Assembly (NCBI GenBank): GCA_963832745.1
Contig: CAWHVC010000002.1
Location: 384,001-448,000, forward strand
Length of the DNA: 64,000 nt
From: Candidatus Bathyarchaeota archaeon
GTDB taxonomy: Archaea; Thermoproteota; Bathyarchaeia; Bathyarchaeales; Bathycorpusculaceae
Direction of reading: 5' to 3'
The position numbers and the translations under genes were made by a program. Below are positions 1 to 64,000 of this stretch, piece after piece. Every line of letters starts with the position of its first letter. Positions within the stretch are counted from its first letter, which is position 1. The notes beneath the pieces were generated by a model. That model did no database searches. It was not told the origin of the DNA and was given only the letters and a program-made list of their open reading frames with translations.

Positions 1-1
1 G

Positions 2-670
2 ATTGACGAATCCAAATGCATAAGCTGCGGCGTCTGCGTTGACAAATGCCCCTACGGCGCAATCAAACTTGAAAAAGGCAAAAAAGCAAGCATAATTACC
101 GCCAGTTGTCACGGATGCGGAACCTGCGTAGCCGAATGCCCACAACATGCTATCACACAAATGCATTTCACAGACGCCCAAATAATGGCTCAAATCCGCG
201 CCGCCTTACAGGATAAGCCCGAAGAAAAAATCATAGCTTTCCTTTGTAACTGGTGCAGTTATGCAGGTGCAGACTTGGCTGGAATTAGCAGATGCGAGTA
301 CCCAGCAAGCGTACGGGTTATTCGTGTTATGTGTAGCGGAAGAGTATCTAACGAATTTATTTTCGAAGCACTAAGGCTTGGAGCTGGAATGGTAATGATT
401 GGTGCCTGTCACTTGCCTCATGACTGCCACTACATTAACGGAAACTACCGAATGAAAGCAAGAACAGACATCCTCAAGAATATGCTGACAAAGTTGGGTA
501 TGAGCCCAGAACGGTTCCGTGTAGAGTATGTTTCCGCCGCTGAAGGCATCCGTTACGCTGAAATCATAAAAGAAATTGACCAGCAAAGAAAAGCTTTAGG
601 CATTGAAAAGATTAAAGCGGAAACCGAAAAACTCAGGCCAACATTGGAAAGGATGTTGAAAACAAAATAG
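2..670 (+). CDS. C-terminal part of a heterodisulfide reductase HdrA-like / MvhD fusion (5'-truncated by window edge)
   Basis: The frame of ORF 161..670 is open back to base 2 and encodes two ferredoxin motifs (CISCGVCVDKCP, CHGCGTCVAECP), followed by MvhD motifs (FLCNWCSYAGADLAG, RVMCSGRV, DCHY). Confidence 0.9.
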   Translation: MDESKCISCGVCVDKCPYGAIKLEKGKKASIITASCHGCGTCVAECPQHAITQMHFTDAQIMAQIRAALQDKPEEKIIAFLCNWCSYAGADLAGISRCEYPASVRVIRVMCSGRVSNEFIFEALRLGAGMVMIGACHLPHDCHYINGNYRMKARTDILKNMLTKLGMSPERFRVEYVSAAEGIRYAEIIKEIDQQRKALGIEKIKAETEKLRPTLERMLKTK

Positions 671-736
671 CATTCATTCTTTTTTTGCTTGCCTTTATTG
701 GAATCTGGTGTACTGTTGTTTGTGCCAAGAATCCCG

Positions 737-910
737 CTATTTTATTGATTTTTTAAACCAAACCATGCCGATTATAAGCACAATAAATGCTCCAATAATA
801 GCCACGGGGTTAATGTATTGAAGCGCAGTGGTTACTGAATAAAAAGCAATGCAGCTTACTAACGCAAGCAGGATCACTGCTGTTCCCACGGCTAAACTTT
901 TACTACTCAT
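737..910 (-). CDS. small two-TM membrane protein (57 aa, not in ORF track)
   Basis: MSSKSLAVGTAVILLALVSCIAFYSVTTALQYINPVAIIGAFIVLIIGMVWFKKSIK; GAGGT upstream of ATG; two hydrophobic segments and a basic tail. Confidence 0.6.
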   Translation of the reverse strand: MSSKSLAVGTAVILLALVSCIAFYSVTTALQYINPVAIIGAFIVLIIGMVWFKKSIK

Positions 911-1079
911 CGAGTTTCAACCTCACTTTTTCCTTTCTACTATTACTGTAAGATGCTGTTTTGATTTAATTCTACGCTTTAGAACAAACCGTTCAACTGC
1001 TAGACAACAAAGCCTCTAAGTGTTCTGGGTTAGGATTTAAATAGGGTCTAAATGATTTTCAATAAAACTTGCCTAATAA

Positions 1080-2360
1080 TTATTCAGCTTCTCCGACTAA
1101 ATAAGTTTCAGTAGCCTTAACAACCCGTACATTCAACGTTTTGCCAAACAAGTCCTTGGGGCTCTCAATAACAACAGGTTTGTAGGCGAAATTACGGCCT
1201 ATCCATGAACCTCCAACTTTACCTGCTTCATCAACAATGACTTCGCCACTCCACCCCTTCCACAACCGGTTTCTTTCAAAAGACAATTGTTTAACCAACG
1301 CCGCTGTGGTAGTGCTTCGACGTTTGATTTCATCTAGGGGGACTTTGTCTTCTTTTATTTTTGCGGCTGCAGTTTTGGGTCTGGCGAAGAATTTAGACAC
1401 GTTGGTAACGTCAGGTTTAACGTCTCTTAGCAGTTGAAGTGTATTTTCAAAAGCTTGGTCTGTTTCTCCGGGAAACCCGACAATGACGTCGGTTGCCAGT
1501 GTTAAATTTGGAAATGCCGCTCGGAAAGCTGCAACGGATTTTTTGAATTCAGCGGCTGTGTAGAATCGGCGCATTTTTTTGAGCACTTGATCATCGCCGC
1601 TTTGAATTGGGAAATGTAGGAACTTGAAGATTTTTGGGCTCTTGTATGTTTCGATCAGGTCAGTTTGCATGTCGCTTATCATGTTGGGCGTCATCATGCC
1701 GACCCTGACTTTAAAGTCGCCTTCAACCTCACCAATGGCTTGTAGGAGTTGGGCAAGGTTTGTGCCGATTTCCCGTCCGTAAGCTGCTGTGTCTTGAGAT
1801 GTAACCCAAAACTCCCGAATTCCAATTGCCAAGTCGGTTTTGACTCTTTGGATTATTTCTGGTATAGTGTAGCTTCGTAGTTTGCCGCGGGCGAAGACGA
1901 CGCAGCAGTATGAGCATGAGCCCAAGCATCCAAAGTTTATGGGTAGGATGCTGATGGCGGGGTTTGTGTTTATTTTGGGTAGGGTTAATTGGGGTTTTTC
2001 TTCTGGAGTTTGGAGGTTGGATACTTTTTCGCCGTTTGCTACCCGGTTTACAAGTTCGATTATGTCTTTGCCGATTGATGGGCCTGCGATGCCGTTGAAT
2101 TGTGTTTCGTTTTGTAGGCGTTCGAGGCTGATTTTTGGTAGGCATCCGATTATTATGATTTTTTTTGTTTTTGGGGTTTGTTTTATTGTGTTTATTATGC
2201 GGTTTTCTGTTGGGCCTTTTACTGCGCATGTGTTGTAGATGATTATGTCGGCGTCTGTTTCGTTTGTGATTTGGTGTTTTGTTTGTGTTAGAATTCCTGT
2301 TATGGTTTCGGTGTCTGCTGTGTTTGCTGAGCAGCCGTAGGTTTTGATGGCGATTTTCAT
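1080..2360 (-). CDS. tRNA t6A37 methylthiotransferase (archaeal MtaB/CDKAL1-type radical SAM)
   Basis: N-terminal TYGCSAN/NTCAVK/GCL motifs, radical SAM GCLGSCSYC, C-terminal TRAM domain; start placed at MKIAIKTYGC. Confidence 0.9.
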   Translation of the reverse strand: MKIAIKTYGCSANTADTETITGILTQTKHQITNETDADIIIYNTCAVKGPTENRIINTIKQTPKTKKIIIIGCLPKISLERLQNETQFNGIAGPSIGKDIIELVNRVANGEKVSNLQTPEEKPQLTLPKINTNPAISILPINFGCLGSCSYCCVVFARGKLRSYTIPEIIQRVKTDLAIGIREFWVTSQDTAAYGREIGTNLAQLLQAIGEVEGDFKVRVGMMTPNMISDMQTDLIETYKSPKIFKFLHFPIQSGDDQVLKKMRRFYTAAEFKKSVAAFRAAFPNLTLATDVIVGFPGETDQAFENTLQLLRDVKPDVTNVSKFFARPKTAAAKIKEDKVPLDEIKRRSTTTAALVKQLSFERNRLWKGWSGEVIVDEAGKVGGSWIGRNFAYKPVVIESPKDLFGKTLNVRVVKATETYLVGEAE

Positions 2361-2576
2361 GGTTGTCACGGTGTTTTTGTTGTATGAATGGTTCATTAAG
2401 TAATTAAAACTTGGGGGTTGTGTGTTGTTGTTTTTGACAGGTTCTTGTTTCATTGCGTGTTTTTGCTTTATAAGGTGTGGAACCAACATGTTATGTGCAT
2501 ATTTGCCGCATGATATATAGCGGTATATCCAACAAAATGCTGTTATGTGTTCACCTGAGAGGGAGCGAGAGAACAC

Positions 2577-2732
2577 ATGAAACTAATCACCCTATACTTG
2601 CCTGAAACTTATATTAAAGCTTTGGACCAGCTTGTGGATGAACGGTTTTACCCCAACCGTGCAGAAGCAATCCGGGTTGCAATACGCGACTTAATTAGTG
2701 CTGAAGTTTGGAGGAGAAAAGGCGTTGACTAA
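2577..2732 (+). CDS. ribbon-helix-helix (CopG-family, CdrS-like) regulator, 51 aa, not in ORF track
   Basis: MKLITLYLPETYIKALDQLVDERFYPNRAEAIRVAIRDLISAEVWRRKGVD; typical RHH strand plus YPNRxEAIR signature. Confidence 0.85.
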   Translation: MKLITLYLPETYIKALDQLVDERFYPNRAEAIRVAIRDLISAEVWRRKGVD

Positions 2733-3018
2733 ACATGAAGAAATTATCAAGTGTCATCTTGACGAGAATCTTGATGACGCAAAAATTGAGGTTGTCCCGC
2801 AGCTTGTGGATAACACCTTGCATCTTTGCGTGCCAGGCCATATCCATGATGAGCTTGCGGTTAAACCTAAAAAACTTAAAGTGGTGAAAACCAAAATGAC
2901 AACAGCACAAACTGAATTGGAAAAAGCCACCTCGCAACTCTATGATCTGGAAAGCGGTGCAAGACCCGCAAAAGTCCTCGACATCGACTTGGACCTTTAC
3001 CAGATGGAAGACTACTAA
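2725..3018 (+). CDS. hypothetical protein, coupled to the RHH gene
   Basis: TTG start overlaps the RHH gene end, GGAGGAG upstream, T-rich tract downstream. Confidence 0.6.
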   Translation: MTKHEEIIKCHLDENLDDAKIEVVPQLVDNTLHLCVPGHIHDELAVKPKKLKVVKTKMTTAQTELEKATSQLYDLESGARPAKVLDIDLDLYQMEDY

Positions 3019-3094
3019 CCCCCCTTTCCCTTCTCCCTCTCTGCTTCCCTTTTAAGAAAAACAATTTTATCCCAGTTCAAACGCATTCTTGGTT

Positions 3095-3812
3095 ATGAGC
3101 CAAAACCAAATTATTCAACAAATCCGCAGCGATTTACAAGCTAACTCGGATCAGCAAACCCGAGATGGCGCCAAACGTTACTTCAAAGAAGCCATCGTCG
3201 TTTATGGGGTAAAAACCGATTTGGTAGGCAAAATTGCTGCGAAGTATTGGAAAGAAGTTAAGTGCGTTGCCGAAAAAGGAGATTTTTGCGCTCAGCGAAG
3301 AACTCTACAAGTCCGGCGTTATGGAGGAAGCGTTTGTTCCTGCCAACTGGCTGCCCAATATTGCCGACCAATTTGAAAAAGAGGATTTGGCGACTTTCAA
3401 ACGTTGGATCGAAAACTATATTGATAATTGGGCGAAATGTGACGGTTTCTGTAACCACACGGTGGGCGACTTCATGATGCGGTTTCCGGATTGTGTTGGT
3501 GAGCTTTTGGTTTGGGCAAAATCTGGCAACCGTTGGCTTAAACGTGCAGCGGCGGTGTCGTTGATTGTTCCGGCGAAGAAGGGCATGTTTCTTGGGGAAG
3601 CTTTTGAGATTTGCGATTTGCTCCTCACTGACCCTGACGATTTAGTGCAGAAAGGGTACGGTTGGCTGCTGAAAGCGGAAACGGAAAAGTATCCCGACGA
3701 AGTGTTAGCGTACGTGATTAGGAACAAGGCGGTTATGCCGCGGACGGCGTTGCGGTACGCGATTGAAAAGTTGCCCAAAGAACAGAAAGCGTTGGCAATG
3801 AAGAAAGATTAG
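3095..3812 (+). CDS. DNA alkylation repair protein (AlkD-like HEAT-repeat glycosylase), frameshifted near 3263
   Basis: ORFs 3089..3376 and 3234..3812 join if one base is removed at AAG-T-GCG; motifs IDNWAKCD, WxKRAAAV, DLVQKGYGWLLK, RTALRYAIEK. Confidence 0.85.
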
Positions 3813-3819
3813 CACAGGT

Positions 3820-4041
3820 TTTCAACATGCTAATGAGGCGTTTTTCAGTTAATACTGACCTACCCCTCTTAGGAGTCTGCATAAGAATTTCAAAAGAACG
3901 GCAGTGAACAGCGAAATGCAGTTGGGCTCTAGCATGGCCCAGTAAAGCGTTAGTTTTTCTTTTTTTCACGCTCCGATTGATAAACCAGCATTCGAGCGTG
4001 CCCTTTAAAGAATTTTGGCGTTAAAAAAGCCTTAAAATAAA
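3820..4041 (-). repeat. conserved non-coding element, copy A (possible structured RNA)
   Basis: Four blocks shared with 53521-53821: TTTCAACATRCTAATG; AATACnGACCTACCCCyCTTAG; ACAGC..AATGCA..TGG.C.CTAGCATGGCCCA; CCCTwTAAAsAATTTTsGCGTTAAAAAAGCCTTAAAATAAA. The repeat is directly visible; the RNA interpretation and strand are inferred. Confidence 0.8.
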
Positions 4042-4058
4042 AGGCGATTAGAACAGGG

Positions 4059-4862
4059 TTAAGCAGTATGACTGTTTTCAATTAGCTTGCTTGTCCTCCG
4101 CCGAAGCACAAAAACTATAACTGACAGCAATGCAATTGCCCCTGCAATAACAGTCAGCACAACCATTTCCCAGTCAGAACCCAACAAAACGTCAGTATGT
4201 GCAATGGGTTGATTCTGGACGTTTTCTGGGTTTAGGGTTGGCGTTGCTGTTGGGGTTATGGCGGATTGGTTTTCGCCAATGGTTAATGTTTGAATGCTGC
4301 TCCAATCGCTAGTTTCGCCATGGAACACCCAAGAATCAAGATCATACAGGTCGCCGCTGGTGCAAACACGATAGCCTATTTTTGTTTGAACCTGAACATC
4401 AATCTGGTCCCCTGCTTTTAGAGAATTTATTTTTAAACCATTCGTCCATGACCCATACGTTATTACTTTATAGCTTTCGTTCCAAACAGGATTCTCCGTA
4501 AAATTGTGCCAATCATTCTCGTAATGACCTTTAATTCTGACCTGCCAAGTTAAGAAAACAGAGCGGGGCGTATCTCCATCCATGTAAACACAAGGCGTAA
4601 ACGATTGACTATTAATCCCAATCTCAATCGTTTTGTTCTCTTCAGTAAAACCTCCACCCGTCTGAACAGTCTTTCCTGAATAGGGGTCAACACCATAAAC
4701 TGGCTCCACATAATACGAGCGATCAACATATCTCACTGTAATCTCTGGAACCGACGGCTTAACAATCATAGTCTGTGCGCAAGCAAATTCAATGAAAGCC
4801 AAGCTTGTAACAAGAATCCCCAGTAACGTCATACAGGTAAAGATTCTGCTTAGAGTTTTCAT
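4059..4862 (-). CDS. secreted, C-terminally membrane-anchored hypothetical protein
   Basis: Signal-peptide-like N-terminus, KPSVPEITV motif, Pro/Thr linker, C-terminal TM followed by RRR. Confidence 0.8.
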   Translation of the reverse strand: MKTLSRIFTCMTLLGILVTSLAFIEFACAQTMIVKPSVPEITVRYVDRSYYVEPVYGVDPYSGKTVQTGGGFTEENKTIEIGINSQSFTPCVYMDGDTPRSVFLTWQVRIKGHYENDWHNFTENPVWNESYKVITYGSWTNGLKINSLKAGDQIDVQVQTKIGYRVCTSGDLYDLDSWVFHGETSDWSSIQTLTIGENQSAITPTATPTLNPENVQNQPIAHTDVLLGSDWEMVVLTVIAGAIALLSVIVFVLRRRTSKLIENSHTA

Positions 4863-4959
4863 AGGTTTTGTTGGGTCTGGGAAGTGATTAAAGGGTTTTC
4901 GTAAACACTTCTTTACCTGCCCCAGTAAACAAACCTTGACTGCCACTAAAAAACTGTTT

Positions 4960-5040
4960 TTGGCTATAAAAATCGCCAATACCGACCTACCCCCCTACAG
5001 GTACACTGCATAGATTGAATATTAGACTGCAAATAGGTTT
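4960..5040 (-). repeat. partial copy (C) of the non-coding element
   Basis: TTGGC-N10-GCCAA hairpin, AATACCGACCTACCCCCCTACAGG, then GCATAGA...AATAGGTT matching 53535-53650. Confidence 0.7.
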
Positions 5041-5046
5041 GCTCAG

Positions 5047-5310
5047 TTAGGGTCCAAGAATCTTTTCAACTTCCACCAAATGCGCCGCCAACTTTTTGCC
5101 CTTCTCGCTCAAAGAGTACAGCGGTGCACCCGTAGACATGTCAACAGCCAAAAGCCCATTATCATCAAGGAATTGTTTGGCTGAATAGAATGCTTTTTGT
5201 CCTGCAACGGAGCCTTTGAGGATTTTTGTTGTTTTTGAGTTTGGGTTTTTGTTGAGAAACAGGATAAGCCTGATGACAGCGGTTAATTCATCAAACTCGT
5301 CGATTTTCAA
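5047..5310 (-). CDS. small winged-helix DNA-binding protein
   Basis: C-terminal YSLSEKGKKLAAHL wing/helix; paralogous to 53829..54110. Confidence 0.75.
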   Translation of the reverse strand: MKIDEFDELTAVIRLILFLNKNPNSKTTKILKGSVAGQKAFYSAKQFLDDNGLLAVDMSTGAPLYSLSEKGKKLAAHLVEVEKILGP

Positions 5311-5375
5311 GGTCGGTTTCAGCTCTTGCAGGTTTATCGCAACCTTGTTCTTTTCGCCTATTATTTGTTTGTACG

Positions 5376-5444
5376 CCTTGAGGATATGCTTGTGGGATAA
5401 AGCTTATATCTGCAAAACGTCTCCTTAAAGGATATCCTGAAGGA
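5376..5444. promoter_or_regulatory. candidate operator array in divergent promoter
   Basis: TCCTTAAAGGATATCCTGAAGGA (5422-5444, perfect AGGATATCCT core) and related CCTTGAGGATAT (5376-5387) on either side of a CTTATAT TATA-like box. Confidence 0.5.
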
Positions 5445-5462
5445 ATACAAAATGGTGATGGT

Positions 5463-5938
5463 ATGAAAAAACAAGAAACAACCCAACCCCCCAAAACACC
5501 AAACCCAGCCGACAAACTCCCCGAACCCCTCAAAACCAACTTCAAACAATACGCATTCAACTGCTCCCCAGCAATTTACCAACTCAAGGCTGCAGCAGCG
5601 CTAAAGCTTTGGAAAGACCGCGGCTATCGAGACATAACGTTTGATGAACCCATGCCCTGTGGGGGCAAATCGGTTTTTGTCAAGGTACTGGTAAGAAAGG
5701 AAGACAACACCATGATTGGGGTGGAATGCGCATCAACCCTCAGACTACAGCGACTAACTGCTCGGATTGCGCTTCTTCGGGCCTGTCTGCCGCCAGACAG
5801 CTACATAATAATAGTTTTCCCAGAGACCGCAGGTGACAGAATAACGAAGGCAACCGACATTGTTGACGAAGTATGGGTAACAGGCAAAGACGGCACGGTA
5901 ACCAGTTGATGTTTAGGTCTGCTTTTTACGAGGAATGA
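5463..5938 (+). CDS. hypothetical protein with degenerate PD-(D/E)xK-like fold; frameshift near 5901
   Basis: Paralog of 54230..54691 (ALKLW.DR, GVECAS, LLRACL..DSY.I.VFPETAG, DEVWVTGK). Adding one base near 5901 gives the tail QLMFRSAFYEE, matching the paralog tail QMLFASVLHLE. Confidence 0.75.
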
Positions 5939-5984
5939 TTACCTTAATGGTCGAGATAAGATTGTTACCAAGATTTTTCGCCAA

Positions 5985-6320
5985 TCAAACATAGGTATGC
6001 AAGTTTTTTGTATTTCCTGCTTTTTCTTTTGTTTCGAGGTAATGTTTTATTTCTTCCATTTTAAAGAAGCATTCTGTATGCATTCCGGACCCAATCCAAG
6101 GACGCTTCAAATCCCGAATAGTTTCGGCTATTCCTGCTGCTGGAATAATACCTGTCAATATAGCGCTCGTTAAACTTGATGTTTCACCAAACCAATTGGA
6201 GCGAGGAAGTTTATCTTTACAAACAAGACAGTGAGAAATGCAATTGTGGCAAAAATGTTTCCCCTTGTTTTCGGAAATAGTTTTAATGTGGTAATTTTTT
6301 CCACATCTTTCACATTTCAT
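5985..6320 (-). CDS. AT-rich hypothetical zinc-finger-like protein
   Basis: CERC, CHNC, CLVC and HTEC pairs; short hydrophobic stretch. Confidence 0.65.
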   Translation of the reverse strand: MKCERCGKNYHIKTISENKGKHFCHNCISHCLVCKDKLPRSNWFGETSSLTSAILTGIIPAAGIAETIRDLKRPWIGSGMHTECFFKMEEIKHYLETKEKAGNTKNLHTYV

Positions 6321-6517
6321 TTTCTAATGCCCAATAAAATATTTGATTTAAAATCTTTAAAATTATTGTCATGTTGCCCGTAGACTGTTTCTAAGGTTTT
6401 TAGTTTACAATTAAAGGATACTGAGAAACGTTTGAAGCATTTCTTGGTTGATTCATTCTCAGCCTATTGTTAATGCTTATATGCTTTTGGTTTTACTTTT
6501 TAGGTTAGGCTTTCAGT

Positions 6518-7936
6518 ATGACCAGTAAATCTTCGTCTATGTGCATTTTTAATACTTTGTCTCGCCAGAAAGAAGTTTTTACGCCGATTGAGGGTGGCGT
6601 GGTTAGGATGTATACTTGTGGTCCAACCGTTTATGATTATGCTCATATTGGTAATTTTCGGGCGTTTGTGTTTGAGGATTTGCTGAAACGTTGGCTGCGA
6701 TACCGCGGCTTCAAGGTCATGCACGTTATGAACCTCACAGACGTGGACGATAAAACTATCAAGGGCAGCCAAGCCAAAGGGATTCCGCTTAGGGAGTACA
6801 CGGATTTTTACGTTAAAGCCTTCTTTGAAGACATAGCCAAACTTAACATTGAACCCGCCGACGAGTACCCCCGTGCCACAGACACCATCCCTGAAATGGT
6901 CTGCAATCATCAAAACCTGCTGGAGAAGGGCGTGGCGTACCGTGGCGAAGACGGCTCTATCTATTATGCGGTTAGCAAGTTTCCAGAGTACGGCAAGCTG
7001 TCGCATTTGAAAGTTTGCGAACTCAAAGCCGGCGCACGCGTTAGCCAAGACGAGTACTGCAAAGAGGAAGCCCAAGACTTCGCCTTATGGAAAGCATGGA
7101 CTCCTGAAGACGGCGACGCCTACTGGATAACTGAACTCGGAAAAGGCAGACCCGGCTGGCACATCGAATGCTCCGCAATGAGCATGAAATATCTAGGCGA
7201 AACCTTTGACATTCACTGCGGAGGAATCGACAACATGTTCCCCCACCACGAAAACGAAATCGCACAATCTGAAGCCGCAACCGGCAAAACCTTCGTCAAC
7301 TATTGGATGCATAACGAGCATTTGCAGGTTGAAGGCAAAAAAATGACTAAACGCCTTGGCAACTTCTACACGTTGCGGGACTTGCTCGCGAAGGGTTATG
7401 ACCCAATCGCCATCCGTTACCTGCTCCTGTCAACGCATTATCGGCAACAATTCAACTTCACGTTTGAAGGCTTATGCTCCGCCAAAAGCGCAGTTGACCG
7501 CCTCAAAAACTTTGTCCGCCGACTCCACGACGCCAACGGCACCGGCAGCGACGGCAAAGTCCAAATGCAAATCAGTCACGTGAAAGAATGCTTCGGCGGC
7601 GCCATGGATGACGACTTAAACATCAGCGTCGCGCTTGCATCCCTATTCGACTTTGTGCGGGAAATCAATAACCTGCTTGACGCGGGCTTAGTCAGCAAAG
7701 ATGAGGCGGCTGAGCTTAGCGATGTAATGGCGGGATTTGATAGTGTGCTTGGAGTCATCGGCAAGGTGGAAGCGGAAGAAGCATTGCCCAGCAACATCGA
7801 CGAACTCGTGCAGAAGCGTGAAGCTGCCCGTAAAGCCAAAAACTGGAAAGAAGCCGACCAAATCCGCGCCCAACTCAAAGCCATGGGCATCGTGGTTGAA
7901 GACACCGCGCAGGGCGTCCGTTGGCACAAAGAATAA
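6518..7936 (+). CDS. cysS: cysteine--tRNA ligase
   Basis: [37 protein letters not shown]-like KMTKR. Confidence 0.97.
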
Positions 7937-7937
7937 G

Positions 7938-8727
7938 CTAAGCCGTTTTGCCGTTATGGTTCCATTCTTTTGTAGAATACTTGTCTTCGTAGAGGATTTC
8001 GGCAAGTTCCTGCTCATACGGCGTAAAGCTGGTCTTCTTGGAACTGAATTTTCAAAATCGCCTTAAAGCCTTGCTTTAGCGCGTTGACAAGCGTGTCAGG
8101 ACTCATTTTGTGTCCCAATTCGGCTTCTACGCTGGTAATTTTATCTCGGGCAAAATCAGCTGCTTGCGTGCAGGTGGTGCCTTTGATTTTTAGCAGTTGG
8201 AACATCCTGTCAACATCCACGCTACGCAAAAGTGTGCCATGCTGCAGAACAATGCCGCGAGAAAGGTTTTGGCTGCTACCCGAAATCTTTTTTCCCTCAA
8301 CCGTCAAATTCGGGCAGTTCTTCGCATCACCGCTGCTAAAATCCGCTGGAACACCCAAAAGCCGCAACGCATCGGTTACAGCTTCATAAATTTTGAAGTA
8401 GACGGCGGTTATGTCGCTTGTGCTGCCCAGGCTGGCTACATCTGCGGTGACGCTGTACGTGACTTCGCCTTCAAAATCGTGATAGACGGCTCCGCCTCCA
8501 CTGCAACGCCGCACAACATCCATACCCAACTCTTCGGCAGTTTGAAGGTACACCCAATCCTCCACCTGCTGGTTTCTGCCAACACTCACAGCAGACGGAT
8601 TCCAACGGTAAAGACGCAGAGTGTTCGGCGCTTTTTCAGCTACACGGGCTTGCAGTACAGCTTCGTCGACGGCCATGTTCCAAGCGGCACTGCGGGTTTC
8701 AAATGGGAGTAGACGCCAAGTTTGCAT
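7938..8727 (-). CDS. lipoate--protein ligase family protein (frameshift near 8025)
   Basis: NMAVDE, RRCSGGGAVYHD, KKISGSSQ, QHGTLL. Removing one T restores the typical tail LTPYEQELAEILYEDKYSTKEWN, ending at 7938. Confidence 0.88.
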
Positions 8728-8778
8728 AAACGTTCACTTTGAAAGAATAGGATTAAGGTTCACGGTTAAAAGTGTAAC

Positions 8779-9285
8779 TTACAGTTTGGACTTTTCAATT
8801 TGGGCTTTGATGGCTGCAATGTTGCCGTCAACCTGCTCCAGCCACTGCCGGTTCCGCGCCGGGTCCAAGCCTTTGCAAGCAAAGATTTCTTTAGCCTTCT
8901 CCATCGACTCAACAGCCGCTGGCAAACATCCCAACGCAGCCAAAGCAGTGCCCTGATTCACCTGTGCCATCAAATACTTACCCGTTTCCGTAGGGTTTAA
9001 TTCACCGATTTGGTCAAAAAAGATTAGTGCCTTATTGGCTGCGGCAAAACTTTCAATGTGTTTACTCAGTCGACCAAAGGCGGCGGATAAGCCTGCTTGG
9101 ACATTGGCTTCGAATCGGCGCTTGTCAAACTCGACGTCTTCTGGCAGCAGGCTGCAGAGGCTTAACGCTTTTTGGCTGATTTCAACTGCGCTTTGGTAGT
9201 CGCCCTGTTGGAAGGCTTTGTTGGCTTTTTCTTGGGCTTGTTGCATGTCGCGGATTACGTGTGTGGCCTTCATTGGTTTACACAC
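8779..9285 (-). CDS. TPR-like protein (DUF3856-like)
   Basis: Helical repeats; segments PEDVEFDKRRFEA.VQAGLSAA, KAL.FFDQIGEL, GKYLMA resemble the DUF3856 TPR family (from memory). Confidence 0.6.
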   Translation of the reverse strand: MCKPMKATHVIRDMQQAQEKANKAFQQGDYQSAVEISQKALSLCSLLPEDVEFDKRRFEANVQAGLSAAFGRLSKHIESFAAANKALIFFDQIGELNPTETGKYLMAQVNQGTALAALGCLPAAVESMEKAKEIFACKGLDPARNRQWLEQVDGNIAAIKAQIEKSKL

Positions 9286-9441
9286 ATGTTTTGATGTGTT
9301 TCCTTTTAATCAAGCTTTGTAAGCAACTGCCCTGCCCTGTTTTTGGTTGCCGGATTTGCCGTTGTACACTTGCCTATTTGCCCTTTTTGGGTTAAATATT
9401 AATTAGCATGTTTTTTCTAACACCTCTGTAGTGAACGTGTT

Positions 9442-9921
9442 ATGGCTGGAAAAGCAATCATCGTAATGGGTTCAGAACGTGACTTGGACTTTTCGCGTGA
9501 CATCGCTAAATACCTAAAAATCCTCGGCATACCCCACGCTTACCGTGTCGCCAGCGCCCACAAAACTCCCGAAAAAGTCTTAGAAGTAATAAAAGAGTTT
9601 GAAGCAGAAAAAATCGTTTACATCACCGTAGCAGGACGCAGCAACGCATTAAGCGCTTTTATGGACGCCAACACAACTAAACCCGTAATTGCCTGCCCAC
9701 CTTACAGTGAAAAGTTTGGCGGCGCAGACATCTACAGCAGCTTGCGGGTTCCCAGCGGGATTGGCTGCGTAGTCACCATCGAGCCTGAAGGCGCTGCGAT
9801 TGCGGCGGCTAAAATTTTTGCGCTCGACGACGCGGAATGTTTAAAGTTGGTTTGTGATTATCAGCTTTCTAAGAAGAAAGAAGTTGAAAAAGCCAACGAT
9901 TCAGTTGTAAAATTGAAATAG
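9442..9921 (+). CDS. purE: AIR carboxylase, class II-like PurE
   Basis: MGSERD, VASAHKTPE, AGRSNAL, PVIACPP. Confidence 0.92.
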   Translation: MAGKAIIVMGSERDLDFSRDIAKYLKILGIPHAYRVASAHKTPEKVLEVIKEFEAEKIVYITVAGRSNALSAFMDANTTKPVIACPPYSEKFGGADIYSSLRVPSGIGCVVTIEPEGAAIAAAKIFALDDAECLKLVCDYQLSKKKEVEKANDSVVKLK

Positions 9922-9981
9922 TAGTACTGCTTTTTCCTTTTTCCATTATTTCAGTGTTTGAACACCTGAAGAGATGAGATT

Positions 9982-11559
9982 ATGAAAACTGAAGTAAATA
10001 TTCCTAAGACTATGTCAACCCAGCATCCTGATAACGTTAATGTGCCTGAATGGTGTAAAGCCCCCGTCATTGACGGTAACGCGGAAGTGTTTGAGGCATA
10101 TTACGCTTACGACACGTTGGGCTGCCAGGAAGTCATGTGGGACAGCGAAGGTAAAGACGTTGACACCCGTGTCCTTCGTAAATTGATGGATAAACACTGG
10201 AAGTTCTTTGAAAATCACATCGTCGGCAGAGACGAGTTCTTAACTTACCGTATTCCCAACCCCAAAATCGAAGCCATTGAAAAGAAAGTGGTAACTGAAA
10301 CCCTGCAAAACATACCCATGGCTTACGATGCAGCAACAAGTTTTTACAAGAAAGATTTTGCGCCAATCTTTGAGGTTATTTTGCCTTTCACAACAGACGG
10401 CAAAGAACCAGTTTGGCTGTACAATTACTACAAAAACGCGATTGTGCATGATGAAGACGTTATGCTTGATGAGACTACAAAAGCTAGTGACTGGGTTGGC
10501 GAAACAAACCCTAAATCAATTAACGTTATCCCACTGGTTGAAGACTTTAAAAGCATCTATAACGTAGACCGCATTGTCAAGCCATACATCAAAATGGTTA
10601 AGCCCAAACACATGCGCGTCTTCATCGCCCGCAGCGACCCCGCCCTTAACTACGGCTTGATCGTGGCAGTTCTGTTGTCCAAAATTGGGTTATTCAAACT
10701 TAAAAAGCTGGAAAAAGAGGAAAACGTCGCCATCCACCCAATCTTGGGAGTCGGCTCCAAACCATTCCGTGGGCACCTCGCACCCGACAACGCAGAATGT
10801 TTCCTGCAAGAATACAAAGGCCTCTCAACCGTCACCATCCAATCTGCAGCCCGATATGATTACCCACTTGAGCAAGTTCAGGAATTCGTAAAAACCCTAA
10901 ACAAGTGCCTACCAAACGGTGAACCAGACCCAATCACGCCAGAAGAAGATAAGCTTCTTTCCAGTGTGCTTGAAAAATGTCGAAAACAGTATGAAGCTGT
11001 AGCTGAAGTCCTAGCGCCACTGGTAAACTGCATCTCTCCGTATGTGCCTCAGCGTAGAGCAAGAAAACTGCACATTGGCTTGTTCGGTTACAGCAGAAGC
11101 GTCGCTGGAGTCAGTCTGCCCCGCGCCATCCCATTTGCAGCAGCACTCTACAGCATCGGTTTACCGCCAGAATTCATAGGTGCCAAAGCCCTTGAAGACT
11201 TAACAGACGCCGAATACGACGCGTTAAGCAAACATTACGTCAACCTAAAACATGATTACTGCAGCGTAGGCGGCTACGTAAGCTGGGAAAACATTAACAT
11301 GCTCATGGAAATGCATCCCCGTGTCGCTAAACGTGCAGGCATGAACGTTGACAACCTACGTCTCGCATTAACCCGCATCCTTGCAGACCTGAAAACAGTC
11401 GAAGAAAAAATCGACACCAAACTCGGCCCACGTACCCTTGAGCACCGTAAACACGAAAACTTCACCAACAACTTCCTAATCAACTACCTACAAGAGGAAG
11501 AAACAGAAGCACGCAAAGCCTTAGTCGAAGCAGCAAAAATCAGACACTGCCTAGGCTAA
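9982..11559 (+). CDS. ppcA: archaeal-type phosphoenolpyruvate carboxylase
   Basis: IPKTMSTQHPDN, EVMWDSEGK, ARSDPALNYG, PFRGHL, RARKLHIGLFGYSR, LPRAI. Confidence 0.96.
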   Translation: MKTEVNIPKTMSTQHPDNVNVPEWCKAPVIDGNAEVFEAYYAYDTLGCQEVMWDSEGKDVDTRVLRKLMDKHWKFFENHIVGRDEFLTYRIPNPKIEAIEKKVVTETLQNIPMAYDAATSFYKKDFAPIFEVILPFTTDGKEPVWLYNYYKNAIVHDEDVMLDETTKASDWVGETNPKSINVIPLVEDFKSIYNVDRIVKPYIKMVKPKHMRVFIARSDPALNYGLIVAVLLSKIGLFKLKKLEKEENVAIHPILGVGSKPFRGHLAPDNAECFLQEYKGLSTVTIQSAARYDYPLEQVQEFVKTLNKCLPNGEPDPITPEEDKLLSSVLEKCRKQYEAVAEVLAPLVNCISPYVPQRRARKLHIGLFGYSRSVAGVSLPRAIPFAAALYSIGLPPEFIGAKALEDLTDAEYDALSKHYVNLKHDYCSVGGYVSWENINMLMEMHPRVAKRAGMNVDNLRLALTRILADLKTVEEKIDTKLGPRTLEHRKHENFTNNFLINYLQEEETEARKALVEAAKIRHCLG

Positions 11560-12211
11560 AATCAACAACCTATGCCTCTTCTTTTATTTTAGTTAACATA
11601 ATTATGCTATAATTCCTGTATTTTGTATTGAGTTTAGTTCTTAGTTAATCGTTTAACCATCGAAAAGCTGATGCTATCAACGGCTATTGCTTTGATTTTT
11701 TCCTTTGCGCTCAAATGGTTATGTGCAGAACTAAGCTGAAAAGAGGTTTTAATCGGTCACTTGTTGGATTCTTTTTTTCTTTGTGTTAGCCATGTTTTGG
11801 CTAGTTCTTGTCCTTTTTCTAAGTAAATTAAGTTAACGATTTTGTTCCAGTCGAAGTTTTCTCGTTGGTTGCAGTGTGGGTATTCTTGGGGTGTGAGCAT
11901 TATGAGTCTGTCTGAGTCGCAGATTGTTTGGAAGAGTTCGGTTGGGTTGTAATGGTGGGGAACTGGATAGGGTGTTAGGCTTGTTTGTGGTTGGAAAAGG
12001 TGTTTTTAGTTATAACTAGTTTAAATCCTTGTGTAACAGTATATAGGTTGTTAAGTCAGCGTTTTCGAACAATTGAAAAAGTCAAGTCTCCAGTTGCTTA
12101 CTGTTCAAATCCATCTTATTTGGCATGACTCTAAGATATGAGTGAGCCCCCAGAATTTCAAAACGTTGACTTTGCTAAAAGATTAACGATTAATATTGAG
12201 GACAGAATAAC

Positions 12212-13855
12212 ATGGCATATTTAACGCAAACCCAAAGCGGTCAACCCGTACTCATTTTGAAAGAAGGAACCACTCGAAGTAGAGGCAAAGAAGCCCAACG
12301 AAACAACATCATGGCCGCTCAAGTAATCGGGGAAGTACTCAAAACCACCCTAGGTCCACGCGGCATGGATAAAATGCTCATCGACAGCCTCGGTGACATC
12401 ACCATAACAAACGATGGTGCCACAATCCTAAAAGAAATAGATGTGGAACATCCAGCAGCAAAAATGATGATTGAAATCGCCAAAACACAAGACGAAATGG
12501 TAGGCGACGGAACCACAACCGTTGTAGTGCTAGCCAGTGAACTTCTCAAAAAAGCAGAAATACTTCTAGACCAGAACGTCCACCCAATGATACTGGTCGG
12601 AGGATACCGCAAGGCAGCACAGAAAGCAATGGAAATCATAACCAAAAACGCCGTAGACATCAATGTTGACGATAAAAAAATGATGATGAAAGTTGCTTTG
12701 ACCTCTATGGGAAGCAAATCTGTGGGTGGCGCTAAAGAGCACTTTGCAGAAATAGCCATAGAAGCAATAAAGCAGGTAACCGAGAAACGTGCAGACAAGA
12801 CAATCGCTGACATAGATAACATACAACTGGTGAAGAAGACGGGAAAAAGCCTCATCGAAACCCAACTTATCAGAGGCATAATCATCGACAAAGAAGTCGT
12901 TAACCCGGGAATGCCTAAAAAGAAAGAAAACGCCAAAATCGCACTTTTAGACATAGCCCTAGAAATCGAAAAAACAGAGACAAGCGCCGAAATACGCATA
13001 CATGAACCCAACCAGTTGAAAGCCTTCCTAGACCAAGAAGACAACACGCTCAAAGAAATGGTAACCAAAATCAAAGCTTCAGGCGCAGACATAGTGTTCT
13101 GCCAAAAAGGAATCGACGACATGGTACAACACTTCCTATCAAAAGAAGGCATAATGGCAGCTCGAAGAGTCAAAGAGTCAGACATGGAAAAGCTTTCAAG
13201 AGCAACAGGTGGACGAGTAAGCTCTAATTTGAATGATTTAAAGACGACTGACTTAGGTTTTGCCGGTTTAGTTGAAGAACGCAAAATCGGTGACGACAAA
13301 ATGATTTTCGTCGAAAAATGCAAAGACCCACACAGCGTAGCCATACTGATACGTGCAGGGCTTGAAAGAATGGTGGATGAAGCTGAAAGAACATTAGTAG
13401 ATGCGTTGTCAGTAATTTCAGATGTTACAGAAAACAATAAAATCGTTGCTGGCGGCGGCGCAATCGAAATCGAAATAGCTAAAGAACTACGCAATTACTC
13501 AACCAAAGTCGGTGGAAGACAACAACTCGCAGTAGAAGCTTTCGCAGACGCAGTTGAAGCAATCCCACGCACCCTTGCAGAAAACGGCGGCTTAGAAGCA
13601 ATCGATGTACTCATAGAGTTACGTCAAGTACACGACAAAGAAGACGGCAAATACATGGGCATCAACATATTCACAGGTAAACTACAAAACAGCATTGAAA
13701 ACGGCGTCATCGAACCAATCGTCGTTAAAGAGCAAGCCATAAAATCAGCAGCCGAATCAGCAGCCATGATTTTACGCGTAGACGACATCATCACAGCTAA
13801 ATCTCCAAAAGGCGGGCCAGCAGGTGGAATGCCGGGCGGTATGGGCGAAGAATAA
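12212..13855 (+). CDS. thermosome (group II chaperonin) subunit
   Basis: TLGPRGMDKM, TNDGATIL, GDGTTT, GGM tail. Confidence 0.97.
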   Translation: MAYLTQTQSGQPVLILKEGTTRSRGKEAQRNNIMAAQVIGEVLKTTLGPRGMDKMLIDSLGDITITNDGATILKEIDVEHPAAKMMIEIAKTQDEMVGDGTTTVVVLASELLKKAEILLDQNVHPMILVGGYRKAAQKAMEIITKNAVDINVDDKKMMMKVALTSMGSKSVGGAKEHFAEIAIEAIKQVTEKRADKTIADIDNIQLVKKTGKSLIETQLIRGIIIDKEVVNPGMPKKKENAKIALLDIALEIEKTETSAEIRIHEPNQLKAFLDQEDNTLKEMVTKIKASGADIVFCQKGIDDMVQHFLSKEGIMAARRVKESDMEKLSRATGGRVSSNLNDLKTTDLGFAGLVEERKIGDDKMIFVEKCKDPHSVAILIRAGLERMVDEAERTLVDALSVISDVTENNKIVAGGGAIEIEIAKELRNYSTKVGGRQQLAVEAFADAVEAIPRTLAENGGLEAIDVLIELRQVHDKEDGKYMGINIFTGKLQNSIENGVIEPIVVKEQAIKSAAESAAMILRVDDIITAKSPKGGPAGGMPGGMGEE

Positions 13856-14122
13856 ATTTCACCCTACATACTAGAACACTTTCCACAAAAGAAATAATGA
13901 ATAGGCAAAAAATTTACCCACAACCATCCGACTGATTAATGGCGGTTCCCCTTCTCTATCAGGGGTCGTGTGCTTTTTTTAAATGGCTGGTTTTAGGTTC
14001 AAACATGTCCTTCTAAAATAATATCCCCAAAATAATCAAAGTAACTTTTGTTTGTGTGGATAAAGTGATATAAGGGAAAATTTAGTATTCACCTATCAAG
14101 CACAAACTTTGAGGAATCAACA

Positions 14123-15181
14123 TTGGGCAGCGTTAAAGATTTACAAGTAATAAAACCCGCTACCCCCGAAGCGATGGGTGTCGGTAGGTTTGATTTTTCT
14201 GACCGTTTTAGCGTTTTTGATTGGGGCGAAATGCCTGACCATATCGTCGGCAAAGGCGCCGCGCTCGCAGTTATGGGGGCTTACTGTTTTGAGCAACTTG
14301 AACGCGTCGGCGTACACACACATTACCGCGGACTCATTGACGAGTCAGGAGAAGCAATGCGGGTTGGCGAGTTAAAAGACCCCTCAAACATCATGGAAGT
14401 CTCACTCGTAAACGTCTACCACCCAAAAATTACCACAGACGCCGGAAAAATCACACGAGACTACAGCATGTACACGCCAGACCTCAAAAACTGCCTAATC
14501 CCCCTCGAAATCATTTACCGCAACGGCTTACCCGAAGGGTCTTCCGTCTTCAAACGCCTCGCACAAGGCAAAGTCACACTCCAAGACCTCGGCTTAGACC
14601 ACCAGCCAAAACCTGGCGAAACCCTAGAGAAACCCATTTTTGACGTAAGCACCAAACTCGAAGAAACCGACCGCTACATCACATGGCAGGAAGCCCAACA
14701 AATCAGTTGCCTAAGCGACTCGGAACTTGCTGAAGTTAAAGTGGTGCTTCTAAAGGCTGATGAAGTCATTTCAAAGGCAGCCAAGAACGCTGAGTTGAAA
14801 AATGAGGATGGCAAAATCGAATTGTCCTTTGATGAGAAACGCAAACTTATGGTTGTAGACGTCGTTGGCACACTTGATGAATGCCGCTTCACTTACGGCG
14901 GTGTGCATGTCAGCAAAGAGGTTGCCCGCCAATTCTACAAGAAAACACAATGGTACACTGACTTGGAAGAAGCCAAAAAACAAGCTGAAACCCAAGGCGT
15001 CAAAGAATGGAAGACCCTTTGCAAGTCACAACCGCCCCGACTTGACCCAACACTTAAACGCGTTATCAGCGAAATGTACATGTCAGTTGCTAACGAGGTG
15101 ACTGGTCTTGGCTTGTTTGATTCGCCAAGGCTTTGTGACGTTATTAATGAGTATAAAGATTACATGAGTGAAAAAGCATGA
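14123..15181 (+). CDS. purC: SAICAR synthase
   Basis: MGSVKD, FSDRFSVFDWG, STKLEETDR, DGKIE, GTLDECRF. Confidence 0.95.
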   Translation: MGSVKDLQVIKPATPEAMGVGRFDFSDRFSVFDWGEMPDHIVGKGAALAVMGAYCFEQLERVGVHTHYRGLIDESGEAMRVGELKDPSNIMEVSLVNVYHPKITTDAGKITRDYSMYTPDLKNCLIPLEIIYRNGLPEGSSVFKRLAQGKVTLQDLGLDHQPKPGETLEKPIFDVSTKLEETDRYITWQEAQQISCLSDSELAEVKVVLLKADEVISKAAKNAELKNEDGKIELSFDEKRKLMVVDVVGTLDECRFTYGGVHVSKEVARQFYKKTQWYTDLEEAKKQAETQGVKEWKTLCKSQPPRLDPTLKRVISEMYMSVANEVTGLGLFDSPRLCDVINEYKDYMSEKA

Positions 15182-16278
15182 GCATGCAAAAACAGATTCA
15201 GCAGGTTATTGCGGGTTACGACCCTGAGAAGGTGCATATCGGCGTTTTAGGCAGCCACTCCGCCCTTGAAATCGCCGCCGGCGCCAAACAGGAAGGATTT
15301 AAAACCGTCGTCGTATGCCAAAACGGGCGCGAGAAAACATACGCCCGCTACTACCGCAACATTTTCGACAAATTCATCTTCCTCGACCGATTCCAAGACA
15401 TAACACGCCCCGAAACCGTCAAAGAACTCGCCGACCTAAACACCGTTTTCGTGCCCAACCGTTCGTTTAGCGTGTACGCCGGTTACCAGGCAATAGAACA
15501 AAAATTCGCCGTGCCCCTGATGGGAAACCGGTATCTGCTCAAAACTGAAGAACGCACAGCCCCAAGGAACCAGCTTTGGCTCCTAAAAGAAGCAGGCATA
15601 GAGTTGCCCCGCGCTATCAAGACGCCCCAAGAAATCGATTGTCCCACAATCATCAAAGTCCCAGAAAAAGGCCGCAGCATTGAACGCGCCTTCTTCTACG
15701 CATCCACTTACGAGGAGTACAAGCGGGAAGCACAAAAACGCCTCGATGCAGGCATAATCACTCAAGAAGCACTTGACCAAGCCATTATCGAGGAATACGT
15801 GATTGGCGCCAAATTCAACGCAAACTACTTCTACTCACCCCTAAACGACGACATCGACCTACTCGGTTTTGACAGGCGCATCCAAACCGACCTCGACGGC
15901 GTTCTTGACCTACCAGCACAGGAACAGCTTGAACTAAACATTCCCACACAAAACATTGAAATCGGCCACATGGGCGTAACTATGCGTGAAAGCCAACTGG
16001 AAAAAATCTTTGAAGCAGCTGAAAAATTCGTTCGTGTCTGCGCTAAAGAGTACCCGCCCGGCATGATAGGTCTGTTTGCGCTTCAAGGCGCGGTTACCAA
16101 GGATTTGCAGTTCCGCGTTTTCGACGTAAGCCCCCGTGTCCCCGGTTGTCCATGCGTTGAACCAACCTCGCCCTACATGAAATATAAGTACGGTACCGAA
16201 GTTGGTCCAGGCAAACGTGTTGCGATGGAAATCAAACGGGCGCTTCGCAAAGGCAGATTGTCTGATGTGGTTACATGA
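15178..16278 (+). CDS. purP: PurP / PurP-like ATP-grasp (formate--AICAR ligase family), copy 1
   Basis: GSHSALEI.GAKQEGF, PNRSF, IEEYVIG, GLFALQG; ATGA overlap with purC. Confidence 0.88.
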   Translation: MSMQKQIQQVIAGYDPEKVHIGVLGSHSALEIAAGAKQEGFKTVVVCQNGREKTYARYYRNIFDKFIFLDRFQDITRPETVKELADLNTVFVPNRSFSVYAGYQAIEQKFAVPLMGNRYLLKTEERTAPRNQLWLLKEAGIELPRAIKTPQEIDCPTIIKVPEKGRSIERAFFYASTYEEYKREAQKRLDAGIITQEALDQAIIEEYVIGAKFNANYFYSPLNDDIDLLGFDRRIQTDLDGVLDLPAQEQLELNIPTQNIEIGHMGVTMRESQLEKIFEAAEKFVRVCAKEYPPGMIGLFALQGAVTKDLQFRVFDVSPRVPGCPCVEPTSPYMKYKYGTEVGPGKRVAMEIKRALRKGRLSDVVT

Positions 16279-17360
16279 TAGAAGCCCAAGACGTCCAAAA
16301 GATTCTTGACAAGTATGACCAATCCAAACTTGCAATCGGCACCTTGGGCTCCCACAGTTCTCTTAACATTTTTAAGGGCGCCAAAGAAGAAGGCTTCCGC
16401 ACCGTTTGTATCTGTAAAGAAAAAGACGCCATAATGTACCAGAAATACCCAGTCGTCGACGAACTCATCATTGTTAAAGATTTTACGGAGTTGCTAAATG
16501 AGAAGCTGCAGGAACGTTTACGAGCGCTTAACGTGGTTTTGATTCCTCATGGCTCCTTCACTGCTTACCTGAGCACTGAGCAACTTACCGATAACCTGAA
16601 AGTGCCCATGATGGGAAACCGCCAGCTGCTCCATTGGGAAGCCAACCGGAAAAGCCAAGAAGAATGGCTACGCCAAGCAGGATTACGGTTGCCCGCCACT
16701 TTTCAGTCGCCAGACGAAATTGACCGTCTCGTCATTGCCAAACTGCAAGGTGCCAAAGGCGGCAGAGGCTATTTCCTTGCCAACTCACCAAAAGGCTTCT
16801 ACAAAAAAGCTGAAGAAATGATAAAACGTGGCTTAATCACCCCACAAGACGTAGCTACCGTTCACCTGCAAGAGTACGCGTTGGGCGTTAACGTTTACCC
16901 CAGCTACTTTAGCAGCATAATTAACAACGACGTTGAAATGCTTGCGATGGACCGTCGTTATGAATCCGCCGTTGACTCCATCGGCAAAATCCCCGCTGCT
17001 GAACAACTTGAAATTGACGTTGCCCCAACTTACACCGTCGTAGGCAACTTCCCCATAGTCCTACGCGAATCCTTACTGCCAGAAATTATGCGAATGGGTG
17101 AAGCAGTCCATAAAAAAGCAGCTGAACTCGCCCCACCCGGAATCATCGGACCCTTCTGCCTTGAAACAGTCATCACTGATGACCTTAAAATCTACACGTT
17201 TGAAATCTCAGCACGCATCGTTGCAGGCACTAACGTTGGCATCGGCACGTCACCTTACGCTTACTTGCGATATGGCGAGAACATGTACATGGGCAGACGT
17301 ATTGCGTTGGAACTAAAAAATGCGGTTAAGCAGAAACGGCTACACGAAGTAGTAGCATAA
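16275..17360 (+). CDS. purP: formate--AICAR ligase PurP, copy 2
   Basis: GSHSSLNI, PHGSF, GAKGGRGYF, DRRYES, GPFCLE, FEISARIVAGTN. Confidence 0.92.
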   Translation: MIEAQDVQKILDKYDQSKLAIGTLGSHSSLNIFKGAKEEGFRTVCICKEKDAIMYQKYPVVDELIIVKDFTELLNEKLQERLRALNVVLIPHGSFTAYLSTEQLTDNLKVPMMGNRQLLHWEANRKSQEEWLRQAGLRLPATFQSPDEIDRLVIAKLQGAKGGRGYFLANSPKGFYKKAEEMIKRGLITPQDVATVHLQEYALGVNVYPSYFSSIINNDVEMLAMDRRYESAVDSIGKIPAAEQLEIDVAPTYTVVGNFPIVLRESLLPEIMRMGEAVHKKAAELAPPGIIGPFCLETVITDDLKIYTFEISARIVAGTNVGIGTSPYAYLRYGENMYMGRRIALELKNAVKQKRLHEVVA

Positions 17361-17448
17361 ACAGAACATTTTTTGTTTTTTCTATACTTCTTTTCTATCA
17401 ACAGTTAAATGTTCCGTAACGTTTTTTTGCGCAAGGAGAAGGAAGGCT

Positions 17449-17631
17449 TTGGCTCAATCTGAAGAGAACGGGTACCTGTTCATTGACGGAATACCGCTTG
17501 TTTACAGCAAACGCAATATTGAGAGGCAACAAAAAATTGAAACATGGCTCACCCTGTATCAGTTAACCGAAGACCTAAAAGCAGCTAAAGACCAGCTTAA
17601 AACCGCTACCATCCCCGACTATATCCGTTAA
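17449..17631 (+). CDS. small hypothetical protein
   Basis: 60 aa ORF with purine-rich RBS (AGGAGAAGGAAGG); convergent 4-bp overlap with the kinase gene. Confidence 0.5.
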   Translation: MAQSEENGYLFIDGIPLVYSKRNIERQQKIETWLTLYQLTEDLKAAKDQLKTATIPDYIR

Positions 17632-18395
17632 AGGCACAAATTGAGTAAAGCTTCAAAACTGTTTCTGGAACGGTCTTTCTTATAACGCCGAAGTGCATCA
17701 ATGATTGCATAACGGTCTTTTTCGCCAAGAACTTCCCAGACCAATCGAGGCACGACACTGTTGCCGGCAAAAAGGTACTGGCATACCGCGGTAACGTTTG
17801 ATGCTTTACGCTGGATGCTGGCGGTTTCAAAATCAACAATAAACGGTGCGCCCGACTTATCCATAAGAAGATGCCTAGGGGCCTTGCTGAGTTCACCATG
17901 GTCTAAGCCTGCCTCGTCAAGCCGCCAACACTGTTCCAAAATGTTCCCCAAAACCCTGCAGAACTCCAGTTTTTCTTTGTGAGCTTCAAGCCAGTTTGCC
18001 AGCAAGTCGCCGTCAATAAGTTGGGAAAGCAAAAAATTTTTGGTGACAGCCTTGAATTTAGGTCCGACTCCTTCGGTGTTGGCTTTTTGCAGCATTTCTG
18101 CTTCATGGAAAAGGTCCACCCGGTCAGCATCAAGCCTACGCATCTTTAACGCGTACCGCTCGCCGCCAACATAAGCAACAACAACTATGCCCACATAGCC
18201 TTTGCCTAAAATAGAGGTTTTACCGATGGCTGTTGTGCCTGTGAATTCTAAGGTGTCAACGCCTAAACCCCTTAGTTCGTTAAGTCTTTTTTGTAGTTCC
18301 TGTTGTGATGGTTTTGGGTAACAGATTATGTTTGGGTAAGGTGGTTGTTTTAAATTTTCAATGCTGATAATTTGTGTTTTATTGGATTCAGGCAT
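17628..18395 (-). CDS. RIO/Bud32-like atypical Ser/Thr protein kinase
   Basis: LGKGYVGIV, ALKMRR, DHGELS, IVDFETAS. Confidence 0.85.
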   Translation of the reverse strand: MPESNKTQIISIENLKQPPYPNIICYPKPSQQELQKRLNELRGLGVDTLEFTGTTAIGKTSILGKGYVGIVVVAYVGGERYALKMRRLDADRVDLFHEAEMLQKANTEGVGPKFKAVTKNFLLSQLIDGDLLANWLEAHKEKLEFCRVLGNILEQCWRLDEAGLDHGELSKAPRHLLMDKSGAPFIVDFETASIQRKASNVTAVCQYLFAGNSVVPRLVWEVLGEKDRYAIIDALRRYKKDRSRNSFEALLNLCL

Positions 18396-18432
18396 CTCTG
18401 GGTTATGGATCCTTTATGATGATTTTACGAGA

Positions 18433-18667
18433 CTACTCTTTTTTGTCTGCATATTTAAGGTATCGCCACATAATGAAACCGAAGAATGACAGTGCGAAGC
18501 TAATCATCATATACGTCTAGCGTGAGCCAATCTAAATACTTGTCAACATGCCAGTCTCCATACTACGTTTTTGTAACATGAATCGATAGTACGCCATACG
18601 CCACAATTATTAACCCGTAAATAACCAATGCTTCAGAGACAGCCATAAGTAACTTATTTGTTCTCAT
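18433..18667 (-). pseudogene. small two-TM membrane protein interrupted by in-frame TAG and a frameshift
   Basis: MRTNKLL...HVTKT*YGDWHVDKYLDWLTLDV, then a shifted frame MMISFALSFFGFIMWRYLKYADKKE; may be sequence error. Confidence 0.45.
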
Positions 18668-18828
18668 TTTTCCAATCCCTCGAAGGCTCTTCTTTTTAGC
18701 GCTGAGCGGATATTTGCACATATGGTGCTGGCGTTTATGAAAATTGCCAAGAAAATTGGTTGTGTGTCCAAAAATTACGTCTGCACACAATTATTGCTTT
18801 TTAGCTTCAAGCTTCTGTGTGAACGTAT

Positions 18829-19512
18829 TTGCCGTTTGACCCTGAAGCTGTTTCACGTTTCAAAGGCATAACTGTTGCCCTTTTAGGAATCGTAGCGGCT
18901 GCGCTGGGTATTTGGCTTGTCGGCTTGTTCGGTGACTACTTCAAAATCAATTCCATCTTTACACCTGTCGTGCTTACAAACGCTTTAGGAATAGACCTGT
19001 TAGGGGCAATAGTTCCAATCGCGGCTGCAATAGTAGCTTTGCTGGTGTTCCTCAAAACGGCAAAATCTCCCCTCAAAAAGCTCGCCATAACTTTTTCTGC
19101 ATCCGTGGCTTTGGCGTTTCTTCTCTGTCATGAAACTCCTGATGGCATAGCCGGTTACCCATTACTGTTCGCTTTAGCCTCAAGCATTGCTGCAGCAGTG
19201 GTGAATTTGTATCCTAAACCCTTTGTTGACTTACAAAAAAACTTCTCGTCCACATTAATGCTAACGCTGACTTGCGTGCCGCTGTCACTGTCTACTGTTG
19301 ATTTAGCCTACTCACCCAGCTTCTATGGCGCTGTCATCGGCGGCAACGGCTTAACCGATGGTTTACTGATATCAACATTGTATGCTCCTTTCGCGATGAC
19401 TGGTGTTTTCTGTGCTTTATCGTATGCGTCTCAAATGGTTTTGCTAATTAAAAAGTCCCGTGCTGCAAGCAAGATAGAGTCGTTAGCTAAAACTGGTGTT
19501 GTTACCCCTTAA
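18829..19512 (+). CDS. polytopic membrane protein (DUF1614-like)
   Basis: Multiple TMs, GIDLLGAIVP and IGGNGLTDGL motifs. Confidence 0.65.
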   Translation: MPFDPEAVSRFKGITVALLGIVAAALGIWLVGLFGDYFKINSIFTPVVLTNALGIDLLGAIVPIAAAIVALLVFLKTAKSPLKKLAITFSASVALAFLLCHETPDGIAGYPLLFALASSIAAAVVNLYPKPFVDLQKNFSSTLMLTLTCVPLSLSTVDLAYSPSFYGAVIGGNGLTDGLLISTLYAPFAMTGVFCALSYASQMVLLIKKSRAASKIESLAKTGVVTP

Positions 19513-19593
19513 AATAGTCCATCGTTCGTTAAAGTTGATTAAAAAGAATAATAGGCACATTACTTCAACTATGCCTGTTTTACGGGTTTAGAA

Positions 19594-21714
19594 ATGCCGC
19601 GGTTTAGACAAGTCACACAAATCCTTGAGTTAATGAGCGATAAGCAGGCAATTCGAAACATCGGAATAATCGCTCATATTGACCACGGCAAAACCACTCT
19701 GGCAGATTCACTGCTGGCTGGAGTAGGCTTGCTCTCTCCCATGATGGCTGGCACCGCGCGGGTGCTGGATTACTTAGACGAAGAGCAGAAACGAAAAATC
19801 ACAATTAAAACCGCCAATATCAGCCTCTTCTACAAAACACTCAACGGCAACTTCATTATCAACCTGGTTGATACTCCAGGGCACGTAGATTTTACCGGAA
19901 AAGTCACAAGGGCACTCCGAGCCATCGACGGAGCCGTGGTCGTGGTGGATGCTGTGGAGGAAATTATGGCTCAAACCGAAATCGTTATCCGGCAAGCCCT
20001 TGAAGAACGCGTCCGCCCAGCCCTATTCATCAACAAAGTTGACCGCTTAATTACTGAATTGCAGCTTAACGCTGAACAGATCCAAAAAAAACTTGACCAC
20101 CTCATCGGCAACTTCAACGACCTCATTGAAGTCTATGGCGAAGCACCATACAAGGACCAATGGAAAGTCAGCCCACAAGCGGGCAATGTGGCTTTCGGAG
20201 CGGCACTGCACGGCTGGGGCTTCACACTTGATATAGCCAAACAAAAAGGCGTAAAATTCCAGGACATAATCACCGCTTATCAGCAGCATGACTTTGAGGT
20301 ACTTAAGAAGACACTTCCTGTTCACAAAGCCGTTTTTGAAATGACCACAAAAATTTTGCCTAACCCGCGTGAAGCTCAAGCTTACCGTGTCAGAACCATT
20401 TGGGGTGGACCTGTGGATTCAATTGTGGGACGAGCGTTGACTGAATGTCGAGATGATGGCCCCGTAGTCATGTGCATAACCAATATAGCGGCAACCCAAG
20501 ACGGCGGTTGCACAGCGACTGGCAGAATTTTTTCTGGCAAACTCAAGAAGGGCGACCGAGTCCATCTTGTTGATGCTTTGACGGAGGCGGAGGTAGGCGG
20601 CGTTTATGTTGATATGGGTTCATTCCAAGAAGAAGTCTCCGAGGTTTCAGCAGGCAATTTAGCCACCGTTCTGTTGCCTGTAATGGTGAAGGCTGGAGAA
20701 ACACTGGTTGATTCCGCGCACAAGGAAGGTATGATTCCTTTTGAAGGTGTCAATTACGTTTCTGAACCTGTCATGACTATCGCTGTTGAACCCAAAACTC
20801 CTCAGGAAATTCCAGCGTTGCTTACGGCGCTTGAAAAGATGTCTTCTGAAGACCCTAATCTGCATGTAACTACCGACAGGGTAACTGGCGAGTACCTGTT
20901 AAGCGGTATGGGCGAGCTGCACTTGGAGATTGCGACCAATCAGTTGAAGCGTGATTTCGGTTTGGAGATTGAAGTTTCTCCACCGAGGGTTGTTTACATG
21001 GAAAGCGTTACCCAACGCGGCGTTGTTGCCTACGCGAAAAGCCCAAACAAACAGAACAGTTTTAGTGTTCAGGTTGAGCCTGAAAATGAAAACCAGAAGA
21101 TGGCTTCTGAAGAAATGGATAAACTTTTGTATTTTGATGAGAACGGTAACGCGTTTGTGGATTGCAGCAAAAAAACAGACACTATTTCTAGTGGGGTTTT
21201 GGAGTCACTAATAGGCGGGTTTGAATACGCCTGTAAAGCTGGACCCCTTTGCGGTGAACCTACACGTTACGTAAAGGTTAAGCTTATTGACATGCAACTT
21301 AGCGGAAACCAAGACAGCAAAAACGAAGTAATGCATGGCGTAGGTAAGGCCATTTTCGCATCATTTTTAACCGCTAAACCTGTTCTGCTTGAACCCATCT
21401 ACGCCACAACCGTTTCAGTATCGTCCGAGCTTTCAGGGGAATGCTCAAGAATCCTAACAACCAGACGCGGCAAAGTCAAAAACTTTGAACAAAAAGGCTT
21501 ACTCACCGCAATCAAAGGCTTCATCCCCGTCGCCGAAACCTTCGGCTTCTCCAAAGAACTTCGCTCCGCCACCTCGGGTAGGGCAATTTGGCAATCCATC
21601 TTTGACCACTGGGAAAAACTACCTGAAAGACTTGGAATTCAAACTATAACTGAACTGCGAAAACGTAAAGGCTTGGCATCTGATGTGCCTAAACCTGAAA
21701 AATTCATGGAGTAA
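19594..21714 (+). CDS. elongation factor 2 paralog (aEF-2p-like GTPase)
   Basis: AHIDHGKTT, DTPGHVDF, NKVD, GMGELHLE, LRSATSG; the diphthamide HRG loop is absent. Confidence 0.88.
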   Translation: MPRFRQVTQILELMSDKQAIRNIGIIAHIDHGKTTLADSLLAGVGLLSPMMAGTARVLDYLDEEQKRKITIKTANISLFYKTLNGNFIINLVDTPGHVDFTGKVTRALRAIDGAVVVVDAVEEIMAQTEIVIRQALEERVRPALFINKVDRLITELQLNAEQIQKKLDHLIGNFNDLIEVYGEAPYKDQWKVSPQAGNVAFGAALHGWGFTLDIAKQKGVKFQDIITAYQQHDFEVLKKTLPVHKAVFEMTTKILPNPREAQAYRVRTIWGGPVDSIVGRALTECRDDGPVVMCITNIAATQDGGCTATGRIFSGKLKKGDRVHLVDALTEAEVGGVYVDMGSFQEEVSEVSAGNLATVLLPVMVKAGETLVDSAHKEGMIPFEGVNYVSEPVMTIAVEPKTPQEIPALLTALEKMSSEDPNLHVTTDRVTGEYLLSGMGELHLEIATNQLKRDFGLEIEVSPPRVVYMESVTQRGVVAYAKSPNKQNSFSVQVEPENENQKMASEEMDKLLYFDENGNAFVDCSKKTDTISSGVLESLIGGFEYACKAGPLCGEPTRYVKVKLIDMQLSGNQDSKNEVMHGVGKAIFASFLTAKPVLLEPIYATTVSVSSELSGECSRILTTRRGKVKNFEQKGLLTAIKGFIPVAETFGFSKELRSATSGRAIWQSIFDHWEKLPERLGIQTITELRKRKGLASDVPKPEKFME

Positions 21715-21722
21715 CCCTGAAA

Positions 21723-22595
21723 ATGAAGCTTGAACTTGATATAGCGTTTGATTTGGATTTTTCACTTTGTTGCGGTCAAGTGTTTCGTTGCAAAAAGGTT
21801 GGCGGCTGGTGGTACGGCGTTTCAGGTGACAAGATTTTCAAAATCCGCCAAAGTGATAACAGCTTGGAGTTTGACGGCGTAGATGAGGGTTTTGTTAAGT
21901 CATTTTTTGGTTTGAATGACGATTTAGCCCAGATAACCCAGTGTGTTAACAAAGACCCCTACATCGCGGCTGCCCTAAAACGGTTTGAAGGTTTGCGGCT
22001 TGTCCGCCAAAACCCTTGGGAATGCCTAATCAGCTTCATCTGCGCCACCTACAAAAGCATAGCAGCCATCGAACAAATGCTCTCAAAAATCTCACAAAAA
22101 TTTGGTGAAAAACGCTGTTTTGATGGTCAAGATTTTTGGCTGTTTCCTTCAATAGAGGGGTTGGCAGTGGCAAGTGTGCACGGTTTAGAAGAGTGCGGTT
22201 TGGGTTATAGGGCTAAGTACGTGCAGGCAACGGCGCAGAGAATTCGTGACGAAAACATCGATTTAGAGAGTTTCAAGTTGTTGCCGTATGCTGAGGCGAA
22301 GAAGCGGCTTTTCGAGTTTTCAGGCGTCGGCTTAAAAGTTGCGGATTGTGTGCTTCTGTTTTCGCTCGAGAAGATGGAGGCTTTTCCTGTGGACGTTTGG
22401 GTTAAACGCATTCTGCTAAACCACTATGCAGACCAACTGCCACAAGATTTAGTCCAAAGGCTCCAAAGCCACGACTCATTAAGCAACGGCGAATACGAGA
22501 AACTGAACGCTTTTGGACGGAGCTATTTTGGTGCATATGCGGGATACGCTCAAGAGTACCTTTATCATTATGAGCGGTCACAGAAATTTAAGTGA
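21723..22595 (+). CDS. 8-oxoguanine DNA glycosylase (OGG1-like HhH-GPD)
   Basis: CGQVFR, RQNPWECLISFI, GLGYRAKY, GVGLKVADC, AFPVDVW, YAGYAQEYL. Confidence 0.92.
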   Translation: MKLELDIAFDLDFSLCCGQVFRCKKVGGWWYGVSGDKIFKIRQSDNSLEFDGVDEGFVKSFFGLNDDLAQITQCVNKDPYIAAALKRFEGLRLVRQNPWECLISFICATYKSIAAIEQMLSKISQKFGEKRCFDGQDFWLFPSIEGLAVASVHGLEECGLGYRAKYVQATAQRIRDENIDLESFKLLPYAEAKKRLFEFSGVGLKVADCVLLFSLEKMEAFPVDVWVKRILLNHYADQLPQDLVQRLQSHDSLSNGEYEKLNAFGRSYFGAYAGYAQEYLYHYERSQKFK

Positions 22596-23922
22596 GCTTT
22601 TTACTGTTTTTGTAAATCCAAACTAAAATAACTGCTACAATGCAAATCACAATTATTACGATAATTAAAGTGTAAGGGGGCGTTGGGGTTTGGGTGTTTG
22701 GGTTTGTTTGTTGTTCTTCAATTTTGGGGGTTTCAAGATTAAGCGGGTCTATTAGTGGATGTTGGTCAATGTTGTTTTCGTTAATGTAGAATGGTGTATT
22801 CCAAACACCTCCGTTTTCAGTAGCATTGGGGTACCTTGTTTGGTAACCGCTCCAATAGTTACCTACAGAAGCATTGTTCCATGTACTATGCCGTCCACAA
22901 AGCATTTCCACGTAGATTTTCCCCTCTTGATTATGACCCGTATGCATGTACATTGGCATTGAAACTTGCAAGCCTTTGTCTAAGTTGTTATCGATGAAAT
23001 TGTTTGCGTAGATTTGGTTTTCTGTTTGGGATCCGTTGAGCCTTATGCCCCATTGATTATTTCTTAAGAATTGGTTGTACGTGATTGTGTTGGAGGCGGA
23101 TGCCTCGACGAGAATGCCCATTTCGTTTTCTGAAATAGTGTTGGCATGCAACGCGTTGTTTGATGCCCCTCCAAGAATTAATCCGCAAACTTTGTTTTGA
23201 GTTACATAGTTTGATGTAACTGTGTTTGCTTGGCAATCCTTAAGCAGGATACCTTCATTGTTGCTGTTAACCTGATTTTCTTTAATTAAATTTCCCTCTG
23301 TAGATTTGTCTGAATAACTTTCAAGTTGCATTCCTATGCTGTTGTCGAACACTATATTTTTCACGATTTTATTATTTTCCGAGTAATGAACAAGAATTCC
23401 AATGCTATTGTTGTAGACTGTGCAGTTGGTTACAGTGTTATCCGTTGATTCAGGATATGGACTTGATGGTGCATCTGGTTCAGCTTGTTGAGCAGGGTCA
23501 ACATAAAGTAAGCGTTTAACCGTAACTCCCCAATAGTAACCGTTAACCTGAACATTTTTCACGGTCACATTTTTGGTGCAGTTAAGGGTTAAACCCGTTT
23601 CATAGCCTGATTCAGTGCTTTTCAACATGTAGCCTGCACCATCAAAAACCGCGTCGTTACAAAGAATCCAAATTGGTTGACCCTCAATGTTGCCAGTTAA
23701 CGTGTAAACGTTCCCTTCTCGCCGAATTGGCGCCGATGCTGGATTGACTGTCCCGTTAACTTCTATGTAGATGTGTGTGGGGTCACGTGGCGGTTGATAA
23801 TTTGGGCCATAAGGATTTGCGTTAACTTCATTCACCAAATTCACGTTTATGGCTAAAGCTATCAATAAAACCGCAAAAAATAACGATGAGAAAACATTTT
23901 GTTTCTTTCTTGTTTGCATCAA
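22588..23922 (-). CDS. NosD/CASH parallel beta-helix surface protein with C-terminal TM
   Basis: Signal peptide, repeated N-x-I-x-x-N...GI units, GNYWS, D.HPL, C-terminal anchor. Confidence 0.85.
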   Translation of the reverse strand: MMQTRKKQNVFSSLFFAVLLIALAINVNLVNEVNANPYGPNYQPPRDPTHIYIEVNGTVNPASAPIRREGNVYTLTGNIEGQPIWILCNDAVFDGAGYMLKSTESGYETGLTLNCTKNVTVKNVQVNGYYWGVTVKRLLYVDPAQQAEPDAPSSPYPESTDNTVTNCTVYNNSIGILVHYSENNKIVKNIVFDNSIGMQLESYSDKSTEGNLIKENQVNSNNEGILLKDCQANTVTSNYVTQNKVCGLILGGASNNALHANTISENEMGILVEASASNTITYNQFLRNNQWGIRLNGSQTENQIYANNFIDNNLDKGLQVSMPMYMHTGHNQEGKIYVEMLCGRHSTWNNASVGNYWSGYQTRYPNATENGGVWNTPFYINENNIDQHPLIDPLNLETPKIEEQQTNPNTQTPTPPYTLIIVIIVICIVAVILVWIYKNSKKLT

Positions 23923-23961
23923 TTATGTTTTAGGGATTTATTGTTACTTAATATTTTGCTT

Positions 23962-24420
23962 TTACTTGTTGTTCAGTCTTTGTTTGTATTTTTCGTAATC
24001 CGTCAGCATTCGCGGGTACTCTTGGCACATTAGTGATGATGAAATTAGGAAGTCTGCTGAGGCGCGGTTGCTGGCTGTTGGAATATTCCAAACCACTGCC
24101 ATGCGTAGTAGGGCTTTGACGTCTGGGTCATGCGGCAACTGGGCTAAGGGGTCCCAGAAGAATATTAGAAAATCAATTTTGCCCTCAGAGATGCGTGCGC
24201 CGATTTGCATGTCTCCGCCTAAGGGTCCACTCTCAAGGATTGTTATGTCTAAGCCTAACTCTTTCTGCAGGATGGTGCCTGTTGTGCCTGTTGCGTATAG
24301 CTCGTGTTGGCGTAGTGTGCAGATGTTGAATTTTGCCCATTCTAGCATGTCGTCTTTTTTGTGGTCGTGGGCGACGAGTGCAATTTTTTTTCTGGGGTAT
24401 AACATTGCAATTTTTGTCAT
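23962..24420 (-). CDS. mgsA: methylglyoxal synthase
   Basis: [48 protein letters not shown]. Confidence 0.95.
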
Positions 24421-24573
24421 TTCTTGAGGGCCTCTATTCTTGTATAAGTCCAGTTTGGTTTTTTTGGTTATTAAATTGTTTCTATCAAAAATACTGAGTT
24501 TGAATAGTTGCTTTTGGGAATAAATTTATTTATGTTGTCGTGAGATACAATAAATCAAGAGGTAACTGACTGT

Positions 24574-25203
24574 TTGGGTGCACTGAAAAGCTTAGGTCAA
24601 GGCTTTCTTATGGCTACTGCTCTACTCTGGATGTACAACATAGCAGAGTTAACCAGAACCGGCAACGGCGCAATCGGCCTACTATATCTACTAATAATGT
24701 TAATCCCCATCATCAGCATCCTACGCCTCCGCATCAAGAAACCCTACACAACCATAACCGGCGACTCCACAAGCAAATGGCGGGAAATCATATTCTCATT
24801 CCAAGGCATCGCCTTATCATGTTGGAGCTTTGACCTACTCACCACTTACTATGCCATAAACGTAACCGGTTTAGCGATAGAAATCAATCCGCTTGGCTGG
24901 CCTCTCGGAATTCTTGGAGCGTTGGTCTATTATGGTCCAACCCTCTTGTTATCCTACTTTTTGCTGTTCAAAATCAAGGAAAAAATTTCATTGTATGCTG
25001 CTTTGCCGATGACTGCAGTTATGCTCATGATGGGTTCCATGAACCTATTTGCTGGTGCAGAGAACTTTAAAATCTTCGTTTACACCGTCACGATAAACCC
25101 TGCAATCTATTATGGGTTGCTGGCTATGATTGTTGTTGCGAATTTGACGGTGCAGTTGGCTTTAAAGCGTATGGTTGCCACTCCAAAAGTCGCTTTTAAC
25201 TAA
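24574..25203 (+). CDS. hypothetical polytopic membrane protein
   Basis: About six hydrophobic segments; D..TTY.A...E.NPL motif. Confidence 0.7.
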   Translation: MGALKSLGQGFLMATALLWMYNIAELTRTGNGAIGLLYLLIMLIPIISILRLRIKKPYTTITGDSTSKWREIIFSFQGIALSCWSFDLLTTYYAINVTGLAIEINPLGWPLGILGALVYYGPTLLLSYFLLFKIKEKISLYAALPMTAVMLMMGSMNLFAGAENFKIFVYTVTINPAIYYGLLAMIVVANLTVQLALKRMVATPKVAFN

Positions 25204-25211
25204 CCATTATG

Positions 25212-25349
25212 TTAGTCTTCGGGTGGTTCTCTTGTTTTTGCAAGCTCTGTCTTAGGCATATGTCTCAAAATCTTTTCCTGATCAACCATTGTAATGTCAT
25301 CTTTTTCTGCTTCATGTCTCTCTTTATCAGTCATGTTTGATTTTGACAA
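25212..25349 (-). CDS. small charged hypothetical protein (45 aa, not in ORF track)
   Basis: GGAGG RBS before TTG; MSKSNMTDKERHEAEKDDITMVDQEKILRHMPKTELAKTREPPED. Confidence 0.4.
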   Translation of the reverse strand: MSKSNMTDKERHEAEKDDITMVDQEKILRHMPKTELAKTREPPED

Positions 25350-25430
25350 AAATTTGCCTCCAAAAACCTAGAATCAACTTTGGCATCTTAAGGTTTGTAA
25401 CTGGTAAACAGCAACTACAAGCTGCCTTTC

Positions 25431-27110
25431 CTAAATAGGAAGAAAAACCGCGATTTTTGTCCCTTTACCCTCAACACTTTTAACTTCAATTCTGCCCCGA
25501 TGTGCCTCTACAAGTCTTTTGCAAATCGAAAAGCCTATGCCCATGCCTTTGGCTTTAGTAGTAAAGAACGGAGAACCTATCTTTTTGACGATTTCACCAG
25601 ACATGCCAACGCCAGTGTCACTAAACTCAATTTCAACATCTTTTTGACTTTTTTCGCTTGTAATTTTAAGTGTTCCACCATCGGGCATGGCATCTATCGC
25701 ATTTTTTGCGATGTTACTGAAGACCCGTTCTATTTTAGCTGCGTCAACATTTAGTAAGTATTCGTTGTTAGTGTAATTGATTATTTTGATGTTTTTTGGA
25801 GTTGTAAATGTGGTTAATGCTTTTGTTACCAGTTGATATGTGCTGTTTTTTGTTTTTTCAAGTTTTATTTCGCTTGAATATTCCCATAAATCGCTAACAA
25901 TCTTGTTGGAATATTCCACACAATCATCAATTACTCCTAGCAAGCCAACTCCTTTTTCTCCTAATTCCTGCCCATAATTCTTCTGTAAAGCGTAAGTTGC
26001 CCCTTTAATTCCTGTTAACGGGTTACGTAAATCGTGAGCAACCATTCTTGAAACTTCATTCATAGTGTCGAGTTTCTGGTTGACTGAATCTTTTATTGCG
26101 TTTGCAAGGACAGAAACTTCGTCTGTTCCTTTTTTAGGATGCGATTTGGTGTTTGGTTCTGAAAAGGTAGTTTTAACATAGGTTGCAAGGTCTGTTAGTG
26201 GTGTTATGATTTGTTTTTTAAGAATAATTGAAACGGAAAATCCAAATGCTACTGAAAGCACAAGGGCTGCAGCAATGAAAATGTTTCTTGTAGCTATGCC
26301 ATGCTGATAGAACTCTCGAGTTTGGTTAACTTGTAAAACAAACATTGGCGCCTCATTAACGTCATTGATTATGGTGTAGCCTGATACGACTTCAGAAGAG
26401 CTTGCCTCAACCAGAACCGTTTGAGGGTTCAAAGTTAATGCTTCAAAAATTTGTTCTCCGTCTGTCTGATTTTCAAAAACATCGCCAGAGGTAACAGTGA
26501 AATTTAACCCCATAATTTCAGAAAGCATATCTACTTCTTGACTGTCTAAATAGCTGCCAAACAGCATCCCCCCACGCATTGGACCGTCCTTTTGGTTTGT
26601 AACGATTGGCGCAGTGGCTAAAAGCAAAATTTTGTCATCACCAAGAAGAATCATTCCTGACTTCGCATCGTCAACTGTTTGAAAAGTCCAGATTGTTGTG
26701 TCAGCCTGCAACTGAGCTACGGTTTCTTGGCTGCAGTCAGTTGGCTCAGAATAGTTATCGTCATAAACTTTGCAGTAAACCATGTTGCCGCTGTTATCAA
26801 TTGTTGCCACAAGGTTCAGATTAAGATTTTCAAAGGATGTGTCAAGGTTTTCCTTAACGTAGTTTGGGTCATAAGATTGTATAAAACTGTATGTTTCATC
26901 CCATGCTGCATAATCGACAACTTTGTTTTTCATTTGTGAAAGCATAAAATTTAGTGTAGTTAATGCTTGGCAGACGCCTTCTTGGCTTTGTTGGTTTTCA
27001 ATGTCTTCATAGCTTGGCATAATTAGGTAAGACGCTGCTAAGTGAAGTGCGCCAAAAATTATTAGGCATGCAATTGAGATTGAAATTATTGTTTTTGTTC
27101 TAATTTTCAT
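25431..27110 (-). CDS. membrane sensor histidine kinase with CHASE4-like domain
   Basis: DYAAWDETY (CHASE4), two TMs, H-box VAHDLRNPL, NAIDAM, DTGVGM, FFTTKAKGMGIG. Confidence 0.92.
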   Translation of the reverse strand: MKIRTKTIISISIACLIIFGALHLAASYLIMPSYEDIENQQSQEGVCQALTTLNFMLSQMKNKVVDYAAWDETYSFIQSYDPNYVKENLDTSFENLNLNLVATIDNSGNMVYCKVYDDNYSEPTDCSQETVAQLQADTTIWTFQTVDDAKSGMILLGDDKILLLATAPIVTNQKDGPMRGGMLFGSYLDSQEVDMLSEIMGLNFTVTSGDVFENQTDGEQIFEALTLNPQTVLVEASSSEVVSGYTIINDVNEAPMFVLQVNQTREFYQHGIATRNIFIAAALVLSVAFGFSVSIILKKQIITPLTDLATYVKTTFSEPNTKSHPKKGTDEVSVLANAIKDSVNQKLDTMNEVSRMVAHDLRNPLTGIKGATYALQKNYGQELGEKGVGLLGVIDDCVEYSNKIVSDLWEYSSEIKLEKTKNSTYQLVTKALTTFTTPKNIKIINYTNNEYLLNVDAAKIERVFSNIAKNAIDAMPDGGTLKITSEKSQKDVEIEFSDTGVGMSGEIVKKIGSPFFTTKAKGMGIGFSICKRLVEAHRGRIEVKSVEGKGTKIAVFLPI

Positions 27111-27349
27111 GGCGCATTTTTCTCAGGGCATAGTTTGGGTACTCTGCTTTTCTTGTTTACTTAAAGCCTGTGTAGTCTAGATATGGCGCCAAAATGATTA
27201 ACAACAAAAGTATCACTAATCTTGTTCAACATCTGTGATAACTAAAAATATCAGAAAAGTACCTGTTTTATTAATTAAAAAACATCAAAAATGTATTAAC
27301 TGCAACATGAGGCAATCTTATTTAAAAATTAGTAAAAAAGTTGCCCTGC

Positions 27350-27829
27350 TTAGGCAAGTTTCTTTGTCATCACGTATGCGTCTTCGCCGTCAGAATAGTA
27401 CCCGTTTATTGTCCTGCTGACTTCAAAACCCAGCTTCTTATAAAGCGAAATAGCTGGCTCATTGGTTACTCTGACTTCTAAGAAGCATTGTTTTGCTTTG
27501 TAGTACTTCATGCCTTCAAGTGCCTTGTTGATGACTGCTTGGGCGACGCCTTTGCGTCTTTCTTGTGGCATAACTGCGATGGAGACAACGTGTCCTTTGC
27601 GTATTAAACCGCCAAGCCCCAAATTGGATAAACCTACTTCAATTCTACACATAATGTAGCCGAGGAGTTTTCCGTTTTCTTCTGCAACAATGAATGTTTC
27701 TGGGAAGCGTTGGTGCAGGTCAATAAAGAAGAAGTCGGTATAGTTTTCGGGGAGGCAAACACGGTTGATTTGCATTACAGCTTGGAGATCGTTTGGGACG
27801 AATTTTCGTAGTATGTAGGTCGGTTCCAT
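27350..27829 (-). CDS. N-terminal acetyltransferase (Ard1/RimI GNAT)
   Basis: LPENY, GYIMCRIE, GHVVSIAV, LEVRVTN, YYSDGEDAY; start at MEPTY. Confidence 0.92.
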   Translation of the reverse strand: MEPTYILRKFVPNDLQAVMQINRVCLPENYTDFFFIDLHQRFPETFIVAEENGKLLGYIMCRIEVGLSNLGLGGLIRKGHVVSIAVMPQERRKGVAQAVINKALEGMKYYKAKQCFLEVRVTNEPAISLYKKLGFEVSRTINGYYSDGEDAYVMTKKLA

Positions 27830-27926
27830 TTTGTCGCCTTCAATACGAGTTTTTGTAAATGAACTTAAAGGTTGCGCTCTATGCGTTAAATCCTTTATCT
27901 GTCTCAATGTCAAGTCTAAAGAGCTT

Positions 27927-29210
27927 TTAAGGTTTTACTTCCTCTGGCGCCTTGTATTCAGGCAACGTGTAGCTTCCTTGTGACATAGTCCAAACTCTTG
28001 AAGCTGAACCCGACAGTTTAAATGCTTCAGTTAACGCGTCATTTACTGCTCTTGCCGTTTTTAGTTTAAACACGTTAGACGCATAATAATCCGGCAGCGA
28101 AGACACCAAAATTACCGGGTGATTTTGAAGCACTTTAAGCAAGTAGTACGCTTTGTGTCCTCCCATGGCAAAGTTACGTTTAATCTCCTTTTCAGTGCTC
28201 TTCAAATCAGTTAGCCGTGTCATCCAGTCATAAAACACTTGGTTGCCATGACCTTCAGGGCACTCCGCAACAAGAATGATTACGCCTCCCCTTTTAACCG
28301 CGTCTAAAGCGTTATCAATTGCTTTGTAAGCTTGATACAGGTTCACGTCTGCTGGGTGTCCACCAGCGCTGGCTACAACAATGTCTGCTCGGCGGTCAAC
28401 TTTAACTTTATACATTTCATCCACGAGTTTAACCGCTTCCAAAAACGCCTGCTCTAAATCTCCTGCGAACGCTTTTACCATTGCGCCTTTGCTGTTTTCA
28501 ACAATGTTTACGATAAAGTCAACTTTTGCCATTCGTGCCGCTTCAGTCATGTCTTCATGAACTGGGTTGCCTTCAAGAACGCCTGTTTTAGCGTTACTGT
28601 TAAGCATCATGGCGTGGTTATGCTGAATTGTTTCTACACCGCTGACTCCGGGTAAAACGCTTTTTCTTCCTCCACCGTAGCCTGCGTAGTAATGCAGGTT
28701 TACGTCGCCCAACAGTATTTTTACGTCTGCTTCAGCAAAAATGCGGTTAAGGTACACTTTGTTTCCGTGTGATTTGGTGGTGCCGATATTAACGAGGTCT
28801 GCCGCTTTGGCGTCATGATTTGTTGCTTTCACACGTTTTAGGACCTCTTCACCTAGAAGCATGGTGAACTCTTCAGGTTTAACTGCTCTATGGGTGCCGC
28901 AGCCAAAAATTACCGTTACATTTTCATCTTTTACGCCAGCAGCATTCAATTCTGCAAGAACAGGCAATATCATGATTTCGTTGGGATTTTTTCGTGTTGC
29001 ATCGTCAACAATGATGGCGACTTTACTTTCTGGTTTAGCGATTTCGCTTAACCGTTTTGTTCCTATGGGTTCATGAATGGCGCGTTCGATTTCTGCTTTA
29101 GGGTCTGGTACGCCAGGTTTTTGGGTTGGGTCAATTGAGCCGAGCAGGTTTCGGGCTGGGACTCGAACGCAAACATCTGTTTTTCCGTAGGGAAGCCAAA
29201 CATCCACCAT
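27927..29210 (-). CDS. larA: nickel-pincer lactate racemase family protein
   Basis: DDATR, GCGTHR, HYYAGYGGGRKS.LPG, NPVHEDM, NLYQAYKA, ECPEGHG. Substrate not determinable from motifs. Confidence 0.85.
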   Translation of the reverse strand: MVDVWLPYGKTDVCVRVPARNLLGSIDPTQKPGVPDPKAEIERAIHEPIGTKRLSEIAKPESKVAIIVDDATRKNPNEIMILPVLAELNAAGVKDENVTVIFGCGTHRAVKPEEFTMLLGEEVLKRVKATNHDAKAADLVNIGTTKSHGNKVYLNRIFAEADVKILLGDVNLHYYAGYGGGRKSVLPGVSGVETIQHNHAMMLNSNAKTGVLEGNPVHEDMTEAARMAKVDFIVNIVENSKGAMVKAFAGDLEQAFLEAVKLVDEMYKVKVDRRADIVVASAGGHPADVNLYQAYKAIDNALDAVKRGGVIILVAECPEGHGNQVFYDWMTRLTDLKSTEKEIKRNFAMGGHKAYYLLKVLQNHPVILVSSLPDYYASNVFKLKTARAVNDALTEAFKLSGSASRVWTMSQGSYTLPEYKAPEEVKP

Positions 29211-29485
29211 GGGTAATCACGTACTGGTTTATGTTACAATGTTGACGGCGGTACAGCTATTAAGCCTTATCAAAAGCAAGATCCGTAAAAGGGTAAATTA
29301 AAAAATTGGAAACTTTTGGTTAAGGTTGAACGCTTGATTTGGGTTAGTTCTTTTATAGGATAGAAGCGCTAAAACTAAGTAATCGCTTGTCAAAATTACA
29401 AATCTCGCACCTATTTTACGCTAATTTGGTAACTATAAGCTTAATAATCGTGTAATTACTCACTATTTATTGGAGTGAGCGTTTT

Positions 29486-29752
29486 TTGTCAGTTAACAAA
29501 AGAAGACTAATCCGCAAATGCCTTCTTGTACTAGCTGTCCTCACATCGGTAACAGTAGAACTGGCAATACTGTTAACGTTCCTAAACATGTACCGCTTAA
29601 TCGCAATAGAGCTGTACTGGACAGGGCTAATCGTGTTGCTTGCTGCATTTTTTGTTTCCATCCACATTCTGCAGACGGTTGCTGAAGTCAAATGCGAACG
29701 ATATGATAACCAATTAAAAACGTCAACAACAATTAGTTCAGAAAGCCCTTAG
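29486..29752 (+). CDS. small two-TM hypothetical protein
   Basis: 88 aa ORF with two hydrophobic helices. Confidence 0.5.
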   Translation: MSVNKRRLIRKCLLVLAVLTSVTVELAILLTFLNMYRLIAIELYWTGLIVLLAAFFVSIHILQTVAEVKCERYDNQLKTSTTISSESP

Positions 29753-29889
29753 GGGACCGGTGCTATTGGCGTTTTTCCAAACCAAAAACATGTTGAAGCC
29801 AACAGTATTGCTGAGCGTAAAGCTGGTAATGGGCAATTGCTTTTAAAAACCACCTGTACTTATATAGCCATTGAGGAATCAAGAACTTT

Positions 29890-30582
29890 ATGTCAATACA
29901 GAAAATTCCAGAAAAAAACGCCATCCTCTTCGTGTGGTTCAACCAATACTCTGGTATACTGCTAAAAACGCCAACCAAGACTTTTGCCATTGATCCAGTT
30001 GACGTCAAGCCGAAATACCTGCAAAACGTTGACGCCATCCTGCTAACGCATGAACATTACGATCATCTTGACTCAAATCTCGTCAAAGAGGTTCAAAAAG
30101 CCACAGACTGCGCAGTCATCGCTGATCCAGCATCCGCTTTCCGTTTAAAACCCCACATTCCAATTGATAAACTTCAAGTAATCCGCATCGGCGAAGAAAT
30201 CAAAGTCGGTGAAGTCTCAATCAAAGCAGCCAAATGCAATCACAACGCAAGATACCCAAACACTTACATAATAACAAGTGAAGACGGCGTAAAAATTTAT
30301 CACACCGCCGATAGCCTGCCGTTCCCAGAGTTGGCTAAAATGGGGCTTGACGAAAAGTTTGACTTGGTTTTCTGCAGTGTCGGCATCACTGTTGGCGCCT
30401 CACCTGAAAGTGGTTTCGAAATTGCCCGTTTAACAAAACCGCCACTAGTTGTACCGTATCATACTAATTTGCCTGCTAACCAGAAAGCTTTCCAGCAACT
30501 CATAAAGAAGGAGCTGCGCAGGACTGCATGCTTGGTTCCTGAAATAAACAAAATATATCAGGTTTCAAAAAAAGGAAAGTGA
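29890..30582 (+). CDS. metallo-beta-lactamase-fold hydrolase
   Basis: IDP, THEHYDHLD, YHTADS, VPYH. Confidence 0.88.
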   Translation: MSIQKIPEKNAILFVWFNQYSGILLKTPTKTFAIDPVDVKPKYLQNVDAILLTHEHYDHLDSNLVKEVQKATDCAVIADPASAFRLKPHIPIDKLQVIRIGEEIKVGEVSIKAAKCNHNARYPNTYIITSEDGVKIYHTADSLPFPELAKMGLDEKFDLVFCSVGITVGASPESGFEIARLTKPPLVVPYHTNLPANQKAFQQLIKKELRRTACLVPEINKIYQVSKKGK

Positions 30583-30586
30583 CAAT

Positions 30587-31210
30587 TTGCAAAAAAGTTT
30601 TGAAGAAAAACAAAATATTATGGCAAACATTCTCTTCAAAATTGACGCCATCAAATTCGGTGTCTTTAAACTCTCAACAGGAAAAGCAAGCCCCTACTAT
30701 ATTGACTTAAAAGTTATACCAAGCTTTCCCGACGCATTTAGAGAAATAATAGACTTCTACACAGAAACCATAACCAGCCAGATTGGACTAAAAAATTTTG
30801 ACCGAATAGCCGCCGTACCAATAACCGGAATACCGTTTGCTTCACAAATTGCTTACAACCTCAAAAAACCCTTCCTGTACGTGCGTAAAGGCGTAAAACT
30901 ACAGGGACGAGAACGCCGAGTTGAAGGTGTACTGTTTTCAGGCGACCGAGTACTGCTGATTGATGATTTAGTCACTACAGGCGTCACGTTACGAAAAGCT
31001 GCTGAAGTCATAAAAGCCGAAGGCGGTATAGTAACGCAGGCGGTTGCTTTTTTAGATCGTGAAGAAGGCGGAAAAGAAAAACTCAAAGAAGCCGGCGTTG
31101 AACTGTTGCCTTTGCTAAAAATTAGTGAAATCGCAAACACACTTTACGAGTTAGGCGCCATTGACAAAGAAAGCCTCAAAACTATTAACAAACAAATTAA
31201 AAAGAAATAA
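30587..31210 (+). CDS. pyrE: orotate phosphoribosyltransferase
   Basis: FKLSTGKASPYYIDL, YVRK, LLIDDLVTTG, DREEGG. Confidence 0.93.
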   Translation: MQKSFEEKQNIMANILFKIDAIKFGVFKLSTGKASPYYIDLKVIPSFPDAFREIIDFYTETITSQIGLKNFDRIAAVPITGIPFASQIAYNLKKPFLYVRKGVKLQGRERRVEGVLFSGDRVLLIDDLVTTGVTLRKAAEVIKAEGGIVTQAVAFLDREEGGKEKLKEAGVELLPLLKISEIANTLYELGAIDKESLKTINKQIKKK

Positions 31211-31219
31211 CTTTTCTTT

Positions 31220-31780
31220 TTACTCGTAATAGATTAGACTTGTTTCTTCAAGCAACACATGCAGTTTATCCACTGCAATAAAAACGTCTTCTTCTTTCTT
31301 GGCGCCAGTGCAAACCAGTTTTCCGCTTGCGAACAGCAAAATAACCACTTTGGGATCTACCATGCGGTAAATTAAGCCGGGAAACTGTTCCGGTTCATAC
31401 ATTGTATGTTCCAACGTGTAAGCCGCTTTTTCAAGATCCGCCATGCCGCCTAAAATTCCTGAAGCAACAATATTTTGAATTTTAAGTTCAGGTTTACTGA
31501 TAATTATTATTCCGCTTTTTTTTAGTTCCTTTATTACTTTTATAACTGCGCGGCGAGCTTCTTTTTCAGATTTGGCGCCCGTGCACACCATTTTTCCGGA
31601 TCCAAAAATCAATGTGGTTGTTTTTGGTCGTTTTAAACGGAAAACTAGGCCGGGAAATTCTTCGGGACGGTACTCAACGCCTGGGTAACCTTTAACAACC
31701 GAGTTAAGGTCAACTTTCTGGTTTAACGTTGCAGATGCTACAACATTTTCTATGCTTACGGTTGCTTTGACTTTTGGCAT
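31220..31780 (-). CDS. tbp: TATA-box-binding protein
   Basis: Two repeats: IENVVAS/IQNIVAS, Y.PE.FPGL, F.SGK.VCTGAK. Confidence 0.97.
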   Translation of the reverse strand: MPKVKATVSIENVVASATLNQKVDLNSVVKGYPGVEYRPEEFPGLVFRLKRPKTTTLIFGSGKMVCTGAKSEKEARRAVIKVIKELKKSGIIIISKPELKIQNIVASGILGGMADLEKAAYTLEHTMYEPEQFPGLIYRMVDPKVVILLFASGKLVCTGAKKEEDVFIAVDKLHVLLEETSLIYYE

Positions 31781-31844
31781 TTTTTCCCTCCTCTGTTTAG
31801 CGGCTCGATGTTCCTTCTATGAAATGTAAACTTTATAAATACAT

Positions 31845-32513
31845 CTATGAACGCTGTCGAGTTGTTTTCTGTTGAACGAATTTTTTCTTAACCACCGGTA
31901 GCACAAACTCTACAATAATAAGCAGCAAAATAACCGCAATCACCAAGGGTAAGCCATACGGGTTACGACGAAGAAACAACGTAGCGAGTCCCACCCAGGG
32001 AACCCTACCAATTACTTTGCCAACTACCAGGGCTTCAGAAACGCCATGTCCACCAGACCACTTATCATATTCACTAACCGATGGAACTGCAGGCCACAGA
32101 TAAGTTGGTCCACTGTTACCGTCGCCTTTAGTTTGAAAGTATAAGGTTCCGTTTATGTTTTGCACAGCTACGATTCGGTGAACAATTAGCCTGTTAGAGT
32201 TGCCTGGTTCATGAAAAACGATTATGTCACTGATGGGGTAATCCGCGTTTAATGTTGCCGGGTCAACGCCTTGAACAATCAGCAAATCGCCTACATGAAG
32301 AGTGCGTTCAAACGGGTGAGACCAACCATCGCAGTCACCATCATAGGGAATGCACATACTACCTGTTTCAACCGTTAAAGTTGGGTAGGGCGTGTCAAGA
32401 ACCAGTTGTGTGCCAAAAAATAGCCCTAAAACGATTGCTATAATTAACCCGATAATGGCAGCGGTTTGGACAAAATCGTTTTTCCATAACCTTTTCAATT
32501 TAGGTTCTGCCAA
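31845..32513 (-). CDS. signal peptidase I (S26, Sec11-type), paralog 1
   Basis: TGSM, GDLL, IVHRI, TKGDGN; N- and C-terminal TMs. Confidence 0.9.
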   Translation of the reverse strand: MAEPKLKRLWKNDFVQTAAIIGLIIAIVLGLFFGTQLVLDTPYPTLTVETGSMCIPYDGDCDGWSHPFERTLHVGDLLIVQGVDPATLNADYPISDIIVFHEPGNSNRLIVHRIVAVQNINGTLYFQTKGDGNSGPTYLWPAVPSVSEYDKWSGGHGVSEALVVGKVIGRVPWVGLATLFLRRNPYGLPLVIAVILLLIIVEFVLPVVKKKFVQQKTTRQRS

Positions 32514-32608
32514 ACCTGTCTGTCCTTCCTAAAAGAGAAAAGTTTGTTCTCTTTGATTAAGGATTCTGTCTTCAAAACTTCAAGTTTGCCCCTGAAGGAA
32601 AAAAGTCC

Positions 32609-33299
32609 TTACTCAGTTATGGCGGGTGTTGGGTTGGTTTTTTTCTTTATTAGGGGTAGTACGAATTCGAGTATTACTAGTGCGATTATGATTATGACTA
32701 GGATGATTGGTATGATGCTGAATTGTTGTGAAAGTAGTGCTAAGGAGCCAATCCATGGAATGCGCATCACTACTTTGCCATAAACATAATTTTGAGAAAC
32801 TGCACCATCGTAAGTGCTGCTTGGATCATCTGTGGCAGGATACCAGTGGTCAATGGCTTGTGTTGCCGGGTTAGGCCAAACATCTGGGTACCCGTTTCCG
32901 TCACCCTTAGTGTAGAAGTAGAGCGTTCCGTTTACTTCAACTGTGTTAACGATGCGGTGAACGATATTTGCGTGTGGATCATTCGCAGGCAGGGCAGGGT
33001 CTCGGAAGACTATTATGTCGCTGTTTGGGTAGTCTGTTTTAAGTCGTTTGCATCTACGCCTTGAATGACCAGTAAGTCGCCAATATGTAGTGTTCTTTCA
33101 AAGGTGTGTGCAATGGGGTCGCATGCGCCTGGTGGGATGCACATGCTGCTACTTGTTACTGTGAATAATGGAAAAATTTGTGTGTTTAATGCTGCTTGTA
33201 GTCCGAACCAGAAGCCTGCTACAAGTATCGGAATTAACGCTATGGTGATGCTGTTTTGAAGTATTCGTTTTTCCAAAGTCTTCTAAATGTTGTTGCCAA
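32609..33299 (-). CDS. signal peptidase I paralog 2 (two single-base frameshifts near 33249 and 33038)
   Basis: Colinear with paralog 3 (TSSSM, GDLL, IVHRI, TKGDGN) once two missing bases are restored. Confidence 0.8.
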
Positions 33300-33442
33300 T
33301 TTGCGTCTTCCGTTTTATCAAACAACGTGTTGAAGTTACTATAAAATCCTTCGATTAAATTTATCAAAAAAAGAAAATTGCGTGAGTAGTAAAATTTTGT
33401 TTAACTTACGTCAAATCTATTTATCTTTTCTGGAAGAGAGAA

Positions 33443-34123
33443 TCAAGTTGTCTTTAAAGAAGCGTGGTATTGCTCGATTGTGGTGGTTGTTGGGTTGGTT
33501 TTTTTCTTTATTAGGGGTAGTACGAATTCGAGTATTACTAGTGCGATTATGATTATGACTAGGATGATTGGTATGATGCTGAATTGTTGTGAAAGTAGTG
33601 CTAAGGAGCCGATCCATGGAATGCGCATCACTACTTTGCCGTAAACATAATCTTCTGAGATAGGACTCCAAGGATCCGTGCTTTCAGCTGGGTTAGGCCA
33701 AACATTCGGATACCCATTTCCGTCTCCTTTAGTCCAAAAGTAACGCGTACCGTTAATGTCCTCATACCTTACGATCCGGTGAACAATGTTAGCTTTAGGG
33801 TCATTAGCTGGCAAGTCGGGTCTTCTGTAAACAATAATGTCACTGTTTGGATAATCAGTTTTAAGGTCATTTGGATTTACGCCTTGAATGACCAGCAAAT
33901 CTCCAACATGTAGTGTTCTTTCAAAGGTATGTGCAATGGGGTCACATAGACCGGGTGGAATGCACATACTCTCACTTGTTACCGTGAACAACGGAAAAAT
34001 TTGTGTGTTTAATGCTGCTTGAAGTCCAAACCAGAAGCCTGCAACAAGAAGTGGAATCAAAGCTATGGTAACTGCTGTCTTGAAGTACTCATTTTTCCAA
34101 AGTCTTCTGAACGTGGCTGACAA
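33443..34123 (-). CDS. signal peptidase I paralog 3
   Basis: TSESM, GDLL, IVHRI, TKGDGN; TTG start inferred from paralog 2. Confidence 0.88.
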   Translation of the reverse strand: MSATFRRLWKNEYFKTAVTIALIPLLVAGFWFGLQAALNTQIFPLFTVTSESMCIPPGLCDPIAHTFERTLHVGDLLVIQGVNPNDLKTDYPNSDIIVYRRPDLPANDPKANIVHRIVRYEDINGTRYFWTKGDGNGYPNVWPNPAESTDPWSPISEDYVYGKVVMRIPWIGSLALLSQQFSIIPIILVIIIIALVILEFVLPLIKKKTNPTTTTIEQYHASLKTT

Positions 34124-34210
34124 CTTGCATCTTAACAAACAACGCAGTAAAGCTACTAAAATACTTCGATTATTTTTCAAAAAAAGAAAATTAAGGGATT
34201 AACAAAAATG

Positions 34211-34382
34211 TTAAACTTTGTTTTTGCTTAATACTTCACGGAATGTATTTCCACATTTTGGGCATTCATACAATCCGATTTTCTAGTTGCATGCGCTTTC
34301 CAGTTTTATCTGGTCTGCCTGCCATTTTCCAAGTTTTCTTTGGATTTGCTACTTCTGTTCCGCATTTTGGACATTTTCCCAT
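34211..34382 (-). CDS. Cren7-like small chromatin protein with zinc-ribbon cysteines (56 aa; +1 A near 34281)
   Basis: GGAGG RBS; removing one A from GAAAATC gives MGKCPKCGTEVANPKKTWKMAGRPDKTGKRMQLEIGLYECPKCGNTFREVLSKNKV, with the Cren7-like P.K.W.....IGL....G..FR pattern. Confidence 0.75.
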
Positions 34383-34694
34383 TTGTTTTCCTCCGTGTAA
34401 TATGCTTCATGTTTTTCTCCTAAGGAATAAAAAACTTTCCCTATTTTTCGAACAGATAATCCTGTTTTCAACATGCTTTTTAGACATTTTTATGTGAAAA
34501 CAGAAATTTGTTTTACAAAAAGAATGTAGAAAAAACCATTCAAAAAACATAAATTTGTACCATTGATGAAATAATAACTCGCAAGACACCAAATAAACGA
34601 CAAACCTTTTTTCCCAAAATTTAAGCTAACTGCCGCCAAAACATTTTTTACACCACAAAAACGATTTCTTCTCTATTATATTGAGGCAATACAG

Positions 34695-37571
34695 GTGCAA
34701 GAAGTTTCTGGCAACGCTTTTGATTTACTCGTAAAACCCGTCCGGAAGCTAGTGGAACAGAAAGGGTTCCCTAAACCAACAGAACCTCAAGAAAAAACCA
34801 TCCCCAAAGTCTTAGACGGCAAAAACGTCCTCTTAATTTCCCCAACAGCAACAGGCAAAACAGAAGCCGCTTTTCTACCAGTTTTAAGTATGTTACTCCA
34901 AGCCCCCAAAACACCCGGCATAAAAGTACTCTACATCACACCGTTACGCGCTTTAAACAGGGACATGCTTGAACGCCTGCAATGGTGGTGTAACAACTTA
35001 GACATCAAACTTGCCGTGCGCCATGGAGACACCGAAACCAAGGAACGTTCAAGACAATCCCAAAGCCCCCCAGATATTCTTATTACTACCCCGGAAACTT
35101 TGCAGGCGATTCTTTCAGGCTGGGTTCTTAGGCAGCACTTGCAGGCTTTGCGTTGGGTAATAATTGATGAAGTTCACGAATTAGCTGATAGCAAACGTGG
35201 CAGCCAACTTTCCATAGCATTGGAACGTATCCGAAGTCTAATCGGTAAAGACTTTCAAATGGTTGGCTTATCCGCCACAGTGGGTACCCCCGAAACAGTT
35301 GCCCATTTTCTTGTTGGAGACAAACGTCCCGTTGAAATCGTACGCACTCCTGTTGCTAAAATGGTTAACCTCAAAGTAATCTATCCCCGTCCCACAGAAG
35401 AAGATTCACGGTTTGCCGGAAAAATTTTTACCCATCCCGAAGTAGCCGCAAGACTGCGCATAATCCGCGATTACATGGATACTCACAAGTCAGTCCTCCT
35501 TTTCACTAATACCCGTTCTGTTTCAGAGGTTCTGGCTTCACGCTTCAAAGTTTGGGATATCGACTTTCCAATATCCATTCATCACGGGTCTCTCGCCAAA
35601 CCCTCAAGGTTGGCAGCCGAAACAGGGCTAAAACGTGGAGAACTCAAAGGCTTAATCGCAACCAGCAGCCTTGAACTGGGCATAGACGTTGGACGCGTTG
35701 ATTTAGTCATTCAGTATATGTCGCCAAGACAGGTTTCACGCCTTATTCAACGGGTGGGCAGGGCAGGTCACAGCTACGGTCATGTTTCTGAAGGCATCAT
35801 AATAGGCATGGACTCAGATGACACGTTGGAAGCAATGGTAATTGCACGGCGTGCCTTAAAGGAGCAGCTTGAACCCGTACAGTTACCCGATAAACCTTAC
35901 GATGTTTTGACACATCAAATTGCTGGGCTGCTTATGAAGAATCGGAGGCTTGAATTCGAAGGCATCTTGGAACTTGTACGTAATGCTGCTCCCTATCAGA
36001 ACCTAACCATTGAAGATATTGAAAAAGTAATCAAATATATGCATTCACGGTTTCCCCGTTTAGCTTGGGCATCACTGGAAGACCATGTGGTTCTAAAACC
36101 GCAACGTACCAAGGCACTTTTCGAATACTACTTTGACAACCTCTCAATGATACCCGTGGAAAAACAATTCCTTGTAATCGACGAATCCACTGACACCTCA
36201 ATCGGTGTACTTGACGAAGCATTCATGGCAGAATACGGCAAACCCGGAACCAAATTCATCATCCGAGGAAGCCCCTGGAACATAGTTCACACAACAGAAG
36301 ACAAAGTATACGTTCGTCCCGTTGAAGACCCAACTGGTTCAATTCCCAGCTGGATAGGCGAAGAAATCCCTGTGCCATACGAGATTGCGCAGGAACTTGC
36401 TGAAGTTCGTGGTTTTGTTGAGGAAAAGATTCTTGCTGGCTTTTCTCCTGAAAAGGTTAGCGAGCTTCTTGCTGAACGTTACCCAGCCGATAAAGAAACA
36501 ATTTTTCATGCATTAGCTGAGACACTGGAACAGATAGCCGATGGTTTGGCTGTACCAACTCCAAGTCGGTTAGTGTTTGAAGACTGGGACGAATTCACTA
36601 TAGTTCATTCTAATTTTGGCTCAATGATTAACCGTGCCCTAGCGCAACTTTTGGGGCAGGTTTTATCTGACAAGCTTGGACGAGGCATAATAGTGCAACA
36701 TGACCCATACCGGATTTTTGTGCAAACAATGGGTTCCATGACTGCCGAACAAGTCGCAGATGTTTTTCGTGAAATGCACGCTATGCCTGAAGTAGTTGTA
36801 AAAGAAACCCTGAAGCGTTCCACTATAAAGACTGGCTTGTTTAAACGTCGAGTAATCCATGTTGCCAGACGTTTTGGAGCTTTAAAGAAGTGGGCAGACT
36901 TTAGTAACGTTAGTATTCAGAAATTGATTACCAGTTTTGAGGGTACCCCAATCTACGAGGAAGGGTTAAAGGATGTATTTAGTAAAGACCTTGATGTTGA
37001 CGGTTTAGTCTTGGTGCTAAAAAGGATGAACCTAGGAGAAATCGGTTTCCAAGTGGTAGAAACTGGCGGAACAGCCACGCCAGTAGCCCGAGTGGGCATT
37101 GAACGGGTAAGCATGAAAACAGATCTCATCCCACCTGAACGAATGCGCGCAGTTCTTGTTGAATCAGCGAAGGCTCGACTGCTTAATGAAACAGGCAACT
37201 TTGTCTGCACAAACTGCTGGGACTACATGGAAATGATACGAATCAAAGACTTGCCTGACAAGCCTAAATGTCCCAATTGTGGTTCGCACGCGATTGGCAT
37301 GCTCAAGATTGAAGAAGAACGTGCTATGCCGCTTTTGGATAAGAAAGGCGAAAAGCTTTCAAAACTTGAAGAAAAAATGCAGACCATTGCTAAACACACT
37401 GCTACTTTAATCGAAAAGTACGGTAAACCTGCTGCTGTAGCCCTCAGTGCTAGGCGGGTAACAGTTTCAGATATTTCTGGAGTGCTGGAAAAAGAGCCAA
37501 TTTGTTCGGATAAATTTTACGAACTCGTTTTGGAAGCGGAACGTAAAGTTTTAAGCAAACGTTTTAGTTAA
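34695..37571 (+). CDS. Lhr-family SF2 helicase with C-terminal Cys4 motif
   Basis: PTATGKT, DEVH, SAT, HHGSL, SLELGIDVG, QRVGRAGH; CTNC...CPNC. Confidence 0.93.
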   Translation: MQEVSGNAFDLLVKPVRKLVEQKGFPKPTEPQEKTIPKVLDGKNVLLISPTATGKTEAAFLPVLSMLLQAPKTPGIKVLYITPLRALNRDMLERLQWWCNNLDIKLAVRHGDTETKERSRQSQSPPDILITTPETLQAILSGWVLRQHLQALRWVIIDEVHELADSKRGSQLSIALERIRSLIGKDFQMVGLSATVGTPETVAHFLVGDKRPVEIVRTPVAKMVNLKVIYPRPTEEDSRFAGKIFTHPEVAARLRIIRDYMDTHKSVLLFTNTRSVSEVLASRFKVWDIDFPISIHHGSLAKPSRLAAETGLKRGELKGLIATSSLELGIDVGRVDLVIQYMSPRQVSRLIQRVGRAGHSYGHVSEGIIIGMDSDDTLEAMVIARRALKEQLEPVQLPDKPYDVLTHQIAGLLMKNRRLEFEGILELVRNAAPYQNLTIEDIEKVIKYMHSRFPRLAWASLEDHVVLKPQRTKALFEYYFDNLSMIPVEKQFLVIDESTDTSIGVLDEAFMAEYGKPGTKFIIRGSPWNIVHTTEDKVYVRPVEDPTGSIPSWIGEEIPVPYEIAQELAEVRGFVEEKILAGFSPEKVSELLAERYPADKETIFHALAETLEQIADGLAVPTPSRLVFEDWDEFTIVHSNFGSMINRALAQLLGQVLSDKLGRGIIVQHDPYRIFVQTMGSMTAEQVADVFREMHAMPEVVVKETLKRSTIKTGLFKRRVIHVARRFGALKKWADFSNVSIQKLITSFEGTPIYEEGLKDVFSKDLDVDGLVLVLKRMNLGEIGFQVVETGGTATPVARVGIERVSMKTDLIPPERMRAVLVESAKARLLNETGNFVCTNCWDYMEMIRIKDLPDKPKCPNCGSHAIGMLKIEEERAMPLLDKKGEKLSKLEEKMQTIAKHTATLIEKYGKPAAVALSARRVTVSDISGVLEKEPICSDKFYELVLEAERKVLSKRFS

Positions 37572-37678
37572 CACGGTTTTTTTAGAAACGTGTGTCCATT
37601 ATTTATAACAACAAGCTTTAAAATGTGTAACAACCATAGTTCCTTATCCTGCTTTACTGCAATATAGGAGACCGTACA

Positions 37679-38005
37679 GTGGAAATAAGCCGAAAAAATC
37701 TTCGTGACGAAGTTTTACAGCGAATAAAATATGTCCGCACATGTGTTATGGCTAGAGAGCTTTGTTTGCTTGTACGCACTAACAGGGCAGTCTTAGAGCC
37801 TAAAGATGTGCAGGAAATCTGCCAACATATTTCAGGGTTATGCCTGGAAGAAGGTTGTACTGAGCCAAGTGAACTCTGCCATAAAGCTGCCGAAGCAATC
37901 GGTTCAAATGATGAAGAAAAATATCTGGAATTATGTGCTCAAAGCTGTGTAAAATGCGGCGAAGCGAAGCGTCCGATGCCAAAAAAGGAGTCCTATGTCG
38001 CATAA
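37679..38005 (+). CDS. Cys-rich helical hypothetical protein
   Basis: 108 aa, 9 Cys, GGAG RBS. Confidence 0.7.
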   Translation: MEISRKNLRDEVLQRIKYVRTCVMARELCLLVRTNRAVLEPKDVQEICQHISGLCLEEGCTEPSELCHKAAEAIGSNDEEKYLELCAQSCVKCGEAKRPMPKKESYVA

Positions 38006-38041
38006 CAGAGCGGAAAACAGTTTTTTAGGAGTAAAAAAGAA

Positions 38042-38518
38042 ATGTTCATTGCACCCTTTGTTCCAAGCCCAATTGTGGTAGTTGAAAGAATGCTAAAAAT
38101 AGCTGACTTAAAAGCTGGAGAAGTACTTTTTGATATGGGCGCTGGAGACGGTAGAACAGTGATTATGGCGGCTAAAAGTTTTGGCGCCAGAGGAGTCGGC
38201 ATCGAACTTCGTGAAGACTTAGCTAAAAAAGCGTTAAGCAATATCAACGAGAACAACCTTAGTGACCGAGTAACTATTGTTAATAGTGACATGTTTAACG
38301 TTAACTTGGGCTCTGCTGACGTAGTTTATCTGTATTTAACCACAAGCGCTAACGAAAAAATACGTCCCAAACTTGAAAGTGACCTAAAAAAAGGCGTACG
38401 TGTTGTTTCCCATGATTACGAAATTATCGGTTGGAAACCAGAAAAAATAGAAAATTTCTGCGAAAACCCCCAACTTGGTTATCCGTCTCACACCTTGTAT
38501 TTGTACAAGAAGCCATAG
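38042..38518 (+). CDS. class I SAM methyltransferase, aKMT-like protein-lysine methyltransferase
   Basis: APFVPSP..VV.RML, DMGAGDGR, YLTTSANEK.RPKLE, RVVSHDY, HTLYLY. Confidence 0.85.
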   Translation: MFIAPFVPSPIVVVERMLKIADLKAGEVLFDMGAGDGRTVIMAAKSFGARGVGIELREDLAKKALSNINENNLSDRVTIVNSDMFNVNLGSADVVYLYLTTSANEKIRPKLESDLKKGVRVVSHDYEIIGWKPEKIENFCENPQLGYPSHTLYLYKKP

Positions 38519-38593
38519 GCTTTTTTGTAGTTAATGTTAAGTAACATTTTTAATTGCCCAGCCCATTTTTGAGTCCGCTCTGAAGTGTGGACT

Positions 38594-39110
38594 ATGCAGT
38601 TTGTTCCATGGCAAAACGTTGCAGATTGGCGTTGCAAAGGTTGCGGTTACTGCTGCAAGCTCTACACAGTCGTAATCAATTTTCCCGAATGGCTAAACAT
38701 CGTAAAACTGTATCGGGGCAGAAACAACCGTAACAGGCCTGGATCGATTCTACATTAAACGCTGCAGCGACGGCACCTGCAGTTTCCTATGCAACAAATC
38801 CAACAGGTACTTTTGCGCATTACAAAGCATGAAACCTGAAGCATGCAAAATCTGGCCCTTCAAAATATTGTCTGAACCCAAATATGGTGAAGAAAAACAA
38901 GCAGCATTCGACTACAGAGGTACTCGGTTATACATTTACGCTGACAACATGTGCAGTGGATTACGGTTTGGAACGCCATCTTGGGAGTTTCGTTACACTG
39001 TCCTGAAAGAGTTTGCGGAGCTTGCGTTGGGTGTGCGGAATGTGCAGTATAAAACAACTCGGTCGACGCAGGATGCTTCTCAGCAGTGGGGCAGACAACT
39101 GTTCCCGTAA
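38594..39110 (+). CDS. YkgJ-family CxxCxxCC cluster protein (frameshift near 38713)
   Basis: CKGCGYCC at the N-terminus; the shifted frame continues DGTCSFL...FCALQSMKPEACKIWPF. Confidence 0.8.
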
Positions 39111-39432
39111 GTTTGCGTTTACTTTTCTTGTATGTTTGTGACTTTTACTGACTTGGCTTGACTCGCCTTGACGTATAATGACGTGGTTTGCAAACGATTT
39201 AGACTCTGATTCAAAAAAGCAACCCAAAACAATCGCTGCAAAAAACAGACTTTTTAGCAGACAAATCAGAACTGAAAATTTTAGTTGTTTTATGGTGACA
39301 TTGCGGTAAACTTTTCAGTTTTTTAGTGGTGGTTACCACTTATTTTGTTAACTATCTCTAATTCATACTCCCAAAACTCAAGGGTTATTATTGTTTTCTA
39401 TAAAATTTGTTTCCAAACAAAGCGTGTTAACT

Positions 39433-42400
39433 ATGAAGCTCTCAAAAGCAATCACAAAACTATTAATCAGCATGATACTCCTATCCTGCTTTGCAACCCT
39501 ATTTAACGCGAAACCTGTTGCTGCAACAGGCATGAACGGCACCATAGTTTTTAATCAAACAGGTTTAGCATCAGGTACAAGCTGGACAGTAAAAATCGGC
39601 GCAAGCAATTATACATCCACAGGCAGTTCCATTTCTCAAACATGGATTGCTGACGTCCCATACAATTGGCAAGTGTATGTACCTGTTGGATATACGTCAA
39701 GCTCAACATTATCTGGCACATTTGCACTAAATGTTATAGGGTCAAACGCTAAACATCAATGTAGCGTTCACTCCTTTACAAAACTATAATCTTACTTTCG
39801 TTGAAACCGGTTTAGCTTCAGGAACCACTTGGGGAGTCACTTTTAACGGCGCCCAATATTCCTCCTCAACCCCCGTTTTAACCATCACTGGTTGCGCCAA
39901 CGGAAGCTACCCGTACACAATCGATACTCCTAACGGTTACTTAATAGGCACACAAGCCTCAGCAAAATTAACTGTCGCAGGTTCGAGTGTTGTTAAACCA
40001 GTTACTTTTGCTTCATCATCCTCATCTGACTGGTACATGAGTCGACGTGACGTACTTCACTCGGGGTACGCAGACACAGCAGCACCACTTACTAACAACA
40101 CTTTATGGATAACCAGTCTAAATGAAATAACAACTTCTTCACCAGCCATCGTTAACGGCATCTTATACATCGGTACAGGAAACGGAACCATTTACGCTTT
40201 AGACACTGTGGATGGCTCAATAATTTGGGATTACGTTACTGGTGGAGCAGTTAAATCGTCTCCTGCTGTAGTTGATGGGGTTGTTTATGTTGCTTCTGAT
40301 GATCAGTACCTTTACGCGTTGGATGCCGATGATGGCAGTTACATTTGGAGTTATAACGTTGGCGGTTCAAGTTATAATACTTCTCCCACTGTAGTTGATG
40401 GTACTGTCTACTTTGGTGCAAGTAACAAAGTCTTTTCAATAAATGCTACCGATGGAAGCCTTAACTGGGAAAAAACACTGGAAGGCAGCTATTTTTTGGG
40501 GTCATCTCCTACTGTTGTTGACGGCGTTGTTTGCTTTGGCATGTATGAATCCCGCAGAGTTTTCCTTTTAAACGCAACCGACGGCTCAGAAATCTGGAAT
40601 TACTACACCTGGAGTCACGTCTGCAGTTCACCAACTATCGTAGACGGAGTTATCTACATTGGTAACAATGAAGGCAGATTATACGCCCTGAATGTGACAG
40701 CCACTGGAGACCCATACCTGTGGGATGTACATTTGGGGGGCAGCAGTGCACAATTCAGTTCATCACCTGCTTACTGCAATGGCGTCATTTACATAGGCGA
40801 CACAGAAGGAACAATGTACGCAAGAAATGCAACTGATGGCTCAGAAATCTGGACAACCCCTGCAGGCGTTTTCCTTTTCTCTTCTGCTGCAGTTGCAGAC
40901 GGCGTAGCCTACATAGGTTCAAATGATGAAAACATGTACGCTTTCAATGCTACCGATGGTACGCTACTCTGGACGTATACTACTGACGGCGCAATATGGT
41001 CATCCCCTGCTATTGTTGACGGAACAGTTTATGTTGCGTCAGGTGACGGCAAGGTATACGCATTCAATACCCAGACATCTACAGTTACATTTAATGAAAC
41101 AGGTTTGCCCTCTGGAACAAGTTGGACAGTTACTTTAGATGGCATCACAAAAACAAGTAATGATAATTCAATTGAATTTACAGACATTGCATACGGCACA
41201 TACGACTACACAATTAACACCCCAACAGGCTACATTGCATCTGTCACTTCAGGTTCAATCACTGTAAACGGAGCAGACACCCAGCAAACAGTAACTTATG
41301 CTGCAATACCCTATAATTGGTGGATGCTCGGAAATGGCGTAACCCATACTGGATACTCCAACTCTACTGGGCCATTAACAAATGACTTATTGTGGTCCAA
41401 ATCGATAGCAGATCTTGGAATGGATCTGTCTGGTTGCGCAACGCCTGTGGTGGCAGATGGTGTTCTCTATTTGAAGCTTTCAGGCACCATATTTGCTCTT
41501 GATGCATACAACAGCACCCTAATTAGAAGCTACGATTTAGGTTCCTCCTATTATTGTCCACAGTCACCCGCCGTAGTTGATGGCGTCTTATACGCTGGTA
41601 CAGGCGCCGGTGAAGTCCTCGCATTCAACACCACAACAGGCGACATCATTTGGACTTTTACAGCTGATGGAGGCATATTGAGTTCTCCTACAATTGAAAA
41701 CGGAGTACTCTACATAGGCGCAAATGACAACAACGTCTATGCTATAAATGCAACTACGGGCGATCAGCTTTGGGCATATCAAACTAATGAGCGCATCTAT
41801 TCTTCTCCTGCTGTTTCTAACGGAATTGTCGTAGTTGGCTCTAACAATGGAATACTCTATGCTTTAGATGCCCATACAGGTAGCCAAGTTTGGAATTATT
41901 CAACATCATATTCGGCTAACAACGAGGCACCCTGTATTGTAGACGGCGTAGTCTATGCAGGTCAATACTATAGCTCGGATGGTAATTTCTCTGCCTTGAA
42001 TCTAACGACGGGAGCAAAGATTTGGAGCATCAGTAAGTCTGTTTGGGGTTCAGTCGCCTTTGCTAATAGTATCTTGTACATCAACTCAAATGCTGACGGT
42101 TATACTTATGCTATAAACGCCACAACAGGCGCACAATTATGGTCGTATAACACTTTGGCACGATATCTATCGCCCATAGTTGCATATGATGTAGTGTACG
42201 TTCAGGGCTCAACCGACCTGTATGCTCTTAATTCGACAAACGGTGACTTAATCTGGTCTTATCCGCTTTTCAGCATGATGCCGGGCTCAAGTTCTCCAAT
42301 CATTGCTGACGGTATAGTCTACGCGTTCAATGATGACGGAATGGGTGGACCGATGACAAGTGGCACAATATATGCTTTCGGTGTTCCTAATCAGTACACT

Positions 42401-44874
42401 TTAACAATGAATACAGTCGGCCATGGTACTGTTATTCCAGGAAACCAAACCTCAGTTGATGCAGGAACAACCTTGAATTTAGTTGCTATTCCTGACGAAG
42501 GCTGGGTCTTCTCTGGTTGGAGCGGAGATGCTTCAGGTTCAACAAACACAACCATAACCATGACCAGTAACAAAACAGTCACTGCAACATTCACTGAGGT
42601 TATATCTGTAAACTTAACGATGCTTACAGCTGGTCAAGGTTCAGTCACACCCGGAAACGAAACTTACACTCTAGGAACCAGTGTAGACTTAAAAGCAATA
42701 CCAGCTGCCGGCTGGAGTTTCAGCGGATGGACTGGTGACGCTTCAGGCATAGAAAACACAACAATCACAATGACAGGCAACAAGACGGTCACTGCTACTT
42801 TCACACAGGATACTTACTACCTTACAATGATTACAGTTGGTAACGGAAGCGTGAATCCAGGCAACAACAGCTACGCCTCAGGCACAACTATAGACATTGA
42901 AGCAATTAATGAAGTAGGCTGGACATTTGACGGTTGGAGCGGCGCGGCAGAAGGTCTAAGCAACACCACAATCACTATGAATGCCAACAAAACAGTAACA
43001 GCAACATTCGCACAAAACAACTACAGATTAACCATGATTACCATAGGCACGGGCAGTGTCACACCGGGAAATCAAACAACTTACCATTATGGCGACAACG
43101 TAGACATTGCAGCAATAAGCACCACTCCATACGTTTTCAGCGGTTGGAGCGGTAGCACATCAGGCAACACCAACAAAACAATTACAATCACCGGAAACAT
43201 GACAGTAACAGCAACTTTCGTAATCAACAGCCATACAGTATATGTTAATCAAGGCAGCCACGGGACCATCACACCTGGAACAGCAACCGTAAATGACGGC
43301 GGAAGCCAAACATTCACGATATACCCAGACACCGGCTACCACATAGTTGACGTTATTGTTGACAGCTCATCAGTAGGTGCAGTAACTTCATACCAATTTA
43401 CTAACATGCAAGAAGACCACATCATAACTGCAACTTTCGCAGCAAATGAGTACACTTTAACAATCACTACAATAGGTAATGGTTCAGTAACCGCAACACC
43501 AGCAACCGCCACCTACCACTACGGCGACATAGTTCAACTAAACGCTATTCCCAACAACGGCTGGTCATTCAACGGCTGGAGCGGCGACACACAAGGCACA
43601 ACTAACACAACCATCACCATTGATGGCAACAAGAACATCATTGCAAACTTTACACAAAATAGTTACCAAATAAGCTTCACTTTGACAGGCGTCGACTCTA
43701 CAGGTGTAGTCTTGACAGTTGACGGAGTGGGCTATACAGTAGCAGATCTGCCCCAAACCTTCAATTGGCTCTATGGTTCAGTGCATACTTTCGTATTCAA
43801 TTCAACCTTGCCAGTAAGCAACGATGAACGGTACGTTTGGAATATAACCGGGGGCCTTTCAACACTTAAAGAAGGCACATTAACCGTAACAGGTGCAGGA
43901 ACAATTGCTGGAGCATATACCACCCAATATTTGCTTACAGTAGCAACAAGTAAAGGAAGCACATCTGGAAGTGGATGGTACAATTCTGGAACATCAGCAA
44001 CTGCAGCAGTAAGCCAATCAACAGTAACTTTAGGTACAGACACAAGATACATCTTTGACGGCTGGAGCGGCGACGCCTCAGGTACACAAGAATCAATCTC
44101 TGTAACAATGGATGAACCAAAAACTGTAACTGCAAACTGGGAAACTCAGTACCGTGTCACTGTAACTGCTAACCCAGCAAATGGCGGAGCAACAACACCT
44201 TCAACAGCAACTTGGATGCCGGCAGGAACCCTTGATATTTCCTGCACTCCAAACGCTGACTATCTATTTACTTCATGGAGCAAGCTCGACTGTACAAATA
44301 ACCCTAACTTCACCATCGTCAGCTTCAACAACTGCCACAAATCAATGGACCTGGCACAATAACGGCGAACTTCAACCAAACAACACAAGTCTTTACCTCA
44401 AACCCTGATGGTAAAACAGAAGAATTAAAGCTGAAAGGAAACATTACGGCTTCTCAATTAACTAACCCAAGAATAGCCTCGATTCTAGCCTTACCACGAA
44501 AATAATGTTCACTGCTACACGGTCCAAGTGGAACAGTTGGATTTACCAACATAACAATCGCAAAGTCATCTGTTGCATACGGCACTAAACCCGTAGTCTA
44601 CATAGACGGCGAAAAGGCAGCTGACCAAGGCTACACGCAAGACAAAGACAACTATTACGTTTGGTTTACAACACACTTCAGTAAACACGAAATATACATA
44701 GAATTCACTTCAGACCAAGTCCAGCCAACAGTTCAGCCAACAGAAACATCAACACAGCCTCCTGCAACAAACGACTTCACCTTGCCAGCAGTCATCGCCG
44801 TAATAATCCTCTTTGCGGTCCTGATTGGTTTATTTATTCAACGGCGAATACACCAAAACCCCGCAAGTCAATAA
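39433..44874 (+). CDS. giant cell-surface protein: ETGL-type beta repeats, two PQQ-like beta-propellers, InlB B-like repeats, C-terminal anchor (several frameshifts)
   Basis: Signal peptide at 39433; SSPAV.DG.VY...YAL.A..G..IW repeats; GW.FSGWSGD repeats; pieces join across indels near 39746, 44279, 44340 and 44480-44520 to a TM plus RR tail ending at 44874. Confidence 0.8.
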
Positions 44875-44973
44875 GCTTGCAAAATTTTTTCTTTTTTATT
44901 CATTTATTTTTTTTAAGGTTAATTAAGTTGGTTTGACTTTTAACCAAAAACATTACGTTGAGGAAATTGTTGT

Positions 44974-45756
44974 ATGTCAAAAGCTAAAGTCGGCGTTTCT
45001 ATGCTCTACAGTTTGGGCGAACCCTTCAACCGCATGGTTAAAAAATTAAGCAACCAAGGCACAAAATACATTGAAGTTTTAGATGACGGGGCACATGAAC
45101 TTGATAAAAAACGCGTTAATCTCCTTAAAGAAGCGGCTAAAAGCTACGATTTAGAATACACAGTTCATGCACCGTTTGCTGACATAAACATTGCCTCCCC
45201 TTCAAGACCAATTCTTGATGCATCCATGAAACGCCTTGTCCAATCTCTTGATTTTGCCCGCGATTTAGATGCTAAACTTTGGGTTTTCCATCCAGGTGCA
45301 AGAACAGGAATAACCCAATTCTATCCTGGCTCAGAATGGAAACAAAACATGCAAAGCATACAGGAACTATACGCCGAAGCTGAACAACTCGGCATAAGCA
45401 TAGCCATAGAAAATTTGCCAGCCAAATATTGGTTCTTAATGAAAAGCCCCGAAGACTTCCGCAGATTCTACAAGGAAACCGCGTTGCCCATCGGCATCGT
45501 TTTAGATTTGGGACACGCTCATCTTGAAAGCCAAATACAACCATTTTTCAACCAACTCGCAGACAAAATAATTCATATCCACGCCAGCGACAACCAAGGC
45601 GTCGATGATGACCACCTTGGCGTTGGATACGGCACAATTGATTACCAATGGTTTGCTGAAACCCTAAAGAAACTAGATTACGACCAACGCGTAGTTATCG
45701 AATCCTGCGAACACGTGCCTGAAAGTTTACAGAAACTTAAGGCGTTACTGAATTAG
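44974..45756 (+). CDS. sugar phosphate isomerase/epimerase (xylose isomerase-like TIM barrel)
   Basis: VHAPFADIN, FHPG, IEN, LDLGHAH, HASDN, DHL, VIE. Confidence 0.88.
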   Translation: MSKAKVGVSMLYSLGEPFNRMVKKLSNQGTKYIEVLDDGAHELDKKRVNLLKEAAKSYDLEYTVHAPFADINIASPSRPILDASMKRLVQSLDFARDLDAKLWVFHPGARTGITQFYPGSEWKQNMQSIQELYAEAEQLGISIAIENLPAKYWFLMKSPEDFRRFYKETALPIGIVLDLGHAHLESQIQPFFNQLADKIIHIHASDNQGVDDDHLGVGYGTIDYQWFAETLKKLDYDQRVVIESCEHVPESLQKLKALLN

Positions 45757-46675
45757 CCTCATTAAGCGGCAATTCTAACGCCAAAAGGTCCTCTGCCAGC
45801 ACTGTGTTCTCAAAAACCTTTTTCGCCTGCTCCAGTAGTAATCCTGCATCAGGATACCTTGCGCTAATATGCGTTAAAACAAGCATTTTGGCGCCTGCCG
45901 CTTTAGCTTGCCCCGCTGCCTGCGAAGGCGTTGAATGCCCATCAACAACTGCTTTTTCAGCCAAGGAATCATCAAATGTGCATTCATGAATAATCACGTC
46001 TGCGCATTCCGCGAAATCTGCAAAGGCTTCAAAAGGTCGTGTGTCACCTGTGTAAACGATTTTCCTTCCCTGCCGCATTGGGCCCATCACGTCACCAGGC
46101 TTAACTGCCTTGCCTTCGGGTAACGTTATGGCTTCACCGTTTTGGAGTTTAGACCATAACTCGCCTTTTGGGACGCCAAGTGAAGCGGCTTTTTTAGGGA
46201 AAAACTTTCCAGGACGGGGTTTCTCTTCAAACACGTAACTATAACTCTCTGTTGTATGATTTGATTTCACTGCTTCCACTATGTATTCTTCTTCCTCAAC
46301 GATAACACCAGGCTTCACAATTTCGTTAATATCAACTTGATAAGTTAACCCAAATCTTAGCGTCTGCTGACAGCAAACCAAAAAATCCTTAATCCCCAAT
46401 GGACCATAGATTTGAAGTGGCTCTTTTCTATCCATCAACGCCATAGTCTGCAATACACCCGGCAAACCCAACACGTGGTCACCATGCAGATGAGTAAGGA
46501 AGATTTTGGTTTTTTTGTGAAAACTGATTTTTGAAGCCATCATTTGTCGTTGTGTGTTTTCTCCGCAGTCAAACATCCACTGCTCAGTTGGGCACTGTAA
46601 CATGGTGGCTGGTAAGCTGCGTTTTAGGGTTGGTACTGCTGCGCTTGTTCCAAGAAATATTATTCGCATGCTCAA
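45737..46675 (-). CDS. rnz: ribonuclease Z
   Basis: FLGTSAAVPT, DCGE, THLHGDH, YTGDT, HECTF, HST, THISARY. Confidence 0.95.
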   Translation of the reverse strand: MSMRIIFLGTSAAVPTLKRSLPATMLQCPTEQWMFDCGENTQRQMMASKISFHKKTKIFLTHLHGDHVLGLPGVLQTMALMDRKEPLQIYGPLGIKDFLVCCQQTLRFGLTYQVDINEIVKPGVIVEEEEYIVEAVKSNHTTESYSYVFEEKPRPGKFFPKKAASLGVPKGELWSKLQNGEAITLPEGKAVKPGDVMGPMRQGRKIVYTGDTRPFEAFADFAECADVIIHECTFDDSLAEKAVVDGHSTPSQAAGQAKAAGAKMLVLTHISARYPDAGLLLEQAKKVFENTVLAEDLLALELPLNEANSVTP

Positions 46676-47721
46676 GTTTTTGGCACCTTCTCAAACACTG
46701 CTACTTCCCTTGTTAGGGTGCTGTGTACATAAGCGAAATGTGATTCAATATGCTTAAACCCAATAGATACACCGATTGCTTTAATGTTTAATGTTTTAGG
46801 TGAAGCTATACAGATGCGGTGACCATCCGGCAGTAAGTTGTAGGCAGATTCTAGAACTTGCTGAACAAGTTCTCTTGTCGTAGATTTAAGTGTGCTGGCA
46901 GAGCGTCCATACGGTGGATCGGTTACCATGCAGTCAACTTTGTAAAAGGGCAGTTTCCGAGCGTCAGCCATAATCAGTCCCTCAGCGTCAATATTAAAGA
47001 ACCGAAGGTTTCTCCGGCAACCTAAAACCATCTTTTTCGCTGCGTCAACTCCCAACGCGTGGCATCCGATGTAGGTAGCTTCGATTAAAGAACTGCCTGT
47101 GCCACAAAACGGATCCAGCATTGTTCCCTCTACTTTGGCGTGTGCCAAATTCACCATGCACCTTGCAAGTTTGGATGGCATTGCGGATGGGTGAAAGAAG
47201 GGTTTTTTGCGTGGACGCCGCTCTGAAAAAGTTTTGCTGCTGATTTCAGTGAGTTTTAAACCTAAGACAAGTTTTTCGTCTGTAATTATTCCGATGAAGG
47301 TTTTGTCAGGGTGCTTTAGGTTTACCTTGGCTTCGGGGGCTAATTTGAGGATTTGGCGTCCCAATCTAATTTCAAGCTCCATCGTGTTAATAGCTTGGTC
47401 AGCATAATTTTTTATGCGATTTATTCTTACAACAAAGCTTTCTCCAGGTTTAAGGACGCTTTTGAAGTCTGTTTCTTGGGCGGCTTTAGCGATGTCTTCA
47501 TGGTTTGCGTTTGAAACAAAAAGTTCCTTTGCACACAGTCGCGTGAAGGCAGATCGCACTGGAATTACTTTTACGCTTTCCTCAGCAGCTTCAAGCCGCA
47601 AAACTTGATCCATTAACTCGGTGATGGTATAAGGGTAACCTTCTGTTTCAAGGATTGCTTTTGCTTCCGACGCTGGCATAGTCGGGTTTTCGCCAGAAAG
47701 CAAAAAGAAAAGTTTAGGCAC
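46672..47721 (-). CDS. tRNA (guanine-N2)-methyltransferase, Trm11/TrmG10 type (THUMP + methyltransferase)
   Basis: LSGEN, PFFHP.M..KLAR.MVNL, LDPFCGTG, TDPPYGRS, VH.TLTR. Confidence 0.9.
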   Translation of the reverse strand: MPKLFFLLSGENPTMPASEAKAILETEGYPYTITELMDQVLRLEAAEESVKVIPVRSAFTRLCAKELFVSNANHEDIAKAAQETDFKSVLKPGESFVVRINRIKNYADQAINTMELEIRLGRQILKLAPEAKVNLKHPDKTFIGIITDEKLVLGLKLTEISSKTFSERRPRKKPFFHPSAMPSKLARCMVNLAHAKVEGTMLDPFCGTGSSLIEATYIGCHALGVDAAKKMVLGCRRNLRFFNIDAEGLIMADARKLPFYKVDCMVTDPPYGRSASTLKSTTRELVQQVLESAYNLLPDGHRICIASPKTLNIKAIGVSIGFKHIESHFAYVHSTLTREVAVFEKVPKT

Positions 47722-47722
47722 T

Positions 47723-48604
47723 CTAATTTGCGCCTTTAAGCTGTTTGCTAATTAACGGTGCCAAGCTGACTTTGCTGTAAGGACCTGGAACGCTGTCTGT
47801 TCCAATGATTTCTTCAACACCGGCATCCAAAATGCGTTTGGCAGCATCACCAATAAGCAATGGATGAACACAAGCAGTAAAGACCCGTTTCGCGCCAAGG
47901 TCTTTTAGAATTTTTGCTGCACCAACAATTGTGCCGCCGGTACTAATAATATCATCAAAAATTATTACAGTTTGACCTTTTACGTCTAAGCCCTCGCCTG
48001 TCTGTGTAGTTTGTCCCGTGTAACGGTCTCGAACTTTATCGAGATGTCCAGCGTCTCCTCCTAAAACTTGTTGGGCTTCTTGCGCAATGTACATGGCACC
48101 CTTGTCTGGCGAGAGTGCGTAGGCTTTTTTGTAGCCTTTCTCCACAAAGTACTGTGCCAAAAGGGAAATGGCGCTTGCAGTTTGCGCTGGGAAAGGAAAC
48201 TTTGCTAATGCAGGTTCCGAGTGAATGTTTACAGTTAACATGCTGTTTATTCCTGAGGCTCCAAGCATCCGCGCAATGGTTTCAATGCTTATACCTTCTC
48301 CTGAAAGAAACATCTTATCCTGCCTAGCATATGCCAAGTAAGGTACCACAGCTGTGACTTTCTTTGCTCCTGCACGTTTAGCGGCGTCAGCCATAAAAGC
48401 TAACTGAAAAAGCCTGCTATCCTGTCCAGGCGGACAAGTGGTTTGAATGATTGCGACGTCTTCGCCCGAAACATTGCCGTCTAACCGGACGTATGATTCG
48501 CCGTCTGGAAAAATCTTTGACACTACCTGAACGTTTGGATAGCCTGTAATGTTTGAAACGCTTTCAGCAAGCTCTTTTGAAGCTGGACCTGAGATAATCT
48601 TCAT
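47723..48604 (-). CDS. prs: ribose-phosphate pyrophosphokinase
   Basis: FPDGESYVR, PYLAYARQD, SPDKGA, DDIISTGGT; GAGGT RBS before ATG 48604. Confidence 0.95.
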   Translation of the reverse strand: MKIISGPASKELAESVSNITGYPNVQVVSKIFPDGESYVRLDGNVSGEDVAIIQTTCPPGQDSRLFQLAFMADAAKRAGAKKVTAVVPYLAYARQDKMFLSGEGISIETIARMLGASGINSMLTVNIHSEPALAKFPFPAQTASAISLLAQYFVEKGYKKAYALSPDKGAMYIAQEAQQVLGGDAGHLDKVRDRYTGQTTQTGEGLDVKGQTVIIFDDIISTGGTIVGAAKILKDLGAKRVFTACVHPLLIGDAAKRILDAGVEEIIGTDSVPGPYSKVSLAPLISKQLKGAN

Positions 48605-48969
48605 GAATATTTTACCTCTTGCCATTGTAAAAATGCAGCTTGTAGCTTTAAGGCTTTATCTTGCAGGCTTTTGATTTAATGATTTGCCTATTTGTTGCCC
48701 CTTTGGTTGCCGCCAAATTCGTATGTTCACTTTTAACAACTTTTTTATGATGCATTTCCCATTTACCAAACAACTCGTCGGCGATTGATCAGTTGATGAT
48801 TAAATATGCGGTTACATGTATTTGTGAAAGACTGTATAAAGATGTTCAAAAGGAATATGGACCTGAAAAAACAGGGTAGCATTTTCACTTTAACTTGCCC
48901 CTCCCCTGACGTAAACTGTCTCTTTTTCGCTTGTTTTAAATACACCTGACTATACATCAATCATAAAGT

Positions 48970-50007
48970 GTGAAGTTAATGCCCGAAGACACAGACCAAA
49001 CGCAAGAAGAAACTGAAGAAAAAACAACAGAAAAATATGAGTTCATAGAAGACCTTCCAGGAGTTGGACCAGCAACCGCTCAGAAACTCCGTGAACTCGG
49101 ATACCACACAGTAGAATCCCTTGCAATGGCCACAATCAGGGAACTTGAACCTGTAGGCGTCAGCGAGAAAAAAGCGTCGCAAGTAATACAGGCAGCCCGT
49201 TCATCCGTGGGAGTATCATTTATTCGTGCTGACCAATTACTAAAACAACGCCAAAATGTTGCACGCTTAACCACAGGAAGCAAAGCTCTTGACAAAATTG
49301 TCGATGGCGGTTTAGAAACCCAAACCATCTCAGAATTTTACGGTGAATATGGAAGTGGGAAAAGCCAAGTGTGTCATCAATTATGCGTAAACGTTCAGTT
49401 ACCAATTGAAAAAGGTGGACTCAACGGCGGCGCTTTATATATTGATACAGAGAACACTTTCCGGCTTGAACGTATTGTCCAAATGGCTAACCACTTAAAT
49501 CTTGACCCTGAACAAGTTGTAAAGAATATTATTTACGCTGAAGCCTACACTTCCGACCATCAAATGTTTTTGTTAGAAAACGCTGACGAAATAATTAAGG
49601 CAAATAACATCAAACTAATCATTGTTGACTCGTTAACTGCGCACTTCCGTAGTGAATACATAGGCAGAGAAATGCTTGCCAGTCGCCAGCAGAGACTAAA
49701 CAAGCATATGCATAAACTCACCGCTTTAGCCCGCGCATTTAACGCAGTGGCAGTTGTAACCAATCAGGTTATGGCAAAGCCTGACCAGTTCTTCGGTGAC
49801 GCCATTCACCCCATCGGCGGCAACATTGTCGGTCATACCAGCCAAACACGACTTTATCTACGCCGTGCTTCTCATGGTCCAATACGTATTGCACGGCTTG
49901 TTTCGAGTCCTTATCTGCCTGAAGGGGAGGAAATCCTTAAAGTTACCGAAAACGGAATAGAAGATGTCTCTGAAGAAGAGAAAGCAACTAAACCCCGTGG
50001 TCGCTAA
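48970..50007 (+). CDS. radA: DNA repair and recombination protein RadA
   Basis: N-terminal HhH, GEYGSGKS, IDTENTFR, IVDS, TNQV; no intein. Confidence 0.97.
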   Translation: MKLMPEDTDQTQEETEEKTTEKYEFIEDLPGVGPATAQKLRELGYHTVESLAMATIRELEPVGVSEKKASQVIQAARSSVGVSFIRADQLLKQRQNVARLTTGSKALDKIVDGGLETQTISEFYGEYGSGKSQVCHQLCVNVQLPIEKGGLNGGALYIDTENTFRLERIVQMANHLNLDPEQVVKNIIYAEAYTSDHQMFLLENADEIIKANNIKLIIVDSLTAHFRSEYIGREMLASRQQRLNKHMHKLTALARAFNAVAVVTNQVMAKPDQFFGDAIHPIGGNIVGHTSQTRLYLRRASHGPIRIARLVSSPYLPEGEEILKVTENGIEDVSEEEKATKPRGR

Positions 50008-50009
50008 GT

Positions 50010-50543
50010 ATGCCTATACCTCAAGCCTTAGTAACTCGTTATTTCCAGTTAATCGTTAGTAGGCAATTCACTGAAGCTGAACGCGAGCTGGAAAGAGTAA
50101 AACAAAAACTGCAAAAAACCGAATGGAACAGAGGCTACTTCCGTGCATTATACGGAATGTATCTTTCAAGAAAAAACACTAACGACAATTACGCTTTTTT
50201 TTCAAGGTTGGATTTAAGCGACAAAGTAACTCTTCACACTTACAGGCGAGAATTTCTTGATAATATGCGCAGTGGGCTCCATGGTGATTTTGACCGAGGC
50301 TACTTTTCCGCTTGGGCGGACTGTATGCGAATTTTAACCCGTATGGATGTTCCTGGTCCTGTAAATGCAGTAAAAGCGGTGCCAGAAGACGAATCTATTG
50401 AAACTGTTCGTAGCGACAAAAGTCAAGCTACAATGGCTAACTTTTTTAACGGTGACAAAAAAGTTCCTGCTAAGGCAAAAAAGCAAACGGTTTCTCCCGA
50501 AGCTACAGTTGAAACCGTTGAAGAAATACCTAAAAAAGAATAA
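50010..50543 (+). CDS. hypothetical helical protein coupled to radA
   Basis: Starts 2 bp after the radA stop; internal repeat WNRGYFRAL / FDRGYFSAW. Confidence 0.75.
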   Translation: MPIPQALVTRYFQLIVSRQFTEAERELERVKQKLQKTEWNRGYFRALYGMYLSRKNTNDNYAFFSRLDLSDKVTLHTYRREFLDNMRSGLHGDFDRGYFSAWADCMRILTRMDVPGPVNAVKAVPEDESIETVRSDKSQATMANFFNGDKKVPAKAKKQTVSPEATVETVEEIPKKE

Positions 50544-50561
50544 AATTATTTTTTTTAAATT

Positions 50562-50873
50562 TTAGAATGTTCCGCCTGTGGCTACAAAGATTATTGTATA
50601 GAATAGCACGTAGAATGCTATCCATGAGAAGAAGTACATGCCTATGCCTGTCATTGTTATTTTTGAGGGTTGTTCAACTTTATTTTGGAATTTCATTTTG
50701 ATTATGCGGAATGATATTAAGTAGATTAATAACGTTAACGAGATTGCGTAAAGCAGAATGCTTATTCCTTCCATGTTTGTGGATTCTAAAAATCTTGATA
50801 AGATTGCACTTAATGCCGCTGCGGTAATTCCTAACGCCAATCTTAGCCAGTAAATTATTATGAGTGGCTTCAT
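50562..50873 (-). CDS. three-TM membrane protein, EMC6/Rab5ip-like
   Basis: YWLR..LG, three TMs, C-terminal TGIG.YFF.W..FYVLFYT. Confidence 0.55.
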   Translation of the reverse strand: MKPLIIIYWLRLALGITAAALSAILSRFLESTNMEGISILLYAISLTLLIYLISFRIIKMKFQNKVEQPSKITMTGIGMYFFSWIAFYVLFYTIIFVATGGTF

Positions 50874-51088
50874 TTTCCTTTTTTCCTCTTGTCTTGAAAT
50901 AATCTATCCCTATTAAAAAGGTGCCTTCTATAAATGATTTCTCTATGAGAAACAATGTTTATTGTTTTTTGTTCTCCTTTGTGACCATTGTGAATACTGA
51001 TTTGGGTTTCATAACCGATTTATTTTCTGAAACCCCCTACAATTATATCTCTTGGGTTAGAGGCAACATACAAACGAGGAGCAGAATA

Positions 51089-51406
51089 ATGGCCTGTATT
51101 GAATTTAAGCAAGTGTTACTTGAAGTTATAGGTGAAACTTTCTCTTCTCTGGGTGATTCTCCTAAACAATCAATTGAGTATCATTTAGAAAACACGTTTA
51201 ATCTTAAAGTATCTCAGTACCCTGATGATGTTGCTGCTTTTGATAGGGCATTGAAAAATATTTTTGGGCCGGGCGCTATTTTGCTTGAAACCCTTATTTT
51301 GAATAGGCTTAACGAAAAAGCTGTGCATATTCAGGATGAGGGTGTTAAGCAGGATTTTTATGCTGACATCAGGCGTTTAAATGATTTATGGCAAAATAAT
51401 ACTTAA
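51089..51406 (+). CDS. small helical protein (DUF3227-like)
   Basis: E.I.ETFSSLG....I.YHLE...F..AL..IFG.GA..LE..I; GAGGAG RBS before ATG 51089. Confidence 0.65.
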   Translation: MACIEFKQVLLEVIGETFSSLGDSPKQSIEYHLENTFNLKVSQYPDDVAAFDRALKNIFGPGAILLETLILNRLNEKAVHIQDEGVKQDFYADIRRLNDLWQNNT

Positions 51407-51470
51407 CGGATAAAGCTTATTTTATACGCCCATAAACTGTATATGCTTCTCAGTTAATGGTGCATTTGGG

Positions 51471-53519
51471 TTGCCTAAAAAAGAATTTACAAGTTTCGAT
51501 GTTGCAGCTGCAGTTAAGGAACTTAAAGAGTCTGTTCTTGGTTCACGAGTGAATAATATTTATCAATTTGACCAAAAAACGGTTGTTTTTAAGCTTCATA
51601 AGACTAATTTGGCGTCGATTCGTCTTGTGGTTGAAGCGGGTCGAAGGCTTCATTCTACTGTTTATGCGGAGGAGAGTCCTTCTGAGCCGCCTCCTTTTTG
51701 TATGATGCTTCGTCAATACTTGCGTGATTCTTGGTTTGATAATATTGAGCAGTTTGAGTTTGAACGAATTGTTGTTTTGAGTTTTAGGACTAAAACTGGT
51801 TTGCTTCGGCTTGTTGTGGAATTGTTTGGGGATGGTAACATGATACTGGTTAATCCTGAGGGTGTGATTATTCAGGCGCTTTTTTTTAAACGTATGAGGG
51901 ACCGTAATATTTTGCATGGTGAAAAGTTTTTGTTTCCGCCTGCAATCGGGAAAAACCCGTTCAAGCTTTCTGAGGTTGAGTTGAAGATGGTGTTTGGGGA
52001 TTCGGGTGATGCTGAGGTTGTTCGTGTGCTTGCTCGTGGTGTTGGTTTGGGTGGTGTTTATGCTGAGGAGGTTTTGCTTAGGGCTGGTGTGGAGAAGACT
52101 GTGCATTGTAATGATTTGACTGTTGCTCAAGTTGCGGCTGTGTTTGGCGCGTTGGAGGGGTTGCTTTCTGTTTTGTCTTTGGGTAGGTTTGAGCCGTGTA
52201 TTGTTTTGGATGGGGATGAGTCTTATGTTGATGTTGTTCCTTTTCGTTTGCGGCGTTATGATGGTTTTGGGCGGAAAGATTTTGGGACGTTTAGTGAGGC
52301 TCTTGACGAGTTTTTTTTGAAGGTGAAGACGGCTGAGAAGGCGTTGGCGAGTGTTGAGGTTGACCGGTTGCAGGCTGAGGAGAAGCGGCTTAAACGGATG
52401 GTTGCTGATCAGGAGAAGGCTCAGGCGGATGATGATGCTAAGATGGAGCGGGATAGAACTGTTGGTAACACGATTTATGCGCATTTTGGTGAGTTGGAGG
52501 GTTTTGCGAATAAGCTTGTTGCTTTGAATCAGCGTGGTGTTGAGTGGAGTCAAGTTTTTGCTGGGGTGTTGGAGGATAAGCGTGCTGGTAAGGTTCCTGA
52601 GGTTTTTGTTGAGGGGATTGATGCTAAGAATGTGGCTGTGAACTTTTTTTTGGATGGTTTGCGGTTTAGTCTTAGTGTGCGTGAATCGATTTTTGATAAC
52701 GCGAATATGTATTATGAGCGTGGTAAACGTGCGAAGGCGAAGTCTGCGGGTACTGTGACGGCGCTTTTGGATTCTAAACGGAAGTTGGCGCGGGTGCAGC
52801 GGGAACTTGCGGAGGCTGAGCAGCTTAGGAGTATGAAGCCTGCGGAGATGCTTGAAGCGTTGGCGAAGCGTAAAATTGAAAGCAAGGAGTGGTTTGAGAA
52901 GTTTCGTTATTTTACTACGAGTGACGGGTTTTTGGTGGTTGCGGGCAAGGATGTGGTAACCAACGAAATCTTGGTCAAAAAGTACACGCAGCAAGAGGAT
53001 GTTGTGTTTCATGCGGAGATTACTGGTTCTCCGTTTGTGGTTGTTAAGGCGGAGGGGCGTGAAATCACTGACCAAGCCTTAAAAGAAGCCAGCGAATATG
53101 CGGCAGCTTTCTGTCGTGCTTGGCGTGAAAACGCTGGGTCGGCGGATGTGTATTGGGTTCGGGTTGACCAGCTTAGCAAGAGTGGGCCATCGGGCGAGTC
53201 GATTCCGCATGGCGCGTTTTTTGTGGTTGGGAAACGTAACTGGTTCCGTAATACGCCGTTGCGGTGTGCGGTTGGCGTGGTTGTTGGTGAAGAGGCGGAA
53301 TTTATTGGTGGTAGCGTGGATTCGGTGCGGGCGCGGGCGAAAGCGTTTGTGGTGTTGGTGCCGGGTGACTACAGCGGTAAGGACCTGCTTAAGATGGTGC
53401 TTAAAACCCTCACGCTTAAACTGTCTAAGGAGGATAAGGAGAAGCTGGGTAAAACATCGCTTGAAATGGTGCGGGAATTTATTCCGTACACCAAAGGGGC
53501 AATCAGCCAAAAACCCTGA
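51471..53519 (+). CDS. NFACT / Rqc2 (RqcH-like) ribosome quality-control protein
   Basis: FTSFDV, PPFCM.LR, ELFGDGN, GGVYAEE, WFEKFR.F..SDG.LV.AGKD...NE, SGE.I.HGAF.V.GKRN. Confidence 0.93.
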   Translation: MPKKEFTSFDVAAAVKELKESVLGSRVNNIYQFDQKTVVFKLHKTNLASIRLVVEAGRRLHSTVYAEESPSEPPPFCMMLRQYLRDSWFDNIEQFEFERIVVLSFRTKTGLLRLVVELFGDGNMILVNPEGVIIQALFFKRMRDRNILHGEKFLFPPAIGKNPFKLSEVELKMVFGDSGDAEVVRVLARGVGLGGVYAEEVLLRAGVEKTVHCNDLTVAQVAAVFGALEGLLSVLSLGRFEPCIVLDGDESYVDVVPFRLRRYDGFGRKDFGTFSEALDEFFLKVKTAEKALASVEVDRLQAEEKRLKRMVADQEKAQADDDAKMERDRTVGNTIYAHFGELEGFANKLVALNQRGVEWSQVFAGVLEDKRAGKVPEVFVEGIDAKNVAVNFFLDGLRFSLSVRESIFDNANMYYERGKRAKAKSAGTVTALLDSKRKLARVQRELAEAEQLRSMKPAEMLEALAKRKIESKEWFEKFRYFTTSDGFLVVAGKDVVTNEILVKKYTQQEDVVFHAEITGSPFVVVKAEGREITDQALKEASEYAAAFCRAWRENAGSADVYWVRVDQLSKSGPSGESIPHGAFFVVGKRNWFRNTPLRCAVGVVVGEEAEFIGGSVDSVRARAKAFVVLVPGDYSGKDLLKMVLKTLTLKLSKEDKEKLGKTSLEMVREFIPYTKGAISQKP

Positions 53520-53520
53520 A

Positions 53521-53821
53521 TTTCAACATACTAATGGCGCAGAAAAGCGCCAATACAGACCTACCCCCCTTAGCGTTTCCATAAAAGAGCTGAAAATATA
53601 GACCCCCTATAGGTTCCAGCATAGAACTGCTATTTGGATCCTAATAGGTTGGTATGAAAAATAAAGCACTGAAAAGCAGCAGACAGCAAAGACAGCACAA
53701 TGCACGTGGACACTAGCATGGCCCACAAATAGGACAAACAAACAATACCGCCCTAAACAAAACCCAAAACCCCAAACCAACCCTATAAACAATTTTCGCG
53801 TTAAAAAAGCCTTAAAATAAA
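53521..53821 (-). repeat. conserved non-coding element, copy B (possible structured RNA)
   Basis: Same four blocks as 3820-4041, plus a second C-string unit (53601-53650) matching 4991-5039; hairpin TGGCGC-N6-GCGCCA at 53535-53552. Confidence 0.8.
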
Positions 53822-53828
53822 GTGCATT

Positions 53829-54110
53829 TCAAAGAAGCTGTTCAATTTTGACTAAATAATCAGCAACTTGCCTGCCTTTCTCCGTCAACGAAACATCCAA
53901 TCTTCTGGTTCGCCTTTCAGGTGGCGACTGTTCAGTTAACCCGTTCTCGCTTAACAGTTTTAATGCTGAATATTTTGCGCCTTGGCTGCCTTGAACGTTG
54001 CTGAAAATTTCTGAGATTGAGGCTTTTTGTTTTTCCTTTAGGTAGACGATGATGCGGGGGGCGGTGGTTTGTTCAAGGATGGCAAGTTTTTCTTTGTTCA
54101 CGGGTTTCAC
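53829..54110 (-). CDS. small winged-helix DNA-binding protein
   Basis: RIIVYL...Y SALKLL.ENGL...SLTEKGRQVADYL; paralog of 5047..5310. Confidence 0.8.
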   Translation of the reverse strand: MKPVNKEKLAILEQTTAPRIIVYLKEKQKASISEIFSNVQGSQGAKYSALKLLSENGLTEQSPPERRTRRLDVSLTEKGRQVADYLVKIEQLL

Positions 54111-54119
54111 GTTATTGGT

Positions 54120-54228
54120 TATTGATTATCGTTAAGCAGTTTTTAAATTGATTTATAAATTATCGATTATCGATATTAAATAAATATATAAGCATGGGCT
54201 GTGTAATAGCGTATATCGAAAAACGATA
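54120..54228. promoter_or_regulatory. three 15-bp palindromic operator candidates around back-to-back TATA boxes
   Basis: TATTGATTATCGTTA (54120-54134), TATCGATTATCGATA (54161-54175), TATCGAAAAACGATA (54214-54228); TTTATAAA at 54152-54159 and TATATAAG at 54185-54192. Confidence 0.65.
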
Positions 54229-54229
54229 A

Positions 54230-54691
54230 GTGACGTGTTTGAAAATGGAAAGCCAACTAATATCCAAATTACCTGAAGAACTCAGGACAAAATACCTAAA
54301 ATACACACGAAAAAGCACACCAACAATTGAAACATTGAAGATTGCTACAGCCTTGAAGCTTTGGAATGACCGCAGCTTTAGAGACGTGCAGTTTGACGTG
54401 CCTTTAGTTTTTAGAGGCAGAACTGTTTTTGCTAAGGTTCTGGCGAAGAATGGGGATGGCGTCGTGTTTGGGGTTGAGTGTGCTTCGGTGGTTAGGTTGG
54501 GTTTGTTGCGTGCGCGGATTGAATTATTGCGGGCTTGTTTGCAGTCTGATAGTTATTTTATTGTTGTTTTCCCTGAAACCGCTGGAGAACGGGTTGATAA
54601 GGCAGTCAAGTTCGCTGATGAAGTATGGGTAACAGGTAAAAACGGTGTAGTGGCGCAGATGTTATTTGCATCAGTCTTGCATTTGGAATAA
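54230..54691 (+). CDS. hypothetical protein with degenerate PD-(D/E)xK-like fold
   Basis: Paralog of 5463..5938; likely start at ATG 54245. Confidence 0.8.
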   Translation: MTCLKMESQLISKLPEELRTKYLKYTRKSTPTIETLKIATALKLWNDRSFRDVQFDVPLVFRGRTVFAKVLAKNGDGVVFGVECASVVRLGLLRARIELLRACLQSDSYFIVVFPETAGERVDKAVKFADEVWVTGKNGVVAQMLFASVLHLE

Positions 54692-54840
54692 GCCCATGTC
54701 TGTTAGAATTTATTAATAATTTATGTCATGAAAGTAAAAAATCGTGCCTAAAAATAATTACAACTTCTAAAAAATGAAAAAATGAAAGTTTTTTTTGAAA
54801 AAATTTTATTAACAAAAAAGATGCTATATTAGCCAACCGA

Positions 54841-55887
54841 ATGGAAGTGCCGTTGGTTACGAGTAGTTTAGTCCTTAAGCCCTCAAAGGTTCTATGTTCA
54901 CTTGAAGATAACGAATTTGAGGAAATGATACATGATTGGCGTAGCACTTACAAAGGTAAATTGTATCAAAGAGTAGAATGGCTTGGAGGCAAAGGTGATG
55001 GCGGACGAGATGTTAAGTGCACTGGACTTAGTGATACTGAAATTACAATTTATCAATGCAAAAATTATGACAAAAAGTTAACCCCCTATTACATTTTCAA
55101 AGAAGTGGGCAAATGTTGTTATAACATTTTTAAGAAGGTTTATCCACTTCCAATAAAGTATCTGTTTATATCACCACATGGTGTCACCGCAGAAGTTACT
55201 GATTTATTTTCGAACCCTTTGAAACTCAAGGTCGATTTGAAAGCTGTATGGCCAAATACTTGTGAGACGCATATTCAAGCTTCCAGAATTCCATTAATCG
55301 GTGACTTTGAGAAGTTTATCGATAACTTTGATTTTTCAATTTTTAATTACGTAAGCCCCAATGAGTTTTTAGAAGATTTTGAAAATACGTGCTATTATTC
55401 AAAGTATTTTAAAATGATCAAAAAAGCGAGACCTCTTGGGCCATATGATGCACCTGAGCAATATGGAGAAAATGAGTTAGATTATATACAAAAATTATTA
55501 GCTGTGTACAAAGAATATTCTCAAGAAGAGATCGTTAATGAGGCTGTACTAAAAAGTCTAAAGCCTAAGTTATATGACGAATTTAAAAGACATCGATTTT
55601 ATTTCTATTCTGCAGATTGTTTAGCGGAATATTCAAGGGAAGTTTTTCCTCCAGAAATGCCTTGGTTTGAACACTGCAAAAAAGAGTTTTACTATGGAAT
55701 TATTGATGAGGTATCTGAGGATGCTGAACATGGTTACAGTCGTCTCAAAAAAGTAATCAAACGAGCCACAGATCTGGACATTAAATTAGGTGATGACCCC
55801 TCGGTTCGACTTAGAGTTCAGGATAAACGAGGTATGTGTCATCACTTGGCAAATGAAAGAGAGGATATTGTATGGACCAAGAAGTGA
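54841..55887 (+). CDS. ABC-three-component / Lamassu effector (Mrr-like nuclease plus C-terminal domain)
   Basis: EFEE...GGKGDGGRD...YQCK nuclease motifs; C-terminal FYSA..L...RGMCHHLANE..IVW. Confidence 0.8.
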   Translation: MEVPLVTSSLVLKPSKVLCSLEDNEFEEMIHDWRSTYKGKLYQRVEWLGGKGDGGRDVKCTGLSDTEITIYQCKNYDKKLTPYYIFKEVGKCCYNIFKKVYPLPIKYLFISPHGVTAEVTDLFSNPLKLKVDLKAVWPNTCETHIQASRIPLIGDFEKFIDNFDFSIFNYVSPNEFLEDFENTCYYSKYFKMIKKARPLGPYDAPEQYGENELDYIQKLLAVYKEYSQEEIVNEAVLKSLKPKLYDEFKRHRFYFYSADCLAEYSREVFPPEMPWFEHCKKEFYYGIIDEVSEDAEHGYSRLKKVIKRATDLDIKLGDDPSVRLRVQDKRGMCHHLANEREDIVWTKK

Positions 55888-56375
55888 ATAACTCTAAAAT
55901 GTCCATTTTTAACTCACCAATGGAAGTGGGTTTGAGGTTACTCTTCATCTTTTCAAAGACAACTGTTCCGCTTGATTTGCAGCGATTAATTCATTACAAT
56001 TACTTGTTGATTCATTCTGCAGATGCACCAGATGGTCCTGCTAGTATACATCCAGAACTTCCATTGCGATCTTGTGAAATGTTGGTCAATCGAACAATAC
56101 TAAAAAAGGGGTTAAACCTCTTATTGCTTAAGGGGCTTGTTTTTGTTAGTTACTCTGAGAAAGGTATTGTTTATTCTAAGAATGAATCGACGGATGATTT
56201 TGTTGGTTATTTTCAATCAGAATATTCCCAACGATTGAAAGAACGAGCAGAATGGTTATGCTTAACTTTCGATAAGCTAACAGACGGACAAGTAACTGAT
56301 TTAATTGAAAATAATCTAGGCAAATGGGGTACTGAATTTACTCCTACTCGTGATGAGGTCGATGAAGATGTCTGA
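55872..56375 (+). CDS. ABC-three-component middle component (LmuC-like)
   Basis: FNSP.EVGLR.L, LQRL..Y.YLL.HS.D...GP.S.HP..P.RS.E; overlaps both neighbours. Confidence 0.8.
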   Translation: MDQEVNNSKMSIFNSPMEVGLRLLFIFSKTTVPLDLQRLIHYNYLLIHSADAPDGPASIHPELPLRSCEMLVNRTILKKGLNLLLLKGLVFVSYSEKGIVYSKNESTDDFVGYFQSEYSQRLKERAEWLCLTFDKLTDGQVTDLIENNLGKWGTEFTPTRDEVDEDV

Positions 56376-58212
56376 GGGTATCTATTTTTCCAAAATATCT
56401 GTTCTTGGTCGCAATAAACCACCAGCGGAAATTAATTTAACTAAAGGATTAAATGTCATATATGGTCCATCCGATACTGGCAAATCGTACATTCTAGAAT
56501 GCCTAAATTATGTGTTGGGTGGGAAGGATGAACCAAAACACATTCCTCAATCGGAAGGGTATCAACGAATTCAAGCAGAGATACGCGTTTTTGAAGGAAA
56601 AACCCTAACGCTCTCTAGGCCTTTTAAAGATAATAAAATTTACTTGGCTGAGTGCTCATCTGAAGGCTTCGATAAAGCAGAGCCAATTCCACTATCGAGT
56701 AGACACAGTGAATTTACCGATAATGTTTCAATGTACCTTCTGTCTTTATTGAATTTGAATAAAAAAGTTATCAAAAGTTCAGTTTACAATGATAAGAAAA
56801 ACTTGAGTTTTAGAAGTCTTGCAAGATTATGTCTCATCAAGGAAGATCGGATAATAACCTTAAAATCGCCTATTTATGATGGCATTGTTACCGATGAATC
56901 AGAAAGCAAATCCACTTTCAAGTTATTATTAACAGGTCAGGATGACAAGGATTTGCCTAGTTTTGAGAATCCTGAACATGGAAAAAGCAGAATAAAGGGT
57001 AAGATTGACTTAATAAAAGCGGATATTGAAAAAAAGACTGGAGAATTAGCTGAATTTAGAAAAAAAGGCGAACAACTAAATAGTGAAGAGATAAATGTTC
57101 AAATTCATAAGTTATTGACAATTGTTGAAAACGCACATCGAGAGATATTGGCTCAAGAAAAAGAGCGTGCCGAAATATATTCTCAAATGAACCATCTCGA
57201 AGCTGTCTTAATCCAAAATGAGGAACTGAAAAAAAGGTTTGAACTCTTAGATAAGTCATATTCAACCGATTTAGATAGACTTGAATTTATCAACGAGGGT
57301 AAATCAGGTTTGGATCAGTTGGGTGATGTAACTTGCCCGCTTTGTGACACAGAGATTGACGGTCAGTTACTTGAACCACATGATGATATGGGCGTTAGTT
57401 TATTGCGTTCAATTAGAGCTGAATATACTAAAATTGCTCGAAAGAAATCAGACTTATCGAAAGCTTTAGCTGATGTTGACGAAAAAATAAGCTCTACCCA
57501 AACCTTAATTTCAGATAAAACTTTGCAATTTAAAAAAATTGATGAATACATTATAAATAAACTTAAACCTGTGCATACTGTGAACTCTAAAAATCTGGAT
57601 GAGTATATGCGGCTAAGAAGCAATAAGTCTAAAGCCGATTTAATTGAAGAGCAAATAGCTGATCTTAATATTTCCTTGAGACAATTTGATCGGGCGCTTG
57701 GACACATGCAGGAAAAAGCGCCACCTGTAGAAGTTCCAGTTGACTATTACTCAGAATTCTGCTCAAATATTCAGGAAATATTGGTTTCTTGGGGGATTAA
57801 TTCTGATGAAGTTGAGTTTAATTTAGGTACTAATGATATTATCATAAATGGAAAGAGCAGAGACCTTTTTGGGAAAGGTTATCGTGCGATTTTCTTTTCG
57901 GCTTTTATGATGGGTTTGCTTCAGCATTCTCTAAAGAGAAAAACAGGTCATCCTCGCTTTTTAATGCTTGATTCTCCACTTACAACTTTTAAGGGCAGGG
58001 ATAGCGGTTTAAAAGATTCTGATGAAGAGATTCCCCCTGAAATAATAAACCAGTTCTTTGAAGGTATTGCAAATTTGGATTATTTGCAAAGAATACAGGT
58101 TATCGTACTAGACAATCGTGAACCCCCCAATAGCGTGAAAGCAAGAATAAATCATATATTTTTCTCGAAGACTCATGAACCAAGTAGTCGTTATGGTTTT
58201 TTCCCAACATAA
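56368..58212 (+). CDS. Rad50/SMC-like ABC ATPase (LmuB-like, short type)
   Basis: Walker A GPSDTGKS, coiled coil with CPLC hook, degenerate signature FGKGYRA, Walker B FLMLDSP. Confidence 0.88.
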   Translation: MSEGIYFSKISVLGRNKPPAEINLTKGLNVIYGPSDTGKSYILECLNYVLGGKDEPKHIPQSEGYQRIQAEIRVFEGKTLTLSRPFKDNKIYLAECSSEGFDKAEPIPLSSRHSEFTDNVSMYLLSLLNLNKKVIKSSVYNDKKNLSFRSLARLCLIKEDRIITLKSPIYDGIVTDESESKSTFKLLLTGQDDKDLPSFENPEHGKSRIKGKIDLIKADIEKKTGELAEFRKKGEQLNSEEINVQIHKLLTIVENAHREILAQEKERAEIYSQMNHLEAVLIQNEELKKRFELLDKSYSTDLDRLEFINEGKSGLDQLGDVTCPLCDTEIDGQLLEPHDDMGVSLLRSIRAEYTKIARKKSDLSKALADVDEKISSTQTLISDKTLQFKKIDEYIINKLKPVHTVNSKNLDEYMRLRSNKSKADLIEEQIADLNISLRQFDRALGHMQEKAPPVEVPVDYYSEFCSNIQEILVSWGINSDEVEFNLGTNDIIINGKSRDLFGKGYRAIFFSAFMMGLLQHSLKRKTGHPRFLMLDSPLTTFKGRDSGLKDSDEEIPPEIINQFFEGIANLDYLQRIQVIVLDNREPPNSVKARINHIFFSKTHEPSSRYGFFPT

Positions 58213-58308
58213 CTTTTTGAGATCATACGTAGAAACCTGTTTTCTGGTAGGCGCTGATTATGGTTAAGTTTATTAGTGTTCTTTCTTAATTTTTGTTGGT
58301 GACTTGTT

Positions 58309-59076
58309 TTGAAGTGGCATTTTATAGTTTTGTTTTCGTTTTTGCTTATGTTGGGTTTAGTTAGTCCTGCTCTTGGAGAAATGATGCATGAAGGCATTGG
58401 CGTGACTGATGGTGATTCTTTTTCTTACAGTTACCTTTGCTATTTTGATTCTAATGATTCAGGTTTTAGTATGCCTGCGGATTTTTCTTGGATTAATCAA
58501 ACACAGTATTACATGATGAACGTGACTGGCGTTAGCGGGCAATCGGTCAATTATGATACACACATGTACTTCGACAACGGCACAAGCATTGCCGGCTACG
58601 GTTACATGAATATGCAGGATGGCGTTAACTCGATGATGCAGGGTTACAACCCGATGAGCGGCACCTATAACGGTAACTACTTCTTTATGCAGTCAAACGT
58701 TGGCATGATGGGCAGAATGTACCCTTCCAACACTAACAGTCCAACAGTAAACGACACAGTAACACGCAGTTACCCCGACGTCGAAAGAACCCTTAACCAC
58801 ATGTACTTTATCCTCAACCAAAACGGCGACATAAACCAAACCGACTACTACTTCGACCAAGCAACCGGCGCAATGGTAGAATGGAGAGAACAATACATCC
58901 AAACACACGGCAGCCTGCAAGCAAACAGCACACAAATCATGCAGTTAACCCAATCAACCGCTTGGACAGTACCCGAATTCCCAACACTAATCATTATACC
59001 ATTAATTTGTGCAGCAACCGCAGCAGCCATCTTGCTAAAAACAAAAAACAAAAACCTCCAAATAAAACTAAAATAA
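58309..59076 (+). CDS. secreted Met-rich protein with PEF-CTERM-like sorting signal
   Basis: Signal peptide; C-terminal VPEFPT, TM and Lys-rich tail. Confidence 0.78.
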   Translation: MKWHFIVLFSFLLMLGLVSPALGEMMHEGIGVTDGDSFSYSYLCYFDSNDSGFSMPADFSWINQTQYYMMNVTGVSGQSVNYDTHMYFDNGTSIAGYGYMNMQDGVNSMMQGYNPMSGTYNGNYFFMQSNVGMMGRMYPSNTNSPTVNDTVTRSYPDVERTLNHMYFILNQNGDINQTDYYFDQATGAMVEWREQYIQTHGSLQANSTQIMQLTQSTAWTVPEFPTLIIIPLICAATAAAILLKTKNKNLQIKLK

Positions 59077-59107
59077 AAAGCTAAAAAATTAGCCCTCATT
59101 CTTTTTC

Positions 59108-59554
59108 CTAAAGTATCTCGCCTAAATGAACAATTATCCCAAGCACAATTGAAACCGTCCAAATCACAAACGTGGGCAGCATCCAACGTTTCACCCGTCT
59201 ACAATTCATTTGATCAAGAGGCTTAAGGAACCAAGGAACAATACAGACAAAACCCATAACGTCGCCCGCAACTCCTAAAACAACTTTTAAGATGACAATT
59301 GTAAGCGGCAAAACAGCGAATTCTGCAATTTCTGGAGCAGCATCAATCAAAACAGGAATCATCACCGCAAATACTGTAACCATTTTTAAAACAAAACCAA
59401 ACATCGACAAGTAACCGTGTCTATGCAACGCTTTTTTTGCCCCCCTGCGTCCAATAACACCAATGGTAACCAGCACTAATGCGGCAATATTCACAATTAA
59501 ACTGACAGTTCCAAAATCAATATCCAAATAAGCACTCCCTGCCCAACTAAACAT
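59108..59554 (-). CDS. four-TM membrane protein (DUF420-like)
   Basis: Four hydrophobic helices, HG motif after TM1. Confidence 0.65.
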   Translation of the reverse strand: MFSWAGSAYLDIDFGTVSLIVNIAALVLVTIGVIGRRGAKKALHRHGYLSMFGFVLKMVTVFAVMIPVLIDAAPEIAEFAVLPLTIVILKVVLGVAGDVMGFVCIVPWFLKPLDQMNCRRVKRWMLPTFVIWTVSIVLGIIVHLGEIL

Positions 59555-59685
59555 GCCAAATTATTTATAAATTTCACCTCGCCTGCTAAACCAACACCGC
59601 AAAAACTGAACAAACGTTAAATAAAACTAAAAAAGCACCACTAAACCCTTCTCTTTATAGAGGTAGTTTAGTTCTGCAAGAGCAG

Positions 59686-59699
59686 AAAATGTTTAAATG
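59686..59699 (+). promoter_or_regulatory. BRE/TATA upstream of tRNA
   Basis: Purine-rich GAAAA followed by TTTAAATG about 40 nt before the mature tRNA 5' end. Confidence 0.5.
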
Positions 59700-59735
59700 T
59701 TTTCTGAGATAGCAGTATAGAGATAGTTAGTGTTT

Positions 59736-59809
59736 GGGCCCGTAGCTCAGCTCGGTGGAGCGCCAGACTCATAATCTGTTGGTCGCTGGTTCAAATCCGG
59801 CCGGGCCCA
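59736..59809 (+). tRNA. tRNA with CAT anticodon, most likely tRNA-Ile2 (agmatidine type)
   Basis: Cloverleaf: acceptor GGGCCCG/CGGGCCC+A, D stem GCTC/GAGC, loop CT-CAT-AA, T arm GCTGG TTCAAAT CCGGC. The GGGCCC acceptor is Ile-type; no intron, CCA not encoded; C27.U43 mismatch. Confidence 0.93.
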
Positions 59810-59877
59810 CTAAACTTTTCGGGTTTGGTTTTTCTAAAAAAGGGGCAATTAATTTAGCGTTGACACGGTTGCTATGC

Positions 59878-60249
59878 TTAAATGTTCAATACTTTTACTT
59901 TCAAAGTGAAGCCTAAGTGATCATGGTCTTGGTAATGATGAAGCAGCGTCCAGTCAATGTACACAAGTTTCGCGTGAACGCCCAAGTAACAGTAGGTGCT
60001 TCCGATTTGCGTGTGCCACCAAGCATCAAAGCCTTCGAAACTGCCATTCTTGTACTTAATTTCCTTCCACGCGTCATGAGTAAAGTAGACGTCAACTGTG
60101 CCTTTGATGGTGACAACGTCGCCGTTTATTGCTACCGGCGTGGCTTTAATGTGTCTGGCAAACGGGTAAGCAGCGGCAATGTAGCATGATGCAAGCGAAA
60201 TAACGAGGCATACAACCGTCCAGGTTATTACCATTTTTTTCTGATGCAA
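59878..60249 (-). CDS. hypothetical exported protein
   Basis: N-terminal hydrophobic helix, beta-rich remainder, GAGG RBS. Confidence 0.6.
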   Translation of the reverse strand: MHQKKMVITWTVVCLVISLASCYIAAAYPFARHIKATPVAINGDVVTIKGTVDVYFTHDAWKEIKYKNGSFEGFDAWWHTQIGSTYCYLGVHAKLVYIDWTLLHHYQDHDHLGFTLKVKVLNI

Positions 60250-60485
60250 AATTTTTTCCTCAACTTTTGTTTAAAAAATCGCTGATTTAACTGAATCAAA
60301 TGCAAACTTAATAACCTTGATGGAACTAAAATCTAGCCGTAAACCGAATAAAAAGTAAAAAAGTTACAGCCTGCACCCCAACCACTATACATTTTAGCCC
60401 CACCCCCACAGGAAACACTGCGCCCACCCAAACAGCACCACCACGCCACCCCAACAACCAAACAACCACAACAAAGAAAAAAACG

Positions 60486-60944
60486 TCAATCACTGCCACC
60501 TTTAGGCTTAACCTTCCTAAACAATGCCGTACCCTCAACAAAAAACAGCCCCATAGCCACCGCCGTCATGCCTGTCAAAAAATAGAAACTCGCCTCAATA
60601 ACTAAATCCTTAATTAGCAAACTAAGCACTAGAATACTTACTTCTGCGGCGAACGCGCCCATAAAAAAGAAGGAGTAAAACATCAAGCGGGGCACAAGGT
60701 TTTTGCCGACCCACACGTGTCCGTTGATGTTTGCTTTCTCCTTAAGGACATAATCGCCATAGACTGTTTTTTCAATTAATCCCATGCCTTCAAGCTTCTG
60801 CAATTGCCGATGAGCAACGCTGGTGCTGCTTAAATCTGCTCCACGTGTAACATCTCTGGTTCCCACTGGCTTATCCGAATGAACAATGTACGCGTAGACC
60901 GCTAAAGTGTTGCCCTCTAAAGTGTCAGTTGATGCGCCAGCCAT
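60486..60944 (-). CDS. membrane-anchored winged-helix regulator (HTH plus two TMs)
   Basis: GTRDVTRGADLSSTSVAHRQLQKLE.MGLIEK...G.Y, then two TMs. Confidence 0.82.
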   Translation of the reverse strand: MAGASTDTLEGNTLAVYAYIVHSDKPVGTRDVTRGADLSSTSVAHRQLQKLEGMGLIEKTVYGDYVLKEKANINGHVWVGKNLVPRLMFYSFFFMGAFAAEVSILVLSLLIKDLVIEASFYFLTGMTAVAMGLFFVEGTALFRKVKPKGGSD

Positions 60945-60958
60945 GCCCTTTGACTCCT

Positions 60959-61687
60959 TTAAGGCATCATTTCCATTGGGGACAACGGGTTAATCTTGTC
61001 TAGTTCCTGCATTGGAATATCGGTATTGTAAAGGTAGCCATCGCGGTAACGTGTTAAATCAAATTGCATTATTGGTTCTGGGTTCTCGTCAAGAATAATC
61101 TGCGTTGAATTTATGGTGCGTATCATTGAGTTTTCACGGTATATTTTCATTGTAAGTGATTGTGGTGCACCAGTGGTAAGATTCCAGTTGTTATCATAGC
61201 CGTTTCTGTAGATTTTAGATGTTCCATTGCTCCATGCGCTTGTGGCTTCTGCTGTAGCTTTGTCATCCGTCTCAATATTGCTCCAGTCCATAAGGAAGGA
61301 TGTGATATTGTCGATTTTGTTATTTTGATTGATGCCTGAAGGTGATATGGCGTAAGACCGCAGGGTAATATTTCCTATTGACACTTTATCTGTGTATATT
61401 TCTGCTCTGTAAGTTTCAGCGTAAGCAACTAAGTCATCTGTTAAATCAAATTTTGGTGACGTCTTAAAGCAGACCATGAATGCTGCTCCACTGGTGTCGT
61501 TTGTTAGTGTGTTGTTATCCCACACGTTACGGACGTAAGCGTATGGCATGTCAAAATTAAAGGTGGGTCTAGTAACTGCTGGCTGCGCTGAGGCTGGGGT
61601 CATCAGAAATATTAAAGGTGTGATCGTTGTGATTCCGATTGTGACTGCAAAGATGCTGCATAGGATTAGTTTCTTTTCAAACTGCAT
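60959..61687 (-). CDS. secreted or N-anchored hypothetical protein
   Basis: KKLILCSIFA.TIGI.TI.PL N-terminal TM; ends 14 bp before the wHTH gene. Confidence 0.75.
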   Translation of the reverse strand: MQFEKKLILCSIFAVTIGITTITPLIFLMTPASAQPAVTRPTFNFDMPYAYVRNVWDNNTLTNDTSGAAFMVCFKTSPKFDLTDDLVAYAETYRAEIYTDKVSIGNITLRSYAISPSGINQNNKIDNITSFLMDWSNIETDDKATAEATSAWSNGTSKIYRNGYDNNWNLTTGAPQSLTMKIYRENSMIRTINSTQIILDENPEPIMQFDLTRYRDGYLYNTDIPMQELDKINPLSPMEMMP

Positions 61688-61878
61688 TTATGGTTCTTCA
61701 CCACTCCAGTAAGCAGTAGAATGGCAATATATTTCTCACTATAGAACAAAACTGTTCTTCTAGAGAACAACAGCTTAAGGGGTATCACGTTAAGGGAGTA
61801 ATTTATGGAACCAAACTCTGCCTTTAGTCAGGACTTCTTTAGATAGTTCCAACTTTATCTTTCAGATTTGGTAGTTGT

Positions 61879-62385
61879 TCAAAGTGTTTTTTGTTTTCTC
61901 CGATTAATGATTAACAGCGTGACTGATGAAAGGATACCGACACTCACTATCGCTAATGAGAGCATTAGCAGGTCTTGTTCAAAACCGGAAAAAGTCAAAG
62001 TCATCTTAACAGTAGTAGCATTATCTTCTTGCAAATGAACCAAAACAGCATAACTGCCTCTGCCCGTAGGTTGCTCGCTATAAGCACCCTCAGTAATATT
62101 CTCATACGACCAACCTGTATTAATTGACTTGTCAATATTCCATTGTTTTACAGCCGCATCATCCAAAATATATGCGCTAACAGTATTATTTGCCCTAATA
62201 TTAACGCTAAAATCTCTGTCAAACATTAAGAAATCGGGGTACAAAACCCATCCGCTAGTAGCTCCCTCTATGTCATTACCAAAGTTCAGGTTTTTTGGCA
62301 TCGAATTGCTTCTAACTGCCGTAGCAACTAATAAAGACAAACCGACCAGAAAGACAATCAAACCCAATCTCAAACTTTTTTTCAT
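61879..62385 (-). CDS. two-TM protein with extracytoplasmic beta domain
   Basis: Homologous to the N-terminal part of 62400..63776 (Y.LD...W...W..N...RG.Y..L...G.E.DLL). Confidence 0.75.
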   Translation of the reverse strand: MKKSLRLGLIVFLVGLSLLVATAVRSNSMPKNLNFGNDIEGATSGWVLYPDFLMFDRDFSVNIRANNTVSAYILDDAAVKQWNIDKSINTGWSYENITEGAYSEQPTGRGSYAVLVHLQEDNATTVKMTLTFSGFEQDLLMLSLAIVSVGILSSVTLLIINRRKQKTL

Positions 62386-62399
62386 TGTAATATACCTCT

Positions 62400-63776
62400 T
62401 TAGTCAATCTCCATTTTACGTGTAAAATAAACAAATGAAAAAGTAAACATCAAAACCGAAATACCCGCAACAACAAAAACGCTAGAGAGTCCATCAATCA
62501 ACGGTGTAGACGATGAACCGCCATAAACGTACTGACGAGCAAAAGTAAACCCTGTTGTAAATCGGCCTGTAAAAGAAACAAGGCTTTCGCTGGAAGCAAT
62601 GCTTTCAATGCCGAAAAGCAGAAGTGCAGAGGCTAAAATTGAGAGAACCTCATTTTTAGTAACTATCGACAAAGCAGTTGATAGAGTGCAAACTAGAGAA
62701 AGTTGAAGAAGCACAAGTAGTACTGAAGCATAAAACATTGGTTCAAAAGGATTAAGCGCTAAAAGAGGAATCTGTAGCGCAAACACGCCAACATAAACAA
62801 TAGAGAGGACAGCGAATAGGGCGATGAATTTTGATAAAAACAATTTGCTTCGTTGCACTGGATATGAAAGAACCATTTTTGTCTCTCCCCTAGAAATGCC
62901 GCCCGCGTAACTATGGCAGAACAGGACGCCGGTAATGAATATGAGGAAAAGAAAAATTGGCTGAATCCCTGAAGTTAGATTAAAATAACTAGACGCTGGC
63001 GAGACCTCAAGGATAGTAGGAGTTAAAACCGTCAAAACTGCTATCACCAGTATAACTTCTAACATGGGAAACGCAAAACATTCCTCCAACTCCCAAACCA
63101 AAAGCCTACGCAACTGGCCCCCAACCCTTGACTTGCCCAAACCTTTGGCAGAAGGAACACTCGACACAACGTTTTGAGACAGCAAAACAGTGTCACTACC
63201 CATATTGTTGTCTTTTTTTAGCCTTGCAGCGATAGACGACTGTTTGGTTTTGCTTTGAAACATTACCTTGGAAGCTACAGTAATAACTAAACCTGCGGAT
63301 AGTGTTGTTACTGAAATCCACAGCAAATCACTCTCATACCCATACAATTTTGGGAATATTCGCCCGTTTAGGCTTGAATTGTCAGGGCTAATAAATAGTA
63401 AATAATAGTCCCCTCTGTAAGGGATTTGAGTGTTTAAGGTGGCTGTAGAGGAGACATTTTTAGCAGACCAAATGGGTTCAATCACTTTTTCTGACTGCCA
63501 AAGCTCGCTGCCTTTAGTGTCAAGAAGATAAACATCCACTGATGAAATGGGTTTCAATTTAGCGAATGCATCATAATAGGTAAAGTTTAATGATAATTCA
63601 TAGTTGCGTGGTGACAACGAAAAAGGCCCACCAAAAGAAGTACTCGCCGTCCCCCAGCAACCTGTCTCGCCGCCAGAATTCCAGGTGCTTCGGTAAATGG
63701 TTCCTGCTAAGAAAGAGGAGCCAATGACTAAGAGCATTAGGCCAATTGTTGTGAATAGTTGAGATTTGTTTTTCAT
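62400..63776 (-). CDS. ABC-2-type permease fused to an N-terminal two-TM extracytoplasmic module
   Basis: ISRGETK.VLSYPVQRS.LFLSKF, six C-terminal TMs, F.RKMEID end. Confidence 0.82.
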   Translation of the reverse strand: MKNKSQLFTTIGLMLLVIGSSFLAGTIYRSTWNSGGETGCWGTASTSFGGPFSLSPRNYELSLNFTYYDAFAKLKPISSVDVYLLDTKGSELWQSEKVIEPIWSAKNVSSTATLNTQIPYRGDYYLLFISPDNSSLNGRIFPKLYGYESDLLWISVTTLSAGLVITVASKVMFQSKTKQSSIAARLKKDNNMGSDTVLLSQNVVSSVPSAKGLGKSRVGGQLRRLLVWELEECFAFPMLEVILVIAVLTVLTPTILEVSPASSYFNLTSGIQPIFLFLIFITGVLFCHSYAGGISRGETKMVLSYPVQRSKLFLSKFIALFAVLSIVYVGVFALQIPLLALNPFEPMFYASVLLVLLQLSLVCTLSTALSIVTKNEVLSILASALLLFGIESIASSESLVSFTGRFTTGFTFARQYVYGGSSSTPLIDGLSSVFVVAGISVLMFTFSFVYFTRKMEID

Positions 63777-64000
63777 TTAGTCAACCTCCATTTTACGAGT
63801 AAAATAGACAAAAACAATCGTTAGCACAGCAACAGCAGTTACGAGCGGAAACGCTATTGAACCCGTGAACTGCTCAAACGTAACTGGTAGTGAGCCACTA
63901 CATATGAGAGCCAGGGTGAGTTATTTGTTCAAAATACCCAAAAATATTGCTGAATCTGCCAATAGACCTAAAGATGTCGTTGAAACTAAATGCGTTATCA
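63777..64000 (-). CDS. C-terminal end of a second ABC-2-type permease (truncated by window; indel near 63901)
   Basis: Ends VFVYFTRKMEVD, nearly the same as the neighbouring permease end; its stop abuts the next ATG. Confidence 0.7.

Follow-up and report, generated by a model that had tools for sequence, protein, structure and literature searches.

Two non-coding regions that share several sequence blocks, copy A and copy B, are juxtaposed copies of two independent repeat families and do not constitute a single RNA. With moderate confidence, we take them to be adjacent members of two lineage-restricted families, a mosaic DNA element (M1-M2) and a promoter-bearing small RNA unit (M3). M1-M2 would be a non-coding mosaic of ~100 nt that has spread into ~140 gaps between genes in this genome and into many such gaps in the sister species. 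It would act as DNA, most likely as a repeated protein-binding or recombination site of the REP/BIME and BOX kind, and not as a folded RNA. Accessory cassettes vary between species precisely at these elements. M3, a unit of ~130-150 nt with 25 copies here and 1-17 in each of five other species of the genus, would possess an archaeal promoter of its own on the minus strand, which may drive a small non-coding RNA. The putative transcript would consist of a variable leader (~20-45 nt), a 5-bp G.U-tolerant hairpin with the conserved loop CAUGCUAGU, and a U/G-rich tail of the conserved consensus GAnUGCAUUKUGCUGUUCAnUGCUUU. Family sizes, module order, intergenic location, the missing fold of M1-M2, strand-asymmetric pairing of the M3 hairpin and its fixed promoter word are directly observed. 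The transcription and RNA role of M3, as well as the mode in which M1-M2 spread, are what we infer here.

Organization of the repeats in the window

The window, i.e., the whole 64,000-nt stretch of DNA analyzed, was previously noted to contain four blocks common to copies A and B, and all of the features then listed were found in place, the sharing of the four blocks being well above chance expectation. Identity between the copies is 20/22 for the block AATACnGACCTACCCC..TTAG and 38/41 for the AT-rich block at 4001-4041 and 53781-53821 (family D10; 37/40 over the range considered earlier). Chance expectations for the shared words come from versions of the window shuffled with dinucleotides preserved. 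AATACNGACCTACCCC, with at most two mismatches, occurs 3 times vs. 0.03 expected, TTTCAACATRCTAATG twice vs. 0.19, and the 24-nt AT-rich word twice vs. 0.00. The 13-nt hairpin word taken alone was not significant (2 vs. 0.93 expected; 24 of 100 shuffles reach 2).

At copy A the word TAGCACnG, which marks the 5′ boundary of the family, starts at position 3810 and contains the stop codon of the gene at 3234-3812. It is followed on the plus strand by M1 (3819-3873; nhmmer profile match C2:387819-387873), composed of TTTTCAACATGCTAATG, a short weak hairpin and AATACTGACCTACCCC, and by the truncated start of M2 (CCCCTCTTAGGAGTCTGCATAAGAATTTC, 3863-3891), which lacks the iteron half and was recognized by eye against the M2 consensus, being below the nhmmer threshold. 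A candidate small RNA unit, M3 of subtype a, occupies the minus strand at 3898-4041 (nhmmer match C2:387898-388030; alignments A2 and A6). Its hairpin is UGGGC-CAUGCUAGA-GCCCA (3941-3923, minus strand). A BRE/TATA-like word, CAAAATTCTTTAAAG, lies at 4003-4017 on the same strand and has the shape seen in the tRNA-Met promoter. Upstream of this word is a conserved T-rich block, TTTATTTTAAGGCTTTTTTAACGC (4018-4041, minus strand), identical in copy B at 24 of 24 positions; its T-run is conserved also in other genomes. This block is probably a terminator of the gene at 4059-4979 and/or an insulator.

In copy B, M1 (53521-53573, plus strand) is located immediately 3′ of the TGA of the NFACT gene (51471-53519). 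A 74-nt "insertion" relative to copy A corresponds to M2 (53602-53666, plus strand), with the words CTATAGG, CTATTTGG and CCTAATAGG. M3 of subtype b, which has a G/U-rich leader, follows on the minus strand (53684-53821) with the hairpin GUGGGC-CAUGCUAGU-GUCCAC (53726-53706) and the BRE/TATA-like word GAAAATTGTTTATAG (53783-53797), both on that strand. The distal words UUAGCAUG (3833-3826, copy A) and UUAGUAUG (53534-53527, copy B) each directly precede UUGAAA. Two further part-copies are present in the window: the 3′ half of M1 with a complete M2 at 4955-5042 (plus strand), and a solitary M1 at 29751-29797 (minus strand), for which an orthologous M1 exists in the sister species G008.

Genome-wide distribution and conservation of the modules

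Iterated nhmmer searches of the 3.02-Mb archaeal genome (G000), placed in Bathyarchaeia by what its close homologues are named, gave 102 matches to M1, 128 to M2 and 25 to M3, which group into 148 clusters; the impression of a two-copy element was thus an artefact of the window. The order of modules is constant (M1, then M2, then M3), with 57 M1M2, 40 M2, 21 M1, and 10 M1M2M3 clusters among others, and a module in inverted orientation is present in just 2 of the 148. Almost all clusters (145/148) lie outside of genes as called by a crude procedure (ORFs of at least 90 aa, chosen greedily). By the same gene calls the loci fall into orientation classes of 43, 39, 35, and 31, i.e., there is no bias toward neighboring genes. 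The preliminary description had the element convergent on an upstream housekeeping gene, an arrangement which proved to be an accident of the window.

When the whole element served as query, 8 of the 24 further genomes in the genus had matches, as did 1 of 16 outside of it. With M2 as query, matches numbered at least 40 in G008, 9 in G005, 2 in G010, and 1 each in G007 and G040. The M3 model R1 detected 9 copies in G008, 17 in G007, 6 in G005, 2 in G010, and 1 in G023. M3 is a family separate from M1-M2 and is present in six genomes of the genus, among them G007 with its 17 M3 copies vs. a single M2 match.

Identity was 0.64-0.88 for 7 orthologous pairs of element copies, all from one 120-kb block of synteny between G000 and G008, while in the neighboring NFACT gene 138 of 250 four-fold degenerate positions agree (0.55). 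Randomly chosen paralogues share on average 0.67-0.74 identity and there are no near-identical copies, hence no sign of a recent burst. Adjacent columns differ sharply in their conservation, with values from 99% to 45%, and M1 starts right after stop codons at conserved positions. Intergenic DNA of G005, G001, G003, and G014 was unalignable and yielded no exact insertion borders.

It could be argued that an extinct element left these copies behind, that they are now decaying and devoid of present function, and that their shared blocks reflect common descent. The lack of near-identical copies and of a detected partner transposase fits such an origin, as do the many truncated copies, including 40 solitary M2 and 21 solitary M1. 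Yet we regard it as highly unlikely, given that conservation is positional (99% vs. 45% in adjacent columns) and that orthologues retain more identity than four-fold sites. Moreover, prokaryotic genomes lose neutral DNA fast.

M1-M2 shows no RNA fold and behaves like a mosaic DNA repeat

RNAalifold analysis of 44 tight M1-M2 composites yielded -0.1 and 0.0 kcal/mol for the two strands, that is, no fold, and the mean z-score was -1.0 on both strands. No long-range covariation was detected in M1-M2; the top mutual-information pairs were adjacent columns, i.e., block variants including the exchange of TTTTT for AAAAA. M1 has a hairpin stem of 3-6 bp and no consensus fold. The recurrent components of M1-M2 are the words TTTTCAACAT and ACCTACCCCC and a small hairpin with a T5/A5 loop that flips among copies. 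M2 carries two to four CCWAATAGG units at 11-bp spacing, plus a near-palindrome centered on GGATCC. M1-M2 behaves like a mosaic DNA repeat of the REP/BIME/BOX type, expanded in this and one sister species.

Several other functions were considered for these repeats and rejected. M1 does not appear to be a transcription terminator, as the T5 or A5 state of its loop shows no relation to which way the adjacent gene points (25/12 vs. 13/8, Fisher p = 0.78) and the elements themselves show no orientation bias. A crude k-mer scan of the genome revealed no regularly spaced array of the kind expected for CRISPR-derived repeats, and the short ATG frames in M1 and M3 are disrupted by 1-nt length differences among copies, which speaks against coding potential.

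No binding protein, transposase, terminal inverted repeat or target duplication was found for M1-M2. Alignments of the ends show no terminal inverted repeats beyond a weak, by-eye resemblance of 12-14 nt, and entire gene blocks distinguish the G000 sites from the G008 sites to which they were compared, leaving no clean empty site for a target-duplication check. The genome, which is 99% complete, has no match to the Y1 transposase (PF01797), to which control genomes respond, and neither TnpB, IS110 nor Y1/HUH proteins were found in it. No protein family (at least 80% identity) has more than 3 members in the genome. Tyrosine recombinases are represented by 8 matches above cut-off.

M3 contains a strand-asymmetric hairpin

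The hairpin predicted on the minus strand was borne out by comparison of 53 M3 copies, themselves related to one another, from six genomes: its 5 bp are paired in 93.2% of 263 cells on the minus sense vs. 71-78% on the plus. The strand difference stems from 54 U.G cells that become C.A on the plus strand. Double changes that keep pairing affect 3 of the 5 pairs (6 cells), although three U-A cells at the closing pair derive from similar subtype-a copies and may represent one event. None of 500 shuffles reached the double-change count and 2 of 500 reached the paired percentage; moving the partners by 1-3 columns reduced pairing to 19-55%. Alignment A6 was fitted to the structure of the model and is hence biased toward it, whereas a 30-copy MAFFT alignment without such fitting gave 93.1% on the minus sense vs. 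107/145 (74%) on the plus.

RNAalifold predicted zero base pairs for M3 alignments A6 and A2. The two hairpins of the window do fold, yet they do not outperform shuffled sequences (z = -1.05 and -0.45), and their 111-nt contexts gave z = +1.0 and +0.8. As G.T pairs are tolerated also in ssDNA, the strand asymmetry is compatible equally with RNA and with ssDNA. Of the structured minus-strand RNA proposed earlier, the M3 hairpin and its strand are retained, while the extension from M1 to M3 is not, these being two separate families. Covariation across the 53 related copies is seen for the 5-bp helix of M3, with a few compensatory changes, and not for M1-M2 or the long-range pairing.

The loop and the distal word do not covary

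The earlier proposal was of a single structured molecule, minus-strand RNA or ssDNA, that spans M1 to M3 and contains a long-range pseudoknot between the loop CAUGCUAG and the distal UUAG(C/U)AUG. The M3 hairpin is a supported part of this structure. With G.U allowed, the 8-nt loop-distal pairing is complete on the minus strand in copies A and B and in two other composites, i.e., in 4 of the 11 that hold both partners; on the plus strand it is complete in none. The remaining 7 composites contain 1-3 mismatches, and not a single compensatory change between the M3 loop and the M1 word was found among the 11. Loop variants (plus strand) CUAUCAUG, CUGGCAUG, and UUAGCAUA are never compensated in M1. 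The M1 word, for its part, varies freely with or without M3 (CATACTAA in 15 copies, CATGTTAA in 14, CATATTAA in 12, CATACTTT in 9, CATGCTAA in only 4), and ~80 M1 copies retain the distal word with no M3 nearby. Conversely, G007 has M3 in the absence of M1-M2. The word CAACATGCTA is found 3′ of M3 in the same sense in both G005 and G007 and is not complementary to the loop, which makes pairing impossible. The spacing between the partners ranges from 25 to 193 nt. The pseudoknot is contradicted by the 11 composites, and we consider the single-molecule structure the least probable of all explanations weighed here. As a caution for similar analyses, two copies with G.U-compatible changes may be the tip of a repeat family, whose shared words mimic long-range pairing.

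M3 carries a promoter word and resembles a small RNA gene

In 44 of the 53 M3 copies the word AAATT[GC]NTT precedes the core by 44-72 nt (in the RNA sense, on the minus strand), and it was found neither on the opposite strand of the upstream stretch nor within 140 nt downstream (0 occurrences each). A similar BRE and TATA arrangement, GAAAATGTTTAAAT, precedes the tRNA-Met gene of the window. Genome-wide, 46 of 55 other occurrences of the longer promoter word are intergenic. The promoter word is fixed in M3 and is the best-conserved part of the unit. Judged by sequence features, M3 has the appearance of a gene for a small RNA, equipped with a promoter, and would be transcribed and function as RNA.

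A search of Rfam 15 at gathering thresholds found tRNA-Met only in the window. Even at E-values up to 10 the two copies gave chance-level matches, Histone3 (13.3 bits) and rli117 (9.7 bits), or nothing; the Rfam comparison suggested earlier therefore assigned neither copy to a known RNA family.

All of the modules might instead be dsDNA sites for proteins, for instance bound at phased iterons by a chromatin or regulatory factor, or serving as a promoter cassette for neighboring genes, in which case the hairpin would be an inverted-repeat site and its G.U pairs a product of transition bias. Such a reading accounts for the CCWAATAGG repeats of M2 (2-4 units at 11-bp spacing) and its GGATCC-centered near-palindrome, for columns conserved at 95-99% beside others at ~50%, and for orthologues better conserved than four-fold sites. 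It is also in line with the failure of RNAalifold to find a fold in the M3 alignments and with the promoter pointing toward a same-strand gene at 13 of the 25 M3 loci. At the other 12, however, it is directed at a convergent gene, toward the 3′ end. In addition, protein sites in duplex DNA predict strand symmetry, yet 54 of 263 hairpin cells are U.G in one sense and C.A in the other, and double changes keep pairing. On balance we hold a purely dsDNA role for all modules to be rather improbable, second among the alternatives, and continue with M3 as a putative small RNA unit next to a DNA mosaic.

Relation to known repeat systems

BOX elements of Streptococcus pneumoniae (boxA-boxB(n)-boxC) and BIMEs of REP units (PMC3049150, PMC2817692) resemble the present repeats in being short, non-coding, and intergenic, with about a hundred copies or more, in being built of a few modules in a set order, some missing or repeated, and in being species- or genus-restricted and independent of gene orientation. 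The 148 loci, three modules and fixed order found here agree with a working likeness to REP/BIME/BOX, that is, with a high-copy extragenic mosaic. The differences begin with the archaeal host. In contrast to REP, there is no G+C-rich palindrome unit and no REP-associated Y1 transposase, and the modules are collinear instead of alternating. BOX transcripts are described as structured, whereas M1-M2 has no predicted stable RNA fold. Finally, one of the modules, M3, forms a family in its own right and brings a promoter-like word.

MITEs are comparable in length (~100-300 nt), copy number, intergenic location, patchy occurrence among close species, and truncated copies. Unlike MITEs, our elements have no clear terminal inverted repeats, only a weak 12-14-nt likeness between CAACATAyTAATGG and the reverse complement of CCWAATAGGTTG; nor was a parent insertion sequence found in the genome (TnpB, Y1, and IS110 were sought), and near-identical copies are missing. 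With archaeal multi-copy small RNA genes, M3 shares a BRE/TATA-like word at fixed distance and orientation, a short hairpin and a single-stranded tail that are both conserved, and an intergenic position, which makes it a candidate for this class. It differs in having no Rfam match (E-values up to 10) and no C/D or H/ACA boxes, and its copy number of 25 is high.

Integrons occur in Archaea, and a strand-specific, G.T-tolerant hairpin at the borders of variable gene cassettes recalls integron attC sites and the ends of IS200/IS605. Unlike attC sites, however, the loci are single and dispersed with no cassette arrays, there is no R″/R′ core pair with a long imperfect stem, and no consensus stem exists on either strand; unlike for IS200/IS605, neither Y1 transposase nor TnpB was found.

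Bathyarchaeia are abundant uncultured archaea of sediment and soil, whose non-coding genome is essentially unexplored. We found no publication on repeat families in Bathyarchaeia in open-access full text, and "Bathyarchae" has 0 occurrences in the open-access full text of a 2025 survey of bacterial and archaeal REP-like repeats. A multi-copy candidate small RNA with a recognizable promoter offers a concrete target for strand-specific metatranscriptomes.

Variable gene cassettes and the p150 family at the elements

The high-copy mosaic family defined here marks edges of variable gene content between sister species. At three loci, differences between G000 and G008 begin exactly at an element. 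Near both copies in the window lies a gene for a small protein, p150 (paralogue A at 5463-5909 and paralogue B at 54230-54691, both on the plus strand). Between element and p150, on the minus strand, a small winged-helix protein is encoded, at 5047-5310 on the A side, where its 3′ end abuts M2, and at 53829-54110 on the B side, where it abuts M3. A module adjoins all 8 p150 paralogues, against a background of 10.9%, and 6 of 14 members of a surface-protein family. Downstream of their stop codons, the 8 p150 genes share no conserved DNA.

p150 had no match in Pfam, NCBIfam or PADLOC, and phmmer against the PDB gave chance-level hits only. Its AF2 model (pLDDT 91.9) contains an alpha-beta-beta-beta-alpha-beta core, and the top Foldseek matches were the Card1 nuclease domain, XisH family proteins, EndoMS/NucS, Bax1, and Can2 (E 2.5e-4 to 5e-3, TM at most 0.59). 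By this modeling p150 is predicted to have a PD-(D/E)xK (restriction-endonuclease-like) nuclease fold. As a mobilizing enzyme of the repeats p150 was rejected: it is absent from G008, even though that genome is rich in M1 and M2, and 4 p150 loci of G007 and G005 have no module within ~1.5 kb. For one p150 of G007 an M3 core is found at a distance of 2.2 kb.

The unlikely reading to which we nevertheless give the most weight among the alternatives is that M1-M2-M3 is a non-autonomous mobile element, its hairpin being a signal for an ssDNA recombinase (as in IS200/IS605 or attC) and its promoter an outward-facing by-product. The repeats are indeed a dispersed, lineage-restricted, and collinear mosaic, pairing is strand-asymmetric with the G.T wobble that ssDNA hairpins tolerate, and M1 starts directly 3′ of stop codons at conserved positions. 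The three loci with species differences, the p150 and surface-protein neighborhoods, and the 8 tyrosine-recombinase matches point the same way. What weighs against mobility is the want of any Y1/HUH transposase, TnpB or IS110 in a 99%-complete genome, together with that of any protein family in more than 3 near-identical copies. The elements have no near-identical copies either (paralogues at 0.67-0.74, no recent burst), neither strand of the abundant M1-M2 yields a consensus hairpin, and M3 and M1-M2 differ in species distribution. An accidental by-product, moreover, would leave unexplained why conservation within M3 is highest at the promoter word. Our preference thus stays with the two adjacent families.

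More speculatively, and in our view very unlikely, the repeats could belong to a dispersed, integron-like archaeal exchange system, in which M1-M2 would serve as portable landing or recombination sites for cassettes swapped between genomes and the M3 RNA might guide or regulate the exchange. Among such cassettes would be surface-protein genes, a Lamassu defence island and the nuclease modules of XisH-like p150. The basis for such a system would be the element-bounded differences at the three loci, the constant module adjacency of p150 and its structural kinship to XisH. The conserved M3 loop matches the M1 word. XisH, among the closest structural relatives of p150 that are small proteins, is called an "excision-controlling factor" in its PDB title.

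Copies A and B Belong to Two Interspersed Repeat Families

Reading and aligning both stretches confirmed the four blocks common to copy A (3820-4041) and copy B (53521-53821, behind the NFACT gene at 51471-53519), together with their minus-strand hairpins (3941-3923 and 53726-53706) and distal complementary words (3833-3826 and 53534-53527). Relative to dinucleotide-shuffled versions of the window, matches to the 16-nt ACCTACCCC block were far above chance (3 vs. 0.03 expected), and a word search placed the third copy of this block at 4978-4993. The 16-nt TTTCAACAT block gave 2 matches vs. 0.19 expected and the 24-nt AT-rich block 2 vs. 0.00, while the 13-nt hairpin word by itself was not significant (2 vs. 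0.93).

We then turned to the whole genome (G000; 3.02 Mb in five contigs, 99% complete, with a full-length archaeal SSU rRNA; the window is C2:384001-448000), where nhmmer returned more than 70 hits with copy A and more than 110 with copy B as query. Copy B was cut into three module profiles, which were iterated with nhmmer at an E-value of 1e-3 or better. This gave 102 M1, 128 M2, and 25 M3 modules, grouped in 148 clusters, which contradicts the preliminary description of a two-copy element. Modules followed the order M1, M2, M3 on the same strand in every cluster, and an inverted module occurred in only 2 of the 148. The most frequent types were M1-M2 (57), M2 alone (40), M1 alone (21), M1-M2-M3 (10), and M1-M3 (3), besides others. 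Copy B is a complete M1-M2-M3; copy A comprises M1, a truncated M2, and M3, and this truncation accounts for the 74-nt gap in their pairwise alignment. Additional window loci hold half an M1 with M2 (4955-5042) and an M1 (29751-29797).

The M1 consensus reads TTTTCAACATryTAATGG, a 3-6-bp hairpin, and CCAaTAgcACCTACCCCCctTAG, with (TAG)CACTG often standing 5′ of it. M2 has the consensus ACCCcCTATAGGTTTcTGCATAgAatttCTAaTAGGatCCaAATAGGttGG and the terminal unit CCWAATAGR, of which many copies have 2-4 repeats spaced 11 bp apart; similarity stops at GGTTGG. On the plus strand, M3 starts with AAAGCAgTGAACAGCAaAATGCAgtCGGGCaCTAGCATGrCCCATT, continues through 50-75 variable nucleotides of two subtypes (a in copy A, b in copy B), and ends with CCyTATAAaCAATTTTGGCgttAAAAAA. 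As one species of the genus (G007) carries 17 M3 but almost no M2, M3 and M1-M2 are independent families. Copies A and B thus belong to two repeat families, undescribed and restricted to the genus: M1-M2, a mosaic DNA element of the REP/BIME/BOX kind, and M3, a candidate small-RNA unit, judging from its sequence, that bears a promoter-like word. Neither family was found described in the open-access full text searched.

M1-M2 Behaves as a DNA Element

RNAalifold found essentially no structure in 44 tight M1-M2 composites (-0.1 and 0.0 kcal/mol on the two strands), and single-sequence z-scores averaged -1.0 on both strands. Mutual information with average-product correction detected couplings between neighbouring columns only; these are block variants, for example TTTTT/AAAAA in the M1 loop, AA/TT in TAATGG/TTTTGG, and GC/CG. 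The loop of the M1 hairpin (in copy B, 53538-53552) takes one of two mirror forms: among 78 aligned copies, about 49 have T5 and about 22 have A5. Its state differs between the orthologous copies B of G000 and the sister species G008. Such a flip-flop is suggestive of an inversion, at the DNA level, between the short inverted arms. A terminator role of M1 is not supported, since the loop state showed no relation to the orientation of genes (Fisher p = 0.78).

No TnpB, Y1 transposase, or IS110-type enzyme is encoded in this 99%-complete genome. A crude k-mer scan revealed no CRISPR array in it, and none of its protein families has more than three near-identical members. Eight tyrosine recombinase matches exceeded the cut-off; no link to the elements was established.

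M3 Carries a Small Minus-Sense Hairpin and a Promoter-Like Word

A covariance model of the hairpin region (53 positions) detected M3 in G008 (9 copies) and in further genomes of the genus: G007 (17), G005 (6), G010 (2), and G023 (1). In a MAFFT alignment of 30 copies, the 5-bp helix was 93.1% paired in the minus sense, with double changes in two pairs, vs. 107 of 145 (74%) for the same columns in the plus sense. Over 53 copies from six genomes, pairing was 93.2% of 263 cells, vs. 19-55% in a control with slid partners; the plus-sense value derived from pair types is 187 to at most 205 of 263 (71-78%), the 18 'other' cells being ambiguous. The outer pair varied as U.G (35), U-A (8), G-C (2), and C-G (1), and the closing pair as C-G (29), U.G (19), and U-A (3). 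Double changes filled six cells, a number reached by none of 500 shuffles.

The best-conserved part, on the minus strand, is GCCAAAATTG(T/C)TTAWAGG. In 44 of the 53 copies, AAATT[GC]NTT lies 44-72 nt upstream of the M3 core; it was absent (0 matches) from the opposite strand of that upstream stretch and from the 140 nt downstream. In shape the word matches GAAAATGTTTAAAT, the promoter of the tRNA-Met gene in the window. A longer form occurs 67 times genome-wide, 12 times in M3, and 46 of the 55 others are intergenic. On the opposing side, RNAalifold predicted no pair in two M3 alignments, the window hairpins were no stabler than shuffles (z = -1.05 and -0.45; +1.0 and +0.8 for their 111-nt contexts), and no Rfam family matched. 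By its sequence features, M3 looks like an RNA-gene-like family of its own, and its small minus-sense hairpin is probably present in RNA.

The preliminary description had proposed a structured minus-strand RNA in which the hairpin loop pairs with the distal word in M1. While the hairpin itself held, the two-copy scope and the pseudoknot did not. Among 11 composites in which the M1 word and the M3 loop occur together, full 8-position minus-sense pairing (G.U allowed) was seen in 4 (A, B, and two others); 7 had one to three mismatches, and M3 loop variants in four composites were compensated in M1 in none. The M1 word varies freely family-wide, its fully complementary form CATGCTAA is rare, and M3 is missing from the vicinity of about 80 M1 copies. 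In G005 and G007 a CAACATGCTA word follows M3 and shares the sense of the loop. The complementarity in A and B thus reflects a heptamer common to the two families in opposite orientation, and no conserved RNA contact; the pseudoknot was therefore rejected. At loci L083, L089, L090, L085, and others of these genomes, the M3 core is followed by a common word (...CAACATGC[TC]ACCACACCCACAC...) that resembles M1, in a relative orientation opposite to that in G000.

Gene Context and Variable Borders

By crude ORF calls, 145 of 148 clusters are intergenic. Elements lie nearer gene 3′ ends (median 22 nt to the stop codon) than gene starts (median about 105-120 nt), and the four orientations of flanking genes are about equally frequent (43/39/35/31). 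Convergence on a housekeeping gene, as proposed from A and B, is therefore no property of the family.

Beside the two copies stand paralogous small winged-helix genes (5047-5310 and 53829-54110; 32% identity over 81 residues) and genes for a protein of about 150 aa, p150 (5463-5909 and 54230-54691; 56% identity over 130 residues). G000 holds eight p150 paralogues, two in the window and six at further loci, some frameshifted or with stops. All eight have a repeat module within 600 nt, vs. 311 of 2865 crude ORFs (10.9%), and seven follow a subtype-b M3 and a variable small gene. The 91 homologues are unnamed or 'hypothetical' except for one 'predicted metal-binding protein', and their organism labels, where given, are Bathyarchaeia or Bathyarchaeota. 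No Pfam domain was found in p150 or these homologues. The AlphaFold model (pLDDT 91.9) has the fold of a PD-(D/E)xK nuclease, nearest to the Card1 nuclease domain and XisH-family proteins; p150 is thus a Bathyarchaeia-restricted family for which this fold is confidently predicted. A search of G008 did not find p150, which is therefore a passenger of repeat-rich borders, and we rejected it as the agent spreading M1-M2.

At A, B, and C2:366442, the point from which G000 and G008 differ in gene content coincides exactly with an element. Besides p150 and the winged-helix gene, the extra 5.9 kb at B includes a Lamassu system; it adjoins tRNA-Met. At the syntenic position of G008, 53800-59686 is missing in its entirety. 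The Lamassu defence system (54841-58212) is complete, with LmuA (348 aa, E 5e-75), LmuC (167 aa, E 2e-42), and LmuB (620 aa, E 1e-143), between the p150 module and tRNA-Met (59736-59810).

Next to copy A, 4059-4979 (minus strand) encodes a protein of 306 aa that matches no family; its N-terminus is signal-like, and a membrane anchor lies at its C-terminus. The genome carries about 14 distant paralogues of it, six with a module within 600 nt; the paralogue gene at C3:709662-710679 is flanked by M1 and M2. A segmental duplication (C1:136645-137153 and C5:349829-351118) carries the same M3 and M1-M2 in both copies, separated by about 70 nt vs. a 1-kb surface-protein gene.

Distribution and Age

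With the whole element as query, matches were obtained in 8 of 24 other genomes from the genus and in 1 of 16 genomes beyond it. M2 matches numbered at least 40 in G008, 9 in G005, 2 in G010, and 1 in G007, with one short match in G040. Contig C9 of G008 shows synteny with the window (nucleotide identity about 80-83%) and carries orthologues of A and B directly 3′ of the same stop codons; in four more distant species, the DNA at these positions is unrelated. Module identity was 0.64-0.88 for seven orthologous pairs of G000 and G008 and averaged 0.67-0.74 for random paralogues within G000, the most similar pair reaching 0.89-0.95 (60 random pairs sampled per module), while in NFACT, the adjacent gene, identity at four-fold degenerate sites was 0.55 (138/250). 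These identities show an old family without a recent burst. Its copies are kept near the consensus, whether through selection acting on certain columns (conservation of 99% stands beside 45%) or through conversion from one copy to another.

Other repeats in the window are a tandem duplication of about 820 bp at 32609-34207, with copies 73-95% identical (families D1-D3, D8, and D14), and internal gene repeats at 40252-44086 with spacings of 123 bp and about 210-430 bp (D4-D6), which look like repeated protein domains.

Follow-up and report, generated by a model that had tools for sequence, protein, structure and literature searches.

What is the arrangement of non-coding blocks, a small winged-helix gene and a divergent gene for a nuclease-like protein that stands twice in this archaeal DNA? 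In the window, that is, the whole analysed stretch of 64,000 nucleotides, two loci share one layout: repeat blocks are combined with a winged-helix gene on the minus strand, palindromes resembling operators and a plus-strand gene for a protein of ~150 aa, here called FAM150. The original prediction regarded this layout as a single dispersed three-part element, possibly self-regulated, mobile or engaged in cargo capture. The best explanation, to which we give about an even chance of being correct, is a superposition of two entities: a toxin-antitoxin (TA)-like, self-repressed nuclease-fold module in defence islets, and separate MITE-like repeats.

Anatomy of the two window loci

The locus at the NFACT gene (copy B) starts with the repeat b1 (positions 53507–53580, plus strand), the 5′ end of which extends over the stop codon of NFACT. 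It is followed by b2 (53591–53672, plus strand), composed of a C-rich box and then two to four tandem units of ~11 nt, and by the non-coding b3 (53674–53826, minus strand). The winged-helix partner gene (53829–54110, minus strand) encodes 93 aa; it matches Pfam winged-helix families with E-values of 0.002–0.01, below the cut-off, and aligns with 12 partners of other loci. A divergent control region (54111–54229) with three 15-nt palindromic operator-like units (54120–54134, 54161–54175 and 54214–54228) leads to the FAM150 gene (54230–54691, plus strand), which encodes 150 aa of predicted PD-(D/E)xK fold and whose database form begins at the ATG at 54245. The cargo of copy B is a Lamassu (ABC-3C) operon (54841–58212, plus strand), consisting of LmuA (54841–55887), LmuC (55872–56375) and LmuB (56350–58212). 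These genes were identified by PADLOC with E-values of 5e-75, 2e-42 and 1e-143, respectively, and the operon matches CTD6, MC2 and AAA_23 in Pfam.

The locus at the alkD-like gene (copy A) begins with a b1 repeat (3811–3884, plus strand) that overlaps the TAG stop of that gene and is orthologous in genomes G008 and G072, followed by a b3 member of the dispersed family (3893–4041, minus strand). The first blocks are separated from the winged-helix gene by an inserted gene for a 306-aa signal-peptide/transmembrane protein (4059–4979, minus strand), taken from the ORF listing and without a Pfam match, and by a second block of b1 tail and b2 (4955–5045, plus strand) that immediately precedes the winged-helix gene. 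For the 306-aa membrane or secreted protein, tblastn detected a family of at least 12 paralogs, several of them adjoining b repeats. The winged-helix gene of copy A (5047–5310, minus strand) encodes 87 aa and matches EarA and HTH_45 of Pfam below the cut-off. Its control region (5311–5462) contains inverted repeats within 5326–5451 that are unlike those of copy B. The FAM150 protein of copy A (5463–5909, plus strand) has 148 aa, its C-terminus being ~10 residues shorter than in relatives, and the cargo is a Zn-ribbon-like ORF of 111 aa (5985–6320, minus strand), also from the ORF listing.

Comparison of the two copies, with gene calls from a crude longest-ORF script, bore out most of the anatomy originally described. 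The ~150-aa genes are paralogs (56% identity over 130 residues, E 2e-54), and the ~90-aa winged-helix genes, both on the minus strand, show 32% identity over 81 residues (E 1e-11), with all of their Pfam winged-helix matches below cut-off. The non-coding stretches align as conserved blocks, palindromes are present in both divergent intergenic regions, and the DNA downstream differs as stated, with a complete Lamassu set at copy B. Integrase or transposase families, reported as missing, were found in none of the 57 window ORFs of at least 90 aa that were scanned, and tRNA-Met (59736–59809) is the sole Rfam match in the whole window. Two statements needed correction. The arrangement was said to start 1–7 bp past the stop of the upstream gene; the repeat consensus in fact overlaps the stops (TAG at 3810–3812 and TGA at 53517–53519). 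Both loci of the arrangement seen twice are real, but the genome holds eight loci and not two; with ~20 more in three other genomes of the same genus, the description of the module as dispersed was apt.

Three dispersed repeat families

The genome contains ~101 copies of b1 (BLAST against the genome and iterated nhmmer) and ~127 of b2, which together with 23 of b3 form 144 clusters, two of which lie inside a crudely called ORF. The basic b1–b2 unit is ~105 nt long, and a genome search with a 17-nt core motif of the repeats gave 21 occurrences, versus 0 for a reversed control. For clusters that begin with b1 and have a same-strand gene upstream, the cluster lies within 30 nt of the stop of that gene in 33 of 53 cases. 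The b1 repeat contains a short hairpin-like inverted repeat. The hairpin was observed to lack covariation, with 315 of 495 cells paired versus 323.8 expected, and it was rejected as a constrained structure, there being no excess of pairing over column composition. An origin of the repeats from REP/RAYT or IS200/IS605 elements was also rejected: Y1 transposase (PF01797) is absent from all seven repeat-rich genomes (G000, which is the genome of the window, G008, G046, G056, G067, G072 and G075), TnpB was not found in G000, and the hairpin is unconstrained. Inspection by eye of 40 short copies and of filled versus empty sites revealed neither terminal inverted repeats nor target duplications.

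The b3 family numbers 23 copies by nhmmer and 26 by model R1. Its minus strand combines a T-run with a box resembling an archaeal BRE/TATA element and with ~50 nt of conserved body, and this conserved box may be a promoter from which b3 is transcribed. Structured RNA was considered for b3 and rejected, since RNAalifold gave seven pairs, one of them with a compensatory change, and the hairpin is weak and of 5 bp. A small minus-strand ORF starting M-G-H-A-S was likewise rejected, its frame being broken by 1-nt indels among copies. The b3 repeat ends 16–56 nt from the stop of the partner gene in 14 of 26 loci, and its copies resemble one another more closely than do the FAM150 genes beside them (~70–87% versus 64–73% DNA identity). 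Because of this similarity and close spacing, which inherited linkage leaves unexplained, a functional connection of b3 to the module is hinted at.

Do the repeats and the genes form one element? Of 61 genomes of the genus, seven are rich in the core motif, and four of these seven have no FAM150; in G008, G046, G056 and G075, b1 and b2 are abundant and the 150-aa gene is missing. The gene pair, for its part, is present without b1 and b2 in G007 and in more distant Bathyarchaeia, and b3 was detected in 18 of the 61 genomes versus 6 of the 61 for FAM150. Because repeats and gene pair occur independently across genomes, an outcome named at the outset as refuting it, the single three-part element originally envisaged has to be given up; b1, b2 and b3 look like three independent dispersed families of MITE-like character. 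Breaks of synteny between species fall at the repeats. Comparison with relatives, proposed as a search for empty sites, revealed nested states. At site C3, G008 has a gene, b1, b2 and a methyltransferase, and G000 adds b3, a ribbon-helix-helix (RHH) gene, FAM150 and cargo. At site C5b, nothing is found in G008 and G067, b1–b2 in G072, and b1–b2–b3 and the pair in G000.

Fold, partners and descent of FAM150

The original statement that the element fits no named family was borne out. FAM150 has no family in Pfam (E up to 0.1, neither window copy matching), NCBIfam or PADLOC, and a profile search of PDB sequences returned nothing below E 0.59. The ESM Atlas gave a weak PDDEXK_3 lead (0.90). Database matches form 91 clusters, all unnamed, and those labelled are from Bathyarchaeia. 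No description of the family or of the b repeats was found in a limited full-text literature search.

The AF2 model of FAM150 has a pLDDT of 90.3. Foldseek matched it to XisH (Pfam PF08814; PDB 2okf and 2inb) at E ~2e-4 and TM 0.52–0.61, and VIA-align gave Z 9.7–8.1 to 3dnx, XisH (Z 9.3), AF1548, SdaI, NucS and Can2/Card1. Nearly all top matches of both programs are PD-(D/E)xK nucleases. With two aligners in agreement on this model, FAM150 is predicted to have a PD-(D/E)xK (restriction-endonuclease-like) fold, with its alpha-beta-beta-beta-alpha-beta core, that is nearest to XisH. Motif positions were assigned from the strands of the model and not by structural superposition; on this basis, none of 39 sequences in alignment A2 has the canonical (D/E)xK lysine, which is replaced by A, T, M or V, and the site of the beta-2 aspartate is occupied by K in 25 sequences, by D in 13 and by N in one. 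Of the 39 sequences, 37 retain E83. With its canonical catalytic residues absent, FAM150 is doubtful as an active nuclease. The invariant residues of the family are K37, K43, W45, R48, C84, D130 and E131, and the basic K37, K43 and R48 lie on one helix.

The partner fold is interchangeable, being winged helix, ribbon-helix-helix or AbrB/MazE-like. At the eight loci of this genome, four partners are of the winged-helix type, one is RHH-like, one AbrB/MazE-like and one unclassified, and one locus is without a partner. MazE_antitoxin and doc_partner scores of partner genes are below cut-off. For the model of the RHH-like partner, Foldseek found nothing at E up to 0.001; rows 1–7 and several lower ones are ribbon-helix-helix proteins at E 0.5 or worse. 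A second RHH gene, co-directional with FAM150 and overlapping it, was observed at 9 of 35 loci examined, and for this gene the Pfam model RHH_1 gives E-values of 4e-4 to 6e-4 (20.0 and 20.6 bits versus a cut-off of 20.5). In P0058, an RHH-like extension is fused to FAM150. The first search gave no fused forms of 357 aa or more, and an exhaustive representative search gave ~10 relatives of 277–389 aa with a C-terminal extension that looks helical by eye and has no Pfam match. Complex prediction for FAM150 and its winged-helix partner scored 0.00 versus a mark of 0.32, which speaks neither for nor against a complex. The winged-helix protein would be expected to bind the predicted palindromic operators, and the self-regulation originally proposed is plausible from these operator-like palindromes.

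The gene pair is so far restricted to Bathyarchaeia, and 22 of 22 FAM150 loci found in species genomes are in Bathyarchaeia/Bathyarchaeota records. Of the eight loci in G000, two are broken and one is truncated, and degraded FAM150 copies are also present in G072. Paralogs share 55–62% protein identity. The FAM150 tree contains orthologous pairs, for which dN/dS is 0.14–0.26, and that of their partners is 0.014–0.23; between copy A and its G067 orthologs, FAM150 shows a dN/dS of 0.25, and the partner shows 95% identity and a dN/dS of 0.035. Because orthologs are under purifying selection and downstream synteny is kept, the pair is considered old and not recently mobile.

Variable slots, competing readings and known systems

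Homology between orthologous modules stops 0–50 nt past the FAM150 stop, and the genes right after it differ between species at all five shared sites, comprising Lamassu, SIR2, AbiJ-like and PIN genes and unknowns; TIR genes are also among the neighbours of pair loci. The cargo place of copy A holds the 111-aa ORF here, a 558-aa ORF in G067 and an AbiJ-like gene in G072. The predicted variable borders with partly defence-type cargo are therefore real. For the predicted defence enrichment, PADLOC matches were found downstream at 7 of 26 loci when 53 of 117 downstream ORFs, those without a clear housekeeping Pfam match, were scanned, versus 9 of 81 proteins, mostly with generic domains, in control flanks; the enrichment is suggestive and statistically not established.

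In the favored explanation, the small DNA-binding protein, transcribed divergently from FAM150, would bind the palindromic operators and in its bound state hold down both promoters. FAM150 would be the effector, binding or cutting nucleic acid once control lapses, and its action would favor retention of the locus and the neighbouring island, as in addiction or defence. The b1, b2 and b3 repeats would settle at gene 3′ ends and act as rearrangement breakpoints; b3, with its promoter-like box, is usually found immediately beyond the 3′ end of a convergently oriented gene, that of the module partner among them. The order b1–b2–b3–partner–FAM150–cargo, constant across ~20 loci in four genomes, would reflect inherited linkage and not a single mobile unit, with the pieces sharing permissive, fast-turning-over intergenic slots. 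The patchy distribution, multiple copies, decaying members and swapped partners argue for the TA-like part of this explanation. The position of the window partners, divergent and not that of an upstream co-transcribed antitoxin, argues against it, as do the small size of the partners, minimal DNA-binding domains that leave hardly any space for a tail to neutralise a toxin, the existence of a fused RHH–FAM150 form, odd for a toxin-antitoxin pair, and the missing catalytic residues.

The same missing residues, the lysine in 39 of 39 sequences with the aspartate kept in 13 of 39, count against a stand-alone defence nuclease, type IV-like or nicking, that is gated by a divergent C-protein-like repressor and takes part in neither addiction nor recombination. 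Almost all fold matches are restriction or CRISPR-ancillary nucleases, the regulator is divergent and has operator repeats, and the loci lie in defence islets with Lamassu, SIR2, AbiJ-like, PIN and TIR genes, all of which would suit such an enzyme. A restriction enzyme would not usually be present as eight paralogs under different regulators within a single genome, however, and PADLOC gave no match to FAM150. No relatives were found on viral contigs, which is uninformative either way on interplay with phages. On balance, we regard this alternative as rather unlikely.

The loci may instead be paralogous transcription-factor pairs, in which FAM150 would be a non-catalytic co-regulator or sensor acting on host genes and the repeat and defence neighbourhood would be incidental. 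The loss of the catalytic motif, the invariant basic residues on one helix, the RHH–FAM150 fusion and operon, and purifying selection on the genes are consistent with this proposal. It is nonetheless unlikely, given the patchy distribution with copies often pseudogenised, the consistent position of the pair at variable slots and the lack of conserved target genes nearby.

In a third alternative, b3, partner and FAM150 would form a recombination site, an integron-like slot without a classical integrase, with FAM150 as an XisH-like accessory or nicking protein and cassettes swapped right after its own stop codon. XisH is among the closest solved folds, and the end of orthologous homology at the FAM150 stop, with different cargo at all five shared sites, is in line with such swapping. 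Relative to the "empty" C3 site of G008, the extra segment spans b3 to the end of the cargo; this junction, the one clean junction available, shows no recombination footprint and no direct repeat. In G008 and G067, b3 accompanies the cargo at the NFACT site, but both genomes have variable defence cargo there without FAM150. Because same-site cargo varies without the pair, the role in cargo capture that was originally proposed is not supported. Neither the window nor the surroundings of the modules contain a recombinase, G000 encoding its tyrosine recombinases at other places, and BLAST against the genome revealed no common repeat bounding the cargo genes. FAM150 has no Pfam XisH match, no XisI-like partner and no conserved catalytic residues, and ordinary homologous exchange via the conserved flanking genes would explain cargo turnover. 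Cargo exchange at a platform is thus improbable. Its most specific form is a real long shot: an integrase-free archaeal cassette-exchange site at which FAM150, guided by its partner, would bind or nick the slot edge or b3 and thereby turn the DNA behind its stop codon into a hotspot of defence-gene swapping, the eight paralogs representing eight independently addressed slots.

A single non-autonomous mobile unit, in which the whole b1–b2–b3–partner–FAM150 segment (~1.25 kb) would be mobilised in trans and b1–b2 would be deletion derivatives, is largely refuted and very improbable: its constant geometry and the 87.6% identity over 1274 nt of G000_C1 and G072a, a stretch beginning within b1, ending 47 nt beyond the FAM150 stop and having different upstream neighbours, are outweighed by independent distributions (b1–b2 without FAM150, and FAM150 without b1/b2), old paralogs and vertically inherited orthologs, a right end without a repeat block, and the lack of Y1 transposase in repeat-rich genomes and of TnpB in G000. 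Recent transposition of the whole unit was ruled out for G000_C1 and G072a themselves, as downstream synteny is kept (q5661–5978 = s4484–4802) and an upstream rearrangement at b1 explains the similarity. The suggestion of a mobile unit was thus not upheld; upstream breaks fall in the repeats.

What do these loci add? FAM150 is a previously unannotated protein family, and its module has hallmarks of toxin-antitoxin and defence-island modules, yet with a nuclease fold lacking the canonical active site and in a mostly divergent layout. The three MITE-like repeat families of Bathyarchaeia, for which the limited literature search found no earlier description, stand at synteny breakpoints between species and can aid assembly and annotation as well as studies of how plastic the genomes of uncultured archaea are. 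With its recurring place at the border of rapidly changing defence slots, the pair is a cheap marker for archaeal defence islets, and a new recombination mechanism might be uncovered from it, an idea that can be tested but is unlikely.

How do the loci compare with known systems? XisH is listed as the excision-controlling factor of the Anabaena fdxN element, in heterocyst-forming cyanobacteria, and is bacterial, mostly cyanobacterial (PMC3424549). Like XisH, FAM150 is a small stand-alone protein of PD-(D/E)xK fold (as modelled) and similar size beside rearranging or variable DNA. Unlike XisH, it is archaeal, has its own set of invariant residues and gives no sequence-profile match, and the 57 window ORFs scanned include no XisI partner or XisF-type recombinase near it. 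In contrast to an integron, there is no integrase in the window and the cargo is not bounded by a common repeat.

Type II toxin-antitoxin systems resemble the module in being small gene pairs with a conserved larger component and interchangeable small DNA-binding partners, multi-copy, patchy, prone to decay and located in defence islands; a subset of FAM150 loci also has the overlapping upstream RHH gene. They differ in that the window partners are divergent and a fused form exists. To our knowledge, the PD-(D/E)xK fold is not used by classical type II toxins. C-protein-regulated restriction genes likewise combine a small regulator and repeated palindromic operators with an adjoining restriction-fold gene; FAM150 loci, by contrast, have no methyltransferase, a catalytic motif that is not conserved and eight paralogs per genome.

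The b repeats share with MITE, REP and BIME elements their short, non-coding, intergenic nature, families of 100 copies, mosaic combinations, position at gene 3′ ends, decay from the consensus, role as rearrangement breakpoints and patchy occurrence among species. Unlike MITEs, they have no terminal inverted repeats or target duplications recognised by eye and no cognate Y1 or, in G000, TnpB; unlike REP/RAYT, the b1 hairpin is unconstrained and RAYT/Y1 is absent from 7 of 7 repeat-rich genomes; and the promoter-like box of b3 sets it apart from all three classes. Finally, the slots are comparable to defence-island hotspots, with conserved flanks (NFACT to tRNA-Met, and the gene upstream of cysS) and a different defence system in each species, namely Lamassu, a helicase pair, a DUF262-like gene or an AbiJ-like gene. 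Unlike known hotspots, these are archaeal, from Bathyarchaeia, and their edge is marked by a recurring pair of regulator and nuclease-fold protein together with repeat clusters.

Anatomy of the two loci

The two loci claimed in the original prediction were found to be present as described. Copy B follows an NFACT-like gene ending at 53519 and contains the conserved non-coding blocks b1 (53507–53580), b2 (53591–53672) and b3 (53674–53826), a 93-aa partner gene (53829–54110, minus strand), a 119-nt intergenic control region, and a 153-aa gene (54230–54691, plus strand) of a protein family here termed FAM150. Copy A follows an alkD-like gene ending at 3812 (Pfam DNA_alkylation, 3.8e-46) and contains b1 (3811–3884), b3 (3893–4041), a 306-aa membrane or secreted-protein gene absent from the original prediction (4059–4979, minus strand), a second b1-tail/b2 block (4955–5045), an 87-aa partner gene (5047–5310, minus strand) and a 148-aa FAM150 gene (5463–5909, plus strand). 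The b1 5' consensus overlaps the host stop codon in both copies. The two FAM150 proteins are 56% identical (E 2e-54) and the two partners 32% identical (E 1e-11), with both partners having winged-helix matches in Pfam, all sub-threshold. The control region of copy B contains three 15-nt palindromic units, and that of copy A contains inverted repeats unlike those of copy B, a difference that fits diverged DNA-binding specificities. For copy A the cargo, meaning the genes just after FAM150, is a Zn-ribbon-like ORF; for copy B it is a whole Lamassu operon.

In line with the original prediction, a Pfam scan of 57 window ORFs of at least 90 aa detected neither integrase nor transposase genes. Elsewhere the window carries housekeeping genes (thermosome, purine synthesis, EF-2, TBP, RadA and Lhr helicase); a tandem paralogous gene pair at 15178–17360, each member with DUF1246 and DUF1297, adjoins the SAICAR synthetase gene in the purine-synthesis cluster. 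A 510-aa open frame antisense to the 682-aa NFACT gene (51543–53075, minus strand) was taken to be its shadow ORF rather than a genuine gene. At least 12 paralogs of the 306-aa protein, which has a signal peptide/transmembrane segment, are encoded in the genome; several of them directly adjoin b1, b2 or b3, so this may be a second passenger that recurs at the repeat clusters.

Dispersed repeats and their linkage to the gene pair

The non-coding blocks belong to three families of dispersed repeats. In the 3.02-Mb genome a 17-nt core motif has 21 matches (reversed control, 0), and iterated nhmmer searches recovered 101 copies of b1, 127 of b2 and 23 of b3. These group into 144 clusters, most commonly b1-b2 (54), b2 alone (39) and b1 alone (19), with b1-b2-b3 contained in about a dozen. 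By crude longest-ORF gene calls only 2 of the 144 lie inside an ORF, and their orientation shows no strong bias relative to neighbouring genes. Clusters lie close to gene 3' ends: the median distance is 32 nt where the neighbouring gene faces the cluster with its 3' end and 115 nt where it does so with its 5' end. Among the 53 clusters that begin with b1 and have an upstream gene on the same strand, 33 lie within 30 nt of the stop of that gene. A solitary intergenic b1 copy (29752–29797) was observed between the two modules, before a beta-lactamase-fold gene at 29890.

The basic repeat unit, about 105 nt, consists of the b1 hairpin region, one C-rich box and a b2 tail of two to four units of about 11 nt each; in longer forms the C-rich box is duplicated. 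Pairing in the b1 hairpin does not exceed that expected from column composition (315 of 495 cells paired, 323.8 expected), so the copies appear to have descended, with decay, from a master sequence and not to represent a constrained RNA. On its minus strand, b3 combines a T-run with a conserved BRE/TATA-like box of archaeal type, which may be a promoter, and with a body of about 50 nt that is also conserved; its predicted structure is limited to a weak 5-bp hairpin, and a coding role is excluded by one-nucleotide indels. Rfam gave no match in the repeat blocks, all seven repeat-rich genomes lack a Y1 transposase, and TnpB is absent from the genome of the window (G000).

In G000, b3 lies within 2.5 kb upstream of FAM150 at all eight loci, at about 450–700 nt in seven and about 1.4 kb in copy A, with the 306-aa gene in between. 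Within the same distance b3 was present at 21 of 26 FAM150 loci drawn from five genomes, and at 14 its end is 16–56 nt from the partner stop codon. Across 61 genomes of the genus, FAM150 was found in six (G000, G005 as a fragment, G007, G067, G069 and G072), b3 in 18, and abundant b1/b2 core motifs in seven (G000, 41; G008, 69; G046, 61; G056, 17; G067, 125; G072, 76; G075, 56; controls, 0). G046, G008 and G075 contain b3 without FAM150 (14, 9 and 8 copies), G007 contains 18 copies of b3 without b1/b2, and at loci of more distant Bathyarchaeia the gene pair is retained and the repeats are mostly absent. The proposal of a single three-part element is refuted by these separate distributions, an outcome that the original prediction had itself named as refuting it.

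The FAM150 family and its partners

G000 has eight FAM150 loci, of which two are broken; copy A is short at the C-terminus. FAM150 has no match in Pfam, NCBIfam or PADLOC. A word-indexed database search yielded 91 clusters, all "hypothetical" and, where labelled, from Bathyarchaeia; an exhaustive representative search yielded 57 representatives, about 10 of them 277–389 aa long with a C-terminal extension lacking a Pfam match. Scanning one genome per species gave 22 loci, all in Bathyarchaeia/Bathyarchaeota records, and none was found on viral contigs. The AlphaFold model from 39 sequences is confident (pLDDT 90.3). Its top Foldseek matches are XisH (2okf, 2inb) and Card1 (E about 2e-4), and a Foldseek-independent aligner returned 3dnx (Z 9.7), XisH (9.3), AF1548 (9.0), SdaI (8.8), NucS (8.3) and Can2/Card1 (about 8), nearly all matches being PD-(D/E)xK nucleases. 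The predicted nuclease likeness is thus borne out for the fold, but the canonical motif is not retained: the lysine position holds K in 0 of 39 sequences, and the beta-2 aspartate position holds K in 25 and D in 13. Residues K37, K43, W45, R48, C84, D130 and E131 are invariant.

The divergent partners at the eight G000 loci comprise winged-helix proteins (four), a 55-aa ribbon-helix-helix (RHH)-like protein (one), an AbrB/MazE-like protein (one, with sub-threshold MazE and doc-partner matches) and an unclassified 65-aa protein (one), with no partner at the pseudogene locus; partner type is swapped among FAM150 loci. The model of the 55-aa partner has an extended N-terminus and two helices, and RHH proteins fill its Foldseek rows 1–7 and several rows further down, but at E 0.5 or worse. 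RHH-type loci contain a second RHH gene on the FAM150 strand, overlapping the FAM150 start. This co-directional gene was seen at 9 of 35 examined loci, and two of the nine have no other RHH; two of its products scored 20.0 and 20.6 bits against Pfam RHH_1 (cut-off 20.5), and the database protein P0058 has an RHH-kind domain fused to FAM150. One example lies at 7426–7617 (minus strand) of locus record L117, with equivalents in L115, L167, L169, L171 and L172; both window copies lack it. Ortholog dN/dS values of 0.14–0.26 for FAM150 and 0.014–0.23 for partners indicate that both genes are functional.

Site comparison and the nature of the module

The b1-b2-b3 series at the NFACT site is orthologous in G000, G067, G008 and G072, and the DNA from b3 to tRNA-Met varies: G000 has the pair and Lamassu, G067 a reversed Lamassu-like set, G008 an 898-aa helicase and a 311-aa protein, and G072 a degraded FAM150 and a 592-aa ORF. 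The whole NFACT–tRNA-Met interval (53520–59735 in the window) is a defence slot whose contents differ in each of the four species. At site C3, G008 has a gene, b1, b2 and a methyltransferase; G000 has b3-RHH-FAM150-ORF-PIN added at a point empty in G008, and G072 an additional gene and SIR2. At site C5b the repeat is absent from G008 and G067, G072 has b1-b2, and G000 has b1-b2-b3 and the pair.

The genes right after FAM150 differ between species at all five sites common to at least two genomes, and in orthologous modules homology stops 0–50 nt past the FAM150 stop and returns at conserved downstream genes. PADLOC matches were found within 4.5 kb downstream at 7 of 26 loci (53 of 117 downstream ORFs scanned): Lamassu; SIR2; AbiJ-like PDC-S32; HNH; a PDC-S09/S01/S35 group with TIR; an LmuB-like ATPase; and a methylase with a PLD nuclease. 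Control flanks gave matches for 9 of 81 proteins, chiefly generic domains, and clear defence genes at two loci. Defence-gene enrichment downstream of FAM150 is suggestive only.

Upstream homology stops within b1/b2 at copy A and at sites C1 and C5a, and these repeats are thus breakpoints of rearrangement. At the alkD/cysS site, in a comparison of window positions 3234–7936 with locus records L081–L088, the two genes are adjacent in G000 and in G008, where the order in G008 is alkD-b1-b2-670 nt-cysS; in G067 and G072 the module has stayed upstream of cysS, but alkD is inverted and 30–40 kb distant, and b repeats lie at these breakpoints. In the FAM150 tree, orthologous pairs between genomes are well supported and deep paralogs are unresolved. 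The C1 copy of G000 and its G072 counterpart (G072a) resemble a transposed copy in appearance only, downstream synteny being retained. Together with the orthologous pairs, this synteny shows that the module is old and vertically kept, without recent mobility.

A cargo-platform role, as originally proposed, is possible but unsupported, because the NFACT slot turns over even without the pair and no recombinase lies nearby. The best-supported reading is that of a nuclease-fold module that represses itself, resembles a toxin-antitoxin system and borders variable islets, alongside MITE-like repeats that spread independently.
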